Source: an uncultured virus (IMG/VR IMGVR_UViG_3300025789_000022)
Taxonomy: Duplodnaviria > Heunggongvirae > Uroviricota > Caudoviricetes
Length of the DNA: 64,000 bases
IMG/VR virus record: IMGVR_UViG_3300025789_000022
Strand: one strand, 5' to 3'
The notes under the pieces are model-generated. The model ran no database searches. It had not been told where the DNA came from and was given only the letters and a program-made list of their open reading frames with translations. The translations under genes were made by a program, and so were the position numbers. Positions 1 through 64,000 of the stretch are shown here, piece after piece (within the stretch, counting starts at the first letter, position 1; every line of letters begins with the position of its first letter).

Positions 1-3000
1 ACAATAACTGTTATTTCACCATTGGTTATTGCGCTAATCGGCTTTACATAACTGTTTGTCATACTATATACAGTAGTAATACCATCACCAACAAAATAAG
101 TTTGCTGTGGTGGAATTAAACCATTACCATTTAACTTAACAATTGAATATGCACTAATAGGTTCAGCATAAATTTCAGGATTACTTAAAGTAAATGTATA
201 ATCTGCTGGATATACAGTGCTTGAACTAGTAAAGAACGTTTGTTCATACAATTCTTGATATGCACGATGACCAAGTGCTAGTGCATACAGATGAATCTGT
301 ATATAATCTAGGTTATTTGGTGCGGTATCAAAGCGAACTGCAAGAACATTTCTACCATTTTCTAATTTATTAACAAGTGTCCAATTTGAAACAGCAAAAC
401 CATTTACTTTTACATATGCTTGTTGAACATCGGTTAATACATTATCATCTAATTCAAAGTCTGTACGAACACCATCAGCAAAGAATGAGGTATCGGTAAT
501 TGGGTTAATACCGTTGCTACCAAACATTATCACATAGAAGAAAGTGTTAGGTGATACAGTATAATTCAAGTTAATATTTTCTTGCAGCCAGTCTACGCTA
601 TAATCTACACCTTCTGCAAGTGGACCTTTAACTTTATCAAGTACCACAAACTTTTCAATTCCACCGATTGGGAATGAAACACCAGTTGTAGCAACCGCAT
701 AATCAATAAAGTTTCCACTGTTGCTTGGCGCAGTGAATACTTTAATATCCATGCTATTACTTCCAAGCGGCAGTGTCTTTACACGAATATCAAGTGTATC
801 AAATATTCTGCCAGGTATTAACTCTTCTGGAGCATGACTGCTATAGACATCAACGAATTGACCGCCGTCCACATTAATATCTTGTGGACGAAGACCAAGA
901 CCGCTATCCAAGAAGTCACTACGAATGTAGGTGTCTTCAGTTTGCGGACCATAAACATCAATAACATTTGCAGTATCGCTCGTGCTTAAGTCATATGCAA
1001 TCTTATCATAGTTTAAAACATCATAGCCAGGTGTTTGATTAAAATCTGGACCCTTGACACCAACGCCACCATATTCCATACCTAACATAACTTGCGCAAG
1101 ATCACGACCAGCCATGCCACTCTTTGGACTATAATATGCCCAAACACGATCTGCTGCATTGTCAAGCCATGCACCACTATAACTTGCTAGATTATTGCTA
1201 TCAAATATAGCACCGCTTGTAAAGTCAACAGTAGCAATATAACTTACTTTATTGTAAATTACAATATCGTTAAGTGCATACTGAGTTTGCGGATACCAAA
1301 CCTTAACAACTAGCAGAATAAACTTAGTAAAGTCAAATGTGCTGCCACTTGTATGGTCGGTTACAGTCTTATAAGGTTCGTGATTATATACTACAACTGT
1401 ATTAACTGCATAATGAGTATTTGCTGCCCAATCTGCAATACTATTGCTGTATGTATAACGATCAAACTTAATGTGTGTATCAAATGTACGTGGTAAACCA
1501 TTGCCAATAATAGGAATGATGATAGCACCTGTGCCTAAACCATGCACAACCGCACTCGCATTGGTATAATTTTTACCACTGTTTGTTACAACTACGCTAG
1601 AAATCATTCCACTAATAATAATAGGAGTGGCAGTTGCGCCATTTCCGTCGCCTAAAATCTCAACAGTGGTTGTTCCGCCGTATCCTGCACCACCATTAAC
1701 AATATCTACACGCTCAACACCATAAAGATGATTAGCAACCCATGGTTGATAAACTGCCTGAGTAGTGAGTGCAGTAGTATCAAGCACATTGTTTAATTGT
1801 GGACTACGATACTTGCCACTAGTAGTGCTATAATATGGTTGCAAGTCAAAGTCAGTAGTATTTGTATGCGCAATTTCAATAGCATTGCTGTTATCGTATT
1901 TGGCAACATATTGCTTTAACTTTGTGTGGAATGGTTTAACTTCACTGAAGAAACTGGTTACAATAGTTTCAGGCTGTGGAAGATAAACTGGCAGTGGGTC
2001 AAGTCCACGAACACGATGATAAATGTCAACGAATGAAGTCTTCATCAACCAGTCAGTTTGCAGATGTTGAGTAGAGATAGTATCAATCATTAACTTAACA
2101 AGTGTTTTATAATCACTGCGATATTCACTTACCATCAACTTGTCTTTAATAATATCAAAGATATAACCAAATTCAATAGCACTATCTGCAGCATAGGCTA
2201 CGTTTTCAAAACTACTGGTTTGCCAACCAAATCCGCTACTGTTAATATCATAAAGTTTTGCACTAAACTGTATTGTGGCATTTTGTTGTGCAAGAAGTTC
2301 AAGACCATTTGCATTTACAAGAACCCATTTCCAACCGCCATCTGTACTATTAATGATATAAATGATATCACCAACCAATAATGACAACTTAGTAATATCA
2401 CTTTCGCTGGTTAACGTATACTTTGGTAGAATATTAGCATTGAATTTGCTACTATACCAATCACCATAACTCCAGTATGCATTAACATCATATGTTTGGA
2501 CACGATAAACTTGCCAACTACGAACATTGGTTGTAGAATTTACTAATCTATACAGACCCCATCCACCAAGGGTAGAAATGCCCTGCGCAACAAGAACGCT
2601 ATCACCAATAGAATATACATTTGTGTCAAGATATCCTAACTCAGTTGTATTTTGTACACGTGTTACATAAGAATCACTTAGCGGTTCTGCTTCCGCAATG
2701 TTAAGTGCTTCAATGGTTTGCTTGCGAACAAGTTTAATAGGATTGATTGTACAGAAATTGTTTACCTGTTCAATGAATAGTTTCTTTGCAGTCGTTGCAT
2801 CACTGAATACACTCTGGCGAGGTCTAATAGCAGTGCCATAACGTTGAGCAATTGGTAATTTAACATCTGGAACTTGACGACCAGTGCTATCTTGCCCACG
2901 CAAACTATCATTAAGTTTGTTTAAGAACTCAACTGCAATGCCCAAATCTGTGCCATCATCAAATAACGTCCATTCACTATGAATCAATTGCGGCTTAATA

Positions 3001-6000
3001 GTATTCTTATATTCAATAACAATGTTTGTATCATTGGCGATAAGTGATTGCGCATTATAAAGAGCAAATGCACCTGTACTCATTACTGCAACAAATGGTG
3101 CAGCACTATTTCTTGGGAAAGCAATAGTGTTCTGTATTTCAAGTGCGCTTGGACGATTGTTATTATTGTTAGTGCTATTACGCACCCAGAAATAATACTT
3201 TGTTACGGCATAACCTGTACTCGGATCAACGATAACACGAGTGCTGTAAACATCATTTACAGTATAAAGTGGTGGAGTTAGTGGATGTGTAGTTGCATAA
3301 TCTTTAGGCACAACATCACTTTCAACCCATTCATATACTACAACTGAACTTGCTGGAAACGCTAGTCCCCAGAAGTTAAATCTATCAAGGGTGCTTCCTT
3401 GTGTATTATCATAATACTTTATACTGTTAGTATCCCACCACAGTTTACCAACATGTTCACTGCCCCAATTATTCTTACGATCATAAGAGAAACTTACTGT
3501 GCTTGGAACATTACTATAAACTGCTGGATCATAATTGATAATATAATCAAGATATGTTTCACTGCTATTTGGCAGATAACCATGCTGTAGGTCAACAATA
3601 GGCAAATCAGCAATCAACTTGCTAGTAGTACTATTATAGATATAAGCACGTTCAATTAGTCTGCTATCAAAATCCTGTGGCTGACTACGAATAGTTTGCC
3701 ATATTGGATTTGCGTTCTTGTTATAATAAACATACATCGCACCAGTTGGATTATTGAGAATATTTGCAGTTGGTGCACCCACCATAATAAAATTGCTAGA
3801 AATATCTACGCCACTTGCAAAACGCTCAAGTGAACTAGCAGTATTATGTGTAAGAATGGTGCCATAAACAAATGTGCCACTATCATTAACACTTTCTGTT
3901 GCACTTGGCACATATTCATAAAGATGAGCCGCACCACTGCGATATATTGTATCAATGAATCGTACACCACGACCATCAAAGCGTGTTAGCGCAGCATCAA
4001 ATGTAGTAGTAATCTTGTTGTTGCTTAGTGTAGAACCAATTACAAGTGAAGTAGAATCAGGGTTAAGTGATAAACGTTCACCAAATCTCAGAGTATCTTG
4101 TGCTAACGGCGCATAAATTGTTTGTGCCAATTGCCATTGCGCAATTCCCATAGTTTCTAAAACACTGCCATACTCATCACGCAGATGCAAATTGCTGTGC
4201 GCAACTTGTGCATCGCTGTTTATTGTAATTGTTCCATCATTGTTTGAAACTGCAGTGATGCCTGGTATAGCAGCAGCATTAATAGTGCTTGCTACTTGAT
4301 ATACATTACTGTCAAAATAAATGGGATCATATGGCGGTCTAAATGTTTGACCAAATGTTACAAGGTAATCATTAATACGAATACTGCTATTTGCAGCAAC
4401 AATAAAATTTGCGACTGTGCCAGTTACACTGCCATATTTCTTTGCTACATTAACATGCTTCCAAACAGAGCCGTTTCCACGTGAACCACTATTCCAACCA
4501 GGAGCACCTACGTATACTTCACTATTATTTGCAGAGATGCGTACTGTTTCACCATAATTACTGTCTACTTTTACAGTGTCAGTTTTTAAATTTGCAATAA
4601 GTGCAAATTGGTTTGTTTGTACACTGACCGTAGTATCAATTTGTGGATAACTGCTTAGTGTTACCTGATTTGTAGCATAGTTAAATGAAGCGGCTGTATC
4701 TATAATACCGTCTACACTTGCTATTGGGAAAGCAGTTAGATACGGAGTAGTAAGTGCCGCACTGTTTGCAAATGCGTTACTTAATTGGAAATTATTGACA
4801 GTGCCGCTTGCTACTAAATTTTCAATAGTGCGCTCATAGATATAAGTTAAACCACTGTTAGTAACATTGCTGTTTGTAATTGTACTATTTGGTGCACCGA
4901 TTGCTACAATTCTGCCATCACTGTTAGTATTAACACTAAAACCAAACCCACTTGCTTGTGTGTCAGTTGTAATTATTCTGTTTACTTGGCGGAAATATGG
5001 TTCGTATACAAGATTAATTGCTGCTCCGCTTGCAGGCGCAGTATAAAACGCAACGTTGTCATTACCTGGATCACGATAGTAGTCTAACTCAGGAACTTGA
5101 ATTACACCATTTACATAAACTTTAATGTCCTGTGAACGTAATCCTTGACCAAGGGCAGTAGCAGGATATGTAAATGTCTTACTGCTACCATCACCTACAC
5201 GAGTAGTTGAACTTGCTGCAACATTTGCATATTGATAAACAAATACTTGATTATTAACTGGCTCACCAACATATAACCAATTACCATCCGTACTCATTGA
5301 CATGCTAGTAGCAAATTTTGAACCTGGTGTTAAGTTACTGTAAATTGCAATACTACTATTTGCTGCAAGTGTCACACTGGCAACTGCTAAGTTTGTAGTT
5401 AACCCAAAATAATTAAATTGAGGACCAGTGCCAATATTAGCAATTTTTGTTCCACTTGGAATACCGCCGCCGCCAATACCCATGCCTGCGGCAAAGTTTG
5501 ATAGACTTGTTGCATTTGGAACCAATACATATGCGTTGCTTTGTGTGAAACCTGCACTTTGAACAACAGCGTTATCATAATGTATAATTTGTGTAACTGC
5601 GATTGACTGACTATTTGCAGTTGCAATATAGATAGAACCATAGTTTCCACCCGTCGCAGCAATTGCAGCAATGTTATTATTATTAATATCTACAGAAGAA
5701 CCAAAACTACGGATGCGACTATCTGGTGATAGACTTGCTACTTCTTGCCATACATTTTGTTGGTTCTTTCCATAAACAAATACTTCACCAGTAGTATTCT
5801 TACTGCTAGCACCAACGATTGCTACATTTTGATTCTTGTTAATCTTGATACTAGTACCAAAATTATCGGTATTAGTTGTAAAAACAGGACTCTTTGTTTC
5901 ATATAACGGATAGTTAGGTGTATTTTGCAGAACTTGATAACCACTTGGACCATTATCAATGTAAATTATTTCACCGTTGCTCCATCCACGTGCAGGAGTA

Positions 6001-9000
6001 TATGCGCCAAAATCACGTACTGTGCTATAACGAACATTAACAAGTTTGAATACTTGTGCTTTTAACACGCCACTAGACACACTTGTATTGTTGGTAACCT
6101 TTACAGAGAATACATTGCCACCAACACGACTCACACGGTAAAAACCACTCAAGTCACTAATATTACTGCCACCAACATTGCTTAGTCTTGCACCTTTTAG
6201 CATGACATAATCTAGCACAGCAAATCCGTGTGCGACATTAGTAGTAAATGTTAGTTCAGTTGGACTAGTCTGGTTTACATTTGTAACATACGCAGTACTA
6301 GTTTGTGTTAAACGATATACGCCCCATTGATTTGAACTATCGGCCGCAATCCAAATTTTACTGCTTTCACCAAGAACACCATTTAGATTACTGATATTAT
6401 AAATCTTAGAGATATCATAGGTTGTTAGTGCAACATCATTGGTACTTACTGGACCAGCATATGGAATAAGCGTATTGATATTTTCTGTCTTGGCAAATAA
6501 ATCTGTGCGATAAGTGTTTGGCGCAAGCAATAAATCTTGTGGCTTTACACTGTTATAAGTTGTATTACGTGCATCATTCTTACTAATGAACTCAAATAGA
6601 TACTGGTTATTAATAGCAGTGCTATTGCCAATATTAAACTCAAGTTTGTCTACATTTGAAGTGCCACCATAGTTACCTAATTTTAACGCCCACTGTTCAA
6701 CAAGTGTAATATCACTATCGATACGACTTTGTTTATTACGTAAGAATGCATTAACAACAGCCTGTGTACCTTTTTGAGCAATCATACCCAAATAGAATTT
6801 ATACTGAGTGGTACGATCTAATCCAAGGTCAGTTAAGTATTGACGATCTTGGAAACCTGTTGCATGCTTGCTTTGAATATCAGCACTTGTATTAAGGTCT
6901 GCTTCATCTGGATTATAGAAGTTCGTAAACTGCGCTGCGCCACTTGCCATATTTGGAATAAGTTGCTTGCTCAGTAAATTACCATTTATCTCATACCAAT
7001 CAGTTGCAACAAACTTAGGCTTGCCAGGTATAAAATTCTGTGCGGCATAATATTTGTTCTTAAAAAGAACAATATCACCAGTATAATAATCGGTATAACT
7101 ATACCATATATCAATATCGCTATAATTGATAAGGAAACCTGGCGCATAGAAACTGCCATTCCAACCCTGTGTTTTAGTTCCATCAAGGCGTAAACGATAC
7201 TGACGACTGCCTACTTGCTCATCATACAGAATATCATTGAATACTGTGCTATTATCAAATACAATACTGTGTTCATACTGCACAACAATAAGGTCAATAA
7301 GATGAATACCTTTTTGAGTATCTTTCAGTTCAACAGTGAATGTATTATCGCTACGATAAACACGATAGTCACGACCTGTTAAAACTGCACCATCACTATT
7401 GATAATCTTGGTTAGGTTATGATCGTTACTGATAGTATCAACAATACCATATGGACTACTAAATGTAATATTGGTTCCAGCAGGTGTAAGTGAAATAACT
7501 GTATTATCACCCCACTGTTGCTGATTCCAGAATAAAAATTCTTTTGCAGCAAGTGACCAATCGCTTATTGTGGCATTATCTGCAAGAGTTGTATCAAATA
7601 CAAATCCACTATTAGTAAGGTATCTTCCATAACTTATTAAGAAATCTACAACCTGTTGCTCAGTAGCAAATATAGTGCCATAAGCAAAACTTATAATACT
7701 ATTTTGTGCATCACGATAAACAATTGCAGTGCTATTGCCTGCTGAAATACCATAGTTATTTGAGTTAATAACACTTGGGATAGCCAAGAAATATGGACGT
7801 TCTTTATCAAATCCGCTAACCTGATATCCAGTATTTGTTTTTTGAACAACAACTGCACTGTATACTGCACGAGCAACTGGTGCACTTTTGGTTACTTTAA
7901 TCTGATAATTTTCTTGTGGAATTAATACACTTGTATTGGTGCTTTGTGGACTTACTTGATCAGCAACAACTGTAATATAACTCTTGTCAGTATAACCACT
8001 AAGTTTGTATACTAAGTTAAATGTACTATTGTTGGCTACATCAATCCAATTTCGTTGTGTATCTAAATTATTTGAGATTAATAGTTCACGAATGAATACA
8101 TTTAATCCAGGTATATATTGGTCAGCACCAGTTACCGCATAGTTAAACACACGATTATTGGATACAGTGTTAATAATTTGGTTAAGGTTGCTGTTGTAAA
8201 CAACATCATGTGTATTATACTTTAGTGCGCAATATTCTGCTGGTCTAGCCAAACACCAAGCAACTTGTGTAGCAAATGGATAAGCACTGCTACGACGCCA
8301 AGTAGTTTCTGCTGGACTTTGATCGCCAACACGCCATGCACCAGCAGCCGCATTTGCATCAAAACTGCGCAACACTGTTAGGTTTGGCGGAAGTAGGTTA
8401 CCATGCTCATCAGTTGGGATAATGCGACTTAAACCAGGTCTGCTGTAACGATAGTTAATATAACTTTTATTTGGTGCGCCATTGTAAACTAAGCCTAGTT
8501 CAAGATCACTCCACATCGTGGTATTTTGATTACTATATGGGCCAGGTCCATATTTGTTTTGCCACCACACAGGTTCACTTGTAAAGCCAATCATTTCCCA
8601 TGGAGCAGTGTGTGGACGATCAGTATCATAAAAATAATTGTAGATACCACGCCAGTAACCAGGCACAGTATCACCAAATATTTTGTCTGTGCCACTGCTA
8701 TAGTTAAAACTAAAAAGATTATTGCTAGTAGTACTATTAGTAAAGATATCAACGTTATTTTGCGTGCTCCATGTAAGGAAACTGCTGCTTAACAACTGTG
8801 TCCATTCTGCAAAACTATAATCAGTTTTACGGAAAGCACCTGGTTGCACACTTATTAAATCATAATCACTGTTATTTTGATATTCTACTGCAATATTATT
8901 ATAAACACGCTTTTCATATTCTAATAGAATATTATCACGGTAATCACCGTATGCAACATTATAACTGCCATCATGCCCTACTACTACAGTTTGTGGACCA

Positions 9001-12000
9001 CTGGCATATGTGTTATCTACTGTAATCTGTGGCTTAAACTTAGGATAAAGTCCAAGTTTTGAAGGAGTAGGTGGCACATTGCAGCCAAGAGTGCTACTAT
9101 ACTCATAGACATCAAGTGTATCCAAACGTGCGATAGTAAGAGAACTGGATAGCGATACTGTGAAATTAGTAATAGTATAATCAAAACCATTGACGAGCAA
9201 TACGCCATTTAAGTATACTAGCGCAGCAATATAACTGGTTGGCTTTGTAGAAAAATTAGTAGTTAGGTTAAAGTTTCTATAAGTTGTATCTTGTATAGTA
9301 TAGGTATTCTTAACATAATTGTTACCACCAGCAATCATATCGCTATAGTAAAAATTATTTGCACTATTGGCAGTAAGATTAAAATCTGCTAAAATAGTAT
9401 CTAAACACGCACGATAGTCGCCCGTATTACCAAATTGCTTTGTATTGATTGCATCTAATAATTGGTTTTTAAAGTTTTGATAACTCTGACTGGCAAAGTT
9501 GATTGCACGAACAGGATCAACATCTGGGTTAGAAAATAACAACGCAGCAGGACGCATACTTGCGCTATGTTGTAGCAGTTTTCCGCCAACATTATTATAC
9601 TTAATATCACGGAAGTTATTACTACCAGCAGGTGGTCCAATTAAATCTAGGCTATTATTACCAATTTCAATAAGATGATTACGAACTTGACCAAGTGTAA
9701 TTGTAGCAAATTCAGTGTTCTCACTATTGTTAGTAAGGTTTCTTGGCATAGTATACAATTGTTTATATACGGAACTAATGCCATTAATCTTAACGAACAG
9801 TCTATCACCTTCATTTAAGTTATTACTTAAATTTAAAATAGTAGTAGTTGCATTAGTAGTAATATTATAAGTGCCACTTGATTGCAGTACGCCATTAATG
9901 CTTACAAATAGATTTCTTTCATAATAACTGTTATTGTATACCACGTTCAAGTCAAAATTATTAAAACTTACCGCAGTTGCTGTAAATGTTTTAGTAATAT
10001 GCTGCTTACTCTTATCACTTACTTCTGTCCAACCATTTGCAAAAGTATAATTATTCCAACCAACAATAAAAGGTGCATAACCACTGTTAATGTTTACAAC
10101 AGTATCAATCTGATTTAAGTTGTAGTTAAATGTATCACTTACATAGTAATTTGAAAAAACAATATCACCAAGATTGCCAATACTTTGATATTTTAAACTA
10201 AAACCAAGTTCACTATCACGAGCACCGTTACCGATTGTATAACCAAATAGTTGACTGCCCTTAAAGTTACTACTTGGATAAGAAGCAGTATCACCTAGTA
10301 AAAAACCATTGCTATCTACAATATCAAATAGTGGAAACTGTGGTCTGCTGTTACGAATTTGTGCAGTGTTCCACACACCATCTACATAATAGAACATGTT
10401 TCCTTGATTGTTTATTCCATCTAGAGCAACAATAGCTTCACCGTTTTGAACGGTTTTATATGGTATAAGATTAATTTGATCAGCAGTATTATTAAATTGA
10501 ATATATGTGCCACTAGGTATGACATTTTTTAATTTACTACTAATATAAACAATATTATTACTCGAATCTATCTTAGTAATAGTTGTATTTGGATAGAATG
10601 GATTACTATCTGAGATTAAAGACCAACGTGTGTTATTTGGTGGAGAAATACCAAATGTATTAAAAGAAACCGTAACTCCCGTTCCGTCTCCAGTTACAGC
10701 ATTGCTTAAAGTAATAGTATTTGTATCTGTATTAATGTTTTTTACTATTGTACCAACAGGAATACGGCTGCTATTTCCTGTAGGAATATTTGTTTCAAAT
10801 ACAGCTTGTCCCGTTACAATTCCAAATGTACTAGCAACTGTTATGGTATTACTGTTGTTTGTTAGCGTAGCAGTAGTTGGCACAACGCTTGTGTCTACGA
10901 TAGTAAATGCTACATTCACGGCAGAGCCACTAGAAGATGCGTTATTGCTCAGTGTTACAGTTGTACCAGAAACATTAGTAACAACAGTTCCAAAAGGAAC
11001 ATATGTATCTAGTACATTAATCGGTTGTCCAATAGTAATACCCGTGGCGCTAGCTACCGTAATGTTATTGCTTGAAGCGGTAAAGGTTGCTGTAGTTGCT
11101 ATAGAACCTTGAATTGCAGTAGCACGATATGTATTATTTTTAAATGTTACATAATCACCAGTATTATAAACTGTACTATTATTATAAGGATTACTTCCAT
11201 AGATATAACTATTATTAAGAACAATTCCAGCAACTGCTTGACCAATACGCAAATTTGTAGTATCATTGATATAAAGTTGACTGGTGCCATCAGAACTATA
11301 TGCATAGGTAATAACATTATAAACAGCCGTGGCTCTTGTTTTAACAGTTTGAACCTGATATATGGTATTACGAACCGTTGGATTAGCATCGTTCTTGAAC
11401 AACACAGTAAAGCCATTTTGTAACTGAATACCATCAGTTATGAATACGCCATTGTTCTGTAGCGCATAGTTATTAAAACCTTCTACTTGTGCAAAGGCAT
11501 TGGTGATTGTGCTGTCCACAACAGTAACAGGACCAGCATAAGAGGTACCATGACTATAAAGTTTAAAGTCAGGTAGAAACTCTACAATAGGACGCTTTGC
11601 CTGGTAATTTGCATCAAATTCAAATGTTTGATTAGTTACATTTGCTGCATATTGTAGCACATCACGATGGAACCAACGGTTATTTCGACTCCAACTATTG
11701 CCATCTATGCTGCTACGGTTAATGGTAATATAATCTTTTTGAGTAGGATTGTTTGTGTTACCATCATATCCACCCGCATCATATCCTTCGCCGTTACCAA
11801 AGAAACCACCACTGGCGGCATTAATTGTTTCTGGTGTTACTAAATCAGCAAATTTAACAAGTCTAATAGCATTACCTACGCCTTCAACGATATATTCATT
11901 GCCGTAATAACCGCCAGGGGTTACTAGTCCAATAAATTTTACCTTTAAACCACTAGTAAATTGCACACCGTTTGGACTTGTATAATGGTCACGACCAATG

Positions 12001-13265
12001 ATATCATTAACATTAAGAACGCTTTTTGGGTCTGGATCAATAAGTCTGATTTGACCATAAATGTTTGGGTTATTTTGATCTACATAATAAAGTGTGTCAA
12101 GTAACGCACTGATAGTAGGAAACTGTTGAAAGTAACCACTACTATTTTTATAACAGAATGTATGACCATACTGTTGACCTTGGGTAACAAAAGTTTTGTA
12201 ATTGTTTGGCCAAGTGGTAATAAAAGTTAACTTCATAGTACGGTCTGGCTGAACATTAACTTGCCAGATACCGCTACGTTGTGCAAGTGCTACGCCATCC
12301 CATGTGTCATCAAATGGAACATTGATATAGATATACTTGCCGTCAAATGCACGAACACCATCAAACCCATTGGTTTGAATAAATGTATCATAGTTTACGC
12401 CTTGTATTTGATTATAAGGCACATCTACAATCATGTCAATGTTTTGTATGGCAGGCAGATTAATTAACTGATCCTGCGCAGTTTTTTGTGGCACGTTAAA
12501 CGTAACTGTACCGAAATCGTTGCCATTATTAACAACACCTAGCACATCACGAGTTGAAATATTGTTTTGAATGCTACTTGTACCACTTGTTCCAATTTCT
12601 GTTTGAATCCAGAATGGAAATCCAAGTTGACCAAGATGAAAGTTATAATGACCACCACGAACAAGCGTAAGTGTTGGGTTAACCGCATTTGAATAACCTT
12701 CAATGGTATAACCACTTCGACCGATAGCAGCACTTTGTTGCTCAGTTTGATTATTTGCGGTATAACTTACACGAGTAACATAATAATCATTTTGAATGGC
12801 GGTGCCGCCTGCAGTGACATCTACACTTAGTGGACCATTTGGAACCCAGTAGTATTGACGATAGTTTGTAAGTTTATCTAAGTCAACAAAGCCATTATAG
12901 TTATAATAACGATTTGTAAACATGCGTTGATGATTATTATTAATACCACCATCACTTACTACTTGGTTAAGCAAATCAGGATAGTTATAAACATTGTCAA
13001 TCTTATAGGTATTACTATTAACCGCACGTTTCTTAATAACAACGCCAGGTTCTAACTGATAAAACTGTGCATAAGGATCATTTTCAGTGATATAATAATC
13101 TTTGCTATTAAACACACTGCTTTGATCTTGTTGACCAATATAACCATATACTTTTTTAAGTGCTGGTTCTTGAATCAATTGGTCTAGTGTGGCATTTAAA
13201 AAACGATTATTACTACTTGTTTGAAAAACCTGTGGTAAAAACTTACTACTCTTACGCTTTGCCAT
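1..13265 (-). CDS. Giant virion structural protein, probably baseplate wedge/fibre network (>4,400 aa, truncated at window edge)
   Basis: ATG at 13265 (MAKRKSSKFLPQVFQTSSNNRFLNATLDQLIQEP...) lies 4 nt after the gp6-like stop. The same frame reads sensibly wherever sampled down to position 3. Its absence from the ORF track fits having no in-window stop. It contains FG-GAP-like blades and CBM5/12-like motifs. Confidence 0.85.
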   Translation of the reverse strand, partial: MAKRKSSKFLPQVFQTSSNNRFLNATLDQLIQEPALKKVYGYIGQQDQSSVFNSKDYYITENDPYAQFYQLEPGVVIKKRAVNSNTYKIDNVYNYPDLLNQVVSDGGINNNHQRMFTNRYYNYNGFVDLDKLTNYRQYYWVPNGPLSVDVTAGGTAIQNDYYVTRVSYTANNQTEQQSAAIGRSGYTIEGYSNAVNPTLTLVRGGHYNFHLGQLGFPFWIQTEIGTSGTSSIQNNISTRDVLGVVNNGNDFGTVTFNVPQKTAQDQLINLPAIQNIDMIVDVPYNQIQGVNYDTFIQTNGFDGVRAFDGKYIYINVPFDDTWDGVALAQRSGIWQVNVQPDRTMKLTFITTWPNNYKTFVTQGQQYGHTFCYKNSSGYFQQFPTISALLDTLYYVDQNNPNIYGQIRLIDPDPKSVLNVNDIIGRDHYTSPNGVQFTSGLKVKFIGLVTPGGYYGNEYIVEGVGNAIRLVKFADLVTPETINAASGGFFGNGEGYDAGGYDGNTNNPTQKDYITINRSSIDGNSWSRNNRWFHRDVLQYAANVTNQTFEFDANYQAKRPIVEFLPDFKLYSHGTSYAGPVTVVDSTITNAFAQVEGFNNYALQNNGVFITDGIQLQNGFTVLFKNDANPTVRNTIYQVQTVKTRATAVYNVITYAYSSDGTSQLYINDTTNLRIGQAVAGIVLNNSYIYGSNPYNNSTVYNTGDYVTFKNNTYRATAIQGSIATTATFTASSNNITVASATGITIGQPINVLDTYVPFGTVVTNVSGTTVTLSNNASSSGSAVNVAFTIVDTSVVPTTATLTNNSNTITVASTFGIVTGQAVFETNIPTGNSSRIPVGTIVKNINTDTNTITLSNAVTGDGTGVTVSFNTFGISPPNNTRWSLISDSNPFYPNTTITKIDSSNNIVYISSKLKNVIPSGTYIQFNNTADQINLIPYKTVQNGEAIVALDGINNQGNMFYYVDGVWNTAQIRNSRPQFPLFDIVDSNGFLLGDTASYPSSNFKGSQLFGYTIGNGARDSELGFSLKYQSIGNLGDIVFSNYYVSDTFNYNLNQIDTVVNINSGYAPFIVGWNNYTFANGWTEVSDKSKQHITKTFTATAVSFNNFDLNVVYNNSYYERNLFVSINGVLQSSGTYNITTNATTTILNLSNNLNEGDRLFVKINGISSVYKQLYTMPRNLTNNSENTEFATITLGQVRNHLIEIGNNSLDLIGPPAGSNNFRDIKYNNVGGKLLQHSASMRPAALLFSNPDVDPVRAINFASQSYQNFKNQLLDAINTKQFGNTGDYRACLDTILADFNLTANSANNFYYSDMIAGGNNYVKNTYTIQDTTYRNFNLTTNFSTKPTSYIAALVYLNGVLLVNGFDYTITNFTVSLSSSLTIARLDTLDVYEYSSTLGCNVPPTPSKLGLYPKFKPQITVDNTYASGPQTVVVGHDGSYNVAYGDYRDNILLEYEKRVYNNIAVEYQNNSDYDLISVQPGAFRKTDYSFAEWTQLLSSSFLTWSTQNNVDIFTNSTTSNNLFSFNYSSGTDKIFGDTVPGYWRGIYNYFYDTDRPHTAPWEMIGFTSEPVWWQNKYGPGPYSNQNTTMWSDLELGLVYNGAPNKSYINYRYSRPGLSRIIPTDEHGNLLPPNLTVLRSFDANAAAGAWRVGDQSPAETTWRRSSAYPFATQVAWCLARPAEYCALKYNTHDVVYNSNLNQIINTVSNNRVFNYAVTGADQYIPGLNVFIRELLISNNLDTQRNWIDVANNSTFNLVYKLSGYTDKSYITVVADQVSPQSTNTSVLIPQENYQIKVTKSAPVARAVYSAVVVQKTNTGYQVSGFDKERPYFLAIPSVINSNNYGISAGNSTAIVYRDAQNSIISFAYGTIFATEQQVVDFLISYGRYLTNSGFVFDTTLADNATISDWSLAAKEFLFWNQQQWGDNTVISLTPAGTNITFSSPYGIVDTISNDHNLTKIINSDGAVLTGRDYRVYRSDNTFTVELKDTQKGIHLIDLIVVQYEHSIVFDNSTVFNDILYDEQVGSRQYRLRLDGTKTQGWNGSFYAPGFLINYSDIDIWYSYTDYYTGDIVLFKNKYYAAQNFIPGKPKFVATDWYEINGNLLSKQLIPNMASGAAQFTNFYNPDEADLNTSADIQSKHATGFQDRQYLTDLGLDRTTQYKFYLGMIAQKGTQAVVNAFLRNKQSRIDSDITLVEQWALKLGNYGGTSNVDKLEFNIGNSTAINNQYLFEFISKNDARNTTYNSVKPQDLLLAPNTYRTDLFAKTENINTLIPYAGPVSTNDVALTTYDISKIYNISNLNGVLGESSKIWIAADSSNQWGVYRLTQTSTAYVTNVNQTSPTELTFTTNVAHGFAVLDYVMLKGARLSNVGGSNISDLSGFYRVSRVGGNVFSVKVTNNTSVSSGVLKAQVFKLVNVRYSTVRDFGAYTPARGWSNGEIIYIDNGPSGYQVLQNTPNYPLYETKSPVFTTNTDNFGTSIKINKNQNVAIVGASSKNTTGEVFVYGKNQQNVWQEVASLSPDSRIRSFGSSVDINNNNIAAIAATGGNYGSIYIATANSQSIAVTQIIHYDNAVVQSAGFTQSNAYVLVPNATSLSNFAAGMGIGGGGIPSGTKIANIGTGPQFNYFGLTTNLAVASVTLAANSSIAIYSNLTPGSKFATSMSMSTDGNWLYVGEPVNNQVFVYQYANVAASSTTRVGDGSSKTFTYPATALGQGLRSQDIKVYVNGVIQVPELDYYRDPGNDNVAFYTAPASGAAINLVYEPYFRQVNRIITTDTQASGFGFSVNTNSDGRIVAIGAPNSTITNSNVTNSGLTYIYERTIENLVASGTVNNFQLSNAFANSAALTTPYLTAFPIASVDGIIDTAASFNYATNQVTLSSYPQIDTTVSVQTNQFALIANLKTDTVKVDSNYGETVRISANNSEVYVGAPGWNSGSRGNGSVWKHVNVAKKYGSVTGTVANFIVAANSSIRINDYLVTFGQTFRPPYDPIYFDSNVYQVASTINAAAIPGITAVSNNDGTITINSDAQVAHSNLHLRDEYGSVLETMGIAQWQLAQTIYAPLAQDTLRFGERLSLNPDSTSLVIGSTLSNNKITTTFDAALTRFDGRGVRFIDTIYRSGAAHLYEYVPSATESVNDSGTFVYGTILTHNTASSLERFASGVDISSNFIMVGAPTANILNNPTGAMYVYYNKNANPIWQTIRSQPQDFDSRLIERAYIYNSTTSKLIADLPIVDLQHGYLPNSSETYLDYIINYDPAVYSNVPSTVSFSYDRKNNWGSEHVGKLWWDTNSIKYYDNTQGSTLDRFNFWGLAFPASSVVVYEWVESDVVPKDYATTHPLTPPLYTVNDVYSTRVIVDPSTGYAVTKYYFWVRNSTNNNNNRPSALEIQNTIAFPRNSAAPFVAVMSTGAFALYNAQSLIANDTNIVIEYKNTIKPQLIHSEWTLFDDGTDLGIAVEFLNKLNDSLRGQDSTGRQVPDVKLPIAQRYGTAIRPRQSVFSDATTAKKLFIEQVNNFCTINPIKLVRKQTIEALNIAEAEPLSDSYVTRVQNTTELGYLDTNVYSIGDSVLVAQGISTLGGWGLYRLVNSTTNVRSWQVYRVQTYDVNAYWSYGDWYSSKFNANILPKYTLTSESDITKLSLLVGDIIYIINSTDGGWKWVLVNANGLELLAQQNATIQFSAKLYDINSSGFGWQTSSFENVAYAADSAIEFGYIFDIIKDKLMVSEYRSDYKTLVKLMIDTISTQHLQTDWLMKTSFVDIYHRVRGLDPLPVYLPQPETIVTSFFSEVKPFHTKLKQYVAKYDNSNAIEIAHTNTTDFDLQPYYSTTSGKYRSPQLNNVLDTTALTTQAVYQPWVANHLYGVERVDIVNGGAGYGGTTTVEILGDGNGATATPIIISGMISSVVVTNSGKNYTNASAVVHGLGTGAIIIPIIGNGLPRTFDTHIKFDRYTYSNSIADWAANTHYAVNTVVVYNHEPYKTVTDHTSGSTFDFTKFILLVVKVWYPQTQYALNDIVIYNKVSYIATVDFTSGAIFDSNNLASYSGAWLDNAADRVWAYYSPKSGMAGRDLAQVMLGMEYGGVGVKGPDFNQTPGYDVLNYDKIAYDLSTSDTANVIDVYGPQTEDTYIRSDFLDSGLGLRPQDINVDGGQFVDVYSSHAPEELIPGRIFDTLDIRVKTLPLGSNSMDIKVFTAPSNSGNFIDYAVATTGVSFPIGGIEKFVVLDKVKGPLAEGVDYSVDWLQENINLNYTVSPNTFFYVIMFGSNGINPITDTSFFADGVRTDFELDDNVLTDVQQAYVKVNGFAVSNWTLVNKLENGRNVLAVRFDTAPNNLDYIQIHLYALALGHRAYQELYEQTFFTSSSTVYPADYTFTLSNPEIYAEPISAYSIVKLNGNGLIPPQQTYFVGDGITTVYSMTNSYVKPISAITNGEITVI

Positions 13266-13269
13266 ACTA

Positions 13270-16200
13270 TTAGTATCCTACTGAACTTTGACCAATGCCA
13301 GCCGCATTAATACCGGCTAACACGCCTTGTACAATTTGTACATTATCAACGGTAGCCGCACTTAAAAATATCTCATTTGGTTGGCAACGAATTTCATATA
13401 GGCTACCAAAGGTTGCAGTAGTATCTACTGGAACCAGAACAATACTACTAATATATCCACTCAGTTGCTGATGCAAGTAAGAAGATAGTTCACTAAAATA
13501 AAATGTATCACCGAAGTCCCAATTATCTAACACGAAATAAGCATTGATAGCATCTACCACACGGCTTTTAATTTCAGTATCACTTAGGGTAGTGCTTGGA
13601 CTTTTAATAACTTGGAAGTTAGCACGTAAACTACTTACTGCCTTTGCTCCAAATAGCAACTTATAAACGCCAGCATTTAAGATCATTTCATCGCTTATCA
13701 TCTTGTATGTAAACAAATTGCTGTAACTGTTATTAAGAGTTACGCTGTCTAAGTCTGCTGGTTTTTGTACTGTATTAGTGTTATCTAACACATAGTTGCG
13801 ATAACTTTCATCATAACTGCGTGTAAGAATATAGGTGTCAATCAGATTTGTAGCAGCAGGATCAATACGGCGAGTATTCTCGGCATTGTGCTGATATTCA
13901 AATATTAAATTTTGACGACCATAATAGTTAAGATAATTGGTGCTTACATCCACAACTGTTGCTACGCCGTTAATACTTTGAATTTGATAAAATGCATTAT
14001 CGTTAACACAAAAGAATAAACTATTAGTTGGGAAATTATTACGAACCGCATTTAACGCAATCTTAGTAGGATATAGGGTGCTTATTCCACCAGTTGGAAC
14101 CAAAGCATAACGCACTAAATTATCGCTATCAATATATTTCTTATAGAAAATAGTAGTAGCGGTTGTATTAACTTCACTGAAAATTAACGGGTCAGTTGGC
14201 AATCCACTCGTGCTACTAACAGGGTAAGTTACTAGCACACGAGTGCTGTCAGTATATCCGTCACTTAGCACAACATTCTTATAAATGTTTAAGTTAGTAT
14301 CATTTGCAATGCCATTTATGTTTAGTACACGAACATTGTCTTTAACCAAACTGTTGGTAGCAGCATCATACACAGCATTTGGATTGCTATTGATGAAACT
14401 TACCTGAGTACTGCTGCCGAACACATAATTTAATTGACGATAAGTTACTGTATATTTTACACCATCGGTATTAAACTTCAACAACCAACTGCTATCACTG
14501 TTAGTGTATTGGCTTGCTAGATTAAAATTACCAGTATTGTCAACTTTAGAAATATCAATCTTTACCCATGGGTCATTTACACCAGAGGTTTGTGTATAAT
14601 CATAAACTAGTGCAAACTCAGTTTTGTTTAGAATATAACCTACCATACTATTGATAGTGTTATATTGAAATACTGTTGCTAATTCTGCATAGGCTTCGGT
14701 TATAATAGCATTACTCGGAATGTTTTCACTTAAGGTAACTGCACCAATATTACGACCAGCAACAAGTACGGTACTTGCACCAGTGCCACTAACACTTTGA
14801 ATACTTGCCCAAATAACAGTACGGTCAGTAGATATCTGTGGAGTTCCAGTAATAAGAGTATTGGTTGCATCAAAGTACTGACCACTTGGTGCGCTAAATT
14901 TAATTAACGTTCCTACACGCAGATATTTTCTGCTATCAGTTTGACTGTTACCAATTTGAACTGGAGTTTTGGTAGTATCTGCTGTGTTTAAAAAGAAACC
15001 TGTGCAAGTAGTAGTATCATTTGTGCTGCGAGACCAAATAGTAGGATTGATCGCATTTATTTTAATAGTAGGAAAATTTTCATAATAAAAATGGCGTAAT
15101 GGATAATCAGCCAAAATTGGCTGAATAATATTATTAATTACATTGATAATATCATTTCGGCTGTTATATGTAAAATCAAAAGTCTGTGTGAATGTATCTT
15201 TATAAAATACACCATCCTTTGCATAAAGATCAGTAGAGGTATACTTTCCAGTTGGATCAGTAATATCTAAACCACGAGACACGCCGCTTGCAAAACGATT
15301 GACACTCTTTACCTTAACAATATCGCTGAAACTTGTGTAAGGGAAAATATTATAATCTTCGCCATTTACCATACGATTTTGTGTGTAATAAGCCTGTGGT
15401 GCTTTCTGCTTAATTTCGTTTGTAAGATCACGACGTGAACTATTGCTTACTGTGTATTGCAGTGAGCAGTTTAATGTTAGTGTTTCGGTTTGACCATTCT
15501 TATTAATATAAGGAATTGCCACACTGATATTAGCCATATCACTAGGTGAAATACGATAGGTTAAACCATTGGCTACACGATAATAAGCACGATAATTGCC
15601 AAGTGGAATCTCGGCAAAACTATCATCACCAAATATCAAATCAATCTGGTCATTAATACGTGTGTTAACACTATAAAGAGTGCGAATACCACGAGCAGTA
15701 CTATTATAGATAGCATTGCTACCACTGGTGCTTGCTACCTGTGTCCATTGTGTTCCAATTGTGCCATTGGCAATTTCATACATCCACACATCATTATTGT
15801 TAACATTTTCACTGTTTATAGAGAAAATACGATTGGCTACTTTGTCGGTGAGCGTGAAATCAATAGAATTTAACACACCTTGCTTAAAGAATAAGAAAAA
15901 TCCAGTATTTGCACTGCTGTTGCCACGACTATCATTCTGATAAATTAATCCAAACTGACCACGTGTACCAGGATCATACTCGCTAATAGTATCAGTAGTT
16001 AAAATATTTGCACTTACAATTTCAAAGTTAGTGTTTACTGAACCAACATTACTGCTGAAACCAAAGATAGGTAAAATAGTATTTGGAACAGATAGATTAT
16101 ACTGCTCAGTACGAATACCATTAATTGTTTTACTAGCATAAGGCTTACCAATCTTCTGACTGCTGTTTATTGCAGCATTCATAATCTGAGAAAATTGAGT

Positions 16201-16659
16201 TACCCAATTAGCATTATTGGCATCATTCCATGCAATAGCAGTTCTAGCAAGATTGTTACCATTAATATCAATAATACTTTCTGTAGTAGTTACAGAGTTT
16301 ACTTTTAAGAAACCACTGGCACTGCGATTACGATTTGGAACATAATTTAATTGTTTTACTAGTTTCAGGACGCTATCACGGCGTTCTGCAGTTTCCAAGA
16401 AGTTTTCACGAGCATTTAAATCTGTGCGGAATGCTACGCTTTGTGCAGTAAATGCAATAAGATCAAGTAACGCAACATATTCACTGCTTTCAATAAAGTC
16501 ATTGAAGTCTTCTGCGTAGTATGTTTTAACATAATCAACCATAACCTTGCGTAGTGTCTCAAAGTCATAACTTTGAAAATCAGCATTGGAGAAAGTTGTA
16601 TAAATCTTCTTCCAATCTTCGGTAGCAAATATATTGGTTTGACGTGTATTAGTTGCCAT
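13270..16659 (-). CDS. gp6: Baseplate wedge protein, T4 gp6-like (1129 aa)
   Basis: N-terminal 'DFETLRK...DFNDFIESSE...LLDLIAF...ARENFLETAERRDSVLKL' and 'QNRMVNGEDY' motifs; adjacent to the gp25-like gene. Confidence 0.85.
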   Translation of the reverse strand: MATNTRQTNIFATEDWKKIYTTFSNADFQSYDFETLRKVMVDYVKTYYAEDFNDFIESSEYVALLDLIAFTAQSVAFRTDLNARENFLETAERRDSVLKLVKQLNYVPNRNRSASGFLKVNSVTTTESIIDINGNNLARTAIAWNDANNANWVTQFSQIMNAAINSSQKIGKPYASKTINGIRTEQYNLSVPNTILPIFGFSSNVGSVNTNFEIVSANILTTDTISEYDPGTRGQFGLIYQNDSRGNSSANTGFFLFFKQGVLNSIDFTLTDKVANRIFSINSENVNNNDVWMYEIANGTIGTQWTQVASTSGSNAIYNSTARGIRTLYSVNTRINDQIDLIFGDDSFAEIPLGNYRAYYRVANGLTYRISPSDMANISVAIPYINKNGQTETLTLNCSLQYTVSNSSRRDLTNEIKQKAPQAYYTQNRMVNGEDYNIFPYTSFSDIVKVKSVNRFASGVSRGLDITDPTGKYTSTDLYAKDGVFYKDTFTQTFDFTYNSRNDIINVINNIIQPILADYPLRHFYYENFPTIKINAINPTIWSRSTNDTTTCTGFFLNTADTTKTPVQIGNSQTDSRKYLRVGTLIKFSAPSGQYFDATNTLITGTPQISTDRTVIWASIQSVSGTGASTVLVAGRNIGAVTLSENIPSNAIITEAYAELATVFQYNTINSMVGYILNKTEFALVYDYTQTSGVNDPWVKIDISKVDNTGNFNLASQYTNSDSSWLLKFNTDGVKYTVTYRQLNYVFGSSTQVSFINSNPNAVYDAATNSLVKDNVRVLNINGIANDTNLNIYKNVVLSDGYTDSTRVLVTYPVSSTSGLPTDPLIFSEVNTTATTIFYKKYIDSDNLVRYALVPTGGISTLYPTKIALNAVRNNFPTNSLFFCVNDNAFYQIQSINGVATVVDVSTNYLNYYGRQNLIFEYQHNAENTRRIDPAATNLIDTYILTRSYDESYRNYVLDNTNTVQKPADLDSVTLNNSYSNLFTYKMISDEMILNAGVYKLLFGAKAVSSLRANFQVIKSPSTTLSDTEIKSRVVDAINAYFVLDNWDFGDTFYFSELSSYLHQQLSGYISSIVLVPVDTTATFGSLYEIRCQPNEIFLSAATVDNVQIVQGVLAGINAAGIGQSSVGY

Positions 16660-16707
16660 TGGTACTCTCTATCACATATTATTTATTTGAAAAATTAACT
16701 GCGCATA

Positions 16708-17094
16708 TTAAAGCACATACAGTTTTTGACTGGTGTTATCAAATAGAACATTAAGTGCCGCAAGTTTGTTATCAGTGGCAAAACGTAGTTGAAAATTTAA
16801 TACCAAACCACGACCATCAGGACTTTCTTGTACAATAGTTTGGCTTACCACATTAAAACGTGGGTCATAGGCAATAATACGGTCAATATCTTGTTTAATC
16901 TCTGCTTTTAATGCAGGCGTTAGTGGGTCAAACAATCGGTTCCAAATAATGCAACCAAAGTTTGGGTTATGTAATTTTTCACCTTTACGAATTTGTAAAT
17001 GATTCAACAAATCTTGAACGATGAGATCATTATCAGTGATCCCAAATGGTCCAAATGTTCTATTAACTGAGGAATAACCTTTATACAGTGCCAT
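16708..17094 (-). CDS. gp25: Baseplate wedge subunit, gp25/GPW family
   Basis: 'DLLNHLQIRKGEKLHNPNFGCIIWNRLFDPL...YDPR' matches the gp25 pattern. Confidence 0.9.
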   Translation of the reverse strand: MALYKGYSSVNRTFGPFGITDNDLIVQDLLNHLQIRKGEKLHNPNFGCIIWNRLFDPLTPALKAEIKQDIDRIIAYDPRFNVVSQTIVQESPDGRGLVLNFQLRFATDNKLAALNVLFDNTSQKLYVL

Positions 17095-17109
17095 ATTAAT
17101 ATTTACCCA

Positions 17110-20100
17110 TTAGCAACTACCAGCACTTGGACCAGTTGCAGCACTACCCTGTGGTGTATCACTGCCGCCTGTTGCGCCACCGCTGCCTGGTGCTGGTGTT
17201 GTTCCTGTTACTGGTGCAGGTTTTTCTATTGGCAAGTATGAGTTATCAGTTGTAGGCGGAGTAACCGATGCAGTTGGCGGCGGAGAATATGGATCACTAT
17301 AACCACCACCAAGTGTTCCTTCTCCAATACGAGGATCACCGACAGGATATACAGATGGTGAAGGATTGTAAGGAGTGTTTTGATTTACAATCAATGCCTG
17401 TGGTGGCGCATCTGGTGATTGTAGTCCTAAGTTAGGTGGCGGTGGATTCTGTGCCGAACCAGTGGTTCCAACGTCTGGTGTAGTATATACCACATCACGG
17501 CTTGGTATTCCACCATCATCATATGTTGCGCCAGCCTGATAACCGCCAACATTATTTGTTGCAACTGTATTTGGTGCTGGCGCTCTATAATCTGCAACTG
17601 AATCTGGAACAACAGTAGTAATCGACGGTGCTGATGAATTATAATCTTCGATTGATTTTAATCCTTCAGGAGTTATTGATGCAATATCACTTGGACTCTT
17701 GCCATCAGCCGTTAACTGAATAATTGTGCTTGGTTGAATAACAATACTATTACCAGCACTATCTTTACCAACATATACGGTTTGACCGCTATTTGCATAA
17801 GTTACTTGTTCTAAACCAGGTATTTGTGGATTTGAATTTTGATTTGAATAACCCGCATTACTATATGTTGTTACAGGTCCACCAGTTCCCGGCAATCCAC
17901 GCCCAAATTGACCGCTTGTATTATCTGCATTTGACGGATCACTCAAGTTAAGTGAAGCCAAATCTTGTTGTTGTTGCAACTGTTGTGTAGCACTGACAGT
18001 TCCTGTTGCATCACCTGGTTGTTTGTCAAGCAGTGGATTTGTGGCAATAATGGTATCACGTTGACTTTGGGCGGTTACAACACTATTATTTGCTGCGGCT
18101 GCATCATTTTGGAAAGCAGCAGTTCGTGGATCATTTGGTCCAAATGTTTGCAGCGCACTTGTATATTTGGCATTTGCAGCATCAGCATTGGCTTGTGCAA
18201 TGGCAACATTTGTTTGTGCAGCATCTACTTGTTGATTAGGTGTTGGACCAGGTGTGGCAATATCTGTAGTTTGTGCCTGTGTTCCAACATATTGCGCACG
18301 CAACTCAGCACGTTGTTGTGGATCAAGTGAGCCATAGTTGACATTCAAATCGGCTGGTCTTGAAATAGGTAGCGGAATCCTACCAGGACTTGCAGCATCT
18401 ACCTTAGAAGTAGCATCCACAAAAGTACCGCCGTTTGCTAATAGTTTTTCTGCATCCTGACGACTTGCAGCCTGATTAGGATCAACTTCGACAAAGCCAA
18501 AACTACCTTGCTGTCCGCTAGTTGGAGACTGTCCGTTACCACGAAGTGCATCGTTTAATATATTACCAACTGCATTACCAGCCGCTCCGATTGCACGATT
18601 GATCAGATTATTTTTTACATTATTTACAACATTACCAAGTAAACTACCACCACCATTTTGTAGTGTAGGACTATTTGGTGATACAAAGCCACTTGGTGTC
18701 GAACCATTGTTCCAAGGAGCATTTGGCGCAATATTCTGTGTAAATGCACTTGGAGATAAACCAATACTTTCTGCACAGCCTGTTACTACTTGGTCATAGG
18801 TATAAATTATTCTGCCTTGAATCTGACGGATAACCACTGTCACCCACGCAATTCTTGTTTGTGGATCAGCAAGATATACATAATCGGTTGGATTTATGCC
18901 ACTATTGTTCTGCACAAATCTAGCAAAACTCACAACAGTGTTTGATGTAAGACTGTTACTTTGTAAATAATTTGCAATCAACTGTATGGCAGTAATAGGT
19001 GTGGCAGTAGCATAACTGTCAAACAGTGATATCAGCGCAGCAATACCATCTTCTGGTTTGGTGTAAACTGCAAGACCATTTGCAAATCCAACCGCAAACT
19101 TATCATTAGCACTGTATTGCAAGTTGCCTGGATTGTTTTGTAACTCGCCCACGCTATAATTTTGATTAGTAAATTGTCCATTTACATTATTACCAATATC
19201 GATTGCACCACCATTACCATGTGTAATATTTTGTAATAGGCTTTGAGTTGCAAAGTTTGCAATAGTTGCTACTGGATTTGGTACCTGTGGAATGTATTGT
19301 GCAAATGCACTACTTTGACCACCCACACCACCTTGCATACCATTATTATAAGTGGTTGGTGGAACATTGTTTGTCATTGGACCATAGCCATAAGGAATAT
19401 CATTACTGCCATAGTTATTTGTGGCACCATATGGTCCACTACTTGTGCTTAGACCTTGTGCCACGCCGTAACTTGGTTGTGATTGTGGGTTTGCTACGCC
19501 GCCAGTAGTTGACGGCGCATTTTCAGTAGCACCATTGGTAAATGAATTTAGTGTTTGGTTAGGACCAGGTCCACCGCCCTTTGGAGTGCTGCGATTAAAT
19601 GGTTCATGAGTAGGCATATTCTTTGGAGGAGTTGCACCACCTGCTTCTTGTGCAGGCGTTACGCCAACAGTATTCAATGTAATACACAATGCACGAGCAT
19701 CAAGGTGTCCGTTACTCTTAAATTGTAAACAAGTATCGCCAGTAACATATGTGCTTTTACCTTTCAAGTGTAAACTCATTGCACCAGTTACTTTTGTACT
19801 GCCACTACCTTTTAAATTTAAATCTTTGCCTTCAATATTAACATTGGTATCACTTTTTATATTAATATCTTCTCTGGCATGCATACTAATGCCGCCTTCA
19901 GTTTCTAAATTGAAACCAGCCTTGGCAGTGATATTCATGGTACTTTGACCAAATACATTGATGTCACCTTGCGATGTCATTTCAATCCATGCTGTGCCTT
20001 TAGAATTGATAATATAAATGAAATCTTTGGTATCATTCATTGTTATCATATGTCCAGCAGCAGTTCTAAACCGCATCTGCGCATTGCTGCCTTTGTAATC

Positions 20101-20829
20101 ACCATCATCCATTACTAAGGTATGACCGCCTTTACGTCCAGCAACGCCTAGTACAGGGTCTTCGCTTATCGGCTGACCTGGTGTAGAAATACCAAATACA
20201 CTGCTTGGTGTTTCACGAAATGCTGAACTAGTGCCTGGTCCACGGTCTGGGTCTTTTAAGATACCTTGTGCAGTCCATGTTGCTTCTTGGTCTTTGTGAA
20301 CCAATCGTGGTGCCTTGGCAAAGTTGGTTAAATCACCGCTTGGTCCACTCTGTGCTGCAAGTGGATCAACATATAAATCAACAACAGGAGAAGGTAAACT
20401 GCCATCAATCGGTGCACTTATCGCAGGCAACATATGTAACGCAGGCCATTGTGGAACGCAACCAATCCAATAACCACGTGCAGGATCGCCGTTAACAAAG
20501 ATACAAATAACATCTACACCAACATCAGGTGGAACAAACCACATGCCATAACTGTGTGGAGAATGAGTATAATCGCTTGTACTACTTTGCTGTGGTGTTA
20601 CTCCATAAAAAGGTGTGCTATATGCCACACTGCGCCAACTACGATCATCATTTGGATCACCGCCAAGTTCTGGAATCCATACCTGTAGTCTACCACTGCG
20701 TAAGATATCTGTATTTGCTTTCACTGTTCCAATAAAAGGACCAGGCGCAATATGTACACCATCTGCCTTAGAATGGTCAAACATCTTTGCTGTTTTACTA
20801 CTGCCTTGTCGGTTTAATGGATCAGCCAT
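17110..20829 (-). CDS. gp5: Baseplate central spike/hub, gp5/VgrG-like, with NNPGNL lysozyme-like domain and long low-complexity C-terminus
   Basis: OB-fold-like 'GRLQVWIPELGG...YGMWFVPPDVG...FVNGDPARGYWIG', a beta-helix repeat region and 'QNNPGNLQY'; position next to gp25. Confidence 0.75.
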   Translation of the reverse strand: MADPLNRQGSSKTAKMFDHSKADGVHIAPGPFIGTVKANTDILRSGRLQVWIPELGGDPNDDRSWRSVAYSTPFYGVTPQQSSTSDYTHSPHSYGMWFVPPDVGVDVICIFVNGDPARGYWIGCVPQWPALHMLPAISAPIDGSLPSPVVDLYVDPLAAQSGPSGDLTNFAKAPRLVHKDQEATWTAQGILKDPDRGPGTSSAFRETPSSVFGISTPGQPISEDPVLGVAGRKGGHTLVMDDGDYKGSNAQMRFRTAAGHMITMNDTKDFIYIINSKGTAWIEMTSQGDINVFGQSTMNITAKAGFNLETEGGISMHAREDINIKSDTNVNIEGKDLNLKGSGSTKVTGAMSLHLKGKSTYVTGDTCLQFKSNGHLDARALCITLNTVGVTPAQEAGGATPPKNMPTHEPFNRSTPKGGGPGPNQTLNSFTNGATENAPSTTGGVANPQSQPSYGVAQGLSTSSGPYGATNNYGSNDIPYGYGPMTNNVPPTTYNNGMQGGVGGQSSAFAQYIPQVPNPVATIANFATQSLLQNITHGNGGAIDIGNNVNGQFTNQNYSVGELQNNPGNLQYSANDKFAVGFANGLAVYTKPEDGIAALISLFDSYATATPITAIQLIANYLQSNSLTSNTVVSFARFVQNNSGINPTDYVYLADPQTRIAWVTVVIRQIQGRIIYTYDQVVTGCAESIGLSPSAFTQNIAPNAPWNNGSTPSGFVSPNSPTLQNGGGSLLGNVVNNVKNNLINRAIGAAGNAVGNILNDALRGNGQSPTSGQQGSFGFVEVDPNQAASRQDAEKLLANGGTFVDATSKVDAASPGRIPLPISRPADLNVNYGSLDPQQRAELRAQYVGTQAQTTDIATPGPTPNQQVDAAQTNVAIAQANADAANAKYTSALQTFGPNDPRTAAFQNDAAAANNSVVTAQSQRDTIIATNPLLDKQPGDATGTVSATQQLQQQQDLASLNLSDPSNADNTSGQFGRGLPGTGGPVTTYSNAGYSNQNSNPQIPGLEQVTYANSGQTVYVGKDSAGNSIVIQPSTIIQLTADGKSPSDIASITPEGLKSIEDYNSSAPSITTVVPDSVADYRAPAPNTVATNNVGGYQAGATYDDGGIPSRDVVYTTPDVGTTGSAQNPPPPNLGLQSPDAPPQALIVNQNTPYNPSPSVYPVGDPRIGEGTLGGGYSDPYSPPPTASVTPPTTDNSYLPIEKPAPVTGTTPAPGSGGATGGSDTPQGSAATGPSAGSC

Positions 20830-20843
20830 GTGTCATTTCTCTT

Positions 20844-23800
20844 TTATTGTGTTCCCGCATCTTCAGTCGGAGATGCATTAGGGTTAGTTCTAAATTGGGT
20901 GGCACTTGCACCACTTGAATCTTGTGGTACATATGAATATGTACCTGTTACTGGATTATATATTTTTTTAGTAGTAGTGTCTTGTACACTTCCTACATTT
21001 TTAAGTGTATTCATTTGCACTACATCTGGATTTGCGGGCGGATTTGGAATAGTAGTACTATCTGGTGCTGCAGTTCCATTTGTTGCTGGTTCTACTGGTG
21101 CATTTTCATTTGCTCCACGTGTTGCCGCATTAACAGTTTGTGATGGAATGCTGTCAGTTCTTGCAGCAGGTGCCTTGGGCGCAGTTTGATTACGAACACG
21201 CACATTTTTTAACTTCTGTGTGAACTTGCCGCCATTAAAATTACTTTTTACTGCTATAACATGATAAATTCCACTGAACTGACTGTATTTGCCACCACTG
21301 TTAAACAATCCGCTTGTATTATCATAATCGCTATCTGGTGTTGCAAAGTAAAAGTTAAAATAAACAGGATTGGTAAAGTTCACGCTTCCACTGCCCAAGA
21401 AACTTCCATTGGGTAATATAGGACCAAACAGTGGAACATCTTGTGAAATCCAATCTGGATCACCAACAATAGTCAAATCAAGTGAAATCATATCACCTGC
21501 ATTATCAAACAACTTTTCCATAAAATCTTGTGCTACGATCTGCTTATCTGATCCAGTAGTATCACTGGTATTCTGTTGGTTGGCAATACCAGTAGTGTGG
21601 AAATAACGTGGTTTAAAAAATCTATTGTCTGTGTAGCCATTATAGACAGCAACTTGTGAGTCGCCACTATCTTTGATATTATCTTTACTTTGTATGGTAT
21701 ATCTGGTGCTTACGCCATTCTTTACTTCAAAGAATGCCATTTGGTAATCTATGTTGACATCAAGTACGTCACGATTATTACCACTATAGATATATTCATA
21801 TAATTTTACAATCTCACTTTTTTGTACTTGTTGCTGTCCAAAGTTAGGAGAATCTTGACCACGTATTACATATGGAACTATATTATATGTGATTTCACGT
21901 TGATAAAAATTAGTTCCTTTATCAAGCGAACCAAATTGAATTGTAGGATTAATCTTCCACCAGTTAACAGGCGTGTCAACATTGGCTTGCGTTGAAACCT
22001 GATTAAGCACATAACTGCTTACCTTGATTACACTATTGATAAAATCAGTGATTTTGGTGCCTGCCTGTGCACGAAATGTTTTTTTGCTAAAGTCAGCAAT
22101 AAGATTACCTACCTTACCACCTTGTTTTAATTGTGCAGTTTTTGGGTCTTTACTATCGCCACTGGTGCTACCAACGCTGCGTTCACTAAAGGCTTTTGGG
22201 TCAGCAATTTGAGCATTCAATATATCTGTGTGAAATTTAAAATTATATTTGTTTGGTAGATATTGACCTTTATTAATTGGCGCAGCCGCTCCATCTTGGT
22301 CTTTAGCACCACCCTTTGTTTTATCAATTTCATTTTGATTGAGTGCAGATTGTAAACCCTTGGTAACAATAATATCAGCACCTGATTTAGCCAGATTACT
22401 TTGTGCATTTAACGATGTAGTAGAGGTTTCGCTTCCACTTCTATCACGATTGGCAACCTGTGAAGATGTTGTTCCACTAAACTCAGTGGCTTCAAATAGT
22501 TCTGCAATGGTTGTTGCTTGAGTTTCAACATGGAATGGAATTGTATTATCAATACCACTGTTAGCAAGTAAATTGGTAGGGATAACCGTGCAACTATAAA
22601 TTGTTCCACTGCTATTAATTTTAAATCGCATATTTAAAAAGGTAAAAGGAATATACTTTGTTGTGTTTTTAATCTTCTGAGGCTGTCCCATATCATCATA
22701 GCCCAAGAACTCAATAACCATCATAAAGAATAGCGTATCCCAAGAGGCGTTTGCACCAGGATTAAACTTTTGATTAATTTTATAACAATTTTCTAAGAAG
22801 TTAGTTGTATATGGTTCTATAATATCAAACTTCATTGTGATAACATCAGTACCACGTGTGCGTTGAGTAGGTGTTACAATGCTTTCAATCTCAAGATTAT
22901 CAATTGACAAATCAAGAGGAAAATAACTTTTATCTCCACCGCTAGCACCACGACCGCCATCACTCAATATAAACACGGCTCCACTTAACAGGGTAGGACC
23001 AGGATCACTGCTTGGGTCAAGTCCAACCATTTTATTAATGGTACTAACAGGAACGGCATATAAGGATATCTTATATGTTGAGTTAGTATAGGCATGCAAT
23101 TTATTAGAAGTATTGCTATAGGTTGGACTATTGCCGCCATTGCCGCTACCACTACCGCTGCCACTAGCACCACTTGTAGAATCATTTGTAGCAGGTCCAC
23201 TGCTTGTTACACGAGCGGTTCCACCATTTGGACCACTATTATAACTATCTGCTCCACTCTTTGGCGCAACATCACTGTTTGATGTTGCCGTTTGATCACT
23301 GGCAATACTAGAAGATGGTTTACTTACTGTGTCAATGTTCTGTGGTGGATTTCCACTTGGATTGTCTTCACTCTTACCATTAGTTGCTGAATTAACTGTT
23401 TGATTAGGTGATATTGAAGTTGCATCTGTGGGTATTTGATTTGTTCCACGAGGATCAACTGTAGGAGTAACAGTAGTTGTTACACTTGCGCCATTAGTTT
23501 GTGCACTATTAGTATCACTACTTGCTTCATTACGTGCTGCTTGACTAGTTACCGTTGTTTGTGCGGCAGCATTATCCGAATTGATTGCTGCTTGGTTTGT
23601 AGCAGCAGACTCAGCACTTGCCGCTGCAATTGAATTACTATCGCTTGGTGCAGTTATTGAACCAGCCTGACGATCACGATTATCTGCCGCAGCGTTTACT
23701 GCATTACTATTAGTAGGTGGTGTTGGAACTATAACAGGATTGCCTTGATTTGCAGTAATGATTGGCTGAGTAGTTTCCGACGTTGCAGCCGATGCTGCAT

Positions 23801-24203
23801 CTTCACGAGCAGTTTGTGCAGCATATGCCGAATTTAATGCAGAATCAAATGCGCTGCTAGGATTACTTGTTGCAAGTGCTGCGGCATATTGCTGTGCTGT
23901 TAGGTTTGTCTGTGGGGTATTAATTAACTGTCCAGTGCCAGCGCCAGTGTTGTTAGATATAATTGTATCATATGGTCCAATATCTTGTGGAAGCGCAAAT
24001 ATTGTATCAAAGCCACCAGTTGTGCCATTTCTTACCGCAACTTCAAGTGCAGGATAATTGCCACTTGTTGCAATTGCATATGCTTTTGCTTCATACTCAC
24101 CACCAAGTACTGCACCCGTTTGTGCAAGTTGTTGGTTATACCATGTTTTTAATTGAGCATTGGCAGCAGTAAGTTGTTCTTGGGGCGTAAGTGTTGTTGG
24201 CAC
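20844..24203 (-). CDS. Putative baseplate hub protein (gp27-like) with long low-complexity N-terminus
   Basis: C-terminal 'LDLTIVGDPDWI...FSGIYHVIAVKSNFNGGKFTQKL' is typical of hub proteins; lies between gp53-like and gp5-like genes. Confidence 0.6.
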   Translation of the reverse strand: MPTTLTPQEQLTAANAQLKTWYNQQLAQTGAVLGGEYEAKAYAIATSGNYPALEVAVRNGTTGGFDTIFALPQDIGPYDTIISNNTGAGTGQLINTPQTNLTAQQYAAALATSNPSSAFDSALNSAYAAQTAREDAASAATSETTQPIITANQGNPVIVPTPPTNSNAVNAAADNRDRQAGSITAPSDSNSIAAASAESAATNQAAINSDNAAAQTTVTSQAARNEASSDTNSAQTNGASVTTTVTPTVDPRGTNQIPTDATSISPNQTVNSATNGKSEDNPSGNPPQNIDTVSKPSSSIASDQTATSNSDVAPKSGADSYNSGPNGGTARVTSSGPATNDSTSGASGSGSGSGNGGNSPTYSNTSNKLHAYTNSTYKISLYAVPVSTINKMVGLDPSSDPGPTLLSGAVFILSDGGRGASGGDKSYFPLDLSIDNLEIESIVTPTQRTRGTDVITMKFDIIEPYTTNFLENCYKINQKFNPGANASWDTLFFMMVIEFLGYDDMGQPQKIKNTTKYIPFTFLNMRFKINSSGTIYSCTVIPTNLLANSGIDNTIPFHVETQATTIAELFEATEFSGTTSSQVANRDRSGSETSTTSLNAQSNLAKSGADIIVTKGLQSALNQNEIDKTKGGAKDQDGAAAPINKGQYLPNKYNFKFHTDILNAQIADPKAFSERSVGSTSGDSKDPKTAQLKQGGKVGNLIADFSKKTFRAQAGTKITDFINSVIKVSSYVLNQVSTQANVDTPVNWWKINPTIQFGSLDKGTNFYQREITYNIVPYVIRGQDSPNFGQQQVQKSEIVKLYEYIYSGNNRDVLDVNIDYQMAFFEVKNGVSTRYTIQSKDNIKDSGDSQVAVYNGYTDNRFFKPRYFHTTGIANQQNTSDTTGSDKQIVAQDFMEKLFDNAGDMISLDLTIVGDPDWISQDVPLFGPILPNGSFLGSGSVNFTNPVYFNFYFATPDSDYDNTSGLFNSGGKYSQFSGIYHVIAVKSNFNGGKFTQKLKNVRVRNQTAPKAPAARTDSIPSQTVNAATRGANENAPVEPATNGTAAPDSTTIPNPPANPDVVQMNTLKNVGSVQDTTTKKIYNPVTGTYSYVPQDSSGASATQFRTNPNASPTEDAGTQ

Positions 24204-24204
24204 A

Positions 24205-24522
24205 TTATACTCCTAGTGCAACTTGTAGTGTACTCTTCTTTGGCAAGTAGATAGGTGTACCAGCAGTAAAATCCCATAGTGGATCATATAGCGTATTAGG
24301 ATTTCTAGCAGCAAATACCCACCATAGATGTGCATCTCCGTATAAGTCAGCAGCAAATAGATCAGGACGCAAATCATATTGCACAGGTATTGGTGTTAGC
24401 AGATCATCTGCAATCTTTGGAATAGCACGATAAACCAATAAATCTAAAAATTTACCATTTGAAAATAACGGTGTGCCATAGTAAGGACTACTCTGACTAT
24501 ATGAAACCTGTGATATAGCCAT
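24205..24522 (-). CDS. Baseplate wedge protein, gp53/LysM-like
   Basis: 'YDLRPDLFAADLYGDAHLWWVFAARNP' motif. Start moved to the ATG at 24522, which overlaps the upstream stop (TAATG). Confidence 0.75.
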   Translation of the reverse strand: MAISQVSYSQSSPYYGTPLFSNGKFLDLLVYRAIPKIADDLLTPIPVQYDLRPDLFAADLYGDAHLWWVFAARNPNTLYDPLWDFTAGTPIYLPKKSTLQVALGV

Positions 24523-25589
24523 TAAATCCAACCTCCAGTACGTGGTCCATTGCTGCTGTCTGCACCAGTAACCAACAATCCATTTGCAAAGCGTGTAAGA
24601 CCAAACTCATTACTGATCTTATTGCGGCTGTATGTAGGTATCATACTTAACTGAATTTGTATTGAGGTAGGAACTTTTTGCTTCTCACCATATTGTGTTT
24701 TACAACTGATATAATCAACATCATTTGGCAATGAATAATCAAATCCAGTAATGACTACTGGAATATGATCAAATGTATATGGTCCATAGCCATCCAAGAA
24801 TAAAACTGGTGGTGGAGTACCAGCAATTTGATCTTTACCATAGAACATTTTTGTTGATGTTCTAAAGAAATGCATCATTGCTAGAATATATTCAGCCTCT
24901 GCAGGATAATTTGCAGTAAATTGACCAGTGATAGAAATACTATCAACTGCACTGTGTTGGTATTGTGGCACAGTATAATTGGTATGCACCAGTGATACAG
25001 GATCATAACTTGCCTTGTGAGCGACCGAAATCTGTGGTGTATAAGGAAATAGTACACCTCGTAAATCTTTTAGTGGAGCAAATATAGGACTAGTTCCAAT
25101 AAATTGACCTGTTTGGTCATAAATTATTACACGATCTTCTTTGTCGTCTTGCCATGCGGTATCACTTCCCGTGCCACTATTTTGTAACAAGTCTTGTGGA
25201 GTAGCGCCTTGTGCAAGACCAGTTCCATTTAAACGTCCATTCGTTGGATCATACCCACCGTTATTTCCAGTGAAGGCATTAACTAGAGCACTAACACCAG
25301 CATTGATTGCAGTATTAACTAATTGTGTTTTTAAGGTGCCTGTTCCATAATACGCTGGATTGTTCTGTCCATAATTATAGTAGTTCTGTGCAGGCAATCT
25401 ATAACCAGTTGTGCCAGGTACAGGCGGATTAAATGCATTATAATTATTGTATGATGCAATGTTTTGATAGTATCCACCATTGCCATAGTTATTTTGCGTC
25501 AGACTGTTAAATATATTATTAACAGGGTTCTGATTAGACTGCGGCGTTCGTGCATAAAATTGTTGCGGACTAAATGAAAATTGTACCAT
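24522..25589 (-). CDS. Putative tail-tube initiator / baseplate protein (gp48/gp54-like)
   Basis: 'VLFPYTPQISV...HTNY...GTPPPVLFLDGYG' tube-like motifs. Start placed at ATG 25589, just after TAAATA; the longer track ORF overlaps gp55. Confidence 0.55.
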   Translation of the reverse strand: MVQFSFSPQQFYARTPQSNQNPVNNIFNSLTQNNYGNGGYYQNIASYNNYNAFNPPVPGTTGYRLPAQNYYNYGQNNPAYYGTGTLKTQLVNTAINAGVSALVNAFTGNNGGYDPTNGRLNGTGLAQGATPQDLLQNSGTGSDTAWQDDKEDRVIIYDQTGQFIGTSPIFAPLKDLRGVLFPYTPQISVAHKASYDPVSLVHTNYTVPQYQHSAVDSISITGQFTANYPAEAEYILAMMHFFRTSTKMFYGKDQIAGTPPPVLFLDGYGPYTFDHIPVVITGFDYSLPNDVDYISCKTQYGEKQKVPTSIQIQLSMIPTYSRNKISNEFGLTRFANGLLVTGADSSNGPRTGGWI

Positions 25590-25632
25590 AAAAATATTTA
25601 TTAAATAATAAAAGTAGTATATAATAGTAAAC

Positions 25633-26484
25633 ATGACAATATCACCAGCACCAACCAAGAGAACACCATATCTCACAAACAAAGAACTATTAAAAGAAAT
25701 TCACAAGAGCAAGAACAACTATTGTTCGTTTCTTACTCCTGAAGATCAAACCTACGACTTGATTCTGCCAAGCCTTAGTAAAATTAATCAACGTACAGTT
25801 GCCGAAGCCAAACGTGCTCGTGCCGATAGAATGACCAAACAAGCATGGGAAGCCATGACTGCAACAGGCGTAAAAACCAAGCAGGATGCGCACACAGTTG
25901 ACTGGCATACTATTAAGAAAACTGACGTAGTATTCAGAATTATTTGTTGGGATCATATTCCACTTGCGCCAGGTCGTAAGAAAACGCCAAAGAGCAGTGC
26001 AGATCATCATGTAAAAGTTAATTTCCCACCATTTCAACACTATCGCTATGATGAGAATGATAATCTTATCTGCTGTGGCAAGTCACATTGGGAAGGCGGT
26101 CTTGAAAATGGATGGTTTAATAAAGATCATGGCAAGATGACACCCATGCTTGCTCGTATGTTCATTAAACTATGCGAACGCTATGGCTCTAAGGGTAACT
26201 GGCGTGGTTATACATACAATGATGAGATGCGTTCACAGGCATTGCTACAGTTATCACAGGTAGGGCTACAATTTGATGAAAGCAAATCTAATAATCCTTT
26301 TGCTTATTATACTGCTACTATCACCAATAGTTTTACTAGAGTTCTTAACGTTGAGAAGAGGAACCAACACCTTCGTGATGACATTCTCGAAGCAAATGGA
26401 TTAAATCCCTCTTATACTCGCCAAACTGATAATGCTTTTAAGGGCGGTATTGGCATGGGTAGTAGCATTGATGGTATAGAATAA
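25633..26484 (+). CDS. gp55: Late-transcription sigma factor, T4 gp55-like
   Basis: 'YLTNKELL', 'NWRGYTYNDEM' and 'FDESKSNNPFAYYT'; upstream of gp47/gp46 as in T4-like phages. Confidence 0.85.
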   Translation: MTISPAPTKRTPYLTNKELLKEIHKSKNNYCSFLTPEDQTYDLILPSLSKINQRTVAEAKRARADRMTKQAWEAMTATGVKTKQDAHTVDWHTIKKTDVVFRIICWDHIPLAPGRKKTPKSSADHHVKVNFPPFQHYRYDENDNLICCGKSHWEGGLENGWFNKDHGKMTPMLARMFIKLCERYGSKGNWRGYTYNDEMRSQALLQLSQVGLQFDESKSNNPFAYYTATITNSFTRVLNVEKRNQHLRDDILEANGLNPSYTRQTDNAFKGGIGMGSSIDGIE

Positions 26485-26488
26485 TAAT

Positions 26489-26517
26489 TTGACAAACAGT
26501 TCTTACTATAGTATAGT
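26489..26517 (+). promoter_or_regulatory. Sigma70-like promoter of gp47, leaderless
   Basis: TTGACA-N17-TATAGT, 6 nt before the ATG. Confidence 0.75.
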
Positions 26518-26523
26518 AAGAAC

Positions 26524-27537
26524 ATGTCCAATTTATTTTGCAAAGCAGCCATATTCACCGACCTACACTTAGGTTATAAGAGCAACTCCGCACAGTTTCT
26601 TGCAGACTGCGAGAACTATATGACATGGTTTATCGATCTTGTCAAGCGAGAAGAATGTGATACCGTTCTATTTCTTGGCGATTTTCATGATACACGCAAC
26701 TCACTAAACATTAATACTATGGAAGTGAGCCTACGGTCACTTGAGCGTCTTAATGACCTTGGACGGCGTGTTATTTTTATTCCAGGCAACCATGACCTAT
26801 ACCACAAAGACCGTCGTACCATCACAAGTGTACGTTATATTGAGAAATTCAAGAACATTGAACTGATTGAGAACCAACATACCGAAGGTGATGTTACCTT
26901 TGTTCCTTGGTTGATTGGTGAAGAATACAAGAGTATGCGTAAGATTAAGTCAAAGTATGTCATGGGACACTTTGAATTGCCAAGTTTCCTTATGAATGCC
27001 AAGGTAGAAATGCCAGATCATGGTGGTCTAAAAGCAGATGACTTGCGTGGTGTAGATACTGTATTCACTGGACATTTTCATAAGCGACAAATAAAAAATA
27101 ATGTCCACTATATTGGAAACGCCTTTCCGCACAATTATGCGGATGCGTGGGATGACGAGCGTGGCGCAATGATACTCTCTTGGGGTGCGGACCCACAGTA
27201 TCATAATTGGACAAGCGCCCCTCGTTATCGCACGTTGAGTCTTAGCCAGATGTTAGATGCACCAGAAACACACCTAGATGACCGCACCTATGCTCGTGTT
27301 CAGTTAGATTTAAGTGTATCATATGAAGAAGCAACCTTTCTTAAAGAAGAAATGGCAAAAACATATGGAGTACGTGAATTAAGCCTTATTCAAAACCGTG
27401 GCGAAGTGCTAACAGAAAACGCCATTGGTGATACAGCATTTGAAAGCGTAGACCAAATTGTTATTAGTCAGCTAAGCAACCTTGATACTGCACATTATGA
27501 TCGTGGTTTGCTCATGGAAATTTACAATTCACTTTAA
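26524..27537 (+). CDS. gp47: Recombination endonuclease subunit (Mre11/SbcD-like)
   Basis: Metallophosphoesterase motifs DLHLG, GDFHD, GNHD, GHFH. Confidence 0.92.
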   Translation: MSNLFCKAAIFTDLHLGYKSNSAQFLADCENYMTWFIDLVKREECDTVLFLGDFHDTRNSLNINTMEVSLRSLERLNDLGRRVIFIPGNHDLYHKDRRTITSVRYIEKFKNIELIENQHTEGDVTFVPWLIGEEYKSMRKIKSKYVMGHFELPSFLMNAKVEMPDHGGLKADDLRGVDTVFTGHFHKRQIKNNVHYIGNAFPHNYADAWDDERGAMILSWGADPQYHNWTSAPRYRTLSLSQMLDAPETHLDDRTYARVQLDLSVSYEEATFLKEEMAKTYGVRELSLIQNRGEVLTENAIGDTAFESVDQIVISQLSNLDTAHYDRGLLMEIYNSL

Positions 27538-27549
27538 TTCAGGTATAAT
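27521..27549 (+). promoter_or_regulatory. Sigma70-like promoter of gp46, leaderless
   Basis: TTTACA-N17-TATAAT, 6 nt before the ATG. Confidence 0.7.
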
Positions 27550-27555
27550 CTAAAC

Positions 27556-29667
27556 ATGCTAAAGATCAATAGTTTAACAGTAAAGAATTTCATGAGCGTG
27601 GGCAATGCGACCCAAGCCGTGAATTTTGACCGTAGTGACCTGACCTTGGTGTTAGGTGAAAATTTAGATTTAGGAGGTGATGACACTGGTGCTAGAAATG
27701 GCACGGGTAAAACCACAATCATCAACGCCCTGAGTTATGGTCTCTACGGTCAAGCGTTAACAAATATCAAGAAAGATAACCTAATCAACAAGACCAATGG
27801 TAAAAACATGGTCGTGACGGTTGATTTTGAGGTTAACAGTCGTCATTACCGAATTGAGCGTGGTCGTCGCCCCAATATCACCAAGTTATACATTGATGGC
27901 ACTGAGCAGAACGACTATACCGATGACAGTCAAGGTGATAGCCGTGAAACACAGGGTGACATTGAACGGCTACTAGGTATGAGTATTGACATGTTTCGTC
28001 ATGTTGTAGCACTTAATACCTATACAGAACCATTCTTGAGTATGCGAGCCAATGATCAACGTCAGATTATTGAGCAGTTGCTTGGCATTACTATCCTCAG
28101 TGAAAAGGCAGATAACTTAAAGAATCAAATTAAAACTACCAAGGATATGATTGGTGAAGAAAAAATTCGTATCAAGGCAGTACAAGATGCCAATGTGCGT
28201 ATTGCTGAACAGATTGATAATTTAAAGAAGCGTCAACGTCTTTGGCAAACCAAACATGACGAAGATTGCAATAAGATTGAACGCAATCTTATCTCACTTA
28301 GTAAGATTGACATTGATGCTGAAATTGAAAACCATCGCCTACGTGAACGTTTCTTTGCTAATAAACGACTTGAAGATCAACTAAAAAGCGTTGAGGTTCG
28401 TCAAAATCTATGGGAAAAGAAACAACTTGACGATTGCGATGCGATTAAACTCAACATTGCAAAACTTTCTAGCATTGATATTGATAGTGAAATTGCCATT
28501 CATCGTGACATTGCGGATTATGATGCCAAAGTAAAGCGCCGTGATGAAGCAAAACGATGGATTGCGTCTATCGATGCTGCTAATGTTAAGGAAGAAAAAA
28601 CTCAAGCCAAGTTAAAGAAAGAGATTGAAGACCTTAAAAATCATAAGTGTTATGCTTGTGGCAGTGAACTGCATGATGATAATCAGGCAGACATTCTTGC
28701 AGCAAAAGAAAACACTCTTCGTGAAAGTGTATTGCAGTTGCTTGCTAACCATACGCAGAAATCTGAACACCTTGAAACTATTGAGTTAATTGGTAAGTTA
28801 ACCGCACCACAAAAACCATATTACAGAGCACTAGAAGAAGCACTAAATCATCGCAATACGCTTGAGAATATGACGGCTTCTCTTGAAACCCGTATGTGTG
28901 AAAGGAGTCCGTTTAGTGAACAAATTACAGAACTTGTAACCGAATTAGGCGATAGAGAGTGGATTGCCGAAAGCCAACTTGGTTTGCTGCACTATGATAC
29001 CATTGAAGATGCGCTAAACCATCGCAGCAGTCTTGAACAGTTAGCCACTGCGCTGGTTGATAAACAAAGCGAACCTGATCCATATGCTGAACAAATTACA
29101 GAAATGGAACAAAATGCTCTACAAGAAATAACGTGGGATACTATCAATGATCTTACATCTATGCAAGAACATCAAGAGTTCTTGTTAAAGATGCTGACAA
29201 GTAAAGATAGTTTTGTTCGTAAGCGGATCATTGACCAAAACCTTGCTTATCTTAATAGTCGTCTTGGTAGTTACCTTGGGGCTATTGGATTACCACATGA
29301 AGTCAAGTTCCAAAACGACCTTAGCGTAGAGATTACTGAACTTGGGCGTGACCTAGACTTTGATAATTTGTCTCGTGGTGAGCGCAATCGTCTTATCCTT
29401 TCGTTATCCTGGGCATTCCGTGATGTGTGGGAAAACCTATATCAACATATCAATCTGCTCTTTATTGATGAATTGATTGATAGTGGCATGGATACAAGTG
29501 GTGTTGAAAATGCGCTTGGTATCCTTAAGCGTATGGGTCGTGAACGCAATAAAAGTATTTTCCTTGTATCACACAAAGACGAACTCAGCAGTCGTGTAAA
29601 TAACATTCTTACCGTAACTAAAGAAAATGGCTTTACAAGTTACGGCGATGATGTGGAAACGGTATGA
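27556..29667 (+). CDS. gp46: Recombination ATPase subunit (Rad50/SbcC-like)
   Basis: Walker A NGTGKTT, zinc hook CYAC, signature LSRGE, Walker B LLFIDE, H-loop SHK. Confidence 0.92.
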   Translation: MLKINSLTVKNFMSVGNATQAVNFDRSDLTLVLGENLDLGGDDTGARNGTGKTTIINALSYGLYGQALTNIKKDNLINKTNGKNMVVTVDFEVNSRHYRIERGRRPNITKLYIDGTEQNDYTDDSQGDSRETQGDIERLLGMSIDMFRHVVALNTYTEPFLSMRANDQRQIIEQLLGITILSEKADNLKNQIKTTKDMIGEEKIRIKAVQDANVRIAEQIDNLKKRQRLWQTKHDEDCNKIERNLISLSKIDIDAEIENHRLRERFFANKRLEDQLKSVEVRQNLWEKKQLDDCDAIKLNIAKLSSIDIDSEIAIHRDIADYDAKVKRRDEAKRWIASIDAANVKEEKTQAKLKKEIEDLKNHKCYACGSELHDDNQADILAAKENTLRESVLQLLANHTQKSEHLETIELIGKLTAPQKPYYRALEEALNHRNTLENMTASLETRMCERSPFSEQITELVTELGDREWIAESQLGLLHYDTIEDALNHRSSLEQLATALVDKQSEPDPYAEQITEMEQNALQEITWDTINDLTSMQEHQEFLLKMLTSKDSFVRKRIIDQNLAYLNSRLGSYLGAIGLPHEVKFQNDLSVEITELGRDLDFDNLSRGERNRLILSLSWAFRDVWENLYQHINLLFIDELIDSGMDTSGVENALGILKRMGRERNKSIFLVSHKDELSSRVNNILTVTKENGFTSYGDDVETV

Positions 29668-30050
29668 TTGTATCACTATCTCACCGAGAATTACAAAATT
29701 ATAAAATAGTTGTTGGTGATAAAGAATTTACAAATCAATCAGCAGATATATTACTGATTGATTCTATTATGACAAGGATATACTTTGAACCATATAAAAT
29801 AAAACCACTATTAAGAATAGATAATATGCTTGTAAATTATTGGTTAGCAGATGTTACGCAATATGACCACATGTTAGAGTTTACTATTTCAAATGATTTT
29901 TGGATTAAATATTATAATAAAGAAACACAAAATCAAATAAATTTTGCCAATACCAATTATAAAAATGACCCCATGGCAATTGACAAATATGTTGGTATTT
30001 TTGATTCAAGTAACCTAATAAAAATTATAAGAGATAACTTAATTGGATAA
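29664..30050 (+). CDS. Hypothetical protein (low-GC island)
   Basis: 128-aa ORF coupled to gp46 by an ATGA overlap and overlapping the radical SAM gene. Confidence 0.65.
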   Translation: MIVSLSHRELQNYKIVVGDKEFTNQSADILLIDSIMTRIYFEPYKIKPLLRIDNMLVNYWLADVTQYDHMLEFTISNDFWIKYYNKETQNQINFANTNYKNDPMAIDKYVGIFDSSNLIKIIRDNLIG

Positions 30051-31476
30051 TATTTTACTAGTAACAGTACCAAAGCAAGATTTAAATAACCCACCTGCGG
30101 CACTGGGAATATTAAGTGCAATTTGTATACAAAACAGTATTGAACCACGTATACTAGATTTAAATCAAATTTTATCTAAAGAACTAACTGCTGACGAATG
30201 GCAAGATTTAGATGTTAAAAGTGCTCTTGGTAATAACATCCCACAGTTAAATTTACTGTTAAAACAAAAAATAAACGATATTTTTACCAAAGAATTAAAA
30301 AAACATATCAATAAACATACACAATTTATTGCAATAAGTGTTTTTACTTTTGAAAGTATCGTATCTACAGATATCTTATTAGAATGTTTAAGTGATATAA
30401 ATGTAGAAGTTATTGTTGGTGGCACAGGATTAGAATCTGTTTTTAACAATAAACCTTATTACGAAACAATTGCTGATGCGGTAGATTATATTGTGCTTGG
30501 TGATGGTGAAATAAGTTTTGATATGATATTAAAAAGACAATGCGACAAAAAAATAGTAAAATACAGCAATGATCGTGATTTAAATAATTATCCGTTACCA
30601 GATTATACCAAGTTTCCTAAACAAGATTATAGTTGGAATAAGGTTTATATAACTGGAAGTCGTGGATGTGTACGTAGTTGTACATTTTGTGATGTTGCAA
30701 ATTATTGGCCACAGTTCAGATATCGTGATGCAGACCTGTTAATTGAAGAAATTCGTAAACATGTCGGTGAGACTGGTGTGACACACTTTGAATTTACAGA
30801 TAGCTTAATAAACGGTAATATTTCAAATTTCTATAAATTTAATCAAAAATTAGCAGAACTTAAGATTAAAGATAGCAATCTTAAAGATGTTACCTATAGT
30901 GGACAATTTATTTGTCGTCCAGAAAAACAGATGCCAACACAGCATTATGAGGCAATGCATTATGCTGGTTGTAATCAAATAAGCATTGGTATTGAAAGTT
31001 TTAGCGAATCTGTGCGTAATCACATGAAAAAGAAATTTTCCAATGCTGATATTGATTATCACCTAGAGCAAAGTGCATATTGGGGTATACCAAATATTTT
31101 TTTAATGATTAGTGGTTACCCTACAGAAACACAAGCTGATCATGCAGAAAATATAAAATACTTGCACAAATATCAAAAATATGTTTACAGCAATACTATT
31201 TTTATGATAAGTTTTGGGTTTACAATGCACCTATTACACAATACGCCAATTATGAATATGATTGAAAACCTTGATATTAAAATACCAGATAATTCCATGA
31301 GTAATATATTTGATTGGGAAGTAGGCAATAATAATTTAAAGAATAGAATATTGAATAGACTTGAATTGCATGAAGTTGCATATAAACTTGGCTATAAAAT
31401 GCCAAGAAGCTACTCATATCTTAAATTTATAGAAGAACTTGCACAAAAAATAAGTAATGATAAAGAGGTTATATAA
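30043..31476 (+). CDS. B12-binding-domain radical SAM protein
   Basis: 'GSRGCVRSCTFC' (CxxxCxxC), N-terminal 'PPAALGILSA...IVGG...GDGE' domain, 'IGIESFS', 'GYPTET'. Confidence 0.88.
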   Translation: MDNILLVTVPKQDLNNPPAALGILSAICIQNSIEPRILDLNQILSKELTADEWQDLDVKSALGNNIPQLNLLLKQKINDIFTKELKKHINKHTQFIAISVFTFESIVSTDILLECLSDINVEVIVGGTGLESVFNNKPYYETIADAVDYIVLGDGEISFDMILKRQCDKKIVKYSNDRDLNNYPLPDYTKFPKQDYSWNKVYITGSRGCVRSCTFCDVANYWPQFRYRDADLLIEEIRKHVGETGVTHFEFTDSLINGNISNFYKFNQKLAELKIKDSNLKDVTYSGQFICRPEKQMPTQHYEAMHYAGCNQISIGIESFSESVRNHMKKKFSNADIDYHLEQSAYWGIPNIFLMISGYPTETQADHAENIKYLHKYQKYVYSNTIFMISFGFTMHLLHNTPIMNMIENLDIKIPDNSMSNIFDWEVGNNNLKNRILNRLELHEVAYKLGYKMPRSYSYLKFIEELAQKISNDKEVI

Positions 31477-32180
31477 TGGAAGATACGTTTACATATGAAA
31501 ATTTTTTTGATAGAGAACATATCAGTTCTGTTTTATCAGAATGTATGAATAATGGCGTATCAAAGGATTTTATTAATAAAACTGGTATGTTCAAAGATCA
31601 ACTAATAGCCAAAGAAAAAAGTTTTGCAAATGTTGAAACTGAAGATAATTTACCAAATTTGAAAATTTTACTTCAAAAAATCAAAACTATATTTGATTTT
31701 CCAGTTGAATTTTCTACTGTAAATTTTCAAATTTTATATTTGCCGTGGGATATTCATTGTGATTGGAAACCAGCAGATGAAGATCAAAGTTTATATAATT
31801 TACTAATTCCACTTCAAGATGCAGACAGTAGAACTTTTATTTTTGATCAAAATAATGCTGGTTTAAATTCAAAACATTTTTATGCATACAAAGAGCAAAA
31901 ACAAAAGTGTTTAAATCCTGTGCCTGTAGATATTTGGAATGAAAATTTAAATTTTTGCTGGCCAGAAGACAGGGAATATTTAAGTATTAAAGAAATAATG
32001 CCATATCAACGTGCTGGTCAACTACAAGGTTTTTTACGCAATCATTATCACAGCAGCGATAATTTTCACTTAAAAGGCGCTAGTCCAAAATATTTTATTC
32101 AAATTATTGTTGATAAAGCTGGTCACAATAATCAAAAATTTAAAAAGAGTTTAAAAAAGTATTATGCCAAGCGCAAGTAA
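31476..32180 (+). CDS. Putative 2OG-Fe(II) oxygenase-like protein
   Basis: HxD ('IHCD') plus a distal His ('HYHSS'); TAATG-coupled to the radical SAM gene. Confidence 0.45.
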   Translation: MEDTFTYENFFDREHISSVLSECMNNGVSKDFINKTGMFKDQLIAKEKSFANVETEDNLPNLKILLQKIKTIFDFPVEFSTVNFQILYLPWDIHCDWKPADEDQSLYNLLIPLQDADSRTFIFDQNNAGLNSKHFYAYKEQKQKCLNPVPVDIWNENLNFCWPEDREYLSIKEIMPYQRAGQLQGFLRNHYHSSDNFHLKGASPKYFIQIIVDKAGHNNQKFKKSLKKYYAKRK

Positions 32181-32679
32181 AAACAAAGGCAATAGTTGGG
32201 AACGTGATGTTGCCAAGCACCTTACTAATTTGTATGGTGAAACATTTATTCGTGCACCAGGTAGCGGAGCATATGTTGGTGGCACTAACACCAAACGTAA
32301 ACAATTCTTACACGAAGGACAGATTCGTTCGTTCAAGGGTGACATTATACCTGGTCAAAGTTTTCCTAAGTTTAATGCAGAATGTAAAAGTTATGGTGAT
32401 TTTCCCTTCCATCAACTGTTTGGTGGTGAATGTAAGCAGCTAAATGTATGGTTAGATCAGTTGTTAGATGCCAGTGATGAAGGTGACTTTAATATTCTTA
32501 TTATGAAATTTAATCGCAAAGGCAAATTTGTAGCAGTTGAGTTTGATTCTTATTATGATGTGCCACTATTTGTAGAGAATCATATGCTTTATCAATATAA
32601 AGAACGTCGTTGGGCAATCATGGATTATGATCGTTTTTGGACGTTGAATAAAGATTTTGTATCGCTTGCATGTAGTTAA
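32164..32679 (+). CDS. Holliday junction resolvase-like PD-(D/E)XK nuclease
   Basis: 'SKNKGNSWERDVA...GSGA...GDII...AECK' pattern. Confidence 0.75.
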   Translation: MPSASKNKGNSWERDVAKHLTNLYGETFIRAPGSGAYVGGTNTKRKQFLHEGQIRSFKGDIIPGQSFPKFNAECKSYGDFPFHQLFGGECKQLNVWLDQLLDASDEGDFNILIMKFNRKGKFVAVEFDSYYDVPLFVENHMLYQYKERRWAIMDYDRFWTLNKDFVSLACS

Positions 32680-32689
32680 TAAATAAATT

Positions 32690-32780
32690 TGTAACGCCGC
32701 ATATAGTGGCGTCGGCAATAAAAAACGACGCAGGGATTGTTATCCTTTATCGGGCAAAATAGCCAAGAGACGCCGTGCTG
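32690..32780 (+). ncRNA. Candidate structured small RNA with mutually exclusive stems
   Basis: GC-rich intergenic block directly after TAAATA (32680-85), with several complementary segments (see findings). Confidence 0.5.
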
Positions 32781-32802
32781 TATGCAGTTATGCTAACATA
32801 AA

Positions 32803-32831
32803 TTGACAAAAAACTAGTAGTAGGTTAAAGT
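32803..32831 (+). promoter_or_regulatory. Sigma70-like promoter, leaderless
   Basis: TTGACA-N17-TAAAGT, 6 nt before ATG 32838. Confidence 0.7.
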
Positions 32832-32837
32832 TAAAGT

Positions 32838-33950
32838 ATGTTAGACCCAACAACACTGCCACCACAAGTTCATAATTTTGGATTTTGGCTTGTAGACAAT
32901 GACATTGTTTTTAGTAAAGTAAAAAGTGTTTTAGCTGCCCAGCAGAAAAATACCAACAATATTCGTTTTTATTATCATGACCATACTTTCAACCGCATTG
33001 ACTGGACAATTGAACCTGCACAAACATTGACAGAGTTATATAAAGAAAGAGCATTGCAGCTAAGAGAAAATTATGATCATGTTGTATTACTATATAGTGG
33101 CGGCAGTGATAGCAGTAATGCCCTAAAAACTTTTATAAACAATGATATTAAGTTAGATGAGGTTTTTTGTTGGTATACTAGTCACAATGAACACAAAAAT
33201 CTTACTAATCTTGAAATTATACACTCTGCCAGTGGCATGTTAGAAAAAGTTCAAGGGTTAGGCATAACAGTAACTAAAATTGATGAAAATCCATACTTTG
33301 ATAAAACTGATTTAAAAAATCCAGAATGGACTCTATCTGCCGAACCTAATCTAGTTTCTGCTCAAATTAACAAATTAAAGATTTTCCAAGAGAATAAATC
33401 ATGGCGAACACTTGCAGATAGTGGTAAGAAGATAGCAATTATACTTGGACTAGAAAAACCAAGAATTTTTTACGATAGCGGTAAATGGGTATCTGCATTC
33501 TTAGATGTATCAAATGCATGGAATTGGGAAGAATTACATACTCTTCCTCAACCATTTACACTAGAACCATTCTATATTAGCCCACATTCTCCACTTATAA
33601 CCATTAAACAATCTCACATAGTTAAAAATTATATCAATAAAACATATAGTGTTGACTTTATAAATGATAATTTCAGCAAGCATAGGTTTAATCAAGAACT
33701 ATATTATATAATAGTTAGAAACACATGCTATCCATATTGGGATGATAATACGTTTAGTATTGGAAAAGACGTGCCTGTGTTAAAAGAAAAGTATCGTTGG
33801 GTATGGGATAGTAATACACAGTTATCACAGGATTATTTTTCTGGATTGCATTGGGTTGAAAAAAATATAGATTCGCAGTTTTTCAATGGTGGAAAAATAT
33901 ACAATGGATTAGTAGGTTCTTGGTCACGATGGTATAATTTAGATGCTTAA
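32838..33950 (+). CDS. PP-loop (adenine nucleotide alpha-hydrolase-like) protein
   Basis: 'VVLLYSGGSDS' PP-loop; substrate unknown. Confidence 0.7.
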   Translation: MLDPTTLPPQVHNFGFWLVDNDIVFSKVKSVLAAQQKNTNNIRFYYHDHTFNRIDWTIEPAQTLTELYKERALQLRENYDHVVLLYSGGSDSSNALKTFINNDIKLDEVFCWYTSHNEHKNLTNLEIIHSASGMLEKVQGLGITVTKIDENPYFDKTDLKNPEWTLSAEPNLVSAQINKLKIFQENKSWRTLADSGKKIAIILGLEKPRIFYDSGKWVSAFLDVSNAWNWEELHTLPQPFTLEPFYISPHSPLITIKQSHIVKNYINKTYSVDFINDNFSKHRFNQELYYIIVRNTCYPYWDDNTFSIGKDVPVLKEKYRWVWDSNTQLSQDYFSGLHWVEKNIDSQFFNGGKIYNGLVGSWSRWYNLDA

Positions 33951-35253
33951 TCTATTATTATTTTCAATATTGGGGTGTATTGCCGGAACTGTCACTGGTG
34001 CAGTACCTGGTTTATCTAACAGTGTTTCATTAATAATACTTTATCCATTACTATCTTTATTACAAGCTAACGAAATTGTTGCTTTTTATATCTGCATGGT
34101 CACCACTACACAGTATTTTGGTAATGCTGCTGCAACTTTATTAGGAATACCAACAGAACCTACTTGCTTACCAAGTGCCAAAGAAGGTTATAGTTTAACA
34201 CGTCGTGGTAACGCAAGCGAAGCATTAAGCAGTGGTGCTATTGCAAGTTTCTGTGGCAGTTTAATTGCAGTGTCTTTTAGTTTAATAATATTTTTTATAG
34301 GAAATAACTATTCATTATTATATAATTTCAAATTACAATTTTTTATTATAATCTTTACATGCTTAATTACGGTGTTTTCAAGTTCAAATAAACATGTCAT
34401 TAGTTTTTTATTATTAATATGTGGTTATGTTTTAGGAATGATTGGTGTAAATTCAATTACACGAGAATCATTTTTAACATTTAATAATTCTTATTTGGTC
34501 AGTGGCATACCACCAATTATATTTTTAGTATTTTTATATAGTTTACCATCATTAATTGCGTTTGAACGTAAAAATATTAAAAATAATATATTTGAATCAA
34601 TCACGTATAAGTTTGTATTGCCAGTAACAACTGTTATTCGTAGTTCAATTATTGGATTTATCTGTGGATTTATTCCTATGCTAGGTATTGTTATAAGCAG
34701 TAACTTATCTTACAGTATTGAACGGTTTGTCAATCACAAGACCTATAATAATAACGGCGATATTCGTGGACTAGCAAGCAGCGATGCGGGACATAATAGT
34801 GGGTTAGTTGCAAGTTTAATACCATTGTTTTGCTTGGCAATACCTATTACAGCAAGTGAGTATATACTATATGATCTTACAACATATCGTGGTTTAATCT
34901 ATAATTATACATGGTTAACTGCAAACTATGTATGGATTTTTAGTATTTTTATACTAGCAAATTGCGTTGGTGTGGCAATAAGTTGGCCATTGTCTATTAC
35001 ATTAATGCGAATTATTGTACGATATATGGAACATTTTAAATACTTTGGTATTGCTTTATTAATTATTGCAGTATTATATGTTGGAATTATCACCAATCAA
35101 TTACAATTTTTTATTATATTAAGCGCAGTTTTTTTACCATTGGGGTTATTACTGCGTAAATTTGATTTACTGCCATTACTGTTAGGATTTATGTTATCCC
35201 AACAATTTGACAGTATAACAAGAATAGTTTATAGTTTATACATAAAAGGATAA
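33943..35253 (+). CDS. TctA-like tripartite tricarboxylate transporter permease
   Basis: Highly hydrophobic; 'GTVTGAVPGL', 'YFGNAAATLLGIPTEP', 'EGYSL', 'ASSDAGHNS', 'LAIPITASE' and 'PLLLGFML' follow TctA motifs. Confidence 0.75.
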   Translation: MLNLLLFSILGCIAGTVTGAVPGLSNSVSLIILYPLLSLLQANEIVAFYICMVTTTQYFGNAAATLLGIPTEPTCLPSAKEGYSLTRRGNASEALSSGAIASFCGSLIAVSFSLIIFFIGNNYSLLYNFKLQFFIIIFTCLITVFSSSNKHVISFLLLICGYVLGMIGVNSITRESFLTFNNSYLVSGIPPIIFLVFLYSLPSLIAFERKNIKNNIFESITYKFVLPVTTVIRSSIIGFICGFIPMLGIVISSNLSYSIERFVNHKTYNNNGDIRGLASSDAGHNSGLVASLIPLFCLAIPITASEYILYDLTTYRGLIYNYTWLTANYVWIFSIFILANCVGVAISWPLSITLMRIIVRYMEHFKYFGIALLIIAVLYVGIITNQLQFFIILSAVFLPLGLLLRKFDLLPLLLGFMLSQQFDSITRIVYSLYIKG

Positions 35254-35256
35254 CAC

Positions 35257-36120
35257 ATGAAAACTACTATTACAACATTATTAATACTTTCCAGTATTAC
35301 CACAGCAAACGCATTTGATATTACCGTAGGAGTACCGCCAGGTGGAACCAGCGGTAGAACTGCCATTGTAATGCAAGATTCCTTACAAGACAGTGATATT
35401 AAATCAAATATCAATTATAGTCCAAATTGTGCTGTTGTTAAGGCGCAGATTGAACGTGGTGAAAAAGTTGTATATATTAATACAGATCAGGGATTATTTG
35501 ATAAAGCATGTCATCTTGATATTAATGGTAAGAATGTTAAAATATTAGACGAGTTGTATTATTATACCATTGCGTTGTGCTACCGTAGTGACAGAACTAA
35601 TCTAGGATGGGATAACTTTAAAAACAATAATATCAAGAAAAATGTTGCATCGGCTATCATTTACACTGATACTTTGCATAAGATATTTGATAAAATGAAT
35701 ATAACCAATACAAGTATCGTGCCTGTTGGAAGTCTTGGCAAAACTCGTGAGGTAATTTTAGGAAATGAATTTGATTATGCACTAGTAGACGCAGATTGGG
35801 TTTCACAAAATAGTGATAAGGTAGATTGTTTGTTTATTGGTACAGAAAAAGATGTTACTTTAAACGGCAAGACGTTTAAATCATTGCCTACCTATTTGAA
35901 AAATAATCATGGCATTATTAACTCACCGCAATTACAAGATGCGTTTATTCTTATTGGTGCAAATTTATCAAGTGAAGAAGAAAGCAAAGTAATGGATGAA
36001 ATGGCAAAAATTCGCCGCAATTCAAAGTGGTATAACTTTGTAACTCAATTTGGCAAGGCAGAATTGCATGCATCGGATAAGAAATATCAAGAATTAGAAA
36101 ATACTTTAGAGGGAAAATAA
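35257..36120 (+). CDS. Secreted solute-binding protein, TctC/Bug-like (divergent)
   Basis: Signal peptide (…TANA|F), then 'ITVGVPPGGTS' resembling the Bug PxGG motif; directly after the TctA-like gene; AAGGA RBS. Confidence 0.6.
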   Translation: MKTTITTLLILSSITTANAFDITVGVPPGGTSGRTAIVMQDSLQDSDIKSNINYSPNCAVVKAQIERGEKVVYINTDQGLFDKACHLDINGKNVKILDELYYYTIALCYRSDRTNLGWDNFKNNNIKKNVASAIIYTDTLHKIFDKMNITNTSIVPVGSLGKTREVILGNEFDYALVDADWVSQNSDKVDCLFIGTEKDVTLNGKTFKSLPTYLKNNHGIINSPQLQDAFILIGANLSSEEESKVMDEMAKIRRNSKWYNFVTQFGKAELHASDKKYQELENTLEGK

Positions 36121-36653
36121 TGCACTATCAACTATTGCCTAATTTACCAATGGTACCACAAGAACTAATAGATGCAACATTAAATTTAATCGATAAGCAA
36201 GATTTATTGTATTATCTTAACTCGGTGTCACGTCCTATAAGCAGTTTAAATAAAAAATTTCCACGAACTATGTTGCATCCTGATTTAGAAACATGGTTGC
36301 GTAATAATATTATTGATGGTGCAAACAAGTATGAATTAGCCATTACACTTGATGATAATGATGCTCATTCAATATTACCACACACAGACCGTGCCAGAGA
36401 ATACACAATAATATATTTGTTGCAAAGTGGCGGCGAGGATCATAAAACTGTTTTTTATGAAAGCAAAACAATAAAAAATATAGACAAGATGATGACTTTC
36501 GATTATAGTGATCTTATAGAAGTAGATAGTATTGTTGTTCCAATTGAAAAATGGACTATTCTCAACGCACAAGAAATTCACAGCGTTGAAAACATTCCAC
36601 ATACCAGAATTGCAATACAGATAAGCATGGATCACAATCCTTGGGCGTCATAA
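36120..36653 (+). CDS. 2OG-Fe(II) oxygenase-like protein
   Basis: 'LPHTD', 'EIHSVEN' and 'RIAIQI' give the HxD...H...R pattern. Confidence 0.6.
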   Translation: MHYQLLPNLPMVPQELIDATLNLIDKQDLLYYLNSVSRPISSLNKKFPRTMLHPDLETWLRNNIIDGANKYELAITLDDNDAHSILPHTDRAREYTIIYLLQSGGEDHKTVFYESKTIKNIDKMMTFDYSDLIEVDSIVVPIEKWTILNAQEIHSVENIPHTRIAIQISMDHNPWAS

Positions 36654-36689
36654 AAATTTTATAATTCAATACAAAATGCATAACTACTA

Positions 36690-36950
36690 TTAGGCAATTC
36701 AGGCACATTAGGCAACCAGTCCCCCCATACGAGATACTCTAGAAGGTTGGCAGCACTCCGATAATTGCGGCAACAGGGACAAGGCACAAAAAACGACGTG
36801 GCTCTGAGAAAAAGCAACCACAGCAGTATTATGTTCGCTAACAAGGGCATAAATCACTGATCCGCTGGAATAATCTACTAGACTAAGGGAGTACAGGCTA
36901 GCCGCTCCGCTCAATAACATGAGTTCTTTTTGTTAGTATCGTCCTGAAAA
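36690..36950 (+). ncRNA. Candidate large structured non-coding RNA
   Basis: GC-enriched region without a credible CDS; multiple stems and a loop-to-distal pseudoknot; preceded by CATAACTA. Confidence 0.55.
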
Positions 36951-37057
36951 ACTCATATGAAGCATTTCTGGTGATATAGGTTCCAGAAATGGAATCTATA
37001 TACAAACCCTCAAATCTATATGAAACATTAAAGATTAATTATAAAGAAGAATTAAAA

Positions 37058-37114
37058 GAGCGAAGCGAAAGGTGAACGAGCGATAGCGAGTGAACTGATA
37101 GGCGAAGCCTATCA
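37058..37114. other. GCGAAGC mini-hairpin cluster / primosome-assembly-site-like element
   Basis: GAGCGAAGCGAAAGGTGAAC and GAGCGATAGCGAGTGAAC repeats, then the perfect hairpin TGATAGGC-GAA-GCCTATCA. Confidence 0.45.
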
Positions 37115-37120
37115 TAATAG

Positions 37121-37160
37121 ATTAGAAGTAATTAGAAGTAATTAGAAGTAATTAGAAGTA
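37121..37160. repeat. Perfect tandem repeat (ATTAGAAGTA)x4
   Basis: Directly visible; the last copy contains the stop codon of the 37152-37346 ORF. Confidence 0.98.
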
Positions 37161-37346
37161 TGGCAATCCGCTCTTCTTTGTAGTTTCCATGTGTTCCTCA
37201 ACAATTTTAGCAATAAGATTTCGTTCAGTGACACTCATATTCATAGCTTCTGTATATGTAACACCACCACGCATATGCCAACACATTTGAAGGATGTTAG
37301 ATTTTATTTTTTTAATATCACTTTCATACTGATCCACTAGCGACAT
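37152..37346 (-). CDS. Small baseplate/tail assembly protein, probably the -1 frameshift extension of the upstream gene
   Basis: 'CWHMRGGVTYTEAMNMSVTER' resembles the short gp51/GT-type chaperone segment; no clear SD; the frame is open back to the slippery site. Confidence 0.7.
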   Translation of the reverse strand: MSLVDQYESDIKKIKSNILQMCWHMRGGVTYTEAMNMSVTERNLIAKIVEEHMETTKKSGLPYF

Positions 37347-37366
37347 GATTTCATCATGAGAAAGGT

Positions 37367-38209
37367 TTACGATAGCGGCTCGAAAAAATTTCCATAATCA
37401 AATTCAATTTTTACATCATATTCTTTTTCACAAGCCTCACAAAAAACATGTGCTGGTTGAATAGACATAACACTATTAATTTCAGCAATTTTATTTTGCA
37501 CAAGTTTAATAATCTTATTTGTTGTATTCTTATAAAATTCTCTTATGTGATTTGAATCAGTTACTACTATCCCTTCTTCAGTAGTAATACTTTCGGTTTG
37601 ATTTGAAATAAGTGTATTTCCAATATCAACTACATTTTGTAAGTGTAAATCAAATTGTGCCTTGCGAGTCTCATCGTCAATTGTTTCGTCGCCTACTAAT
37701 TGCATTATTTTTTGTTCTTCAAAGTCAATTAAGTTAGATTTATTGCTCTGTAAGTAATTTTGTGGTTTAAATTTAAAAATTAATCCTTCAATCTCAATAG
37801 AAGTTGAATAATCTGGACTTTTTACTTTCATTAATAATGGACCTAGACTCATTTGATGTCTATTTTCGTTATCACAATTAGGGCATTTACTGTCTATATC
37901 CATATCATCGCCGTATGTGGCAATTCTAATGGCTATCAATATAGCATCAATATCAATAGTTGGGCAACCCCAAGCATTAGTTATTGCTGGCACACAACTT
38001 TCAACTACACTTACAACACCCTGTCCATTCATAAGTGCATCTGGTGTTCGTAGCATTACTTCATCTTTTGCTGTCATAGGCATTACTCCTACTTCACCTG
38101 ATGCAGGCAAAGATAAACTATTAGGAGTCCAGTATTTTCCTCCACTAGGCAGTTTCAAGAAGATTGCAGGTTGACGAAAGTGTTTGAAAAGTGGATTAGA
38201 ATTTTGCAT
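37367..38209 (-). CDS. gp26: Baseplate hub assembly chaperone, T4 gp26-like
   Basis: 'LKLPSGG...VMPMTAKDE...DIDAILIAIRIATYG' with two CxxC pairs (CPNC, CEAC). Confidence 0.75.
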   Translation of the reverse strand: MQNSNPLFKHFRQPAIFLKLPSGGKYWTPNSLSLPASGEVGVMPMTAKDEVMLRTPDALMNGQGVVSVVESCVPAITNAWGCPTIDIDAILIAIRIATYGDDMDIDSKCPNCDNENRHQMSLGPLLMKVKSPDYSTSIEIEGLIFKFKPQNYLQSNKSNLIDFEEQKIMQLVGDETIDDETRKAQFDLHLQNVVDIGNTLISNQTESITTEEGIVVTDSNHIREFYKNTTNKIIKLVQNKIAEINSVMSIQPAHVFCEACEKEYDVKIEFDYGNFFEPLS

Positions 38210-38275
38210 TTTTTGTTTCCATAAATAATTGATGTGCTATGTTATATAGTATGCAGTTATTTAGAAGAGTAAAAA

Positions 38276-40570
38276 ATGGCTATCAGTGATAAAGATGTTG
38301 AAGATATTAAAGAAAGAATCTTAAAGATAAACGATACCTATGGTACGCTTGAAAAATCTTTGTTACAATTAGATAATGCAGTAAAAAGTGGAACTTTAAA
38401 CCAAAGAAATGCTGGTATAGGTTTTAAAAATGAAACTGAACTTAGAAATCGTATACAAAAAGGTGCAACTCAAAGTTTACAATATCTTACTCAAGCCTAT
38501 AAAGATGGCAATGCTAGTTTTGGAGAAGTAAGGGTAGCGTTACAAGAATTTCGTGATAAAGCATTAGCCGCTGCCGGTGATAATGACAAATTAAGGAAAA
38601 AAATAGAAGCAGATTTTCGAGTACGTGAGCAAGGTTTACGAATTCAAACATTATACAACAAATATCTAAGTGATGGTATGAAAGCCGCAAGCACTGCAGT
38701 AGGTGGATTAGTATCAGCCTATCAAAAAAGCAGTGGTGGATTAGATGCAGCATTAAATTTTTCAAGTGTTGGATTAACACTGCTTACTACTGCAGTTAAG
38801 GCTGCTGGTAAAGCATTAGGTTCTATACCATTTATTGGTGGTGCGATTGAAGCTGGTGCAGTAGGTCTCAGTGATACTGTCATGGCTATTAAACCAGTAC
38901 TTGATGCAGAAGTTTTAAAATTAGCAAGTTCATTTAAAACAGCAAGTGAAAGTGGATTAATATTTGCCAATGGTGTTAGTGGTTTACAAGAATCAGCATA
39001 TAATGCTGGTATAACTACTGATCTTTTTGCACAATCTATGAAAGATAACAGTGAAGCTGCGGTGTTGTTTGGTGGTAATATGACTGCGGCTGCTGGTAAA
39101 ATAGGAAAAGTAAGCAAATTAATTGATACAGAATCTTTGCAGAAATTAGGTTTTAATCTTCAAGAAATACCAGGATTGATTGCACAAACAGGTGCTAGGT
39201 TAGCTAAAAGTGGTACTGCCAGTGATGCTCAGGTTGCCAAGGCAACAATGGACTATGCAAAAAATTTAAGAATAATTGCAGATATCACTGGACAAGATGC
39301 AAAGACACTGATGCAAAAACAAGAAACTGCTGAAAAAGATTTAGCATATCAGCAGTTTCTAGCAGATAAAAGTCCAGAAGAAGCAGATGCTATCCGTGCA
39401 CAAATGATGGCACTGCCTGAATCAGTTCAGGCAATAGCTAAAGAAATGATGGTCAGTGGTGGCGCAATAACAAGTCAACAAAGCGCCATGATTGCGCAAC
39501 AAGTGCCTGCATATAAAGCAATGGCAGATGCTGCCGTTGCTGCAGCAAATAATGGAACTGCTGGTGCTGAAACAGGAGTTCGTATTCTAAAGCAATATGC
39601 AGATGCCGCTAATACCGAATCACTGAGAATTAAAGATTTTGCTCGTGCTGGCAGCATTTTGGGTGGTGAGATTGGCGCTACTGCAGAGGCTATAGGTAGA
39701 GATAGAAAAATGTTAGTAGCAGCACAAAAAACTAATGTAGAAGAATTGATTGATACTGTAAAAAAAGGAATGGCAACAACAGACCCAACTACCGTCAAAC
39801 TTGCTGAAAGTGAACGTGATGGTATGAAACTTATGATTGAAACACAAAAAGCATTAAACGAAGTATTGCCCGCATATCTTACTACTGTAAAAGATTTAAA
39901 TGTAGTAACTTTGAATTTAGTTAAAGGATTTGGTTCACTTGTTGATATGGTAATGGGTGAGAACAAGAAAAAAACAGGAGAAAATTCAGAGGTTAATGGA
40001 AGTGACAGTGCTGCATCTAGAAGAACAAATTTAAGTCAAACATTTAATTCTACAAATGATGCATCTAGTGGAGTTGCTGCTGCTGCTTTATCTCAACAAA
40101 GAAATATTGATACCAAAGATTTAGCAAGTTTTGCTACTATGATTAGTGGGACACCAGGTGGACTTGACCCTGATCATGATGCACCCCCTGATGCTCTTGC
40201 ATGGTTACAAGCACATCCTGATGATCCAAGAACAAAAGAATTTTTAGCACGAACAGGAGCACAACTTGCTCGTGGCGGTATTGTAAATGGACCAACAAGC
40301 GGTTTTCCAGCAACACTACATGGCAGTGAGGCTGTAATACCGTTACCAGATGGTGTAAGTAGTCCAGAATTTGCAACTGCACTTCAAAGATTAGCAGGTT
40401 TACCTACAGTTGATCCTGCACAGGCATTGCTACAAAGTACGGTTTCAAACAACTCTTCAAATATGAGTAGTGATTTATTAATGTTATTAAACTCAAAAAT
40501 TGATGATTTAATCAGTGCCACCAAAGATGTTGTGCAATACACTAAAGATACTAGTGTTAGAATTATGTAA
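38276..40570 (+). CDS. Putative tape measure protein (764 aa)
   Basis: Ala-rich helical protein with C-terminal 'LARGGIVNGP...LHGSEAVIPL'; divergent from the chaperone gene. Confidence 0.6.
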   Translation: MAISDKDVEDIKERILKINDTYGTLEKSLLQLDNAVKSGTLNQRNAGIGFKNETELRNRIQKGATQSLQYLTQAYKDGNASFGEVRVALQEFRDKALAAAGDNDKLRKKIEADFRVREQGLRIQTLYNKYLSDGMKAASTAVGGLVSAYQKSSGGLDAALNFSSVGLTLLTTAVKAAGKALGSIPFIGGAIEAGAVGLSDTVMAIKPVLDAEVLKLASSFKTASESGLIFANGVSGLQESAYNAGITTDLFAQSMKDNSEAAVLFGGNMTAAAGKIGKVSKLIDTESLQKLGFNLQEIPGLIAQTGARLAKSGTASDAQVAKATMDYAKNLRIIADITGQDAKTLMQKQETAEKDLAYQQFLADKSPEEADAIRAQMMALPESVQAIAKEMMVSGGAITSQQSAMIAQQVPAYKAMADAAVAAANNGTAGAETGVRILKQYADAANTESLRIKDFARAGSILGGEIGATAEAIGRDRKMLVAAQKTNVEELIDTVKKGMATTDPTTVKLAESERDGMKLMIETQKALNEVLPAYLTTVKDLNVVTLNLVKGFGSLVDMVMGENKKKTGENSEVNGSDSAASRRTNLSQTFNSTNDASSGVAAAALSQQRNIDTKDLASFATMISGTPGGLDPDHDAPPDALAWLQAHPDDPRTKEFLARTGAQLARGGIVNGPTSGFPATLHGSEAVIPLPDGVSSPEFATALQRLAGLPTVDPAQALLQSTVSNNSSNMSSDLLMLLNSKIDDLISATKDVVQYTKDTSVRIM

Positions 40571-40584
40571 TAGCCCAATATAAC

Positions 40585-40592
40585 TATAAATA
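40585..40592 (+). promoter_or_regulatory. T4-type late promoter (representative of a recurrent TAAATA motif)
   Basis: TATAAATA before the portal gene. TAAATA also at + 32680, 38222, 42397, 42727, 45365, 46953, 54143, 55096, 57298, 61086 and - 16680, 17100, 25595, 38258, 46863, 57267. Confidence 0.8.
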
Positions 40593-40612
40593 TCCTATAA
40601 GAGGAACTATAC

Positions 40613-42394
40613 ATGTCGTGGAAAAAACACTGGCGTATTGTAAGTGATGGGGCATATAGTCCTGTTAATGGCAGCGTAACAGATTATAGCAGTTATAATT
40701 ATCTTGGTTCACAGGCAAATGCTGCTTATCGCAACTATCAAAGCATGTTGCCAGATGTTTATAGTGGACATCCTAACCGTATTGATCGTTATACTCAGTA
40801 TGAGAACATGGATTTGGACAGTGAAGTCAATGCTGCACTTGATATTCTTGCAGAGTTCTGCACACAGGTTAATGAAGATACTCGCACTGCCTTTGATATT
40901 CATTTCCATGAAGAAGCCACTGACAATGAGAAAATGATTCTTAAAGAACAACTTATTGCATGGTATAACCTAAACGAATTTGATGTTCGTATGTTTAAGA
41001 TTTTCCGCAATACACTAAAGTATGGCGACCAAGTATTCATTCGTGATCCAGAAACCTATAAGTGGTATTGGAGCGAAATGAATCGTGTATCTAAAGTTAT
41101 CGTCAATGAATCACAGGGTAAAAAGCCTGAAATCTATTATATTCGTGATTTAAATCCTAATTTACAAAATAATACTATCACAAGACCACCAGGTCCAAAT
41201 GATTCTTATGCATTTGCGCCATACATGGGTGGTTCACGCTCTTATACAGCAGGTGGCGAAGTATTCTCACCAAACACACGCTTTGGTGCAGGTAATAATG
41301 AATTTCCAGTAGATGCCGCTCATGTTGTGCATCTTAGCATGACCGAAGGTTTAGATGTTAACTGGCCGTTTGGCGTTAGTTTGTTTGAAGCAATCTTTAA
41401 AGTATTCAAGCAAAAAGAACTATTAGAAGACGCCATTCTAATCTATCGTATCTCTCGTGCACCAGAACGCAGAATGTTCAAGATTGACGTGGGAAATATG
41501 CCAGCACACCTTGCAATGCAATTTGTTGAGCGTGTTAAAAACGAAATCAATCAGCGTCGTATTCCAACACAAAGTGGCGGTGGACAAAACTTAATGGATG
41601 CAAGTTATAATCCAATGAGCATGAATGAAGATTTCTTCTTTCCACAAACTGCAGAAGGTCGTGGTTCATCAGTAGAAGTGCTACCAGGTGGTCAAAACCT
41701 TGGTGAAATTGATGATCTACGATTCTTTACTAACAAGATGTTCCGTGCACTTCGTATTCCTAGTTCGTATCTACCAACAGGTCCAGAAGATTCAGATCGT
41801 AACTTCAATGATGGTAAAGTAACCACTGCACTTATTCAAGAATTTAGATTCAACGAGTATTGCAAGCGTCTGCAGAAGTATTTGGCACCTAAGTTTGATA
41901 CTGAATTTAAGATGTTTATGAAGTATCGTGGATTTGAGTTAGATAACTCTATCTTTGAAATACGTTTTAATGAACCACAGAACTTTGCTGCCTACCGTGA
42001 TATTGAATTAAACAGTGGACGCATTGCTGCATTTCAACAAATTTCTGCAACTGAGTATCTTTCAAAACGTTTTATGCTTAAGAAATATCTTGGTCTGAGC
42101 GATCTTGAAATGGCTGAAAATGATCGTATGTGGCATGAAGAACATGGTGAAGAAGCACCAGAGAGTCAGTTGCAAGGCAGTGATTTGCGCAATGTTGGTA
42201 TTACGCCAGGTGGTATTAATACTGACCTTGATACTATCAGTGACATTCAAGCAGCGGGTGACCAAGGAGCAGAAGGTTTAGGTGGTCCACCAGTAACACC
42301 AACAGGTGAGGTAGGTGCTGGCGGTACTCCAAGTGCGGCTGCAGGTACTGCTGGTGGTGGACAAACTGCTGGTGCGGCACTTGGTGGCGCTTAA
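40613..42394 (+). CDS. gp20: Portal protein
   Basis: 'LLEDAILIYRISRAPERRMFKIDVGNMP', 'EDFFFP' and 'LPGGQNLGEIDD'. Confidence 0.95.
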   Translation: MSWKKHWRIVSDGAYSPVNGSVTDYSSYNYLGSQANAAYRNYQSMLPDVYSGHPNRIDRYTQYENMDLDSEVNAALDILAEFCTQVNEDTRTAFDIHFHEEATDNEKMILKEQLIAWYNLNEFDVRMFKIFRNTLKYGDQVFIRDPETYKWYWSEMNRVSKVIVNESQGKKPEIYYIRDLNPNLQNNTITRPPGPNDSYAFAPYMGGSRSYTAGGEVFSPNTRFGAGNNEFPVDAAHVVHLSMTEGLDVNWPFGVSLFEAIFKVFKQKELLEDAILIYRISRAPERRMFKIDVGNMPAHLAMQFVERVKNEINQRRIPTQSGGGQNLMDASYNPMSMNEDFFFPQTAEGRGSSVEVLPGGQNLGEIDDLRFFTNKMFRALRIPSSYLPTGPEDSDRNFNDGKVTTALIQEFRFNEYCKRLQKYLAPKFDTEFKMFMKYRGFELDNSIFEIRFNEPQNFAAYRDIELNSGRIAAFQQISATEYLSKRFMLKKYLGLSDLEMAENDRMWHEEHGEEAPESQLQGSDLRNVGITPGGINTDLDTISDIQAAGDQGAEGLGGPPVTPTGEVGAGGTPSAAAGTAGGGQTAGAALGGA

Positions 42395-42426
42395 CCTAAA
42401 TAAAGTAGGTATGGAGTAATATTGTC

Positions 42427-42654
42427 GTGGTACTAAGTGAAATGTTTAATCATCAAAGTAGTGATTATCAAGATTTATCACAGGATCAAAGCGTTGAAAA
42501 ATTGCATGATCTTCGTAAGACACGTTTAACTCTAGCACAAATTAGTCAATTGCGTAAAATGAATGACCAACGCAATGTTGAATATGTAGAACAAATAACC
42601 AAAGTACGTAAACAATATGGTGCAGCACCTGCTGCTGGTGGTCCACAACTTTAA
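42427..42654 (+). CDS. Small head-module protein
   Basis: GTG start with GGAG RBS and an upstream TAAATA; lies between portal and core genes. Confidence 0.7.
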   Translation: MVLSEMFNHQSSDYQDLSQDQSVEKLHDLRKTRLTLAQISQLRKMNDQRNVEYVEQITKVRKQYGAAPAAGGPQL

Positions 42655-42767
42655 TCAACGTCAATTCATAAAAATGTAAAAATCGTCAAAATACTGTCAT
42701 TTGGGATAGTATTTAGATTTACATAGTAAATAAAAACACAGGATATATTCCAACAGGAGTTTAACAT

Positions 42768-43613
42768 ATGCGTAGCAGTTACGAACAATTGATTGAGTTC
42801 ATCATTAACGATGAAACAGATAAGGCAAAAGAACTATTCCACAACCTAGTTGTTGAGAAGAGTCGTTCAATTTATAATGATCTTGTAGCAGAAGAAATGT
42901 CAGATGACATGGATGAAAACTATGGTCATGAAATGGAAGAAGCAGATAGCATGGATCAGACCGATGATATGATGCATGATATTGAAGCTGACCATGAAGG
43001 TATGGATGGCGAAGATGATGGTATGGACATGAACATGGGCGATGATGACATGGACACCGATGGTGACATGGATTATGGTCATGAAGAAGGTGAAGATGGC
43101 ATGGAAGACCGTGTTATGGACCTTGAAGATGCACTCGACGAACTCAAGGCTGAGTTTGAAAAGTTAATGGCTGATGAAAAGAGTGAGCCAGAGCACAATG
43201 ATGGTTCAAATGATCCAGACTTTGCAGAAGAAGGTGTTGTTCGTGAATACGTAGAAAAGGTTGCAAGTACAGGCAATACCGAAGGTTCACCAGTTGGTGC
43301 AGTTAACAGTTACAAGTCTTCAACTCAGAAGAAGAGCGTAGTTGCTAGCAAGAACGACATGGGCGGCACTGTCAAGAATCTAGTTCGTGGTGACAAGAAC
43401 GAAGACCCAGATGGCAAGGCTTACAAAGGTCCAAGCAACGAATATAGCAAAGGTGAAGGCAAACTACCACACAATGGTCAGTTTCTAAATGCACCAGGTG
43501 GCGATGCTGGTAAGAAAGGTTTCTCAAATGCTAAGAAGCCACAAAGTGCAGAAGGCAAGTTTGCAACTGGCGGCGGTCCAAACGTTAATAAGAAAGACGT
43601 GTTACCTCGCTAA
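42768..43613 (+). CDS. Acidic prohead core protein
   Basis: Extremely D/E/M-rich; AGGAG RBS; upstream of the prohead protease. Confidence 0.7.
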   Translation: MRSSYEQLIEFIINDETDKAKELFHNLVVEKSRSIYNDLVAEEMSDDMDENYGHEMEEADSMDQTDDMMHDIEADHEGMDGEDDGMDMNMGDDDMDTDGDMDYGHEEGEDGMEDRVMDLEDALDELKAEFEKLMADEKSEPEHNDGSNDPDFAEEGVVREYVEKVASTGNTEGSPVGAVNSYKSSTQKKSVVASKNDMGGTVKNLVRGDKNEDPDGKAYKGPSNEYSKGEGKLPHNGQFLNAPGGDAGKKGFSNAKKPQSAEGKFATGGGPNVNKKDVLPR

Positions 43614-43625
43614 TAAGGAAAGAAA

Positions 43626-44252
43626 ATGAATAATTTGCTTGTAGAGCATCTCAGTTACGATCAGGCTATGATGGAAATGAGCCACAGCGATGAAGGTAAA
43701 AACCTTTATCTAAAGGGCATCTGCATACAGGGTGGTGTTAAAAACGCCAACCAACGTGTGTATCCAATTAGCGAAATCAGTCGTGCGATTGAAACGCTAA
43801 ACAAGCAAGTTAAAACAGGTTACAGTGTGTTGGGTGAAGTAGATCACCCAACCAACCTACGTATCAATCTTGATCGTGTAAGTCATATGATTACAGAAAT
43901 GTGGTTAGATGGACCAAACGGTTATGGAAAGATGAAGATTTTGCCTACACCAATGGGCAATTTGGTTCGCACCATGTTAGAAAGTGGTGTTAAACTAGGA
44001 GTAAGCAGTCGTGGATCAGGTAATGTTAATGAACACGACGGCGCAGTAAGCGATTTTGATATCGTTACTGTTGATATAGTAGCACAACCCAGTGCACCTA
44101 ATGCCTACCCAACTGCAGTCTATGAAGGACTGATGAATATGAATGGTGGACAACGTATACTGGATATGGCTAAAGATTTAAATCAAGATCAACGAGTTCA
44201 GAAATACTTGCAACAAGAAGTTCGCAAGTTTATTACTGAATTAAAGATATAA
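43626..44252 (+). CDS. gp21: Prohead protease
   Basis: 'KNANQRVYP', 'LGEVDHP', 'GVSSRGSG' and 'DIVAQPSAP'. Confidence 0.95.
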   Translation: MNNLLVEHLSYDQAMMEMSHSDEGKNLYLKGICIQGGVKNANQRVYPISEISRAIETLNKQVKTGYSVLGEVDHPTNLRINLDRVSHMITEMWLDGPNGYGKMKILPTPMGNLVRTMLESGVKLGVSSRGSGNVNEHDGAVSDFDIVTVDIVAQPSAPNAYPTAVYEGLMNMNGGQRILDMAKDLNQDQRVQKYLQQEVRKFITELKI

Positions 44253-44269
44253 GTTCAGGAGAATTATTA

Positions 44270-45367
44270 ATGTTCGAAGCTCTAAAACCATTAATTGATA
44301 ACGGTATCCTGAACGAAGATACTCGCAAGTCACTAGAGGAAAGCTGGAATGCTAAACTCAACGAGGCTCGTGAAGAAATTCGTACAGAAATCCGTGACGA
44401 AATGGCAGGTCGCTATTCACATGACCGTGCTGTTATGGTAGAGGCTCTGGATAAGATGGTTAACGAATCACTAACTGCAGAAGTTCGCAAGATCGCTGCA
44501 GAGCGTGAATTAGTTAGCGAAGATCGTGTAAAGTTCACACAGCAAATGGTAAGCAAGGCTAAGAATTTTGATTCTTACTTGAGTGAATCATTAACTCGTG
44601 AAATTTCAGAACTTCGCAGTGACCGTGTTGCTATGCAAAAGACTATTGCTAAGTTGGAAGCATTTGTTGCTGAAAACCTACGTAATGAAATTTCAGAATT
44701 TGCTCAAGACAAAGCAGACCTTGCTGCTACTAAGGTAGCAGTAGTTACAGAAGGTCGTAAGAAGTTGGAAACTCTTCGTGATAGTTTTGTAAAGAAAGCA
44801 AGTTCACTTGTAGAGAACACAATTACTACACATCTACGTTCAGAACTAAATCAACTAAAAACTGATATTCAGGAAGCAAAAGAAAATAACTTCGGTCGCA
44901 AGATTTTTGAAGCCTTTGCAACTGAATTTGGTTCAAGTTATCTTAACGAACGTGCAGATATCAAGAAATTAACTGGTAAGATTGCTCTTATGGCAAGTCA
45001 AATCAGTGAGGCTCGTGATTCAGAAGCACGTGCAATGACTGAAGTTAAGAAGAAAAATGAAGAACTACGCCGAATCAACGAAAATATCGATAGAAAAGGC
45101 AAACTCAACAATTTGCTTAGTCCGCTAAGCAAAGAAAAAGCCGCTGTGATGTCAACACTGCTGGAATCAGTCCCAACAGATAAATTAGACGCAGCATTTA
45201 AAAAGTATTTGAACCCAGTAATGAGTGGTTCTGCAGCAGTAGTTGCCCCAAAGCAACCTATTACAGAAAGCACAGTTGAAGTTACTGGCAATCGTACTGT
45301 GAAAGCAGATCAGAATTCAAACAATATTATTGAAATGAAGCGTCTGGCTGGACTAATAAGAAACTAA
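44270..45367 (+). CDS. gp22: Prohead scaffold protein, gp22-like
   Basis: Coiled-coil, E/K-rich; between protease and capsid genes. Confidence 0.8.
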   Translation: MFEALKPLIDNGILNEDTRKSLEESWNAKLNEAREEIRTEIRDEMAGRYSHDRAVMVEALDKMVNESLTAEVRKIAAERELVSEDRVKFTQQMVSKAKNFDSYLSESLTREISELRSDRVAMQKTIAKLEAFVAENLRNEISEFAQDKADLAATKVAVVTEGRKKLETLRDSFVKKASSLVENTITTHLRSELNQLKTDIQEAKENNFGRKIFEAFATEFGSSYLNERADIKKLTGKIALMASQISEARDSEARAMTEVKKKNEELRRINENIDRKGKLNNLLSPLSKEKAAVMSTLLESVPTDKLDAAFKKYLNPVMSGSAAVVAPKQPITESTVEVTGNRTVKADQNSNNIIEMKRLAGLIRN

Positions 45368-45388
45368 ATATTAATTGGAGAAGACCCT

Positions 45389-46588
45389 ATGACACAAGAA
45401 CTAATTGAAGGACGTTGGGACGAAACCAAATCAGCCCTATTGGAAGGCTTAAGCGGTAATCGTCGTACTACAATGTCAATGGTATTGGAAAATACCAAGA
45501 AGTATCTAGCAGAAAATGCATCAAGTGGTGCAACTGCAAGTGGCAACGTTGCCACTCTAAACCGTGTGATTCTACCTGTTATCCGTCGTGTTATGCCGAC
45601 TGTTATTGCCAACGAAATCGTTGGTGTACAGCCAATGACTGGACCTGTAGCACAGATTCACACTCTACGTGTTCGTTATGCTGATAGCTTCACAAGCAAT
45701 GGTACTGGACAGTTCGGTACTAACGCTGCTGTTGGTGACGAAGCACTTTCACCATTCAAGATCGCTTCTGGTTATTCAGGCGCTCCTGCTGGTTCAAATA
45801 GTGCTGACGGTCGTGCAGGATATACTGCTGCACTCGAAGGTACACCTGGTCGTCGTTTGAACGTTCAGATTCTAAAGCAACCTGTTGAAGCTAAGACTCG
45901 TAAGCTATCAGCACGTTGGACTTTTGAAGCTGCTCAAGACGCTCAAGCAATGCATGGTCTAGATATCGAAGCAGAAATCATGGCTGCTTTGGCTCAAGAA
46001 ATCACTGCTGAAATTGATCAAGAAATTCTTTACAGCCTACGTTCATTGGCTGCAACTGAATTTACTTTCAATCAGGCTACTGTAAGTGGTACTGCAACAT
46101 TCGTTGGTGACGAACATGCTGCTCTAGCAGTTCTAATCAACCGTGCTGCTAACCTAATTGCACAGCGTACTCGTCGTGGCGCAGGTAACTGGGCTGTTGT
46201 TTCAAGTGCTGCATTGACTGTTCTACAGTCTGCAACTACTTCAGCATTCGCTCGTACTACTGAAGGTGCTTTTGAAGCCCCAACAAACACTAAGTTCGTT
46301 GGTACTCTAAATGGCGCAATGCGTATTTACGTTGACAGTTATGCAACTGATACCATCCCAGTACTAGTTGGTTATAAGGGTACAAGCGAAGCAGATGCTG
46401 CTGCGTTCTATTGCCCATACATCCCTCTAATGTCAAGTGGTGTTATCCTTGATCCATCAACATTCGAACCAGTTGTTGGCTTCATGACTCGTTATGGTTA
46501 CATCGAATTGACTAACGTAGCAAGCAGCTTCGGTAACGCTGCTGATTACCTAAGTGAAATCTCTGTATCTAACCTTTCATTCCAGTAA
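45389..46588 (+). CDS. gp23: Major capsid protein
   Basis: 'VGVQPMTGP', 'EAKTRKLSARWTFEAAQD', 'EITAEIDQE', 'FYCPYIPL' and 'FMTRYG'. Confidence 0.97.
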   Translation: MTQELIEGRWDETKSALLEGLSGNRRTTMSMVLENTKKYLAENASSGATASGNVATLNRVILPVIRRVMPTVIANEIVGVQPMTGPVAQIHTLRVRYADSFTSNGTGQFGTNAAVGDEALSPFKIASGYSGAPAGSNSADGRAGYTAALEGTPGRRLNVQILKQPVEAKTRKLSARWTFEAAQDAQAMHGLDIEAEIMAALAQEITAEIDQEILYSLRSLAATEFTFNQATVSGTATFVGDEHAALAVLINRAANLIAQRTRRGAGNWAVVSSAALTVLQSATTSAFARTTEGAFEAPTNTKFVGTLNGAMRIYVDSYATDTIPVLVGYKGTSEADAAAFYCPYIPLMSSGVILDPSTFEPVVGFMTRYGYIELTNVASSFGNAADYLSEISVSNLSFQ

Positions 46589-46611
46589 TACTGAGTTTAA
46601 TTCTAACAAAG

Positions 46612-46638
46612 AAAAAGCCCCTGAAAAGGGGCTTTTTT
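46612..46638. terminator. Bidirectional intrinsic terminator
   Basis: AAAAAGCCCC-TGAAAA-GGGGCTTTTTT between the convergent gp23 and DUF1127 genes. Confidence 0.9.
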
Positions 46639-46664
46639 ATTACCTTAATTTTTTTAATAAAAAA

Positions 46665-46826
46665 TTAACGACTAACTAAATTAGCAGCGACATTTGAAAT
46701 ATCACAACGTGCAATGCCAATATCTGCGAGTTCACGATTGGTTAGGTTGCTTAATTCACGAAATGTACGACGATAACGATTATATTGTGTGATTGATCTT
46801 GCTATGCTGTTTATGAGGGTCTGCAT
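46665..46826 (-). CDS. DUF1127 family small protein (53 aa; not in ORF track)
   Basis: MQTLINSIARSITQYNRYRRTFRELSNLTNRELADIGIARCDISNVAANLVSR; the 'EL..L..RELADIG..R' signature; GGAGA RBS. Confidence 0.85.
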   Translation of the reverse strand: MQTLINSIARSITQYNRYRRTFRELSNLTNRELADIGIARCDISNVAANLVSR

Positions 46827-46978
46827 CTGTTTTCTCCATGAGGTATGTTCTTTTATATCACGTATTTATATGCAGTGCAACATAAATTTGACTGCATTAT
46901 ATACTTCTCTGCTATGCGTTAAAACATAGGTAAACAATCATTCAATTTATGGTAAATATAAGATAATAGGATTTACAC

Positions 46979-49900
46979 ATGGCACTGCGTCGTTATTTTG
47001 GTAAAATAAGCCCACTTCAAATTGGTAATCTTGTTGGACACAATGGTGAATTGGTCATTGATGAAACAACAGATTACGTATACATCATGGATGGTGTAAC
47101 GCCTGGTGGTCAACAAATACTTTATACTAATGTTAATGCTGCAGTTTCAAATATCTATGCTAATGTTAATCCGAGTGTCAATAATTATTTTACTTTAGGT
47201 AATGTATCTAATGTTTGGGCTAATGCGTTTATTGGAAATGCTTTAGTATCAACCATAGGTATCGGTAATACTACTATTCATTGGTCTAACGTTACTAATA
47301 GATTAGTAATAGATAGTGATCTTAAAGTAAACGGTAATATAAATTTAACTGGTAGTGAAATTGTAGCAAGTTCGGCACAGTCTACTAATTTTATTAATAC
47401 TGCTGCTCCTGGTTATAATAATGGATTTTCATTTAGTAATGGAACAACAGGTGATAGTGGTGTATTTCATACTCTTGATAATGCCAACGTAATTCAAGTT
47501 TATTTGTCTGCAAATGGAAACCCATTTATATCAGCAGGTGGTGATGGAAATGGAGCAATTGGTTTTAATAATACTATTGTAAATGGTAATCTGACTATTT
47601 CTGGATTTTCTCCATACACAACTCAAATCGGTTTTGCCCCATCATTTAAACCTTCAAATGCAAAGTTAACATTTGCTGATCAAGTTAATTCTTTTGTTCA
47701 ATTTTTAATACAGAACAAAAGTAACGGAAATAATGCAAGTACTGATTTTGTAGCAACATCTAACGACGGTTCTGACTCAACTCATTATATTGATATGGGC
47801 ATTAATAGTAGCACATTTAATGGTGGTGGTGGATTAGATGGACCAGATGATGGTTATTTGCTTGTAGAAGGTGGAAAACTTCTTATTGCTACAATTGACC
47901 AACCTAACGATATTGTATTTGCTGTTGGTGGCGATGCCCCAAGCAATGAAATGGGTCGTTTTAAGTATGGTAATGGTTTCTCTGTAAATGGTAACCTAAC
48001 AGTAACTGGTAACTTAAATGTAACTGGTAACATTGTAACTACAAATTATGAAACTGTTTCCAAGACAGAATATGCTAATAGCATTGTTGCGAGTGGCAAT
48101 ATAACTGCCAGTGGAAATCTTACTGCAGCATATTATGTAGGCAATGGTTATTATCTAAGTAGCATTATTTCAAGTTATAGTAATGCAAATGTTGCTGCTT
48201 ATCTACCAACTTATAGCGGTAATTCAAATGCTGCATTCTTTACAGGTAATGGATATTATCTTACAAGTGTGCAAACAAGTTATAGTAATGCAAATGTTGC
48301 TGCTTATCTACCAACTTATAGCGGTAATTCAAATGCTGCATATCATACAGGTAATGGTTATTATCTAAGCGGTATTACTACAAGTTATGGTAATGCAAAT
48401 GTTGCTTCTTATCTACCAACCTATAGCGGTAATTTAAATGCTGCATATCATACAGGTAATGGATACTATCTAACTGGTATTCAAACAAGTTATAATAATA
48501 CAAATGTTGCTGCATACTTGCCAACTTATAGCGGTAATATGAGTGCTTATAAATTTATAAGCACTGCAATTCCTGGTTATAGTAATGGATTTGCATTTAG
48601 CAATGGTGTATTCGGTGATAGCGGTGTATTCCATACTCTTGACAGTTATAATACTATACAAGTTTATTTGTCTGCAAATGGAAAACCATTTATATCAGCA
48701 GGTGGTGATGGAAATGGATCAGTTGGTTTTACCAATACTATTATAAATGGTAATTTAACCATTTCTGGATTCTCTCCATACACAACTCAAATTGGCTTTG
48801 CTCCAACGTTCGTTCCATCAAATGCTAAACTTACATATGCAGACCAACAAAATACATATATTCAATTCTTATTACAGAATAAAAGTAACGGAAATAGTGC
48901 AAGTACTGACGTTGTATTAACATCAAATGATGGAACTGAAACAACTCATTATATTGACCTTGGCATTAATAGCAGTACATTTAATGCTGGTGGTGGACTA
49001 GATGGACCAGATGACGGCTATCTACTTGTAGAAGGTGGAAAACTTCTTATTGCTACTATTGATCAGCCAAATGATATCGTATTTGCTGTTGGTGGAGATG
49101 CTCCAGTAAATGAGATAGGTAGATTTAAGTACGGCAATGGTTTCATTGCTAATGGAAATGTTACTACAAATGGTAATATTATTCCGTTTGGAAATGCTGC
49201 TTATAGTTTGGGAAGTCCTACTAATCAATGGAAGAGTCTATATGTAAGCAATAACACAATTTATATTGCTGGAACTCCAGTTCAGGTTTCAAATGGATCA
49301 TTGTTTGTTAATGGCAATGCAGCCTATAGTAATAGTACAGTTTCTGCTTATCTTCCAACTGATAGTACAATTATCTCTCTTTATAGTAACGCTGCAAGCC
49401 AAGCAAATTTGATAACAACTATCAATGCTAATATAACTGCTGCAAACAGTGCTATCTCAACTGTTAATGCTAATGTGGTGGCTGCAAACAGTGCTATTTC
49501 TACGCTTATTTCAAATGCTGCAAGTCAGGCAAGCGATATCAATACGCTTTATGCAAATGCGGGTTCTCAGGCAAACAGTTTATCTACTCTAAACAGCACG
49601 GTGGTTAATCTTGCAGGTACTGTTGCTACTATCCAAGCAGGCAGTGGATTTGCTACTATACAACAGATTCAAGCAGCAAATAGTTCTATTACAACACTAA
49701 ATGCAAACTTAAATGCGGCTAATCTAAACATTACTAATATTCAAAGTAATATTGCGACTATTGCAAGCAATGTGAATACACTATTCACAAATGTAAGTGG
49801 ACTTGCTACAAGCATCAATACACTATTCACTAATGCTGCGAGTCAGGCAAATGATATCACAGTTCTTTATAGTAATGCTGCAAGTCAGGCAACCACACTG

Positions 49901-52663
49901 AATACACTTATCAGTAATTCTGCTCTACAAGAAAGTGAAATTGCTCTTCTCAATGCCAATGTTGCGGCTGCAAATAGTGCAATTGTTACTGCAAATAGCG
50001 CAGTAACTACATATGCAACTAACTTAAATGCAACAATGACTGCAAACATTGTTTCAACAAATTCACGTGTAACAGTACTAGAAGGAAATGTTGTAAGTAT
50101 TAATAATACACTTGTTGGTGTTATCAATGGCGCATTTAGTTATAGCAATGCAAACGTTGCAACATATCTACCAACTTACAGCGGTGCCTTAACTGCTGGT
50201 AATATCACAGCAAGTGGCAATGTTAGCGCAAACTTCTTTACAGGCAATGGTTATTATCTAACAGGTCTGTCGGCAACATACGGCAACACACAAGTTGCTG
50301 CTTACTTGCCAACTTATAGCGGTAATGTTAAAGCAGGCAATGTTCAGGCGACAACAGCAGTTTATGCTAACGCTTATTATTGGTATAACAATGGTGCGCC
50401 ATTTAGTAGTTCAACTTATAGTAATACAAATGTTGGACAATATCTTCCAACTGCAACTGCCATAACAGCAAATCTTGGTAATGTTATAACGAATAGTGGT
50501 GTATTTTATGCTAACGGTGTAAGCATACTTTTTGGTATTGGCGGAACATATAGTAATAGTAATGTTGTTGCTTACTTACCAACATATAGTGGCAATTCAA
50601 ATGCCTCATTCTTTACGGGTAATGGTTATTATCTAACAGGTATTACGAGTGGTTCAACTTATAGCAATACCAATGTGGCTGCTTATTTGCCAACCTATGC
50701 TGGCAATGTCAACGCTAATTTCTATCTTGGTAATGGCTATTATCTAACAGGTATTACGGGCGGTGGTTCTACATACAGCAACACAAACGTTGCTGCATAT
50801 TTGGTAACTTATAACGGTAACATTTCTGCTGGCAATCTTTCACTAAGCAGTGGTGCAAGTGGCAATATCAGTGGAACTGGTTATGTAACCGCTGGTAATA
50901 TGGTAGCAAATACAAACATGTATGCCAATGGTTTCTATTGGTATAACAATAATGCTACACTAGCATCTACTATTACTGGAACATTTGCTAATGCTAACGT
51001 AGCAGGTTATCTGCCAACTTATACAGGCAACGTTGGTGCTGGTAATATTATTCTTACTAATCTTGGAAATATTATAGCAGCCACTAACTCCAATCTATCA
51101 ATACGCACTTATGGTTTATATAATATTATAACACTTTATGGCATTGGTGGTGGATATAATAGTCCTCCTTATAGTAACCAATCACTTACAGGTGGTAATG
51201 GTAGTGGTATGACCGCATCATATAGTTCTGTTGGTGGTTATGTATCACAGGCTTCACTTGTTGTAACTAATCCTGGCACAGGTTATAAGAATGGTGATAT
51301 TCTTTCACTACCGGGCGGTGGTTCTACTGTAATTTTAAGTAATTATAATCAAAATATTACTACTAGCAAAGCATATAATTGGACATTTAGCACATATGAT
51401 GGCAACATAACTGTTCCTGGTAATATCATTATGCCAAGTAACAGTTATGTGTTAGGCGACTTTACTAACTCTAACGTTGCTTATAGAACATTCTTCCAGA
51501 CTACAACTGCTAATGCTACAACTGGCATCTATGCTGCACCAACTGGAACTGCAACTGGTGCAAGTTGGCAAGCAATAAACACAAATACTACTAATGCCAA
51601 CAATGCAAGTAAGATTCTTATTGCTACCAATGGTAATACTGATGTTCAGTTGATAAGTGGTGTTAATGGCAGCGGAACTTATCTACCGTTGAGTTTCTAT
51701 AACAACGGTGCTGCTCAGATGGTGATTTATCCAAATGGTAGCATCAATACGAGCAACGCTAATCCAATTACCACAACTGGTAACGTAAATGCTGGTTATT
51801 TTGTTGGTAATGGTTCGGCATTAACTGGTATTCAGGCAAACTTACAGGCTAGTAACATTTACGGCACAAGCAGCAACGTAACTATCGTTGCTGGCACATA
51901 CTCAAGTGTGTTTAGTAATGTTGGTATGGTAACAATGCCAAATGTCACTGTAACTGGCAATACAAGTGTTACAGGTAACATTACTGCAGGCAATGTTATT
52001 GCAACTGGAACAAGTGGTATGCAAACACGTTTCTTGTGGGATACTTGGCAAGCAAATACTAACGCATCACTAACATCATTTACTCCAAGTGGTAGTATAA
52101 GTGGCAATGCATCTTGGGATGCGACCCAAGCATATGGATTAAAGTTAACACCAGCAACAAATACCCAAAATGGTAATATCTATTGGAATTCAAGTACAGT
52201 CAACTATAATTATGATATGGTTATTACCGCATCGGTTGGTGCTGGTGGCGGCAATGGCGCAGATGGTCAATATATTTTCTTAGGATGTAGTGCAGTTCCT
52301 ACTTCACAGGCAACCAATGTTGGCGGTATTCACGTTTATAACCATTATTATAGCAACCAATGGGAAATATATGTAGCGGGAACTCAGTATATTATACCAT
52401 TTATTAACGAAGAAGCAAGTAACTATTTGCCAAGTGGAATTAGGGTTTGGAATGCCACTTACGTATGTTTCTACAATATTACTGTAAAAATACGCAAAAT
52501 ACAAAATGGTGCTCGTATGTTAGAAATATACTTGAATGAAGCATACCAAGGGTCTGTAAACATATCAAGTTGGAGTCCAGCAGGTAACTATTTCGGTGTA
52601 ACTGGGATAACGGGCGGCTCTAACTCTCAACACTGGGTTCGTCAATTGAGAATAGATTGGTAA
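46979..52663 (+). CDS. Long tail fibre/adhesin with internal repeats and C-terminal L-type-lectin-like domain (1894 aa)
   Basis: N-terminal 'GELVIDETT...DGVTPGG' (Mtd_N-like), YSNANVAAYLPTY repeats, a coiled-coil stretch, and C-terminal 'GADG...YFGVTGITGG'. Confidence 0.75.
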   Translation: MALRRYFGKISPLQIGNLVGHNGELVIDETTDYVYIMDGVTPGGQQILYTNVNAAVSNIYANVNPSVNNYFTLGNVSNVWANAFIGNALVSTIGIGNTTIHWSNVTNRLVIDSDLKVNGNINLTGSEIVASSAQSTNFINTAAPGYNNGFSFSNGTTGDSGVFHTLDNANVIQVYLSANGNPFISAGGDGNGAIGFNNTIVNGNLTISGFSPYTTQIGFAPSFKPSNAKLTFADQVNSFVQFLIQNKSNGNNASTDFVATSNDGSDSTHYIDMGINSSTFNGGGGLDGPDDGYLLVEGGKLLIATIDQPNDIVFAVGGDAPSNEMGRFKYGNGFSVNGNLTVTGNLNVTGNIVTTNYETVSKTEYANSIVASGNITASGNLTAAYYVGNGYYLSSIISSYSNANVAAYLPTYSGNSNAAFFTGNGYYLTSVQTSYSNANVAAYLPTYSGNSNAAYHTGNGYYLSGITTSYGNANVASYLPTYSGNLNAAYHTGNGYYLTGIQTSYNNTNVAAYLPTYSGNMSAYKFISTAIPGYSNGFAFSNGVFGDSGVFHTLDSYNTIQVYLSANGKPFISAGGDGNGSVGFTNTIINGNLTISGFSPYTTQIGFAPTFVPSNAKLTYADQQNTYIQFLLQNKSNGNSASTDVVLTSNDGTETTHYIDLGINSSTFNAGGGLDGPDDGYLLVEGGKLLIATIDQPNDIVFAVGGDAPVNEIGRFKYGNGFIANGNVTTNGNIIPFGNAAYSLGSPTNQWKSLYVSNNTIYIAGTPVQVSNGSLFVNGNAAYSNSTVSAYLPTDSTIISLYSNAASQANLITTINANITAANSAISTVNANVVAANSAISTLISNAASQASDINTLYANAGSQANSLSTLNSTVVNLAGTVATIQAGSGFATIQQIQAANSSITTLNANLNAANLNITNIQSNIATIASNVNTLFTNVSGLATSINTLFTNAASQANDITVLYSNAASQATTLNTLISNSALQESEIALLNANVAAANSAIVTANSAVTTYATNLNATMTANIVSTNSRVTVLEGNVVSINNTLVGVINGAFSYSNANVATYLPTYSGALTAGNITASGNVSANFFTGNGYYLTGLSATYGNTQVAAYLPTYSGNVKAGNVQATTAVYANAYYWYNNGAPFSSSTYSNTNVGQYLPTATAITANLGNVITNSGVFYANGVSILFGIGGTYSNSNVVAYLPTYSGNSNASFFTGNGYYLTGITSGSTYSNTNVAAYLPTYAGNVNANFYLGNGYYLTGITGGGSTYSNTNVAAYLVTYNGNISAGNLSLSSGASGNISGTGYVTAGNMVANTNMYANGFYWYNNNATLASTITGTFANANVAGYLPTYTGNVGAGNIILTNLGNIIAATNSNLSIRTYGLYNIITLYGIGGGYNSPPYSNQSLTGGNGSGMTASYSSVGGYVSQASLVVTNPGTGYKNGDILSLPGGGSTVILSNYNQNITTSKAYNWTFSTYDGNITVPGNIIMPSNSYVLGDFTNSNVAYRTFFQTTTANATTGIYAAPTGTATGASWQAINTNTTNANNASKILIATNGNTDVQLISGVNGSGTYLPLSFYNNGAAQMVIYPNGSINTSNANPITTTGNVNAGYFVGNGSALTGIQANLQASNIYGTSSNVTIVAGTYSSVFSNVGMVTMPNVTVTGNTSVTGNITAGNVIATGTSGMQTRFLWDTWQANTNASLTSFTPSGSISGNASWDATQAYGLKLTPATNTQNGNIYWNSSTVNYNYDMVITASVGAGGGNGADGQYIFLGCSAVPTSQATNVGGIHVYNHYYSNQWEIYVAGTQYIIPFINEEASNYLPSGIRVWNATYVCFYNITVKIRKIQNGARMLEIYLNEAYQGSVNISSWSPAGNYFGVTGITGGSNSQHWVRQLRIDW
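47390..49144 (+). repeat. Internal ~590-bp duplication (47390-47980 / 48554-49144) flanking ~3.5 tandem 105-bp units (48171-48540)
   Basis: Offset of 1164 bp between the large copies; the 105-bp units start at 48171, 48276, 48381 and 48486. Confidence 0.9.
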
Positions 52664-52664
52664 T

Positions 52665-53381
52665 ATGATTATATCTGGTGTGCAACTTACTAATGTTGGC
52701 TATATTGTTGATACTAAACCTGGTTTGGCTGGTAGTTTAATTTTTGCTGGCGGAAGTTCAGGACATGGCGGTTCCTACTTAAGTTTAAGTCCAGGTATTT
52801 CTATTGCTAGTGGATCATATTGCATTGAAGGTTGGTTTCAATTGCCTAACTTTACTAATGCTTATGGTATAATGGGTGCTAACGGTGATTATGGTTTAAG
52901 TTTATTTGTTACCAATTCTACAACTATCTCAACAGATAGTTATGGCGGACGAGGAGCATTATCTTATACTGTGCCTACTATGACTACAAATAAGTGGTAT
53001 TACTTTGCACTTGTAAGAAATAGCAGTAACCAAGAAACGTTATTTTTAGGAAGTACAGTTGGTGGCACTGCTGCAAGAAGTACAAGCGGAGTTCAAACAA
53101 ATAATATAAATTATTATACTAGTTCAAATCCAACTAATGATATTGGAACATATTATGGTCAAAACTGGCCAGGTTATATGACTAATTTGCGTGTAGTTGT
53201 TGGTTCTAATCCATATGATCCTAATTCAACTAGTATAACCGTTCCTAGTGCAGCACTGACCGCTATTACAAATACGCAATACTTGATGCTTGGTGATAGC
53301 GTGACTGGTGATGCTAGTGGTACACAGACCGTTACCCTACATGGAACTATTACACAAAGTTCAGCAATAAAACCGTTTTAA
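52665..53381 (+). CDS. LamG/ConA-like domain virion protein
   Basis: 'YCIEGWF', 'NKWYYFALVR' and 'GYMTNLRVV'. Confidence 0.7.
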   Translation: MIISGVQLTNVGYIVDTKPGLAGSLIFAGGSSGHGGSYLSLSPGISIASGSYCIEGWFQLPNFTNAYGIMGANGDYGLSLFVTNSTTISTDSYGGRGALSYTVPTMTTNKWYYFALVRNSSNQETLFLGSTVGGTAARSTSGVQTNNINYYTSSNPTNDIGTYYGQNWPGYMTNLRVVVGSNPYDPNSTSITVPSAALTAITNTQYLMLGDSVTGDASGTQTVTLHGTITQSSAIKPF

Positions 53382-53390
53382 GGATTAACA

Positions 53391-54140
53391 ATGACATTTA
53401 ATGTAGCAAGCGGTTGGAATATTGGCGGTAATTGGAATATCAGTAGTTACGATGCTATTGTAAACGATAGTATCTTATACAATCTTGATATGCAGAACTA
53501 TTCAGCATCAGCCAATACTTGGGTTGACAGTAAGAATAGTTATACATTTACTTTTTATAATGGTAGTGGCACTGGCAATGTTGCCATACCAAGCGTAACC
53601 AACGTGGGGACTACTCAAGCATATTTTACAACGGCTGGCAATGTTTGGGCAAAAGCACCAAGTGCTATTATGAACGGTTCTGTTAGTTATAGTAAAGGTG
53701 CAGTCATTCGTGGGCATAATACTGTTGCTGCTCCATTTGGACCAGGGTATTTGCAATGCAGTCAAGAAGCCAGAGACACAACTTGGTTTAACAATGGTCA
53801 AAATGTTTTCTGTGCTGGTAACCATTTAACTTCGTCTTATACTGATGTGGCGCAAAATGTTGGAACAGTAGCATTAAACACTTGGTATTATGTAAGCACA
53901 ACATTTGATACAGGACTTGGATGGAAAATATATGTAAATGGTGCGCTAGTTGGTGCAAGTGCCACTAACGCAGTTGGACAAAATCCTACTACTCCCGTCA
54001 TTGGTGCTACACAAACATCGCCAGCATTTTATGGCGATATCGCAGCAGCACATTGTTATACAAGAGCATTATCACAATTAGAACATTATCAAAACGCAAG
54101 CTATTGGCTAACCAGATATAATGGTGCCGCTCCATCATAA
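53391..54140 (+). CDS. LamG/ConA-like domain virion protein
   Basis: 'LNTWYYVSTTFD...KIYVNG...FYGDIAAAHCYTRALS'. Confidence 0.75.
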   Translation: MTFNVASGWNIGGNWNISSYDAIVNDSILYNLDMQNYSASANTWVDSKNSYTFTFYNGSGTGNVAIPSVTNVGTTQAYFTTAGNVWAKAPSAIMNGSVSYSKGAVIRGHNTVAAPFGPGYLQCSQEARDTTWFNNGQNVFCAGNHLTSSYTDVAQNVGTVALNTWYYVSTTFDTGLGWKIYVNGALVGASATNAVGQNPTTPVIGATQTSPAFYGDIAAAHCYTRALSQLEHYQNASYWLTRYNGAAPS

Positions 54141-54211
54141 CATAAATACCTTGTCGTTTAAGACTACGGAAAGCCAACCGTTGACCTAGAACGTCATACA
54201 AGGAGAATAAA

Positions 54212-55027
54212 ATGGCAAAATTTAAGATTCAGAAGAGCGCAACAGTAAACCAATATGCGGACACCAACAATGTTATCGGTGGTACTGGCGGTCTAACAAC
54301 AATTAGTGGAAATCAAGTTCGTGCAAACGTTTATGTAGCAGGCGCATCTGTTCCTGCACTTGGTAGTTTATTGCGTTCAAAAGGCAAGAGTAAGTTCTTA
54401 GTCAACGATGTTACTACTATTCAAGATGAAGCAATTACTGTTGGCAATGCTTATGTTATTACTAGTGTTGGCACTACAAACTGGGCTTTCCTCGGTGGTC
54501 CACAAAGTGCAGGTGTTGGTGATATCTTCACTGCAACAAATCAAAATCCAAGTTTAACTACAACTGGCGTAGTAAATCTATTAGGTGTTTGTACTCTTGC
54601 AAACATTCCAAATGCAAACCTAAGTGCTGGTTCAATGAGCATCGGTGTTGATACTGCAGTTATTTCATATGCTAACGTAAACGTTTATGTTGGTGGCAGC
54701 ACTACATATGCTTATGTAACTTATCTAACTGCAAACGTAACTGGTCCAAAAACACCAGGTGTCGGTGATTATCTACGTGGAACTGGTATTACTGGTAACG
54801 TAAAAATTGCATCTGTTACTGCAAATACAGTTACTGGTCAGTCAAACGCTAACGTATCATTAGGAATTGCACAAACAGTTGGTAACTTATTCAACCAAGC
54901 AAGTATCTATAGCGGTGGTTATGCTGCTCGTCTATCTAACAAGTTTGTTGTAGATTTCAATGGTAGCAAGTATCAGTGGACATTTAGTGACCCAACTGCT
55001 ACTACTGTTCGCATTCCAGGCGCATAA
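54212..55027 (+). CDS. Abundant virion structural protein (unknown)
   Basis: Own TAAATA promoter, AAGGAG RBS and terminator; capsid-like codon usage by eye. Confidence 0.65.
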   Translation: MAKFKIQKSATVNQYADTNNVIGGTGGLTTISGNQVRANVYVAGASVPALGSLLRSKGKSKFLVNDVTTIQDEAITVGNAYVITSVGTTNWAFLGGPQSAGVGDIFTATNQNPSLTTTGVVNLLGVCTLANIPNANLSAGSMSIGVDTAVISYANVNVYVGGSTTYAYVTYLTANVTGPKTPGVGDYLRGTGITGNVKIASVTANTVTGQSNANVSLGIAQTVGNLFNQASIYSGGYAARLSNKFVVDFNGSKYQWTFSDPTATTVRIPGA

Positions 55028-55049
55028 TAAACGTCAAAATAACAGATAT

Positions 55050-55078
55050 AATAGCAGCCTACGGGCTGCTATTTTTTT
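55050..55078 (+). terminator. Intrinsic terminator
   Basis: AATAGCAGCC-TACG-GGCTGCTATT followed by a T-run (UNCG tetraloop). Confidence 0.9.
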
Positions 55079-55120
55079 ATATAATCACCTTCGCATAAAT
55101 ATTCTGGTAGGATTTATTAA

Positions 55121-55819
55121 ATGACTAGTGTCAAAAGAGTTACAAACAGCAGTGGTGGCGTCGGCGGTTATACAATTATTGCTGACCCAGTATATATCTA
55201 TGGTAATTTGTATGTAACGGGTAATACAAATACTACTTCTACCAACGATCTTGCTATTACCAATAACTCTATTATTATGAACGCTGGATTAAGTGGCGCA
55301 AATGCACCTAATCCACAAGGCGCAAACATCACTGTTGATCGTGGAACTTCTCCAAATGTTTCTATTCAGTGGAGTGAGTCACTTGGTTATTGGCAATTAA
55401 CCAATGACGGCACAACGTTTTCTAAAATTGCATCAGCAAGTGGTGGTGTGGCTGCTGCTGGATATAATACTGCTGTTCAATATAATAATGCAAATGCACT
55501 TGCTGGTAGTAATAGTTTTACATTTGGCAGTGGTAACTTAAGCGTATTTGGAACAAATATTGGTAACGGAAATGTTTATGCAACTGGTGTTAGCCAAGAC
55601 TTAACACTTGTATCTGCTAATGGCGTTGTTTATATTAACGATGTATTAAAATTAAGTTATCAATCAACCGCACCAAGCAATGTTGCAAGTACCACACAGA
55701 TATTTGCAAATACTGTGGGCGGTGGTGGCACTGGTTTGTATGTAGTAAATAGCGGAACTGGTGATGAATTGATAACTAAAACTAAAGCCACAGTGTTGGC
55801 ATTGATATTTGGAGCGTAA
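55121..55819 (+). CDS. Virion structural/fibre-associated protein
   Basis: G/N/T-rich ORF behind a late promoter. Confidence 0.65.
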   Translation: MTSVKRVTNSSGGVGGYTIIADPVYIYGNLYVTGNTNTTSTNDLAITNNSIIMNAGLSGANAPNPQGANITVDRGTSPNVSIQWSESLGYWQLTNDGTTFSKIASASGGVAAAGYNTAVQYNNANALAGSNSFTFGSGNLSVFGTNIGNGNVYATGVSQDLTLVSANGVVYINDVLKLSYQSTAPSNVASTTQIFANTVGGGGTGLYVVNSGTGDELITKTKATVLALIFGA

Positions 55820-55828
55820 GGAAATAAA

Positions 55829-56146
55829 ATGGCAATATTAAATGCAAATCTCGGAACCACAGCAACTGCAATTTATACCAGCAGCGGACAAACTGTTGTT
55901 ACTCTCCTTTATTTCTGCAATGTAAGCGGATCAACTAAGTTAGCCAATCTTTATATTGTTCCCTCTTCACAGAGCAGCGTTGGTGCACAAACTTACAATC
56001 AAATTTATGCAAACTATGCGATTACAACAAGTGATACTCTAGTTGTAGCAAGTGAAAAGATCATTCTTAATAATGGTGATGCTCTTTATGCTAATAGTAA
56101 TGCAAGCCCATCTTTGACTGCAACTGTAGGATATATTTCACTATAA
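55829..56146 (+). CDS. Small virion structural protein
   Basis: AAGGA RBS; TAATG-coupled to the next gene. Confidence 0.65.
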   Translation: MAILNANLGTTATAIYTSSGQTVVTLLYFCNVSGSTKLANLYIVPSSQSSVGAQTYNQIYANYAITTSDTLVVASEKIILNNGDALYANSNASPSLTATVGYISL

Positions 56147-56565
56147 TGGCACGTTTACTTAAAAATGCAAGTTTGCAAACAGGTAGCACTGCAATTAGAT
56201 TGCCGCTTGGTGCTACAAGTGATCGTCCATCCACACCTGTAAATGGGCAGATTCGTTTCAATACTGACACACAACGTTTTGAAATTTATTATAATGCCTG
56301 GCAAAGTATCGCTATTCTTGGTAATGTTACCATTTACAAAGATACGTTTACTGGTGATGGATTGACTACTAACTATACACTAAGTTATACTCCACCAGAT
56401 CAAAACAGTATTTTAGTATTTGTTGGCAATGTTCAACAAAATCCAGGTGATGCTTTTACACTTTCTGGTGCAAATATTATATTTGCTAACCCTCCACCTG
56501 CAACTTATAGTGTTGTTGTTTTCCATAAATTTTCATCTACGGATGCAAATCTACCAGGTACTTGA
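56146..56565 (+). CDS. Virion structural protein
   Basis: 'LPLGAT..RP...GQIRFNTD' and 'FTGDG.TT.YTLS' modules, also seen in 59314-61065. Confidence 0.65.
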   Translation: MARLLKNASLQTGSTAIRLPLGATSDRPSTPVNGQIRFNTDTQRFEIYYNAWQSIAILGNVTIYKDTFTGDGLTTNYTLSYTPPDQNSILVFVGNVQQNPGDAFTLSGANIIFANPPPATYSVVVFHKFSSTDANLPGT

Positions 56566-57207
56566 TAACCTACCCTTAACGCAATTTATTGGACAATCTT
56601 TTGTAAAATAAGATTTTTTTCCGTCATTCCACCAATGTTTACCTTTTTGTGCAATTGATCTTTTTAATTTGTGTTCATTGGATTGTTTAATTCCTCGTTT
56701 TGCTAATGCAGCATTTTTAATATGTTCGGATGTATGTTTTTTTCCTGTATGCGCCTTTGATCTTTTTTCATTAGATTCTTTTGATTGTTTACATCCTCTG
56801 CGAGAATCTGCTGCTTTTTTAATATGTTCGGGAGATTGTTTTTTACCTTTTAATAAACTTGGCTTTCCAATCATTGATTTTCTTCTTTTTTCAATAGTTG
56901 TTTCAGATTGAATAGCCCCACTTGTTCCATCACCGCCATCCGTTTTATTTCTTAATATACCAGTTTTCATATCTTTTCTGCCATACCAAAGAATCATTCG
57001 TCTTTCAATTGCTAATGCACCTATTTCTGTTAAATTGTGTTCTAAAATAATAATGTTATTTTTATTTTTTGGTAAAGATATCAAATGGTTTTTAGACCAT
57101 GCTCTATTTTTGTAACCTTTTCCAATATAGTAGGGAGTCAAATCCGATGCTCTTATATAAGCATATACATAATATCCGCTTGGCGGATTAGTGCTGGTAA
57201 ATACCAT
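56551..57207 (-). mobile_element. Free-standing GIY-YIG homing endonuclease gene with NUMOD3-like repeats
   Basis: 'YYVYAY...PYYIGKG...R', 'LRNKTDGGDG' and ~17-aa 'GKKQSPEHIKK' repeats; antisense to the operon; AT-rich. Confidence 0.85.
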
Positions 57208-57322
57208 TGCGCTGTGTTCCTCTTAAACATAGAGTAGGTGGGGCTGCAACCCGTGACCTACACTATTATTTATAAAAAGTTAAAAATTATTTTTCCATAA
57301 ATATAAAAATAGGGTATAAAAG

Positions 57323-59314
57323 ATGGCAGTAATCGGTAAAATCGGCGGAAATATGTTGAAGGACAACCTTCTCCGATTTAATGTTGACCTTATTATTGAT
57401 GGCAATTTAATGTATTATGATACCAATAACCGTCGTGTTGGTATCCTTAACAACACACCAGGCAACACTTTTTCAGTAAATGGCACGACCACACTAGGCA
57501 ATGTTTTCATAAACAATAACACTGTTGCTGCAACAACGGGTAATTTGTTCTTATATTCTTATAGTGGTAATATTGATGCTAGTAATCAACGTATTGGAAA
57601 TATCGCTACTCCAATCTATACAAATGATGCTGCTACAAAAGCATATGTTGATACTACCATTGGCAATGACCTATTTGGTAATCTGATACAACTTGGACCA
57701 AACACCAGTGGACAACTGGTTAGTAATGCAGTCACGTTAACAACTACAACGTTTGTTACAGATGGTATTGCAAAACTTAATCAAGTATTGGGTAAACTTG
57801 TTCCTCCTTCACCTGGCAACTTTCCAAACGGCAGCGCACTAAGTTTAAGTGGGTTATCTACACTAGGTCGTATGTGTAACTTTACGCAAACTGACAACAG
57901 TGGATGGGGCAATCTTAGTATAAGTGGTGGCACAAGTTTCTCTAATGGTATTCGTGCTGCAACCATGACTACTAATACTTTCTCACGTCAGGGACCAGGT
58001 GATAGTGGAAACGTTCAGGTTATCGTGAATGGTGTTGCGACAGGTTATCGTGTTATGTCACCTGGCAATAATAATAACGGAACATATGGTCAACTTATTA
58101 TTACCGCAAACCAAGATTATGGACCATTGAGTGGCAGTGCTAGCGGATTCTGGAGTAGTTTTAGTGCACAGGGCAGTGGTTCTAACGCAGCAGCGGGATG
58201 GAACCAAGTATATCTAACAGACACTGGTGGTGCAAACACCAATGCCGCAAGTTGGTACTATGATATCAATAATCCAGGCGCACCCGTATGGAGTAATAGT
58301 AGTCTTGCATTAACAACCAATAGCGCAACATACAGCAGCACCGTTCCACATCTTAACAGTAGTTCGGTGTGGCGTTTGGTTGGAAACGTTGCTAAACTTA
58401 GTGGTGATACATACTATACAAGTGATACATTTATAACTGGTGCTGCGGGTGGAGCAATCTCTACACCAAGCAGCGTAACTTATACACAAGCGGGTGTTAC
58501 AACACCACTTGTACGTAACTCTTATGTTAGTAGTGGAAGTGCATACTTCACTACAACTGCGGCAGGTGTTACTGGATTTGGCAGCAGCAGTGGCGGACCA
58601 AGCATGACTGTATTCAACAGTTATAGTACGGCTGCACAATCATTTACACCTGGTGTAACAGTTCTTTATAAAACTGGCACTACTACGCAAATTGAAGAAA
58701 CAAGTTTAACAAACTCAATCACAGGCACACCAAGCACATTTCGTATTTCAAATCCTGGTGCTACTGATACACCTGTTTATACTGGTAGTGAGGCGGCATT
58801 TAATAGTCAAACTGGACCATTTTATACATATGATGCAACAGTCGTTGCTGCTGTTCTTAAGTTTGACCAGACAAATTATAGTACAGGTTATCAACCAGTT
58901 GGTCCTAACTTAAGTGGACAAGGAGCAAGTCAATACTTTACATTTAAGTTTGCTAAGTCTGCATTAAGTAAATTTGACATTGTGTATAGTGGAACTATTG
59001 CAGGTCTTTGGGTTGCTCTACCTGGTTCAACGCTAGATAGCACAAGTACCCTAAACGGTTGGTTAGATTTAAGTTCTGCCTATGGTGGTGCTGGTAAACC
59101 TGGCGCAAATACAGGTGCTGGTGGTAATGGAAGCAATGGCGCAAGTACAGGTGGCACTGCAACGCTTAATAGTGCAGTATCAAATAAGGCAGTAACTGCT
59201 ACATTTGGTACAGAAACATCTACAAATAGTACTGGCAATGAAATTTATGTTCGTATTAAATTAACAAGTGGTCAAAGCGTGACTGCTCTTAGCATAGGAG
59301 CAGCGTCACACTAA
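57323..59314 (+). CDS. Virion structural/tail fibre protein
   Basis: 'DAATKAYVD' fibre motif; G/S/T-rich; late promoter upstream. Confidence 0.65.
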   Translation: MAVIGKIGGNMLKDNLLRFNVDLIIDGNLMYYDTNNRRVGILNNTPGNTFSVNGTTTLGNVFINNNTVAATTGNLFLYSYSGNIDASNQRIGNIATPIYTNDAATKAYVDTTIGNDLFGNLIQLGPNTSGQLVSNAVTLTTTTFVTDGIAKLNQVLGKLVPPSPGNFPNGSALSLSGLSTLGRMCNFTQTDNSGWGNLSISGGTSFSNGIRAATMTTNTFSRQGPGDSGNVQVIVNGVATGYRVMSPGNNNNGTYGQLIITANQDYGPLSGSASGFWSSFSAQGSGSNAAAGWNQVYLTDTGGANTNAASWYYDINNPGAPVWSNSSLALTTNSATYSSTVPHLNSSSVWRLVGNVAKLSGDTYYTSDTFITGAAGGAISTPSSVTYTQAGVTTPLVRNSYVSSGSAYFTTTAAGVTGFGSSSGGPSMTVFNSYSTAAQSFTPGVTVLYKTGTTTQIEETSLTNSITGTPSTFRISNPGATDTPVYTGSEAAFNSQTGPFYTYDATVVAAVLKFDQTNYSTGYQPVGPNLSGQGASQYFTFKFAKSALSKFDIVYSGTIAGLWVALPGSTLDSTSTLNGWLDLSSAYGGAGKPGANTGAGGNGSNGASTGGTATLNSAVSNKAVTATFGTETSTNSTGNEIYVRIKLTSGQSVTALSIGAASH

Positions 59315-61065
59315 TGGCTATTTCAGATACACAGAAAGTAGACTATCTCTTTAAGAAAGTTGGTTATACTCTAGCCAAAACAGATACGGCTACTGCAAAA
59401 AGTCCTGCAAACGAAAGTATTGCAAGTCCACTTATTACTCGTGGCGATTATGTTTGGCAACAAAGTAATTCTATACCTACAGTTATACCTAGCGCAAATA
59501 GCAGTGTCATTACAATTTATAGTGATGCGCTAAGTGATACTGTTAAGACAACAGTTGATGGTACTTCAACAGCAAACCGTACTTGGCTAACAGGTTTAAC
59601 AAACTGGATTGATCCAAGTTTTGGTTCTACCTATCAGGTAAAAGTATATGTAGTTGAGAGTGCAACTTCTAACCCACAAACCGTTGGTTATCAGATGTCT
59701 GCTGACGGCAGCGGCAATAATGACAGTTGGTACTTTGACTACAGCAGCGGTGTTCTAAACTTTCCAGATACAAATCTACCATATTATGCTAACGGGGTAG
59801 CAGTATCATTTACTGGTAAAAGTATATTTGTAAGCGGCGCAAGATACACAGGTGCAACTGGTTTAGCAAATATTGCGTTACAGACTGCATATAGTAACAC
59901 TGTTACCTTTGGTAATACAGTAACATTTAACAGCAATGTTTATGCAAATACAAATATTCAGGCAAACGCAAATGTCACAATAAACAACAACCTAACCGTA
60001 AATGGCAACATTACAACTGGAAATTTGAATACTTCTGGAAATGTTACAGCATATAGATTTTATGGTGATGGCAGTCAACTTAGTGGTGTTAGTAGTTATA
60101 GTAATGCTAATGTGGCTAGTTATTTGCCATTATACGGTGGAAATATCAGTGCTTATAACGTAAATGCTAACATTTATACATCTAGCATTAGTGCTTCAAG
60201 TGCTAATGCAAACATATTCATTACGCCTGGTGCAAATGGTTATGTTAGTGTAAACACAAATACTGCATTTCAAGTTCCAGTTGGAACTAATTCAAGTTAT
60301 CCTCCAATAAATCGTGTTGGTATGTTACGTTGGAACAGTGATTTAGGTTATCTTGAAGTTTATACTGGCATAAAATGGGAAGCAGTTGGTATTGAAGGTG
60401 GTACAGTAAATGTAGTAAGTGATGTGTTTACAGGTGATAACAGCACAACTACTTTTAACTTAAGTCAAAATAACACAACAAGTGGAACATTAGTTTCAAT
60501 CAACGGTGTAATTCAATTGCCAACTACAAGTTATACAGTTAGTGGAAACGTACTAACACTTAATGAAGCACCTGTATCAACTGATATTATAGAAGTTCGT
60601 CAATATGTTCCAAGCACAACCATTGGTTCAATAACTAATGGCAATGCTTCACTTGCAATGACTACTGTTGGAAACCTTGCAACTGCAAAGTTTGTCAATG
60701 ATGGGTTGACAACTATGACAGTTGACAGCACAAAAATAATACAAAGTGTTCCCGTTGTTGTTTCCTCTCCAAATATTTCAGTAAACTCTACAACTGCTCA
60801 AATTGACGCATTTAGTCCAACACTTTACCGAACAGCAAAGTATATTGTAAGTTGCGCCAACTATGGCAATAATTATTTTCAAAGCAGTGAAGCATTGGTT
60901 GTCCACGATGGTACAAATGTTGTTGTTACTACATATGGCGTTGTTTCTACAAGCACACAGTTGTTTACATTAAGTGCAAACATCTATAACTCTAATGTTT
61001 CACTGTGGGCAACTACTGGCAGTACTAATAATATTAAAGTAAGCGCCACTTATATCACTGTTTGA
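59314..61065 (+). CDS. Virion structural/tail fibre protein
   Basis: TAATG-coupled; shares 'YSNANVASYLP' with the 46979 gene. Confidence 0.65.
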   Translation: MAISDTQKVDYLFKKVGYTLAKTDTATAKSPANESIASPLITRGDYVWQQSNSIPTVIPSANSSVITIYSDALSDTVKTTVDGTSTANRTWLTGLTNWIDPSFGSTYQVKVYVVESATSNPQTVGYQMSADGSGNNDSWYFDYSSGVLNFPDTNLPYYANGVAVSFTGKSIFVSGARYTGATGLANIALQTAYSNTVTFGNTVTFNSNVYANTNIQANANVTINNNLTVNGNITTGNLNTSGNVTAYRFYGDGSQLSGVSSYSNANVASYLPLYGGNISAYNVNANIYTSSISASSANANIFITPGANGYVSVNTNTAFQVPVGTNSSYPPINRVGMLRWNSDLGYLEVYTGIKWEAVGIEGGTVNVVSDVFTGDNSTTTFNLSQNNTTSGTLVSINGVIQLPTTSYTVSGNVLTLNEAPVSTDIIEVRQYVPSTTIGSITNGNASLAMTTVGNLATAKFVNDGLTTMTVDSTKIIQSVPVVVSSPNISVNSTTAQIDAFSPTLYRTAKYIVSCANYGNNYFQSSEALVVHDGTNVVVTTYGVVSTSTQLFTLSANIYNSNVSLWATTGSTNNIKVSATYITV

Positions 61066-61111
61066 TGTCTAACCATATAACTGTATAAATATCATTAACG
61101 GAGATTTATCT

Positions 61112-62965
61112 ATGAGTTATACGATTACCCATGCAAACGGTGCAAATGCTATTGTTATTGCGGATGGTACCATTAATAACAGCACAAGCATTACGCTTGT
61201 TGGAAAAAATACACCAAACTATGGTCAGTACCTAGATCAAAATTTCCTTAATATGCTTGAAAACTATGCAAATAGTTCACAGCCAGTTAGTCCAATCACT
61301 GGACAAATTTGGTATGATAGCACACATGCGGTTCTGAAAGTATATACTGGCAGTGTGTTCAAAAATATCAACGCAGCAACTGCAAGTAATAATCAACCAC
61401 TTAATCCTGTTTTGGGTGATCTATGGTTTGATACCGTAAACCAACAACTTAACTGTTATAATGGCACTGCATGGGTTATCATTGGACCAATAGGCGGCGC
61501 TGGTCAGGTTGCAAGTGAAGTTCTTACCGATACTGGTGCTGGAAGTCATAATGTTATTTCTTTTAAAATCAGTAATACTCGCTATGCTATTTTAAGTAAA
61601 GACCAATTTTTTACACCAAGTCCAGGTATCAGTGGTTTTACATCACCTGGCATCTATCCTGGTTTAAATATCGCAAGTACTGCTTTCGTTTCTAACAACC
61701 GTTTTGTGGGAACTGCTACTAATGCTGATGCTCTTGGCAGCGTTACTGCCGCTAACTTTATGCGAGCAGACCAGAATACAAGTACTGCTGGTACGCTACA
61801 GATTACAAATAACAGCGGTCTACTAGTAGGAACTGGTAGTGCAACTGGTCAGTTAGATATCTACAGTAATCAATTTTTAATTGAAAACATTACAAATAAT
61901 GGTCCAATCAGATTAGTAACTCGTAATAGTAGTGGTGGCACAGTAAATGCAATAGACGTACTTGCCAATGCGGATGTTAAAGTATATGGAAACTTAATTG
62001 TTGCTGGTAACCTTGACGTTGTAACAAGTAATGAAAATGCACTTATCAGTGGCGTTGCTGCAAGTTATAATACAACAAGTGGTGCGATGCAAGTAGTAGG
62101 TGGTATTGGTATTGGTGGTAACATTAATACTGGTGGATCACAAAATACATTTAGTGGAAATGTCACAGTTGCTAATCTAAGTGCAGTTGGCGGTAATGTT
62201 TATGCAAGTTATGTAAATGCTGGAACTATTGGTAACAGCGGTGCTTATCTAACAGGAACCATTACAACTGCAGCACAAAATGCAATTACAAGTATTGGTA
62301 CATTAACTGGATTGCAAGTAAGTGGTGCTGCTGGTTTTACTGGTGGTAGCGTAACATTTAACCCAACTAGTTCTTATAAATTAAGCCTTGGTACTGTTGG
62401 AAATGTGCAAATAAGTGGTGGAACGGCGAGTCAATGGTTACAAACAGATGGCAATGGTAATCTAAGTTGGCAAACTATTTTTATTCCAGTTGGTGCTACT
62501 GCAAGTGCTGGTCAAGTAGGTATCTATTCAAACGCAAGTTATATTACTGGTAATTCAAGTATAACATTTAATGGTGCAAACTTAGCAGTTACTGGTGGTA
62601 TTACCGCAACTGGTGATATCACGGCATTTGCATCTGATGCAAGATTAAAAACTAATATTGCTACTATACCACAGGCTTTGGATAAGGTCAAGCAAATTAG
62701 TGGTGTTATATATAATTGGAATGATATTGCTACTCAATTTGGTATTGGTGATAGTAGCGAACATGCTGGTGTGTTAGCACAGGAAGTTCAAAGTGTTCTT
62801 CCACAAGTAGTGCGACAAGCACCGTTTGATATTGCGCCAGATGGCAGTAGTAAGAGTGGTGAGCATTATTTAACAGTGCAATATGACAAGATTATACCGC
62901 TGCTAATTGAAGCAATCAAAGAACTTAGTGCAGAGGTTGAGGCATTAAAAGCAAGAGGTAGTTAA
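61112..62965 (+). CDS. Tail fibre with C-terminal intramolecular chaperone (peptidase S74-like)
   Basis: 'ASDARLKTNI...GVLAQEVQ...YDKIIPLLIEAIKEL'. Confidence 0.85.
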   Translation: MSYTITHANGANAIVIADGTINNSTSITLVGKNTPNYGQYLDQNFLNMLENYANSSQPVSPITGQIWYDSTHAVLKVYTGSVFKNINAATASNNQPLNPVLGDLWFDTVNQQLNCYNGTAWVIIGPIGGAGQVASEVLTDTGAGSHNVISFKISNTRYAILSKDQFFTPSPGISGFTSPGIYPGLNIASTAFVSNNRFVGTATNADALGSVTAANFMRADQNTSTAGTLQITNNSGLLVGTGSATGQLDIYSNQFLIENITNNGPIRLVTRNSSGGTVNAIDVLANADVKVYGNLIVAGNLDVVTSNENALISGVAASYNTTSGAMQVVGGIGIGGNINTGGSQNTFSGNVTVANLSAVGGNVYASYVNAGTIGNSGAYLTGTITTAAQNAITSIGTLTGLQVSGAAGFTGGSVTFNPTSSYKLSLGTVGNVQISGGTASQWLQTDGNGNLSWQTIFIPVGATASAGQVGIYSNASYITGNSSITFNGANLAVTGGITATGDITAFASDARLKTNIATIPQALDKVKQISGVIYNWNDIATQFGIGDSSEHAGVLAQEVQSVLPQVVRQAPFDIAPDGSSKSGEHYLTVQYDKIIPLLIEAIKELSAEVEALKARGS

Positions 62966-62967
62966 CA

Positions 62968-64000
62968 ATGCCATCTGTAGCAGGCGTCGCAGGCAATGCA
63001 CTACCTTTTAGCGGTCCTCTTGATTTAGCATCTATAAATGCAGAGTGGGGGTTGGGTGCAGACCTCACGCAATATCACGGTGTTAAATGGTATTATGATG
63101 GAAATCTTACTTTTGGTTATTTCAGCAGCGGTGTAAACTCAATAAAAATAAGTGATTTTTATGGAAAACGTGCAACTGACCCTGCTAGCGGCGGCGCATA
63201 TTTTGCAAATGTCAGTGGTAGTTTTTCTGTTCCGCTATATCGCAATAGTATTACCATAGAGATATGGGGCGCAGGTGGCGGCGGTGGCAGTGGTAATGGC
63301 GGTGGTGGTGGCAAAGGTGGTGATAGCAGTGCATTGGGTGTCATTACTGGGGGTGGTGCTGGTGGTGGCTCTGGCTCTATTCCTGTTCCTCCTCCACCAT
63401 TAGATACAGCTACAAGTGGCAGCGGAGGACGAGAAACAGTAGAAAGTATCAGTTATGTAGGTGGTGCCTATGGCATTCAAGGACAGACTGTTACATCTGT
63501 AAACGGTGTTGTTACTGGAACGGTTAGTTGGGGTGGAGTTGGTACGGTATCAGTTCAAGTTGGTGATCCTGCACCAAGTTCAGAACCGTCTACTTGTTTT
63601 GTTGCTGGTACTCCTGTTATGATGTATGATAGAACTTATAAATCAATTGAACAAATAAAAGTTGGTGACAGGGTTATGGGTGCATTTGGTGAAATAAACA
63701 CTGTTTTGCTATTGCGTCATACATTTATTGGTAATAGATACATGTATATGGTAAATGATGAACATTTAACAACTGAAGACCATATGCATGTTTCTTCTGA
63801 TAAAAAGTTTTATAGTTTTAATCCTGAAAGACAGAAAAAATCTTGGAATAAATGGTTACCTGTTTTAGACCAAACAGGCAAAGAAATTGAATATTTTAAT
63901 TTAGGATTTGAGTTGGATAGACTTAATAAATTAGAATTAGGTATAGAATTACAAACAGTAAATGGTGGTAAAAGATTAGTCACTGCAGAAAAATTAACCT
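62968..64000 (+). CDS. Glycine-rich fibre-tip/adhesin-like protein with Hint domain (truncated at window edge; not in ORF track)
   Basis: MPSVAGVAGNALPFSGPL...ISDFYGK...WGAGGGGG; 'CFVAGTPVMM...IEQIKVGDRV' begins at 63595 (Cys210); 'LTTEDH' block. Confidence 0.8.
   Translation, partial: MPSVAGVAGNALPFSGPLDLASINAEWGLGADLTQYHGVKWYYDGNLTFGYFSSGVNSIKISDFYGKRATDPASGGAYFANVSGSFSVPLYRNSITIEIWGAGGGGGSGNGGGGGKGGDSSALGVITGGGAGGGSGSIPVPPPPLDTATSGSGGRETVESISYVGGAYGIQGQTVTSVNGVVTGTVSWGGVGTVSVQVGDPAPSSEPSTCFVAGTPVMMYDRTYKSIEQIKVGDRVMGAFGEINTVLLLRHTFIGNRYMYMVNDEHLTTEDHMHVSSDKKFYSFNPERQKKSWNKWLPVLDQTGKEIEYFNLGFELDRLNKLELGIELQTVNGGKRLVTAEKLT

Follow-up and report, generated by a model that had tools for sequence, protein, structure and literature searches.

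A predicted large pseudoknotted RNA with twin repeats in uncultured freshwater jumbo phages

The locus and its gene context

A sole long non-coding gap of 498 nt (36654-37151) is found in the window, which is the whole 64-kb stretch of viral DNA analysed here. Mapping of the gap started from a crude map of open reading frames (ORFs) with ATG starts only, to which ORFs with GTG and TTG starts were then added; other apparent gaps are filled by a giant open-ended ORF (3-13265) and by GTG/TTG-start ORFs (20844-24203 and 30043-31476). The features of the gap and its margins are the following.

36120..36653, + strand: ORF to the left of the gap
36679..36686, + strand: CATAACTA, which may be a weak promoter of the RNA
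36690..37115, + strand: whole predicted structured RNA of ~430 nt, from nhmmer/blastn conservation and covariance-model matches
36692..36714, + strand: three AGGCA motifs with 9-nt spacing at the 5' end of the RNA, a feature of subgroup A
36719..36780, + strand: 5' domain, in which GTCCC (36719-36723) pairs with GGGAC (36776-36780) as a long-range helix
36791..36948, + strand: conserved central domain, captured by covariance model R1
36798..36821, + strand: helix Pc, GTGG/CCAC, with CTCTGAGAAAAAGCAA as the near-invariant loop that it closes
36824..36859, + strand: hairpin Pd (36824-36836 / 36845-36859) with the loop GCTAACAA (36837-36844)
36837..36937, + strand: pseudoknot PK of 8 bp, in which the Pd loop (36837-36844) pairs with TTGTTAGT (36930-36937)
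36880..36927, + strand: three-way junction of Py (36880-36882 / 36925-36927), Pe and Pf (36910-36913 / 36920-36923)
36888-36892 / 36904-36908 plus 36896-36897 / 36902-36903, + strand: Pe, with the near-invariant core GGTACNGGNNNACCGCC
36952..36963, + strand: repeat r1, CTCATATGAAGC, with changes parallel to r2
36971..37003, + strand: hairpin Ph between r1 and r2, with a GAAA loop (36986-36989)
37015..37026, + strand: repeat r2, TCTATATGAAAC, with changes parallel to r1
37027..37070, + strand: variable A/T-rich linker containing a GCGAAGC mini-hairpin (37060-37066)
37071..37097, + strand: hairpin capped by a GATA loop and containing two tandem G.A mismatches, supported by covariation
37097..37113, + strand: terminal hairpin GATAGGC-GAA-GCCTATC
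37121..37160, no strand: tandem repeat of four ATTAGAAGTA units, overlapping the stop of a 64-aa ORF and lying outside the conserved RNA
37152..37346 and 37367..38209, - strand: ORFs to the right of the gap

As the ORF on the left is encoded on the + strand and the ORFs on the right on the - strand, transcription converges at the gap, and the original prediction of a single long gene-free stretch at a point of convergent transcription is borne out by the ORF map. Equally, the GC-richer segment proposed to follow position 36679 is present, its GC content reaching 0.48 at 36700-36899 where the flanks have about 0.30-0.35. The designation of the upstream gene as a resolvase did not hold. This ORF of 177 aa carries no resolvase signature and finds no match at all in Pfam, PHROGs and NCBIfam, its best PDB sequence match has E = 0.24, and it bears no resemblance to the 'resolvase' of the phage Phosso. 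The gap itself is not protein-coding: no reading frame is kept open among relatives, with no consistent conserved ORF in the gap; of 71 central-domain sequences, only 4 have a fully open frame on the + strand and 17 on the - strand. A scan of the window for tRNA and tmRNA genes identified none.

The 5' and 3' ends of the RNA have been placed where conservation starts and stops. Close to the 5' end, the sequence feature CATAACTA had been described as late-promoter-like; the feature is present, but it agrees with only six of the eight positions of TATAAATA, the late motif used by the phage, the exact form of which occurs four times in the window, each time just upstream of a gene, and among 18 group-A relatives it is common only to L085. 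A sigma-70-like site is not found at the 5' end of the RNA, and a search for intrinsic terminators, consisting of a G+C-rich hairpin and a U tract, gave 0 sites on either strand between 36400 and 37400. The AGGCA motifs are conserved as CAGGCAnnTTAGGCA in the group-A alignment; as a candidate promoter motif throughout the window they were dismissed, being not enriched. At the opposite margin, repetition of the ATTAGAAGTA type is absent in 16 of 17 group-A relatives, the remaining one (L091) having two imperfect units, and the expansion is therefore specific to the lineage of the window.

Conservation and distribution of the element

The gap is 72-74% identical at the nucleotide level in relatives whose gp26 protein shows only 63-66% identity. 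The element is present in 62 of 82 loci, and in 140 of 162 loci by nhmmer; a lack of conservation in relatives, named beforehand as an observation that would speak against a functional locus, is thus not what is seen in most related loci. Covariance model R1 matches 85 of 100 sources and R2 89 of 100, with a maximum of one match per source and always antisense to gp26, most loci having been drawn by gp26 similarity. Among loci drawn independently of gp26, 12 of the 66 with enough flanking sequence have no gp26 nearby. The gp26-like gene is a baseplate-hub gene, and the RNA lies on the opposite strand throughout the family. In the window, R1 has its sole match in 64 kb at 36791-36948 (89.1 bits, E = 1.6e-16), while the covariance-model match of R2 covers 36942-37117. 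One copy each is recognized by R1 in five of five records of 220-345 kb.

The specificity of R1 is evident from loci selected by a 16-nt core pattern, as 76 of 80 viral loci were matched against 0 of 80 bacterial loci with the same pattern; occurrences of the core pattern in bacterial genome contigs were accordingly set aside as chance. Conservation, single-copy occurrence and synteny of the RNA are established by these comparisons. The cultured jumbo phages Phosso and Atu_ph07, the best gp26 matches at ~31% identity, contain no R1 match over their whole records, and around gp26 the best value with filters off is E 0.69. Equally, blastn of the gap against a collection of phage records gave no match, and a literature search on noncoding and structured RNA of jumbo phages returned nothing on the present RNA among the matches listed. 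The RNA family is large, undescribed and single-copy, and it is carried by uncultured freshwater jumbo myoviruses.

Structure of the 5' and central domains

The long-range helix of the 5' domain encloses the invariant GAAGGTTG (36742-36749) and the hairpin Ha (36751-36755 / 36766-36770). The helix was read by eye from the group-A alignment, where it appears as GTCC/GGAC, TCCA/TGGA and CCCA/TGGG, rather than by a formal count; in Ha, four of five pairs show both-sided changes and 98.9% of cells are paired.

In the central domain, a structure-blind MAFFT alignment of 73 sequences places complementary bases in 83.9% of cells compared with 66.1% after shuffling, and its covariation score of 0.426 stands against 0.166 for the shuffles, none of 500 of which reach it, and against 0.07-0.15 for slid controls. 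The covariance-model alignment yields 89.1% of paired cells and a score of 0.498 versus 0.166 for shuffles, figures to be read in the light of the bias of such fitted alignments toward the structure of the model. At the level of individual helices, Pc is paired in 100% of cells with both-sided changes in three of four pairs, Pd shows both-sided changes in 12 of 12 pairs, and the pseudoknot, which joins the Pd loop to downstream sequence, shows them in seven of eight pairs, with 96.3% of cells paired in the MAFFT and 92.0% in the covariance-model alignment. Within the three-way junction, Pe is paired in 98.9-100% of cells; Py (100%) and Pf (97.2%) are equally well kept in group A, whereas family-wide they are weaker and shift in register (77% and 63%, respectively). 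An alternative register for Pf was discarded with 24% pairing. For the subgroup of 18 sequences to which the window belongs, 85.5% of cells pair against 73.7% after shuffling, with a score of 0.370 against 0.152. Family-wide RNAalifold on the nhmmer alignment gave fragments only.

The 3' domain and its twin repeats

The 3' domain pairs in 94.5% of cells against 68.7% after shuffling, with a score of 0.659 against 0.193. In it lie the direct repeats 63 bp apart recognized from the start, ATATGAAGCATT (36955-36966) and ATATGAAACATT (37018-37029), both of which are present and conserved and which are here delimited as r1 and r2. The variable positions of the two copies carry identical letters in 87 of 87, 87 of 87, 87 of 87 and 83 of 86 sequences, while the copies differ consistently in that r1 has CTC (CUC) where r2 has TCT (UCU). 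The spacing between the copies ranges continuously from 48 to 63 nt. Base pairing is no explanation for the parallel change. Mutual information, family-wide and in 20 D-type RNAs, identified no sequence complementary to r1/r2, and an antiparallel helix of r1 with r2 is not supported, because 75.6% of cells pair compared with 75.0% in shuffles. Further readings of the repeats, namely K-turn or box C/D motifs, CsrA sites, mini-ORFs, a mini-CRISPR array or a target-site duplication, were rejected by reasoning, since either the variable positions break the motif or the fixed differences persist. The parallel change would fit two DNA sites of one DNA-binding protein equally well.

Between the repeats, a bistable hairpin had been proposed. 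An inverted repeat (36963-36971 / 36983-36991) does exist, but this alternative pairing is specific to the window, and the conserved structure is hairpin Ph, in which nine of ten pairs show both-sided changes family-wide and 93.1% of cells are paired. Downstream of r2, an AT-rich tract noted at 37024-57 is indeed present (37029-37059) and has a 13-nt period, yet it is not conserved in relatives; in 88 sequences compared, the length of the linker varies between 11 and 83 nt, and some relatives have next to none of the tract. The expected GCGAAGC-type hairpins are found, with GCGAAGC at 37060-37066 and 37102-37108. In several distant relatives, a GCGAAGC-type unit occurs in opposite orientation.

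The two hairpins that follow the linker are both supported by covariation. In the first, both-sided changes affect six of six pairs of the outer and two of two pairs of the inner helix, and the tandem GA is exchanged for Watson-Crick pairs in relatives; in the terminal hairpin, eight of eight pairs show such changes and 96.6% of cells are paired. The terminal hairpin is likely the 3' end of the RNA and, read on the opposite strand, could be the 3' hairpin of the gp26 operon mRNA. In relatives, this last hairpin lies directly against the stop codon with which the ORF of the opposite strand ends.

Evidence for an RNA on the + strand

Over all tested alignments, covariation scores amount to 0.37-0.66 compared with 0.15-0.19 for shuffles (0 of 500 reach) and 0.04-0.15 for slid controls, and about ten helices including the 8-bp pseudoknot are supported. 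Related sequences can outscore shuffles even when no structure is present, but an artefact of this kind or of model fitting is made less likely by the counts from the MAFFT alignment and by the slid controls. The comparison between related phages that had been suggested as a check comes out in favour of structure, with helices beyond both types of control. Folding of the single sequence gives z = -1.46 on the + strand, where 6 of 100 shuffles fold as well, and z = -0.64 on the - strand; these values are not significant, and support for the structure comes from the comparative evidence.

The strand is equally apparent from the alignments. G-U outnumber A-C combinations by 381:66 in the central domain and by 88:8 in the 3' domain. 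Some of the G-U pairs never vary, GNRA-like loops and tandem G.A pairs occur, and in relatives the Rfam model RF01718 matches this strand as well. The excess of G-U, the tandem G.A pairs, the GNRA-type loops and the absence of a conserved ORF together place the structure in an RNA of the + strand. Structure and strand are in this sense established, and a large non-coding RNA of another function, mentioned originally as the second choice beside an origin of replication, is strongly supported by a covarying, pseudoknotted + strand RNA. From sequence comparison, it is rather probable that the gap encodes, on its + strand, a structured non-coding RNA of ~430 nt and that this gene converges on the baseplate-hub operon.

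Relation to described RNAs

An Rfam search of the window gave no match; for Polynucleobacter-1 (RF01718) in particular, none was obtained at E <= 10 over 35500-38500 and none at the gathering threshold (37 bits) over the whole window. Equally, the covariance models of GOLLD, ROOL, OLE, HEARO and raiA do not match the window. On the other hand, in 10 distant relatives RF01718 is found (63-120 bits, same strand) immediately 5' of the central domain common to the window, and R1 and R2 match both the window and loci bearing RF01718 (for example L066, L074, L062, L045 and L078). The position of RF01718 directly 5' of the shared central domain indicates that the RNA of the window has its homologue in the 3' two-thirds, so far undescribed, of the RNAs of these relatives. 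As RF01718 constitutes the 5' third of the RNA in one distant subgroup, the motif is consequently a fragment of a much larger, undescribed RNA.

Polynucleobacter-1 is listed as a motif of 141 nt and candidate cis-regulator from Burkholderiales of fresh water and estuary in the motif description of Weinberg et al. (2010; PMC2864571). Habitat (fresh water, estuary) and strand agree with the window, whereas the 5' domain of the window differs, with its AGGCA repeats, GAAGGTTG and hairpin Ha, and the present RNA is ~430 nt long, phage-borne and situated at the 3' end of genes. Used as a control on bacterial genomes, RF01718 matched neither three genomes nor 151 sampled genomes of one family; with no signal from the control anywhere, these searches say nothing on absence. 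GOLLD, ROOL and OLE, as characterized by Kretsch et al. (bioRxiv 10.1101/2024.12.08.627333), are large, ornate, covariation-supported RNAs of bacteria and phages, known from lake and phage sequences, for which homo-oligomers have been shown. The present RNA resembles them, as far as they are characterized there, in its large elaborate fold, covariation, pseudoknots and conserved tertiary-type motifs, and differs from them in its smaller size (~430 nt), in a window without tRNA and in the lack of a match to an Rfam model.

Alternative explanations

The reading originally preferred was an RNA-primed origin of replication, in which the structured RNA would be a primer precursor like ColE1 RNA II or form an R-loop as at T4 oriF/oriG, with the repeats as initiator sites and the AT tract as unwinding element. 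ColE1 RNA II is a conserved folded RNA of several hundred nucleotides, and at the ColE1 and T4 origins, as predicted here, a non-coding region gives rise to a transcript several hundred nt long, with an A/T-rich stretch behind it. The status of the gap as the only non-coding one in the window, a parallel change of the direct repeats like that of protein-binding iterons, the A/T-rich tract downstream of the repeats and the frequency of DNA nuclease genes upstream of the RNA in relatives are all in line with such an origin. However, the AT-rich linker is not conserved in sequence and varies in length from 11 to 83 nt. The repeats number only two, at 48 to 63 nt and without helical phasing, where iterons would be expected as at least three phased copies. 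Cumulative GC skew, the computation of which had been recommended, has no inflection at the locus in the window, nor at 207 kb of a 99%-complete relative of 345 kb, although skew in these genomes follows the direction of genes and transcription. No replication or initiator gene or family adjoins the element in the window, and Rfam reports no RNAI-like match. The locus differs from the ColE1 and T4 origins in having no antisense RNA I, conserved unwinding element, skew signal or nearby replication gene. Furthermore, the pseudoknot and three-way junction seem more elaborate than a primer for an R-loop would need, and the structure is conserved far beyond the conservation known for T4 origins. 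With the AT tract unconserved, the skew without inflection at the locus and no replication gene adjoining, specific support for a ColE1-like origin is not found, and we regard it as very unlikely.

Alternatively, the element might act in cis as the structured 3' UTR of the upstream operon, stabilizing its mRNA and/or insulating the two converging transcription units from each other, with terminal hairpins that serve both strands. Of 112 distinct loci, 109 have an ORF of the same direction whose end lies 30-420 nt before the central domain, the RNA is always situated at a convergent junction, the last hairpin in relatives adjoins the opposite-strand stop codon and a separate promoter is not recognizable. 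Nevertheless, the same RNA is accompanied by upstream genes from no fewer than 16 unrelated clusters, a U-tract terminator is found on neither strand, and an RNA of 430 nt that includes a three-way junction, a pseudoknot and loops of invariant sequence would seem to exceed the needs of end protection, which makes this role unlikely. The identity of the upstream genes raises the question of a link to nucleases, with the RNA gene either as homing target beside free-standing endonuclease genes or as RNA partner of the small upstream nuclease. Among 109 distinct loci, 70 have upstream a gene for a SegE-like protein of ~144 aa that consists solely of a GIY-YIG domain (PF19835, E = 8.5e-33) and 14 one for a PD-(D/E)XK endonuclease (PF24608, E = 2.2e-22), and by a crude typing the type of 5' domain tends to track the upstream gene family. 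The arrangement recalls HEARO and the omega-RNA of IscB-TnpB, structured RNAs directly beside a small same-strand nuclease gene, as in 84 of 109 relatives here; these nucleases are, however, GIY-YIG or PD-(D/E)XK and not RuvC/HNH enzymes, transposon ends are not seen, a guide-like variable segment is not evident and Rfam finds no HEARO. As the window keeps the RNA without a recognizable upstream nuclease, and as unrelated nucleases beside one conserved gene may reflect the usual turnover of homing endonucleases with little bearing on the role of the RNA, such a link appears highly improbable. Finally, a single DNA-binding protein with a role in packaging, transcription control or recombination could bind both repeats of the 3' domain, which would then merely overlap a transcribed structure. 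This would agree with the identical parallel changes of r1 and r2, with the absence of a complementary partner within the element and with the unsupported r1 x r2 duplex; but the hairpin between the repeats covaries, the whole 3' domain has the 88:8 bias to G-U on the + strand, the spacing is not phased and the repeats form part of longer units with a conserved context of RNA-like motifs, so that we give this reading hardly any chance.

Proposed interpretation and significance

The best reading is that the RNA is probably a protein-binding scaffold or a catalytic RNA. In layout, a lineage-variable 5' domain would be followed by the conserved central domain and by a 3' domain consisting, in order, of a hairpin between the twin units, the variable linker and two terminal hairpins. 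The RNA may be transcribed from its own weak promoter or be derived from the upstream operon as its 3' end; in either case it would stop at the terminal hairpins. It would work as a folded molecule, as protein scaffold or possibly catalyst, rather than as a DNA site. The repeats r1 and r2 may be two copies of one recognition element for a common partner, in the simplest case an RNA-binding protein that is dimeric or has two sites; one partner reading both would explain the identical letters in both copies. Tentatively, and with less than even confidence, the RNA might be assigned to a new large 'ornate' class of jumbo phages, either a ribozyme or the core of a ribonucleoprotein or RNA-only assembly, in which the twin units would form a pseudo-two-fold module for a dimeric partner or for neighbouring RNA copies and Polynucleobacter-1 would be the 5' domain of one branch.

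Large, highly conserved pseudoknotted RNAs are rare, and past cases have often turned out to be catalysts or cores of cellular machines. The 16-year-old orphan Polynucleobacter-1 would find its place as a fragment of a phage RNA of roughly 450 nt, and not as a bacterial 5' UTR element. The signal in the 12-nt units r1 and r2, identical at variable positions with fixed differences 3 nt away, is unusual and provides a direct handle for the search for a partner. The RNA is ready for experiments, as its boundaries are defined and both two covariance models and over 100 natural variants are available. A broad clade of uncultured freshwater jumbo phages would carry, in one copy each, a class of large pseudoknotted RNA.

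Genomic context of the locus

The window is part of an uncultured jumbo myovirus. Its gp26-like, T4-type baseplate-hub protein (PF12322, E = 1.1e-15) is best matched among cultured phages by jumbo phages of 345-490 kb, Phosso, Atu_ph07 and RaK2 among them, at about 30% identity, and the closest relatives are uncultured, known from IMG/VR and from metagenome contigs that reach 345 kb. Apart from the 498-nt stretch between the convergent ORFs at 36120-36653 and 37152-37346, the window contains no long non-coding gap; other holes in a first crude ORF map are filled by the giant ORF, open at one end, and by ORFs that start with GTG or TTG. Every sequence feature that the original prediction had named was found in place.

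Features of the window
3-13265 (-), giant ORF of >4421 aa, open at the left end of the window; the next ORFs have 1129, 1239 and 1119 aa
33943-35253 (+), full-length TctA-family tricarboxylate transporter subunit (PF01970, E = 3.7e-55)
36120-36653 (+), upstream ORF, 177 aa
36791-36948, central domain of the predicted RNA
36837-36844, loop of hairpin Pd, GCTAACAA
36930-36937, pseudoknot partner, TTGTTAGT
36942-37117, 3' domain of the predicted RNA
36952-36963, direct repeat r1, CTCATATGAAGC
37015-37026, direct repeat r2, TCTATATGAAAC
37060-37066 (+), GCGAAGC mini-hairpin unit, AGAGCGAAGCGA
37121-37160, perfect tandem repeat, ATTAGAAGTA x4
37152-37346 (-), 64-aa protein downstream of gp26
37367-38209 (-), gp26-like baseplate-hub protein
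40585-40592 (+), 46863-46870 (-), 57267-57274 (-) and 61084-61091 (+), exact copies of the T4 late-promoter motif TATAAATA

As an auxiliary metabolic gene, a TctA-family gene would be uncommon in a phage. The 64-aa protein matches no family and carries the conserved motifs MCWHMRGG and ETTKKSGLPYF; it or its homologues from five relatives gave a tblastn match (E <= 1e-3) in 60 of 76 RNA-selected loci. The tandem repeat overlaps the stop codon of this ORF and is absent as a repetition from 16 of 17 relatives of the window-like group A, the remaining one (L091) having two imperfect units; it appears to have expanded recently by slippage, between the RNA 3' end and the ORF.

The sequence CATAACTA, previously read as late-promoter-like, matches TATAAATA at only 6 of 8 positions. 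The four exact copies of the latter, against about ten expected by chance, all sit in short gaps directly upstream of genes, and the phage therefore probably uses T4-type late promoters.

Conservation and spread of the element

Neither the phage record collection nor Rfam gave a match to the gap of the window, and relatives were consequently gathered via the gp26-like protein. Their gaps align at 72-74% nucleotide identity, although the gp26 protein is there only 63-66% identical. A first profile search, over 82 loci, detected the element in 62, and a later one, over 162, in 140, invariably on the strand opposite gp26. The relatives have no ORF in common within it, and of 71 central-domain sequences just 4 keep a frame open from end to end on the + strand and 17 on the - strand.

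The covariance model of the central domain, R1, matches exactly once in each of 85 of 100 sources, including the window (89.1 bits, E = 1.6e-16; sole match in 64 kb), and R2, the model of the 3' domain, matches in 89 of 100. Five large records (220-345 kb, one 99% complete) carry one copy each. Among loci chosen by a 16-nt core pattern, R1 matched 0 of 80 from bacterial genomes and 76 of 80 from viral contigs. In this viral set, chosen independently of gp26, a convergent gp26 homologue lies within 2.5 kb in 52 of the 76 positive loci, while 12 lack gp26 despite sufficient flank, 2 show another arrangement and 10 have too little flank to judge. In the Sinorhizobium phage Phosso, a 1-kb unannotated stretch (L403:5224-6237) near gp26 lies between RNase HI and 'Holliday junction resolvase' genes; R1 gave no match to it.

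A predicted covarying, pseudoknotted RNA

Covariation in the equivalent region of the relatives, which the original prediction had proposed to look for, was found above shuffled and slid controls. RNAalifold on the closest relatives displayed numerous compensatory pairs and invariant G-U pairs; helices were then defined by hand and tested. In a structure-blind MAFFT alignment of the central domain (A4; 73 diverse sequences), 83.9% of cells are paired versus 66.1% in shuffles, and the covariation score is 0.426 versus 0.166, a value reached by 0 of 500 shuffles, with slid controls at 0.07-0.15. Alignments fitted to covariance models are biased towards the model structure; with R1, built from A4, the central domain reached 89.1% paired cells and a score of 0.498 (71 distinct sequences), and with R2 matches the 3' domain reached 94.5% versus 68.7% in shuffles and a score of 0.659 versus 0.193 (0 of 500), with both-side changes in 25 of 26 pairs. 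Kinship among sequences alone can equally exceed shuffles without structure, and folded by itself the window sequence is not significantly stable (z = -1.46), so that the counts on the MAFFT alignment and the controls with slid pairings weigh more.

Within the central domain, hairpin Pd has changes on both sides in 12 of 12 pairs, and its loop pairs with TTGTTAGT in an 8-bp pseudoknot (both-side changes in 7 of 8 pairs; 92-96% of cells paired). Hairpin Pe, GGTACNGGNNNACCGCC, is near-invariant. The two helices that close a three-way junction, Py and Pf, are 100% and 97% paired in the subgroup of the window and, with register shifts, 77% and 63% across the family. The 3' domain comprises hairpin Ph, whose loop in the window is GAAA; a tandem G.A hairpin with a GNRA-like loop, whose G.A pairs are replaced by Watson-Crick pairs in relatives; and a strong terminal hairpin. 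The reverse complement of the mini-hairpin unit, ATCGCTTCGCTCT, occupies the same linker place in several distant relatives (L074, L078, L071 and others; alignment A6). Three observations assign the structure to a + strand RNA: G-U pairs outnumber A-C pairs in both domains (central, 381:66; 3', 88:8), G.A and GNRA motifs are present, and an Rfam model matches relatives in that orientation.

Relation to known RNAs

This Rfam model is the Polynucleobacter-1 motif, RF01718, which constitutes the 5' third of the element in relatives of the distant subgroup D. It scored 113 bits in L045 and L078 and was recovered in 8 of 19 further loci, every one D-type, and in 0 of 11 A/B/C-type loci, each time directly 5' of the R1 match (for example L066: RF01718 at 4843-4977, R1 at 4690-4832). 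The 2010 description of the motif (PMC2864571) presents a candidate cis-regulator of Burkholderiales from fresh water or estuary, based on 16 sequences and listed there without known function. The published 141-nt motif is accordingly the 5' domain found in one branch of a ~450-nt RNA family, the central and 3' domains of which are previously undescribed. The window represents a sister branch with a 5' domain of its own, consisting of AGGCA x3, GAAGGTTG and hairpin Ha. In kind, its RNA resembles GOLLD, ROOL and OLE, large 'ornate' orphan RNAs lately described as forming RNA-only assemblies (bioRxiv 10.1101/2024.12.08.627333), with no match to their models.

Genes upstream of the RNA

Of 112 distinct loci, 109 have an ORF on the strand of the RNA whose end lies 30-420 nt before the central domain. 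These ORFs split into 16 clusters, and the kind of 5' domain in the RNA, typed crudely, tends to follow the upstream gene family.

Upstream genes (examples L066:4977-5411, L045:4969-5406 and L054:5040-5561, same strand as the RNA)
70 of 109 distinct loci, ~144-aa SegE-like protein with a GIY-YIG domain only (PF19835, E = 8.5e-33)
14 of 109 distinct loci, PD-(D/E)XK endonuclease (PF24608, E = 2.2e-22)
7 loci, 370-aa protein, family unassigned

The upstream gene of the window had been called a resolvase; its 177-aa product carries no resolvase or other family signature and clusters with that of L010 alone. The 'Holliday junction resolvase' gene of Phosso has motifs in common with the PD-(D/E)XK cluster, judged by eye, and this annotation may be the reason for the suggestion.

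Twin repeats and a proposed role of the RNA

The direct repeats r1 and r2 flank Ph, each within a longer unit of ~24 nt, and their variable positions carry the identical letter in both (88 distinct sequences), with few exceptions at one column pair.

Parallel variation of r1 and r2 (columns r1/r2; identical; letters)
18/89; 87 of 87; 44 G, 43 A
19/90; 87 of 87; 67 G, 15 A, 3 T, 2 C
23/93; 87 of 87; 63 G, 23 A, 1 C
26/96; 83 of 86; 61 A, 22 T

Simple homogenisation of the copies appears unlikely, since the adjoining CUC in r1 and UCU in r2 are a fixed difference. A third sequence complementary to the repeats was sought and none was found; an r1 x r2 duplex, with 75.6% paired versus 75.0% in shuffles, is unsupported. 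As a best guess, r1 and r2 might be two copies of one recognition element, both read by the same partner.

That the gap is an RNA-primed replication origin, the other half of the original interpretation, is considered very improbable. Parallel change of the repeats would suit an origin, but they are just two and unphased, and their spacing, varying continuously over 48-63 nt, agrees less well with phased duplex-DNA sites than with two strands that an RNA hairpin brings together at its base. An A/T-rich tract is present but unconserved (11-83 nt). The locus occupies the only non-coding gap of the window and nuclease genes lie close by in relatives; however, no initiator gene was found among the neighbours in the window and Rfam gave no RNAI-type match. 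Cumulative GC skew shows no inflection where the locus lies, either in the window or, at 207 kb, in G155, a 345-kb relative that is 99% complete and in which skew simply follows gene direction. The large non-coding RNA half of the interpretation is supported by the conserved, covarying + strand structure. On this comparative evidence, the locus is interpreted as belonging to a new family of large, pseudoknotted RNAs in jumbo phages; one of its branches is seen to overlap an orphan Rfam motif. With moderate confidence we propose that the locus would act at the RNA level and have a two-site partner, the folded molecule serving as scaffold or catalyst.

What the first reader, a model, noticed from the sequence alone, without database searches (positions are those of the whole stretch)
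36690..36950. Pseudoknotted structured RNA candidate
Seen pairings: GTCCC(36719-23)/GGGAC(36776-80) and GTGG(36798-801)/CCAC(36818-21). A long stem CAGT..TTATGTTC(36824-36)/GGGCATAA..ACTG(36845-59) has the loop GCTAACAA(36837-44), which is complementary to distal TTGTTAGT(36930-37). Also GGAG(36888-91)/CTCC(36905-08) and CTCA/TGAG(36910-23). The several G-U pairs favour RNA on the + strand. AGGCA recurs at 9-nt spacing (36692, 36701, 36710). I cannot assign it to a known RNA family.
Basis: partly seen in the sequence, partly recalled or inferred. Interest (0 to 1): 0.75.

Follow-up and report, generated by a model that had tools for sequence, protein, structure and literature searches.

The report
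Large pseudoknotted RNA of jumbo phages
The flagged stretch is the core of a real noncoding RNA gene of about 400 bases with two pseudoknots, conserved in hundreds of giant T4-like phage contigs, absent from the RNA family library in this form, and of unknown job.

Summary
The region lies in a 498-nt gene-free gap (36654-37151) of a T4-like jumbo-phage contig. The gap is about 72% identical in relatives whose neighbouring hub protein is only about 65% identical. No frame is open on either strand.

Covariation is strong. On a MAFFT-only alignment of 16 sequences, 92.7% of cells pair, against 35-50% when partners are slid. A covariance model of 36788-36945 matches 98 of 100 sources, always on the window's + strand.

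That domain holds two identical 12-nt boxes flanking a hairpin, which stay identical to each other while differing between phages.

Rfam has no hit in the window. In 7 of 20 relatives the 5' neighbour of this core is Rfam RF01718 (Polynucleobacter-1, an orphan motif), so that motif is one interchangeable 5' domain of a much larger RNA.

Function is unknown. My best guess is a trans-acting scaffold that binds one partner twice. This is a new variant of a known kind. Interest 0.72.

The parts
36690..37120 (+). Whole conserved noncoding RNA gene (about 400-430 nt); the ends are inferred from where conservation starts and stops
   Evidence: nhmmer and blastn conservation of 36692-37131 in relatives; no conserved ORF; consensus fold favours +
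36692..36714 (+). Three AGGCA units at 9-nt spacing, just 5' of the first helix; a leader or a protein/promoter site, role unknown
36719..36780 (+). P1: GUCCC 36719-23 with GGGAC 36776-80, enclosing hairpin P2 (36751-55 with 36766-70; A-G mismatch in the window)
   Evidence: Pairing potential kept with changed sequence in relatives, with a register slip; P2 compensatory CAGCA/UGCUG, UAGCA/UGCUA, UCACG/CGUGA
36797..36822 (+). P3: 36797-801 with 36818-22, closing a 16-nt loop CUCUGAGAAAAAGCAA that is nearly invariant in the closer clades
   Evidence: Helix 1: all 5 pairs change on both sides across 96 sequences, 88.9% paired
36824..36859 (+). P4: long hairpin 36824-36 with 36845-59, 8-nt loop 36837-44
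   Evidence: (9 of 13 pairs with change on both sides)
36837..36937 (+). Pseudoknot 1: P4 loop 36837-44 with 36930-37
   Evidence: 96.1% paired, 4 pairs with double change; 6 of 8 pairs with double change; not in the model
36864..36902 (+). Pseudoknot 2 (new): 36864-68 with 36898-902, which lies in the loop of P6
   Evidence: 98.7% paired; 96.5% paired, 4 of 5 pairs with double change; not in the model
36888..36908 (+). P6: GGAG 36888-91 with CUCC 36905-08; its loop GUACAGGCUAGCCG is the most conserved stretch of the family
   Evidence: 100% paired, 3 of 4 pairs with double change
36910..36923 (+). P7: CUCA 36910-13 with UGAG 36920-23
   Evidence: (3 of 4 pairs with double change)
36952..36963 (+). 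Box 1 (CUCAUAUGAAGC), single-stranded, 5' of P8
36974..37001 (+). P8: 12-bp hairpin 36974-85 with 36990-37001, GAAA loop
   Evidence: helix 1: 11 of 17 pairs with double change, 80.2% paired
37015..37026 (+). Box 2 (UCUAUAUGAAAC), a direct repeat of box 1, 3' of P8
37072..37095 (+). P9: hairpin with GAUA loop and tandem G-A/A-G pairs (Watson-Crick in several relatives)
   Evidence: helix 2: 5 of 10 pairs with double change
37096..37114 (+). P10: terminal 8-bp hairpin with GAA loop, abutting the stop of the convergent 64-aa gene; probable 3' end or terminator (inferred)
   Evidence: Top mutual-information pairs; helix 3 (6 of 8 pairs with double change); no U-run, and no terminator found

Best explanation
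The region is the pseudoknotted core of a stand-alone noncoding RNA gene of about 400-430 nt (about 36690-37120, + strand) in a T4-like jumbo phage. Shown: it folds into a 5' domain (P1-P2), a core with two H-type pseudoknots (P3-P7, PK1, PK2) and a 3' domain. The 3' domain is box 1, hairpin P8, box 2, an AU-rich linker and two terminal hairpins. Shown: it belongs to a large family of phage RNAs with a common core and interchangeable 5' domains, one of which is the Rfam motif Polynucleobacter-1. Inferred: it acts in trans as a rigid scaffold. The scaffold displays two identical single-stranded boxes that bind the same partner twice, either a dimeric protein or two copies of one nucleic acid. 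The RNA would so assemble or sequester that partner during infection. The last hairpin would end and protect the transcript.
For: Conservation without coding: about 72% nt identity over 36692-37131 in relatives whose hub protein is 63-66% identical; no shared ORF; at least 5 stops of at least 2 kinds in all six frames in the window and 3 relatives. Structure: (paired 92.7%, 83.7% and 76.5% against slid 30-50%); both pseudoknots covary although they were not in the model. Strand. Spread: the profile hits 129 of 162 loci fetched by the hub protein; model R1 matches 98 of 100 sources; a core pattern alone finds at least 120 viral contigs. Independence from neighbours: the upstream same-strand gene is a 177-aa ORF here, an unrelated 136-142-aa ORF in 11 loci and a GIY-YIG gene in 139 of 191. 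Of 80 loci found by the RNA pattern, 23 show neither the hub nor the 64-aa gene, at least 6 of them for lack of downstream sequence. Two-site idea: the 7-mers of box 1 and box 2 are identical in 52 of 53 sequences across 9 variants. A direct repeat of at least 8 of 10 in that geometry occurs in 80 of 97 sequences against 107 of 485 shuffles. No complement of the 7-mer lies in cis.
Against: No transcript data exist. No sigma-70-like promoter lies upstream of 36690 and no intrinsic terminator was found, so the ends and independent transcription are inferred. The partner of the two boxes is unidentified. The identity of the boxes could have another cause, such as alternative pairing to a distant site or a DNA-level site. 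The tight GIY-YIG-to-RNA adjacency in most relatives would also fit co-transcription as a 3' extension of that mRNA. Alignment A4 was fitted to the model, which inflates the nested-helix counts, though not the pseudoknot counts.
Confidence: 0.6

Rival explanations
1. It is a cis-acting 3' extension of the upstream mRNA. It would be co-transcribed with the gene before it and serve as a stabiliser, terminator or regulator of that message, not as a separate RNA gene.
For: The RNA starts within about 40 nt of the stop of the upstream same-strand gene in the window. In relatives the GIY-YIG ORF ends 200-310 nt before the core pattern in most of 139 loci, and about 21 nt before the RF01718 domain in L324. 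No own promoter was found. Weinberg 2010, Table 1, marked Polynucleobacter-1 as probably cis-regulatory (passage seen).
Against: The upstream gene belongs to three unrelated families in different clades while the RNA persists with compensatory changes. Cultured T4-like phages that carry the GIY-YIG gene have no such RNA behind it. Some 400-550 nt with two pseudoknots is far more than a terminator or stabiliser needs.
Confidence: 0.17
2. It is a DNA-level element, such as a replication origin, a packaging site or a protein-binding region. Its repeats (AGGCA x3, the two boxes, the GCGAAGC mini-hairpins, the AT-rich stretch) would be what is selected.
For: There are short iteron-like repeats at both ends, an AT-rich linker at 37027-37056 and two GCGAAGC units (37060-66 and the apex of P10). 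From recall, not from any call: such mini-hairpins are known in single-strand DNA origins, and a T4 origin lies near genes 25/26. The identity of the two boxes is what sites for one DNA-binding protein would show.
Against: The covariation tolerates G-U far more than A-C (479 against 159). The consensus energy is strand-asymmetric. Two pseudoknots covary. None of these is expected for duplex DNA sites. The repeats could still be an overlaid signal.
Confidence: 0.06
3. It is a protein-coding gene read by an unusual code or with recoding, or the pairings are chance in spacer DNA.
For: ORFs of 63 and 70 aa exist on the minus strand.
Against: No ORF is shared among relatives. Every frame has at least 5 stops of at least 2 kinds in the window, L007, L132 and L078. 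Conservation and compensatory changes exclude chance.
Confidence: 0.01

Closest known systems
Polynucleobacter-1 RNA motif (Rfam RF01718; Weinberg et al. 2010, PMC2864571)
   Same: In 7 of 20 diverse relatives, and in L324, this 141-nt motif lies on the same strand, about 18 nt 5' of the core that the window shares. Both come from freshwater-type metagenomes. It is an orphan motif of unknown function.
   Different: The window has no RF01718 match even at E<=10, and neither do 8 other relatives at E<=0.5. The double-pseudoknot core and the 3' domain are not part of the Rfam model. The 2010 table rated the motif as probably cis-regulatory, from 16 representatives. Here it is the 5' end of an RNA of about 550 nt with no gene after it on its strand.
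GOLLD, ROOL and OLE ornate large RNAs
   Same: They are large, with many helices and pseudoknots, linked to phages or prophages and to lake metagenomes (GOLLD), and of unknown function. GOLLD likewise has a conserved part and a variable part (recalled; for Kretsch et al. 2025, PMC12286853, only the search listing and abstract were seen).
   Different: No match to their Rfam models at gathering score in the window or in 30 relative or cultured-phage loci. This RNA is shorter, about 400-550 nt. There is no link to tRNA genes: 1 of 30 loci. Self-assembly is untested.
HEARO RNA / IscB omega-RNA (endonuclease-associated RNA)
   Same: A large structured RNA sits next to, and on the same strand as, a small endonuclease gene in most family members.
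   Different: The nuclease is a GIY-YIG protein, not HNH/RuvC. The RNA follows the ORF. No hypervariable guide segment was identified. The window has the RNA without the nuclease, and cultured phages have the nuclease without the RNA. This is resemblance only.
CsrB/RsmZ-type protein sponges
   Same: They carry repeated single-stranded sites that bind a dimeric protein. The commonest box core, GGAUGA, resembles the CsrA site (recalled consensus).
   Different: Only two sites. Many clades, the window included, lack GGA in the boxes, so CsrA itself cannot be the general partner.

Membership tests
Rfam RF01718 Polynucleobacter-1 | Match to the covariance model at or above 37 bits | tested here: not met
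   No hit in the window at gathering score or at E<=10 over 36400-37400. Met in relatives only (84-117 bits in 7 of 20 loci; 110.5 bits in L324).
Rfam RF01718 Polynucleobacter-1 | Belongs to the same larger RNA as bona fide members (shared core directly 3' of the motif, same strand) | tested here: met
   R1, built from window 36788-36945, matches L078, L060, L125, L129, L103, L021 and L032 directly 3' of their RF01718 hits.
Any Rfam 15 family (including GOLLD, ROOL, tmRNA, RNase P, group I/II introns, riboswitches, ribozymes) | Covariance-model match | tested here: not met
   0 hits in 64 kb at gathering score. At E<=10 there were only 7 weak eukaryotic snoRNA, miRNA and similar hits, none inside 36700-37130.
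tRNA / tmRNA | ARAGORN detection | tested here: not met
   0 genes in the window.
H-type pseudoknotted structured RNA (generic) | Loop-to-distal pairings supported by compensatory change on an alignment not fitted to them | tested here: met
   PK1 and PK2 (MAFFT only; not in the model).
Homo-oligomeric ornate RNA (ROOL/GOLLD-like assembly) | Intermolecular contacts or a defined oligomer | not testable with these tools
   Covariation cannot tell whether PK1 forms within one molecule or between molecules.
Intrinsic terminator at the 3' end | GC-rich hairpin followed by a U-run | tested here: not met
   0 terminator-like sites in 36400-37500. P10 is followed by UAAUAG here, and by two or three U and then A-rich sequence in the relatives read (for example UUAAA or UUUAAAA).

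The most novel reading that the evidence does not exclude
The family is a new class of ornate phage RNA that works as a ribonucleoprotein or as an RNA-only machine. One form of this reading: it partners the SegE-type GIY-YIG nuclease encoded just upstream in most relatives, as a regulator or a targeting subunit, with the two identical boxes as its docking or specificity sites. The other form: it self-assembles through PK1 or the boxes into a multimer, like ROOL and GOLLD. The window's copy would then be a nuclease-free variant of that machine.
Probability: 0.12. Interest if true: 0.9.

Novelty: new variant of a known kind. Interest (0 to 1): 0.72.

Why it matters
Large structured RNAs with several pseudoknots are rare, and almost every well-understood one does something fundamental. 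This one is conserved with heavy compensatory change across hundreds of uncultured jumbo-phage contigs. It turns an orphan 141-nt Rfam motif into one optional domain of a 400-550-nt RNA. It also shows an unusual signal: two boxes that co-vary by identity, not by complementarity, which points to a partner bound twice. The work gives a defined alignment, a structure model and coordinates for probing, cryo-EM and partner pull-downs. It is also a worked case in which a shuffle test on one sequence would have wrongly dismissed a real RNA.

Tried and rejected
DNA search of the gap against cultured phages found no match. The whole genome of the window is not held.

The two first viral loci were 100% identical copies and useless for covariation.

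The profile and model R1 found nothing in the cultured relatives Phosso, Atu_ph07 and RaK2. R1 also found nothing behind the GIY-YIG gene of Melnitz, syn9, phiM12, ACP17 and S-SRM01; the best hit was 13.1 bits on the wrong strand.

The genome-contig scan with a 19-nt degenerate core pattern returned 120 stretches. All 80 fetched were chance hits in mostly GC-rich genomes, with R1 at most 15.6 bits and only partial. That scan is spent, and the Polynucleobacter genome copy could not be examined.

The boxes are not a genome-wide promoter motif. The 12-mer with 2 mismatches gave 65 hits against 62.8 expected, and the 7-mer gave 14 against 20.5. I considered the boxes as mini-ORF starts, CsrA sites, C/D-box or hammerhead cores, and a box1-box2 helix. 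I dropped each by inspection: the spacing is not a multiple of three, GGA is absent in many clades, and there are no complementary flanks.

There is no link to tRNA genes: 1 of 30 loci.

For the 2023 catalogue of 8,495 viral candidate RNAs of 29-151 nt (PMC10690425) I saw passages only. Its alignment files could not be searched, and the six files that could be searched held no match, so a fragment of this RNA may be listed there unnamed.

Protein family and Atlas look-ups gave nothing for the 64-aa and 177-aa ORFs or for the L007-type 142-aa ORF. Earlier findings of this scan showed nothing.

Full report
**Setting.** The window is a low-GC (about 37%) phage contig.
- It encodes a T4-type portal (PF07230, 3.5e-107) and a gp26-type baseplate hub (PF12322).
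- The hub protein's best match among cultured phages is 31.8% identity, to the 469-kb Sinorhizobium phage Phosso. The other matches are jumbo phages such as Atu_ph07 and RaK2.
- Relatives lie on viral contigs of up to about 347 kb.
- The finding lies in a 498-nt gap, 36654-37151. A 177-aa ORF on + ends at 36653, and a convergent 64-aa ORF on - ends at 37152.
- The gap holds a GC island of 49-52%, against 25-35% in the flanks.

**The observation.**
- Taken alone they mean little. The 261-nt piece folds no better than dinucleotide shuffles on either strand (z +0.87 and +1.48).
- The full element 36715-37120 gives z -2.07.
- Rfam finds nothing in the window at gathering score or at E<=10. ARAGORN finds nothing.

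**Conservation without coding.**
- I aligned 38 hub homologues and used the alignment to fetch 80 viral and 80 metagenomic loci.
- The gap is about 72% identical at the DNA level in relatives whose hub protein is 63-66% identical.
- A profile of the gap hits 129 of 162 loci, always on the same side of the hub gene and on the same strand.
- No ORF is shared.
- All six frames carry at least 5 stops of at least 2 kinds in the window and in three relatives, so no single stop reassignment opens a frame.

**Structure.**
- On a MAFFT-only alignment of 16 sequences of 36788-36946 (A3), a structure of 42 pairs is 92.7% paired. Shuffles give 80.1% (0 of 500 reach the observed value), and slid partners give 35-50%. 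Of the 42 pairs, 22 change on both sides.
- A covariance model without the pseudoknots (R1) matched 98 of 100 sources, one match each, all on the window's + strand.
- On the resulting 96 distinct sequences the structure is 83.7% paired, against 63.0% in shuffles and 34-45% slid.
It has 6 of 8 pairs changed on both sides.
- A second pseudoknot that I found (36864-68 with 36898-902, in the loop of P6) is 96.5% paired, with 4 of 5 pairs changed on both sides.
- The 3' domain helices P8, P9 and P10 are 76.5% paired against 30-45% slid, with 22 of 35 pairs changed on both sides. This is despite an imperfect MAFFT alignment.
- P1 keeps its pairing potential, but through a register slip.

**Strand.** Four results favour +.
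- The consensus fold is -147.2 kcal/mol on + against -118.2 on -.
- G-U/U-G cells number 479 against 159 A-C/C-A cells. That alignment was model-fitted, which favours G-U somewhat.
- All R1 matches lie on one strand.
- The Rfam matches in relatives lie on that same strand.

**Link to a known motif.**
- A gathering-score Rfam scan of 20 diverse relatives gave RF01718 (Polynucleobacter-1) in 7 of them, at 84-117 bits. Each hit lies about 18 nt 5' of the R1 core on the same strand. L324 shows the same arrangement.
- The window and eight other relatives show no trace of RF01718.
- The family therefore has a common core and 3' domain with interchangeable 5' domains. In the window's clade the 5' domain is P1-P2, preceded by the AGGCA repeats.
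- The only paper in the searchable library that names the motif is Weinberg et al. 2010.
- Its Table 1 lists the motif as an RNA that is probably cis-regulatory, from Burkholderiales and fresh water or estuary. Its supplement gives 16 representatives (passages seen).

**The two boxes.**
- Mutual information on a sequence-only alignment showed column pairs at a constant +63 offset that co-vary without being complementary.
- These columns are a 12-nt box on each side of hairpin P8: window 36952-63 and 37015-26.
- Across the main clades the 7-nt core of the two boxes is identical in 52 of 53 sequences, although 9 different cores occur.
- A direct repeat of at least 8 of 10 in this geometry occurs in 80 of 97 sequences, against 107 of 485 shuffles.
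- No Watson-Crick complement of the core exists within about 700 nt.
- The window's core is not enriched elsewhere in its 64 kb.
- Covariation by identity is what two sites for one trans partner would give. This is my inference, and the partner is unknown.

**Neighbours.**
- The 64-aa gene follows the hub in 156 of 162 loci.
- Among 80 loci fetched by an RNA pattern alone, 52 have both genes downstream and 23 have neither. At least 6 of those 23 lack downstream sequence.
- A SegE-type GIY-YIG gene (PF19835; full-length phrog_447) lies on the same strand just upstream in 139 of 191 loci with the core pattern.
- Of 80 loci fetched by that protein, 64 carry the core 160-210 nt after its stop.
- The gene is absent from the window. 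An unrelated ORF replaces it in 11 sister loci.
- The gene occurs in 460 cultured-phage records. The five I checked have no such RNA behind it.
- I therefore read the adjacency as synteny first and possible partnership second.

**Verdict.**
- The finding is a real, strand-specific RNA gene with two pseudoknots.
- It is a divergent member of a large and largely undescribed family of jumbo-phage RNAs that subsumes an orphan Rfam motif.
- How it works is open. I commit, at modest confidence, to a trans-acting scaffold that binds one partner twice through the two boxes.
- The rivals are a cis-acting 3' extension of the upstream message and an overlaid DNA-level site. Coding and chance are excluded.

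Noticed in passing
window 37121-37160: A perfect tandem repeat of a 10-nt unit (x4) overlaps the stop and last codons of the 64-aa gene (37152-37346, minus strand). The aligned relatives carry a single copy, so this is a recent local duplication of the gene's 3' end.
   Followed up: partly
relatives, e.g. L324:1837-2262, L357:1888-2313; absent from the window: A conserved gene of about 142 aa with only a SegE-type GIY-YIG domain (PF19835, phrog_447, often annotated 'NAD synthetase' in cultured phages) sits directly upstream of the RNA in most relatives. It is widespread in cyanomyoviruses that lack the RNA.
   Followed up: partly
window 33943-35253 and 30043-31476: A TctA-family tricarboxylate transporter subunit gene (PF01970, 3.7e-55) and a radical SAM gene lie inside the phage contig. 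The transporter is an unusual auxiliary gene for a phage.
   Followed up: no
window 3-13265 (minus strand): A giant ORF of at least 4421 aa runs off the window start. ORFs of 1129, 1239 and 1119 aa follow on the same strand.
   Followed up: no
window 48171-48538: A 105-nt tandem repeat (3.5 copies, 87% matches) lies inside the 1894-aa ORF 46979-52663.
   Followed up: no
L324:2761-3420 and other loci between the RNA and the 64-aa gene: Extra genes, one with a weak NUMOD3 nuclease-associated motif (19.1 bits, just under Pfam's 20.4 cut-off), are inserted between the RNA and the 64-aa gene in many relatives. The median distance is 1056 nt, against about 290 nt in the window. The spot may be an insertion site for homing-endonuclease-type genes.
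   Followed up: partly
window 37060-37066 and 37102-37108: The heptamer GCGAAGC occurs twice, once free and once as the apex of the terminal hairpin P10. Some relatives have GCGAUAGC in the first place.
   Followed up: no
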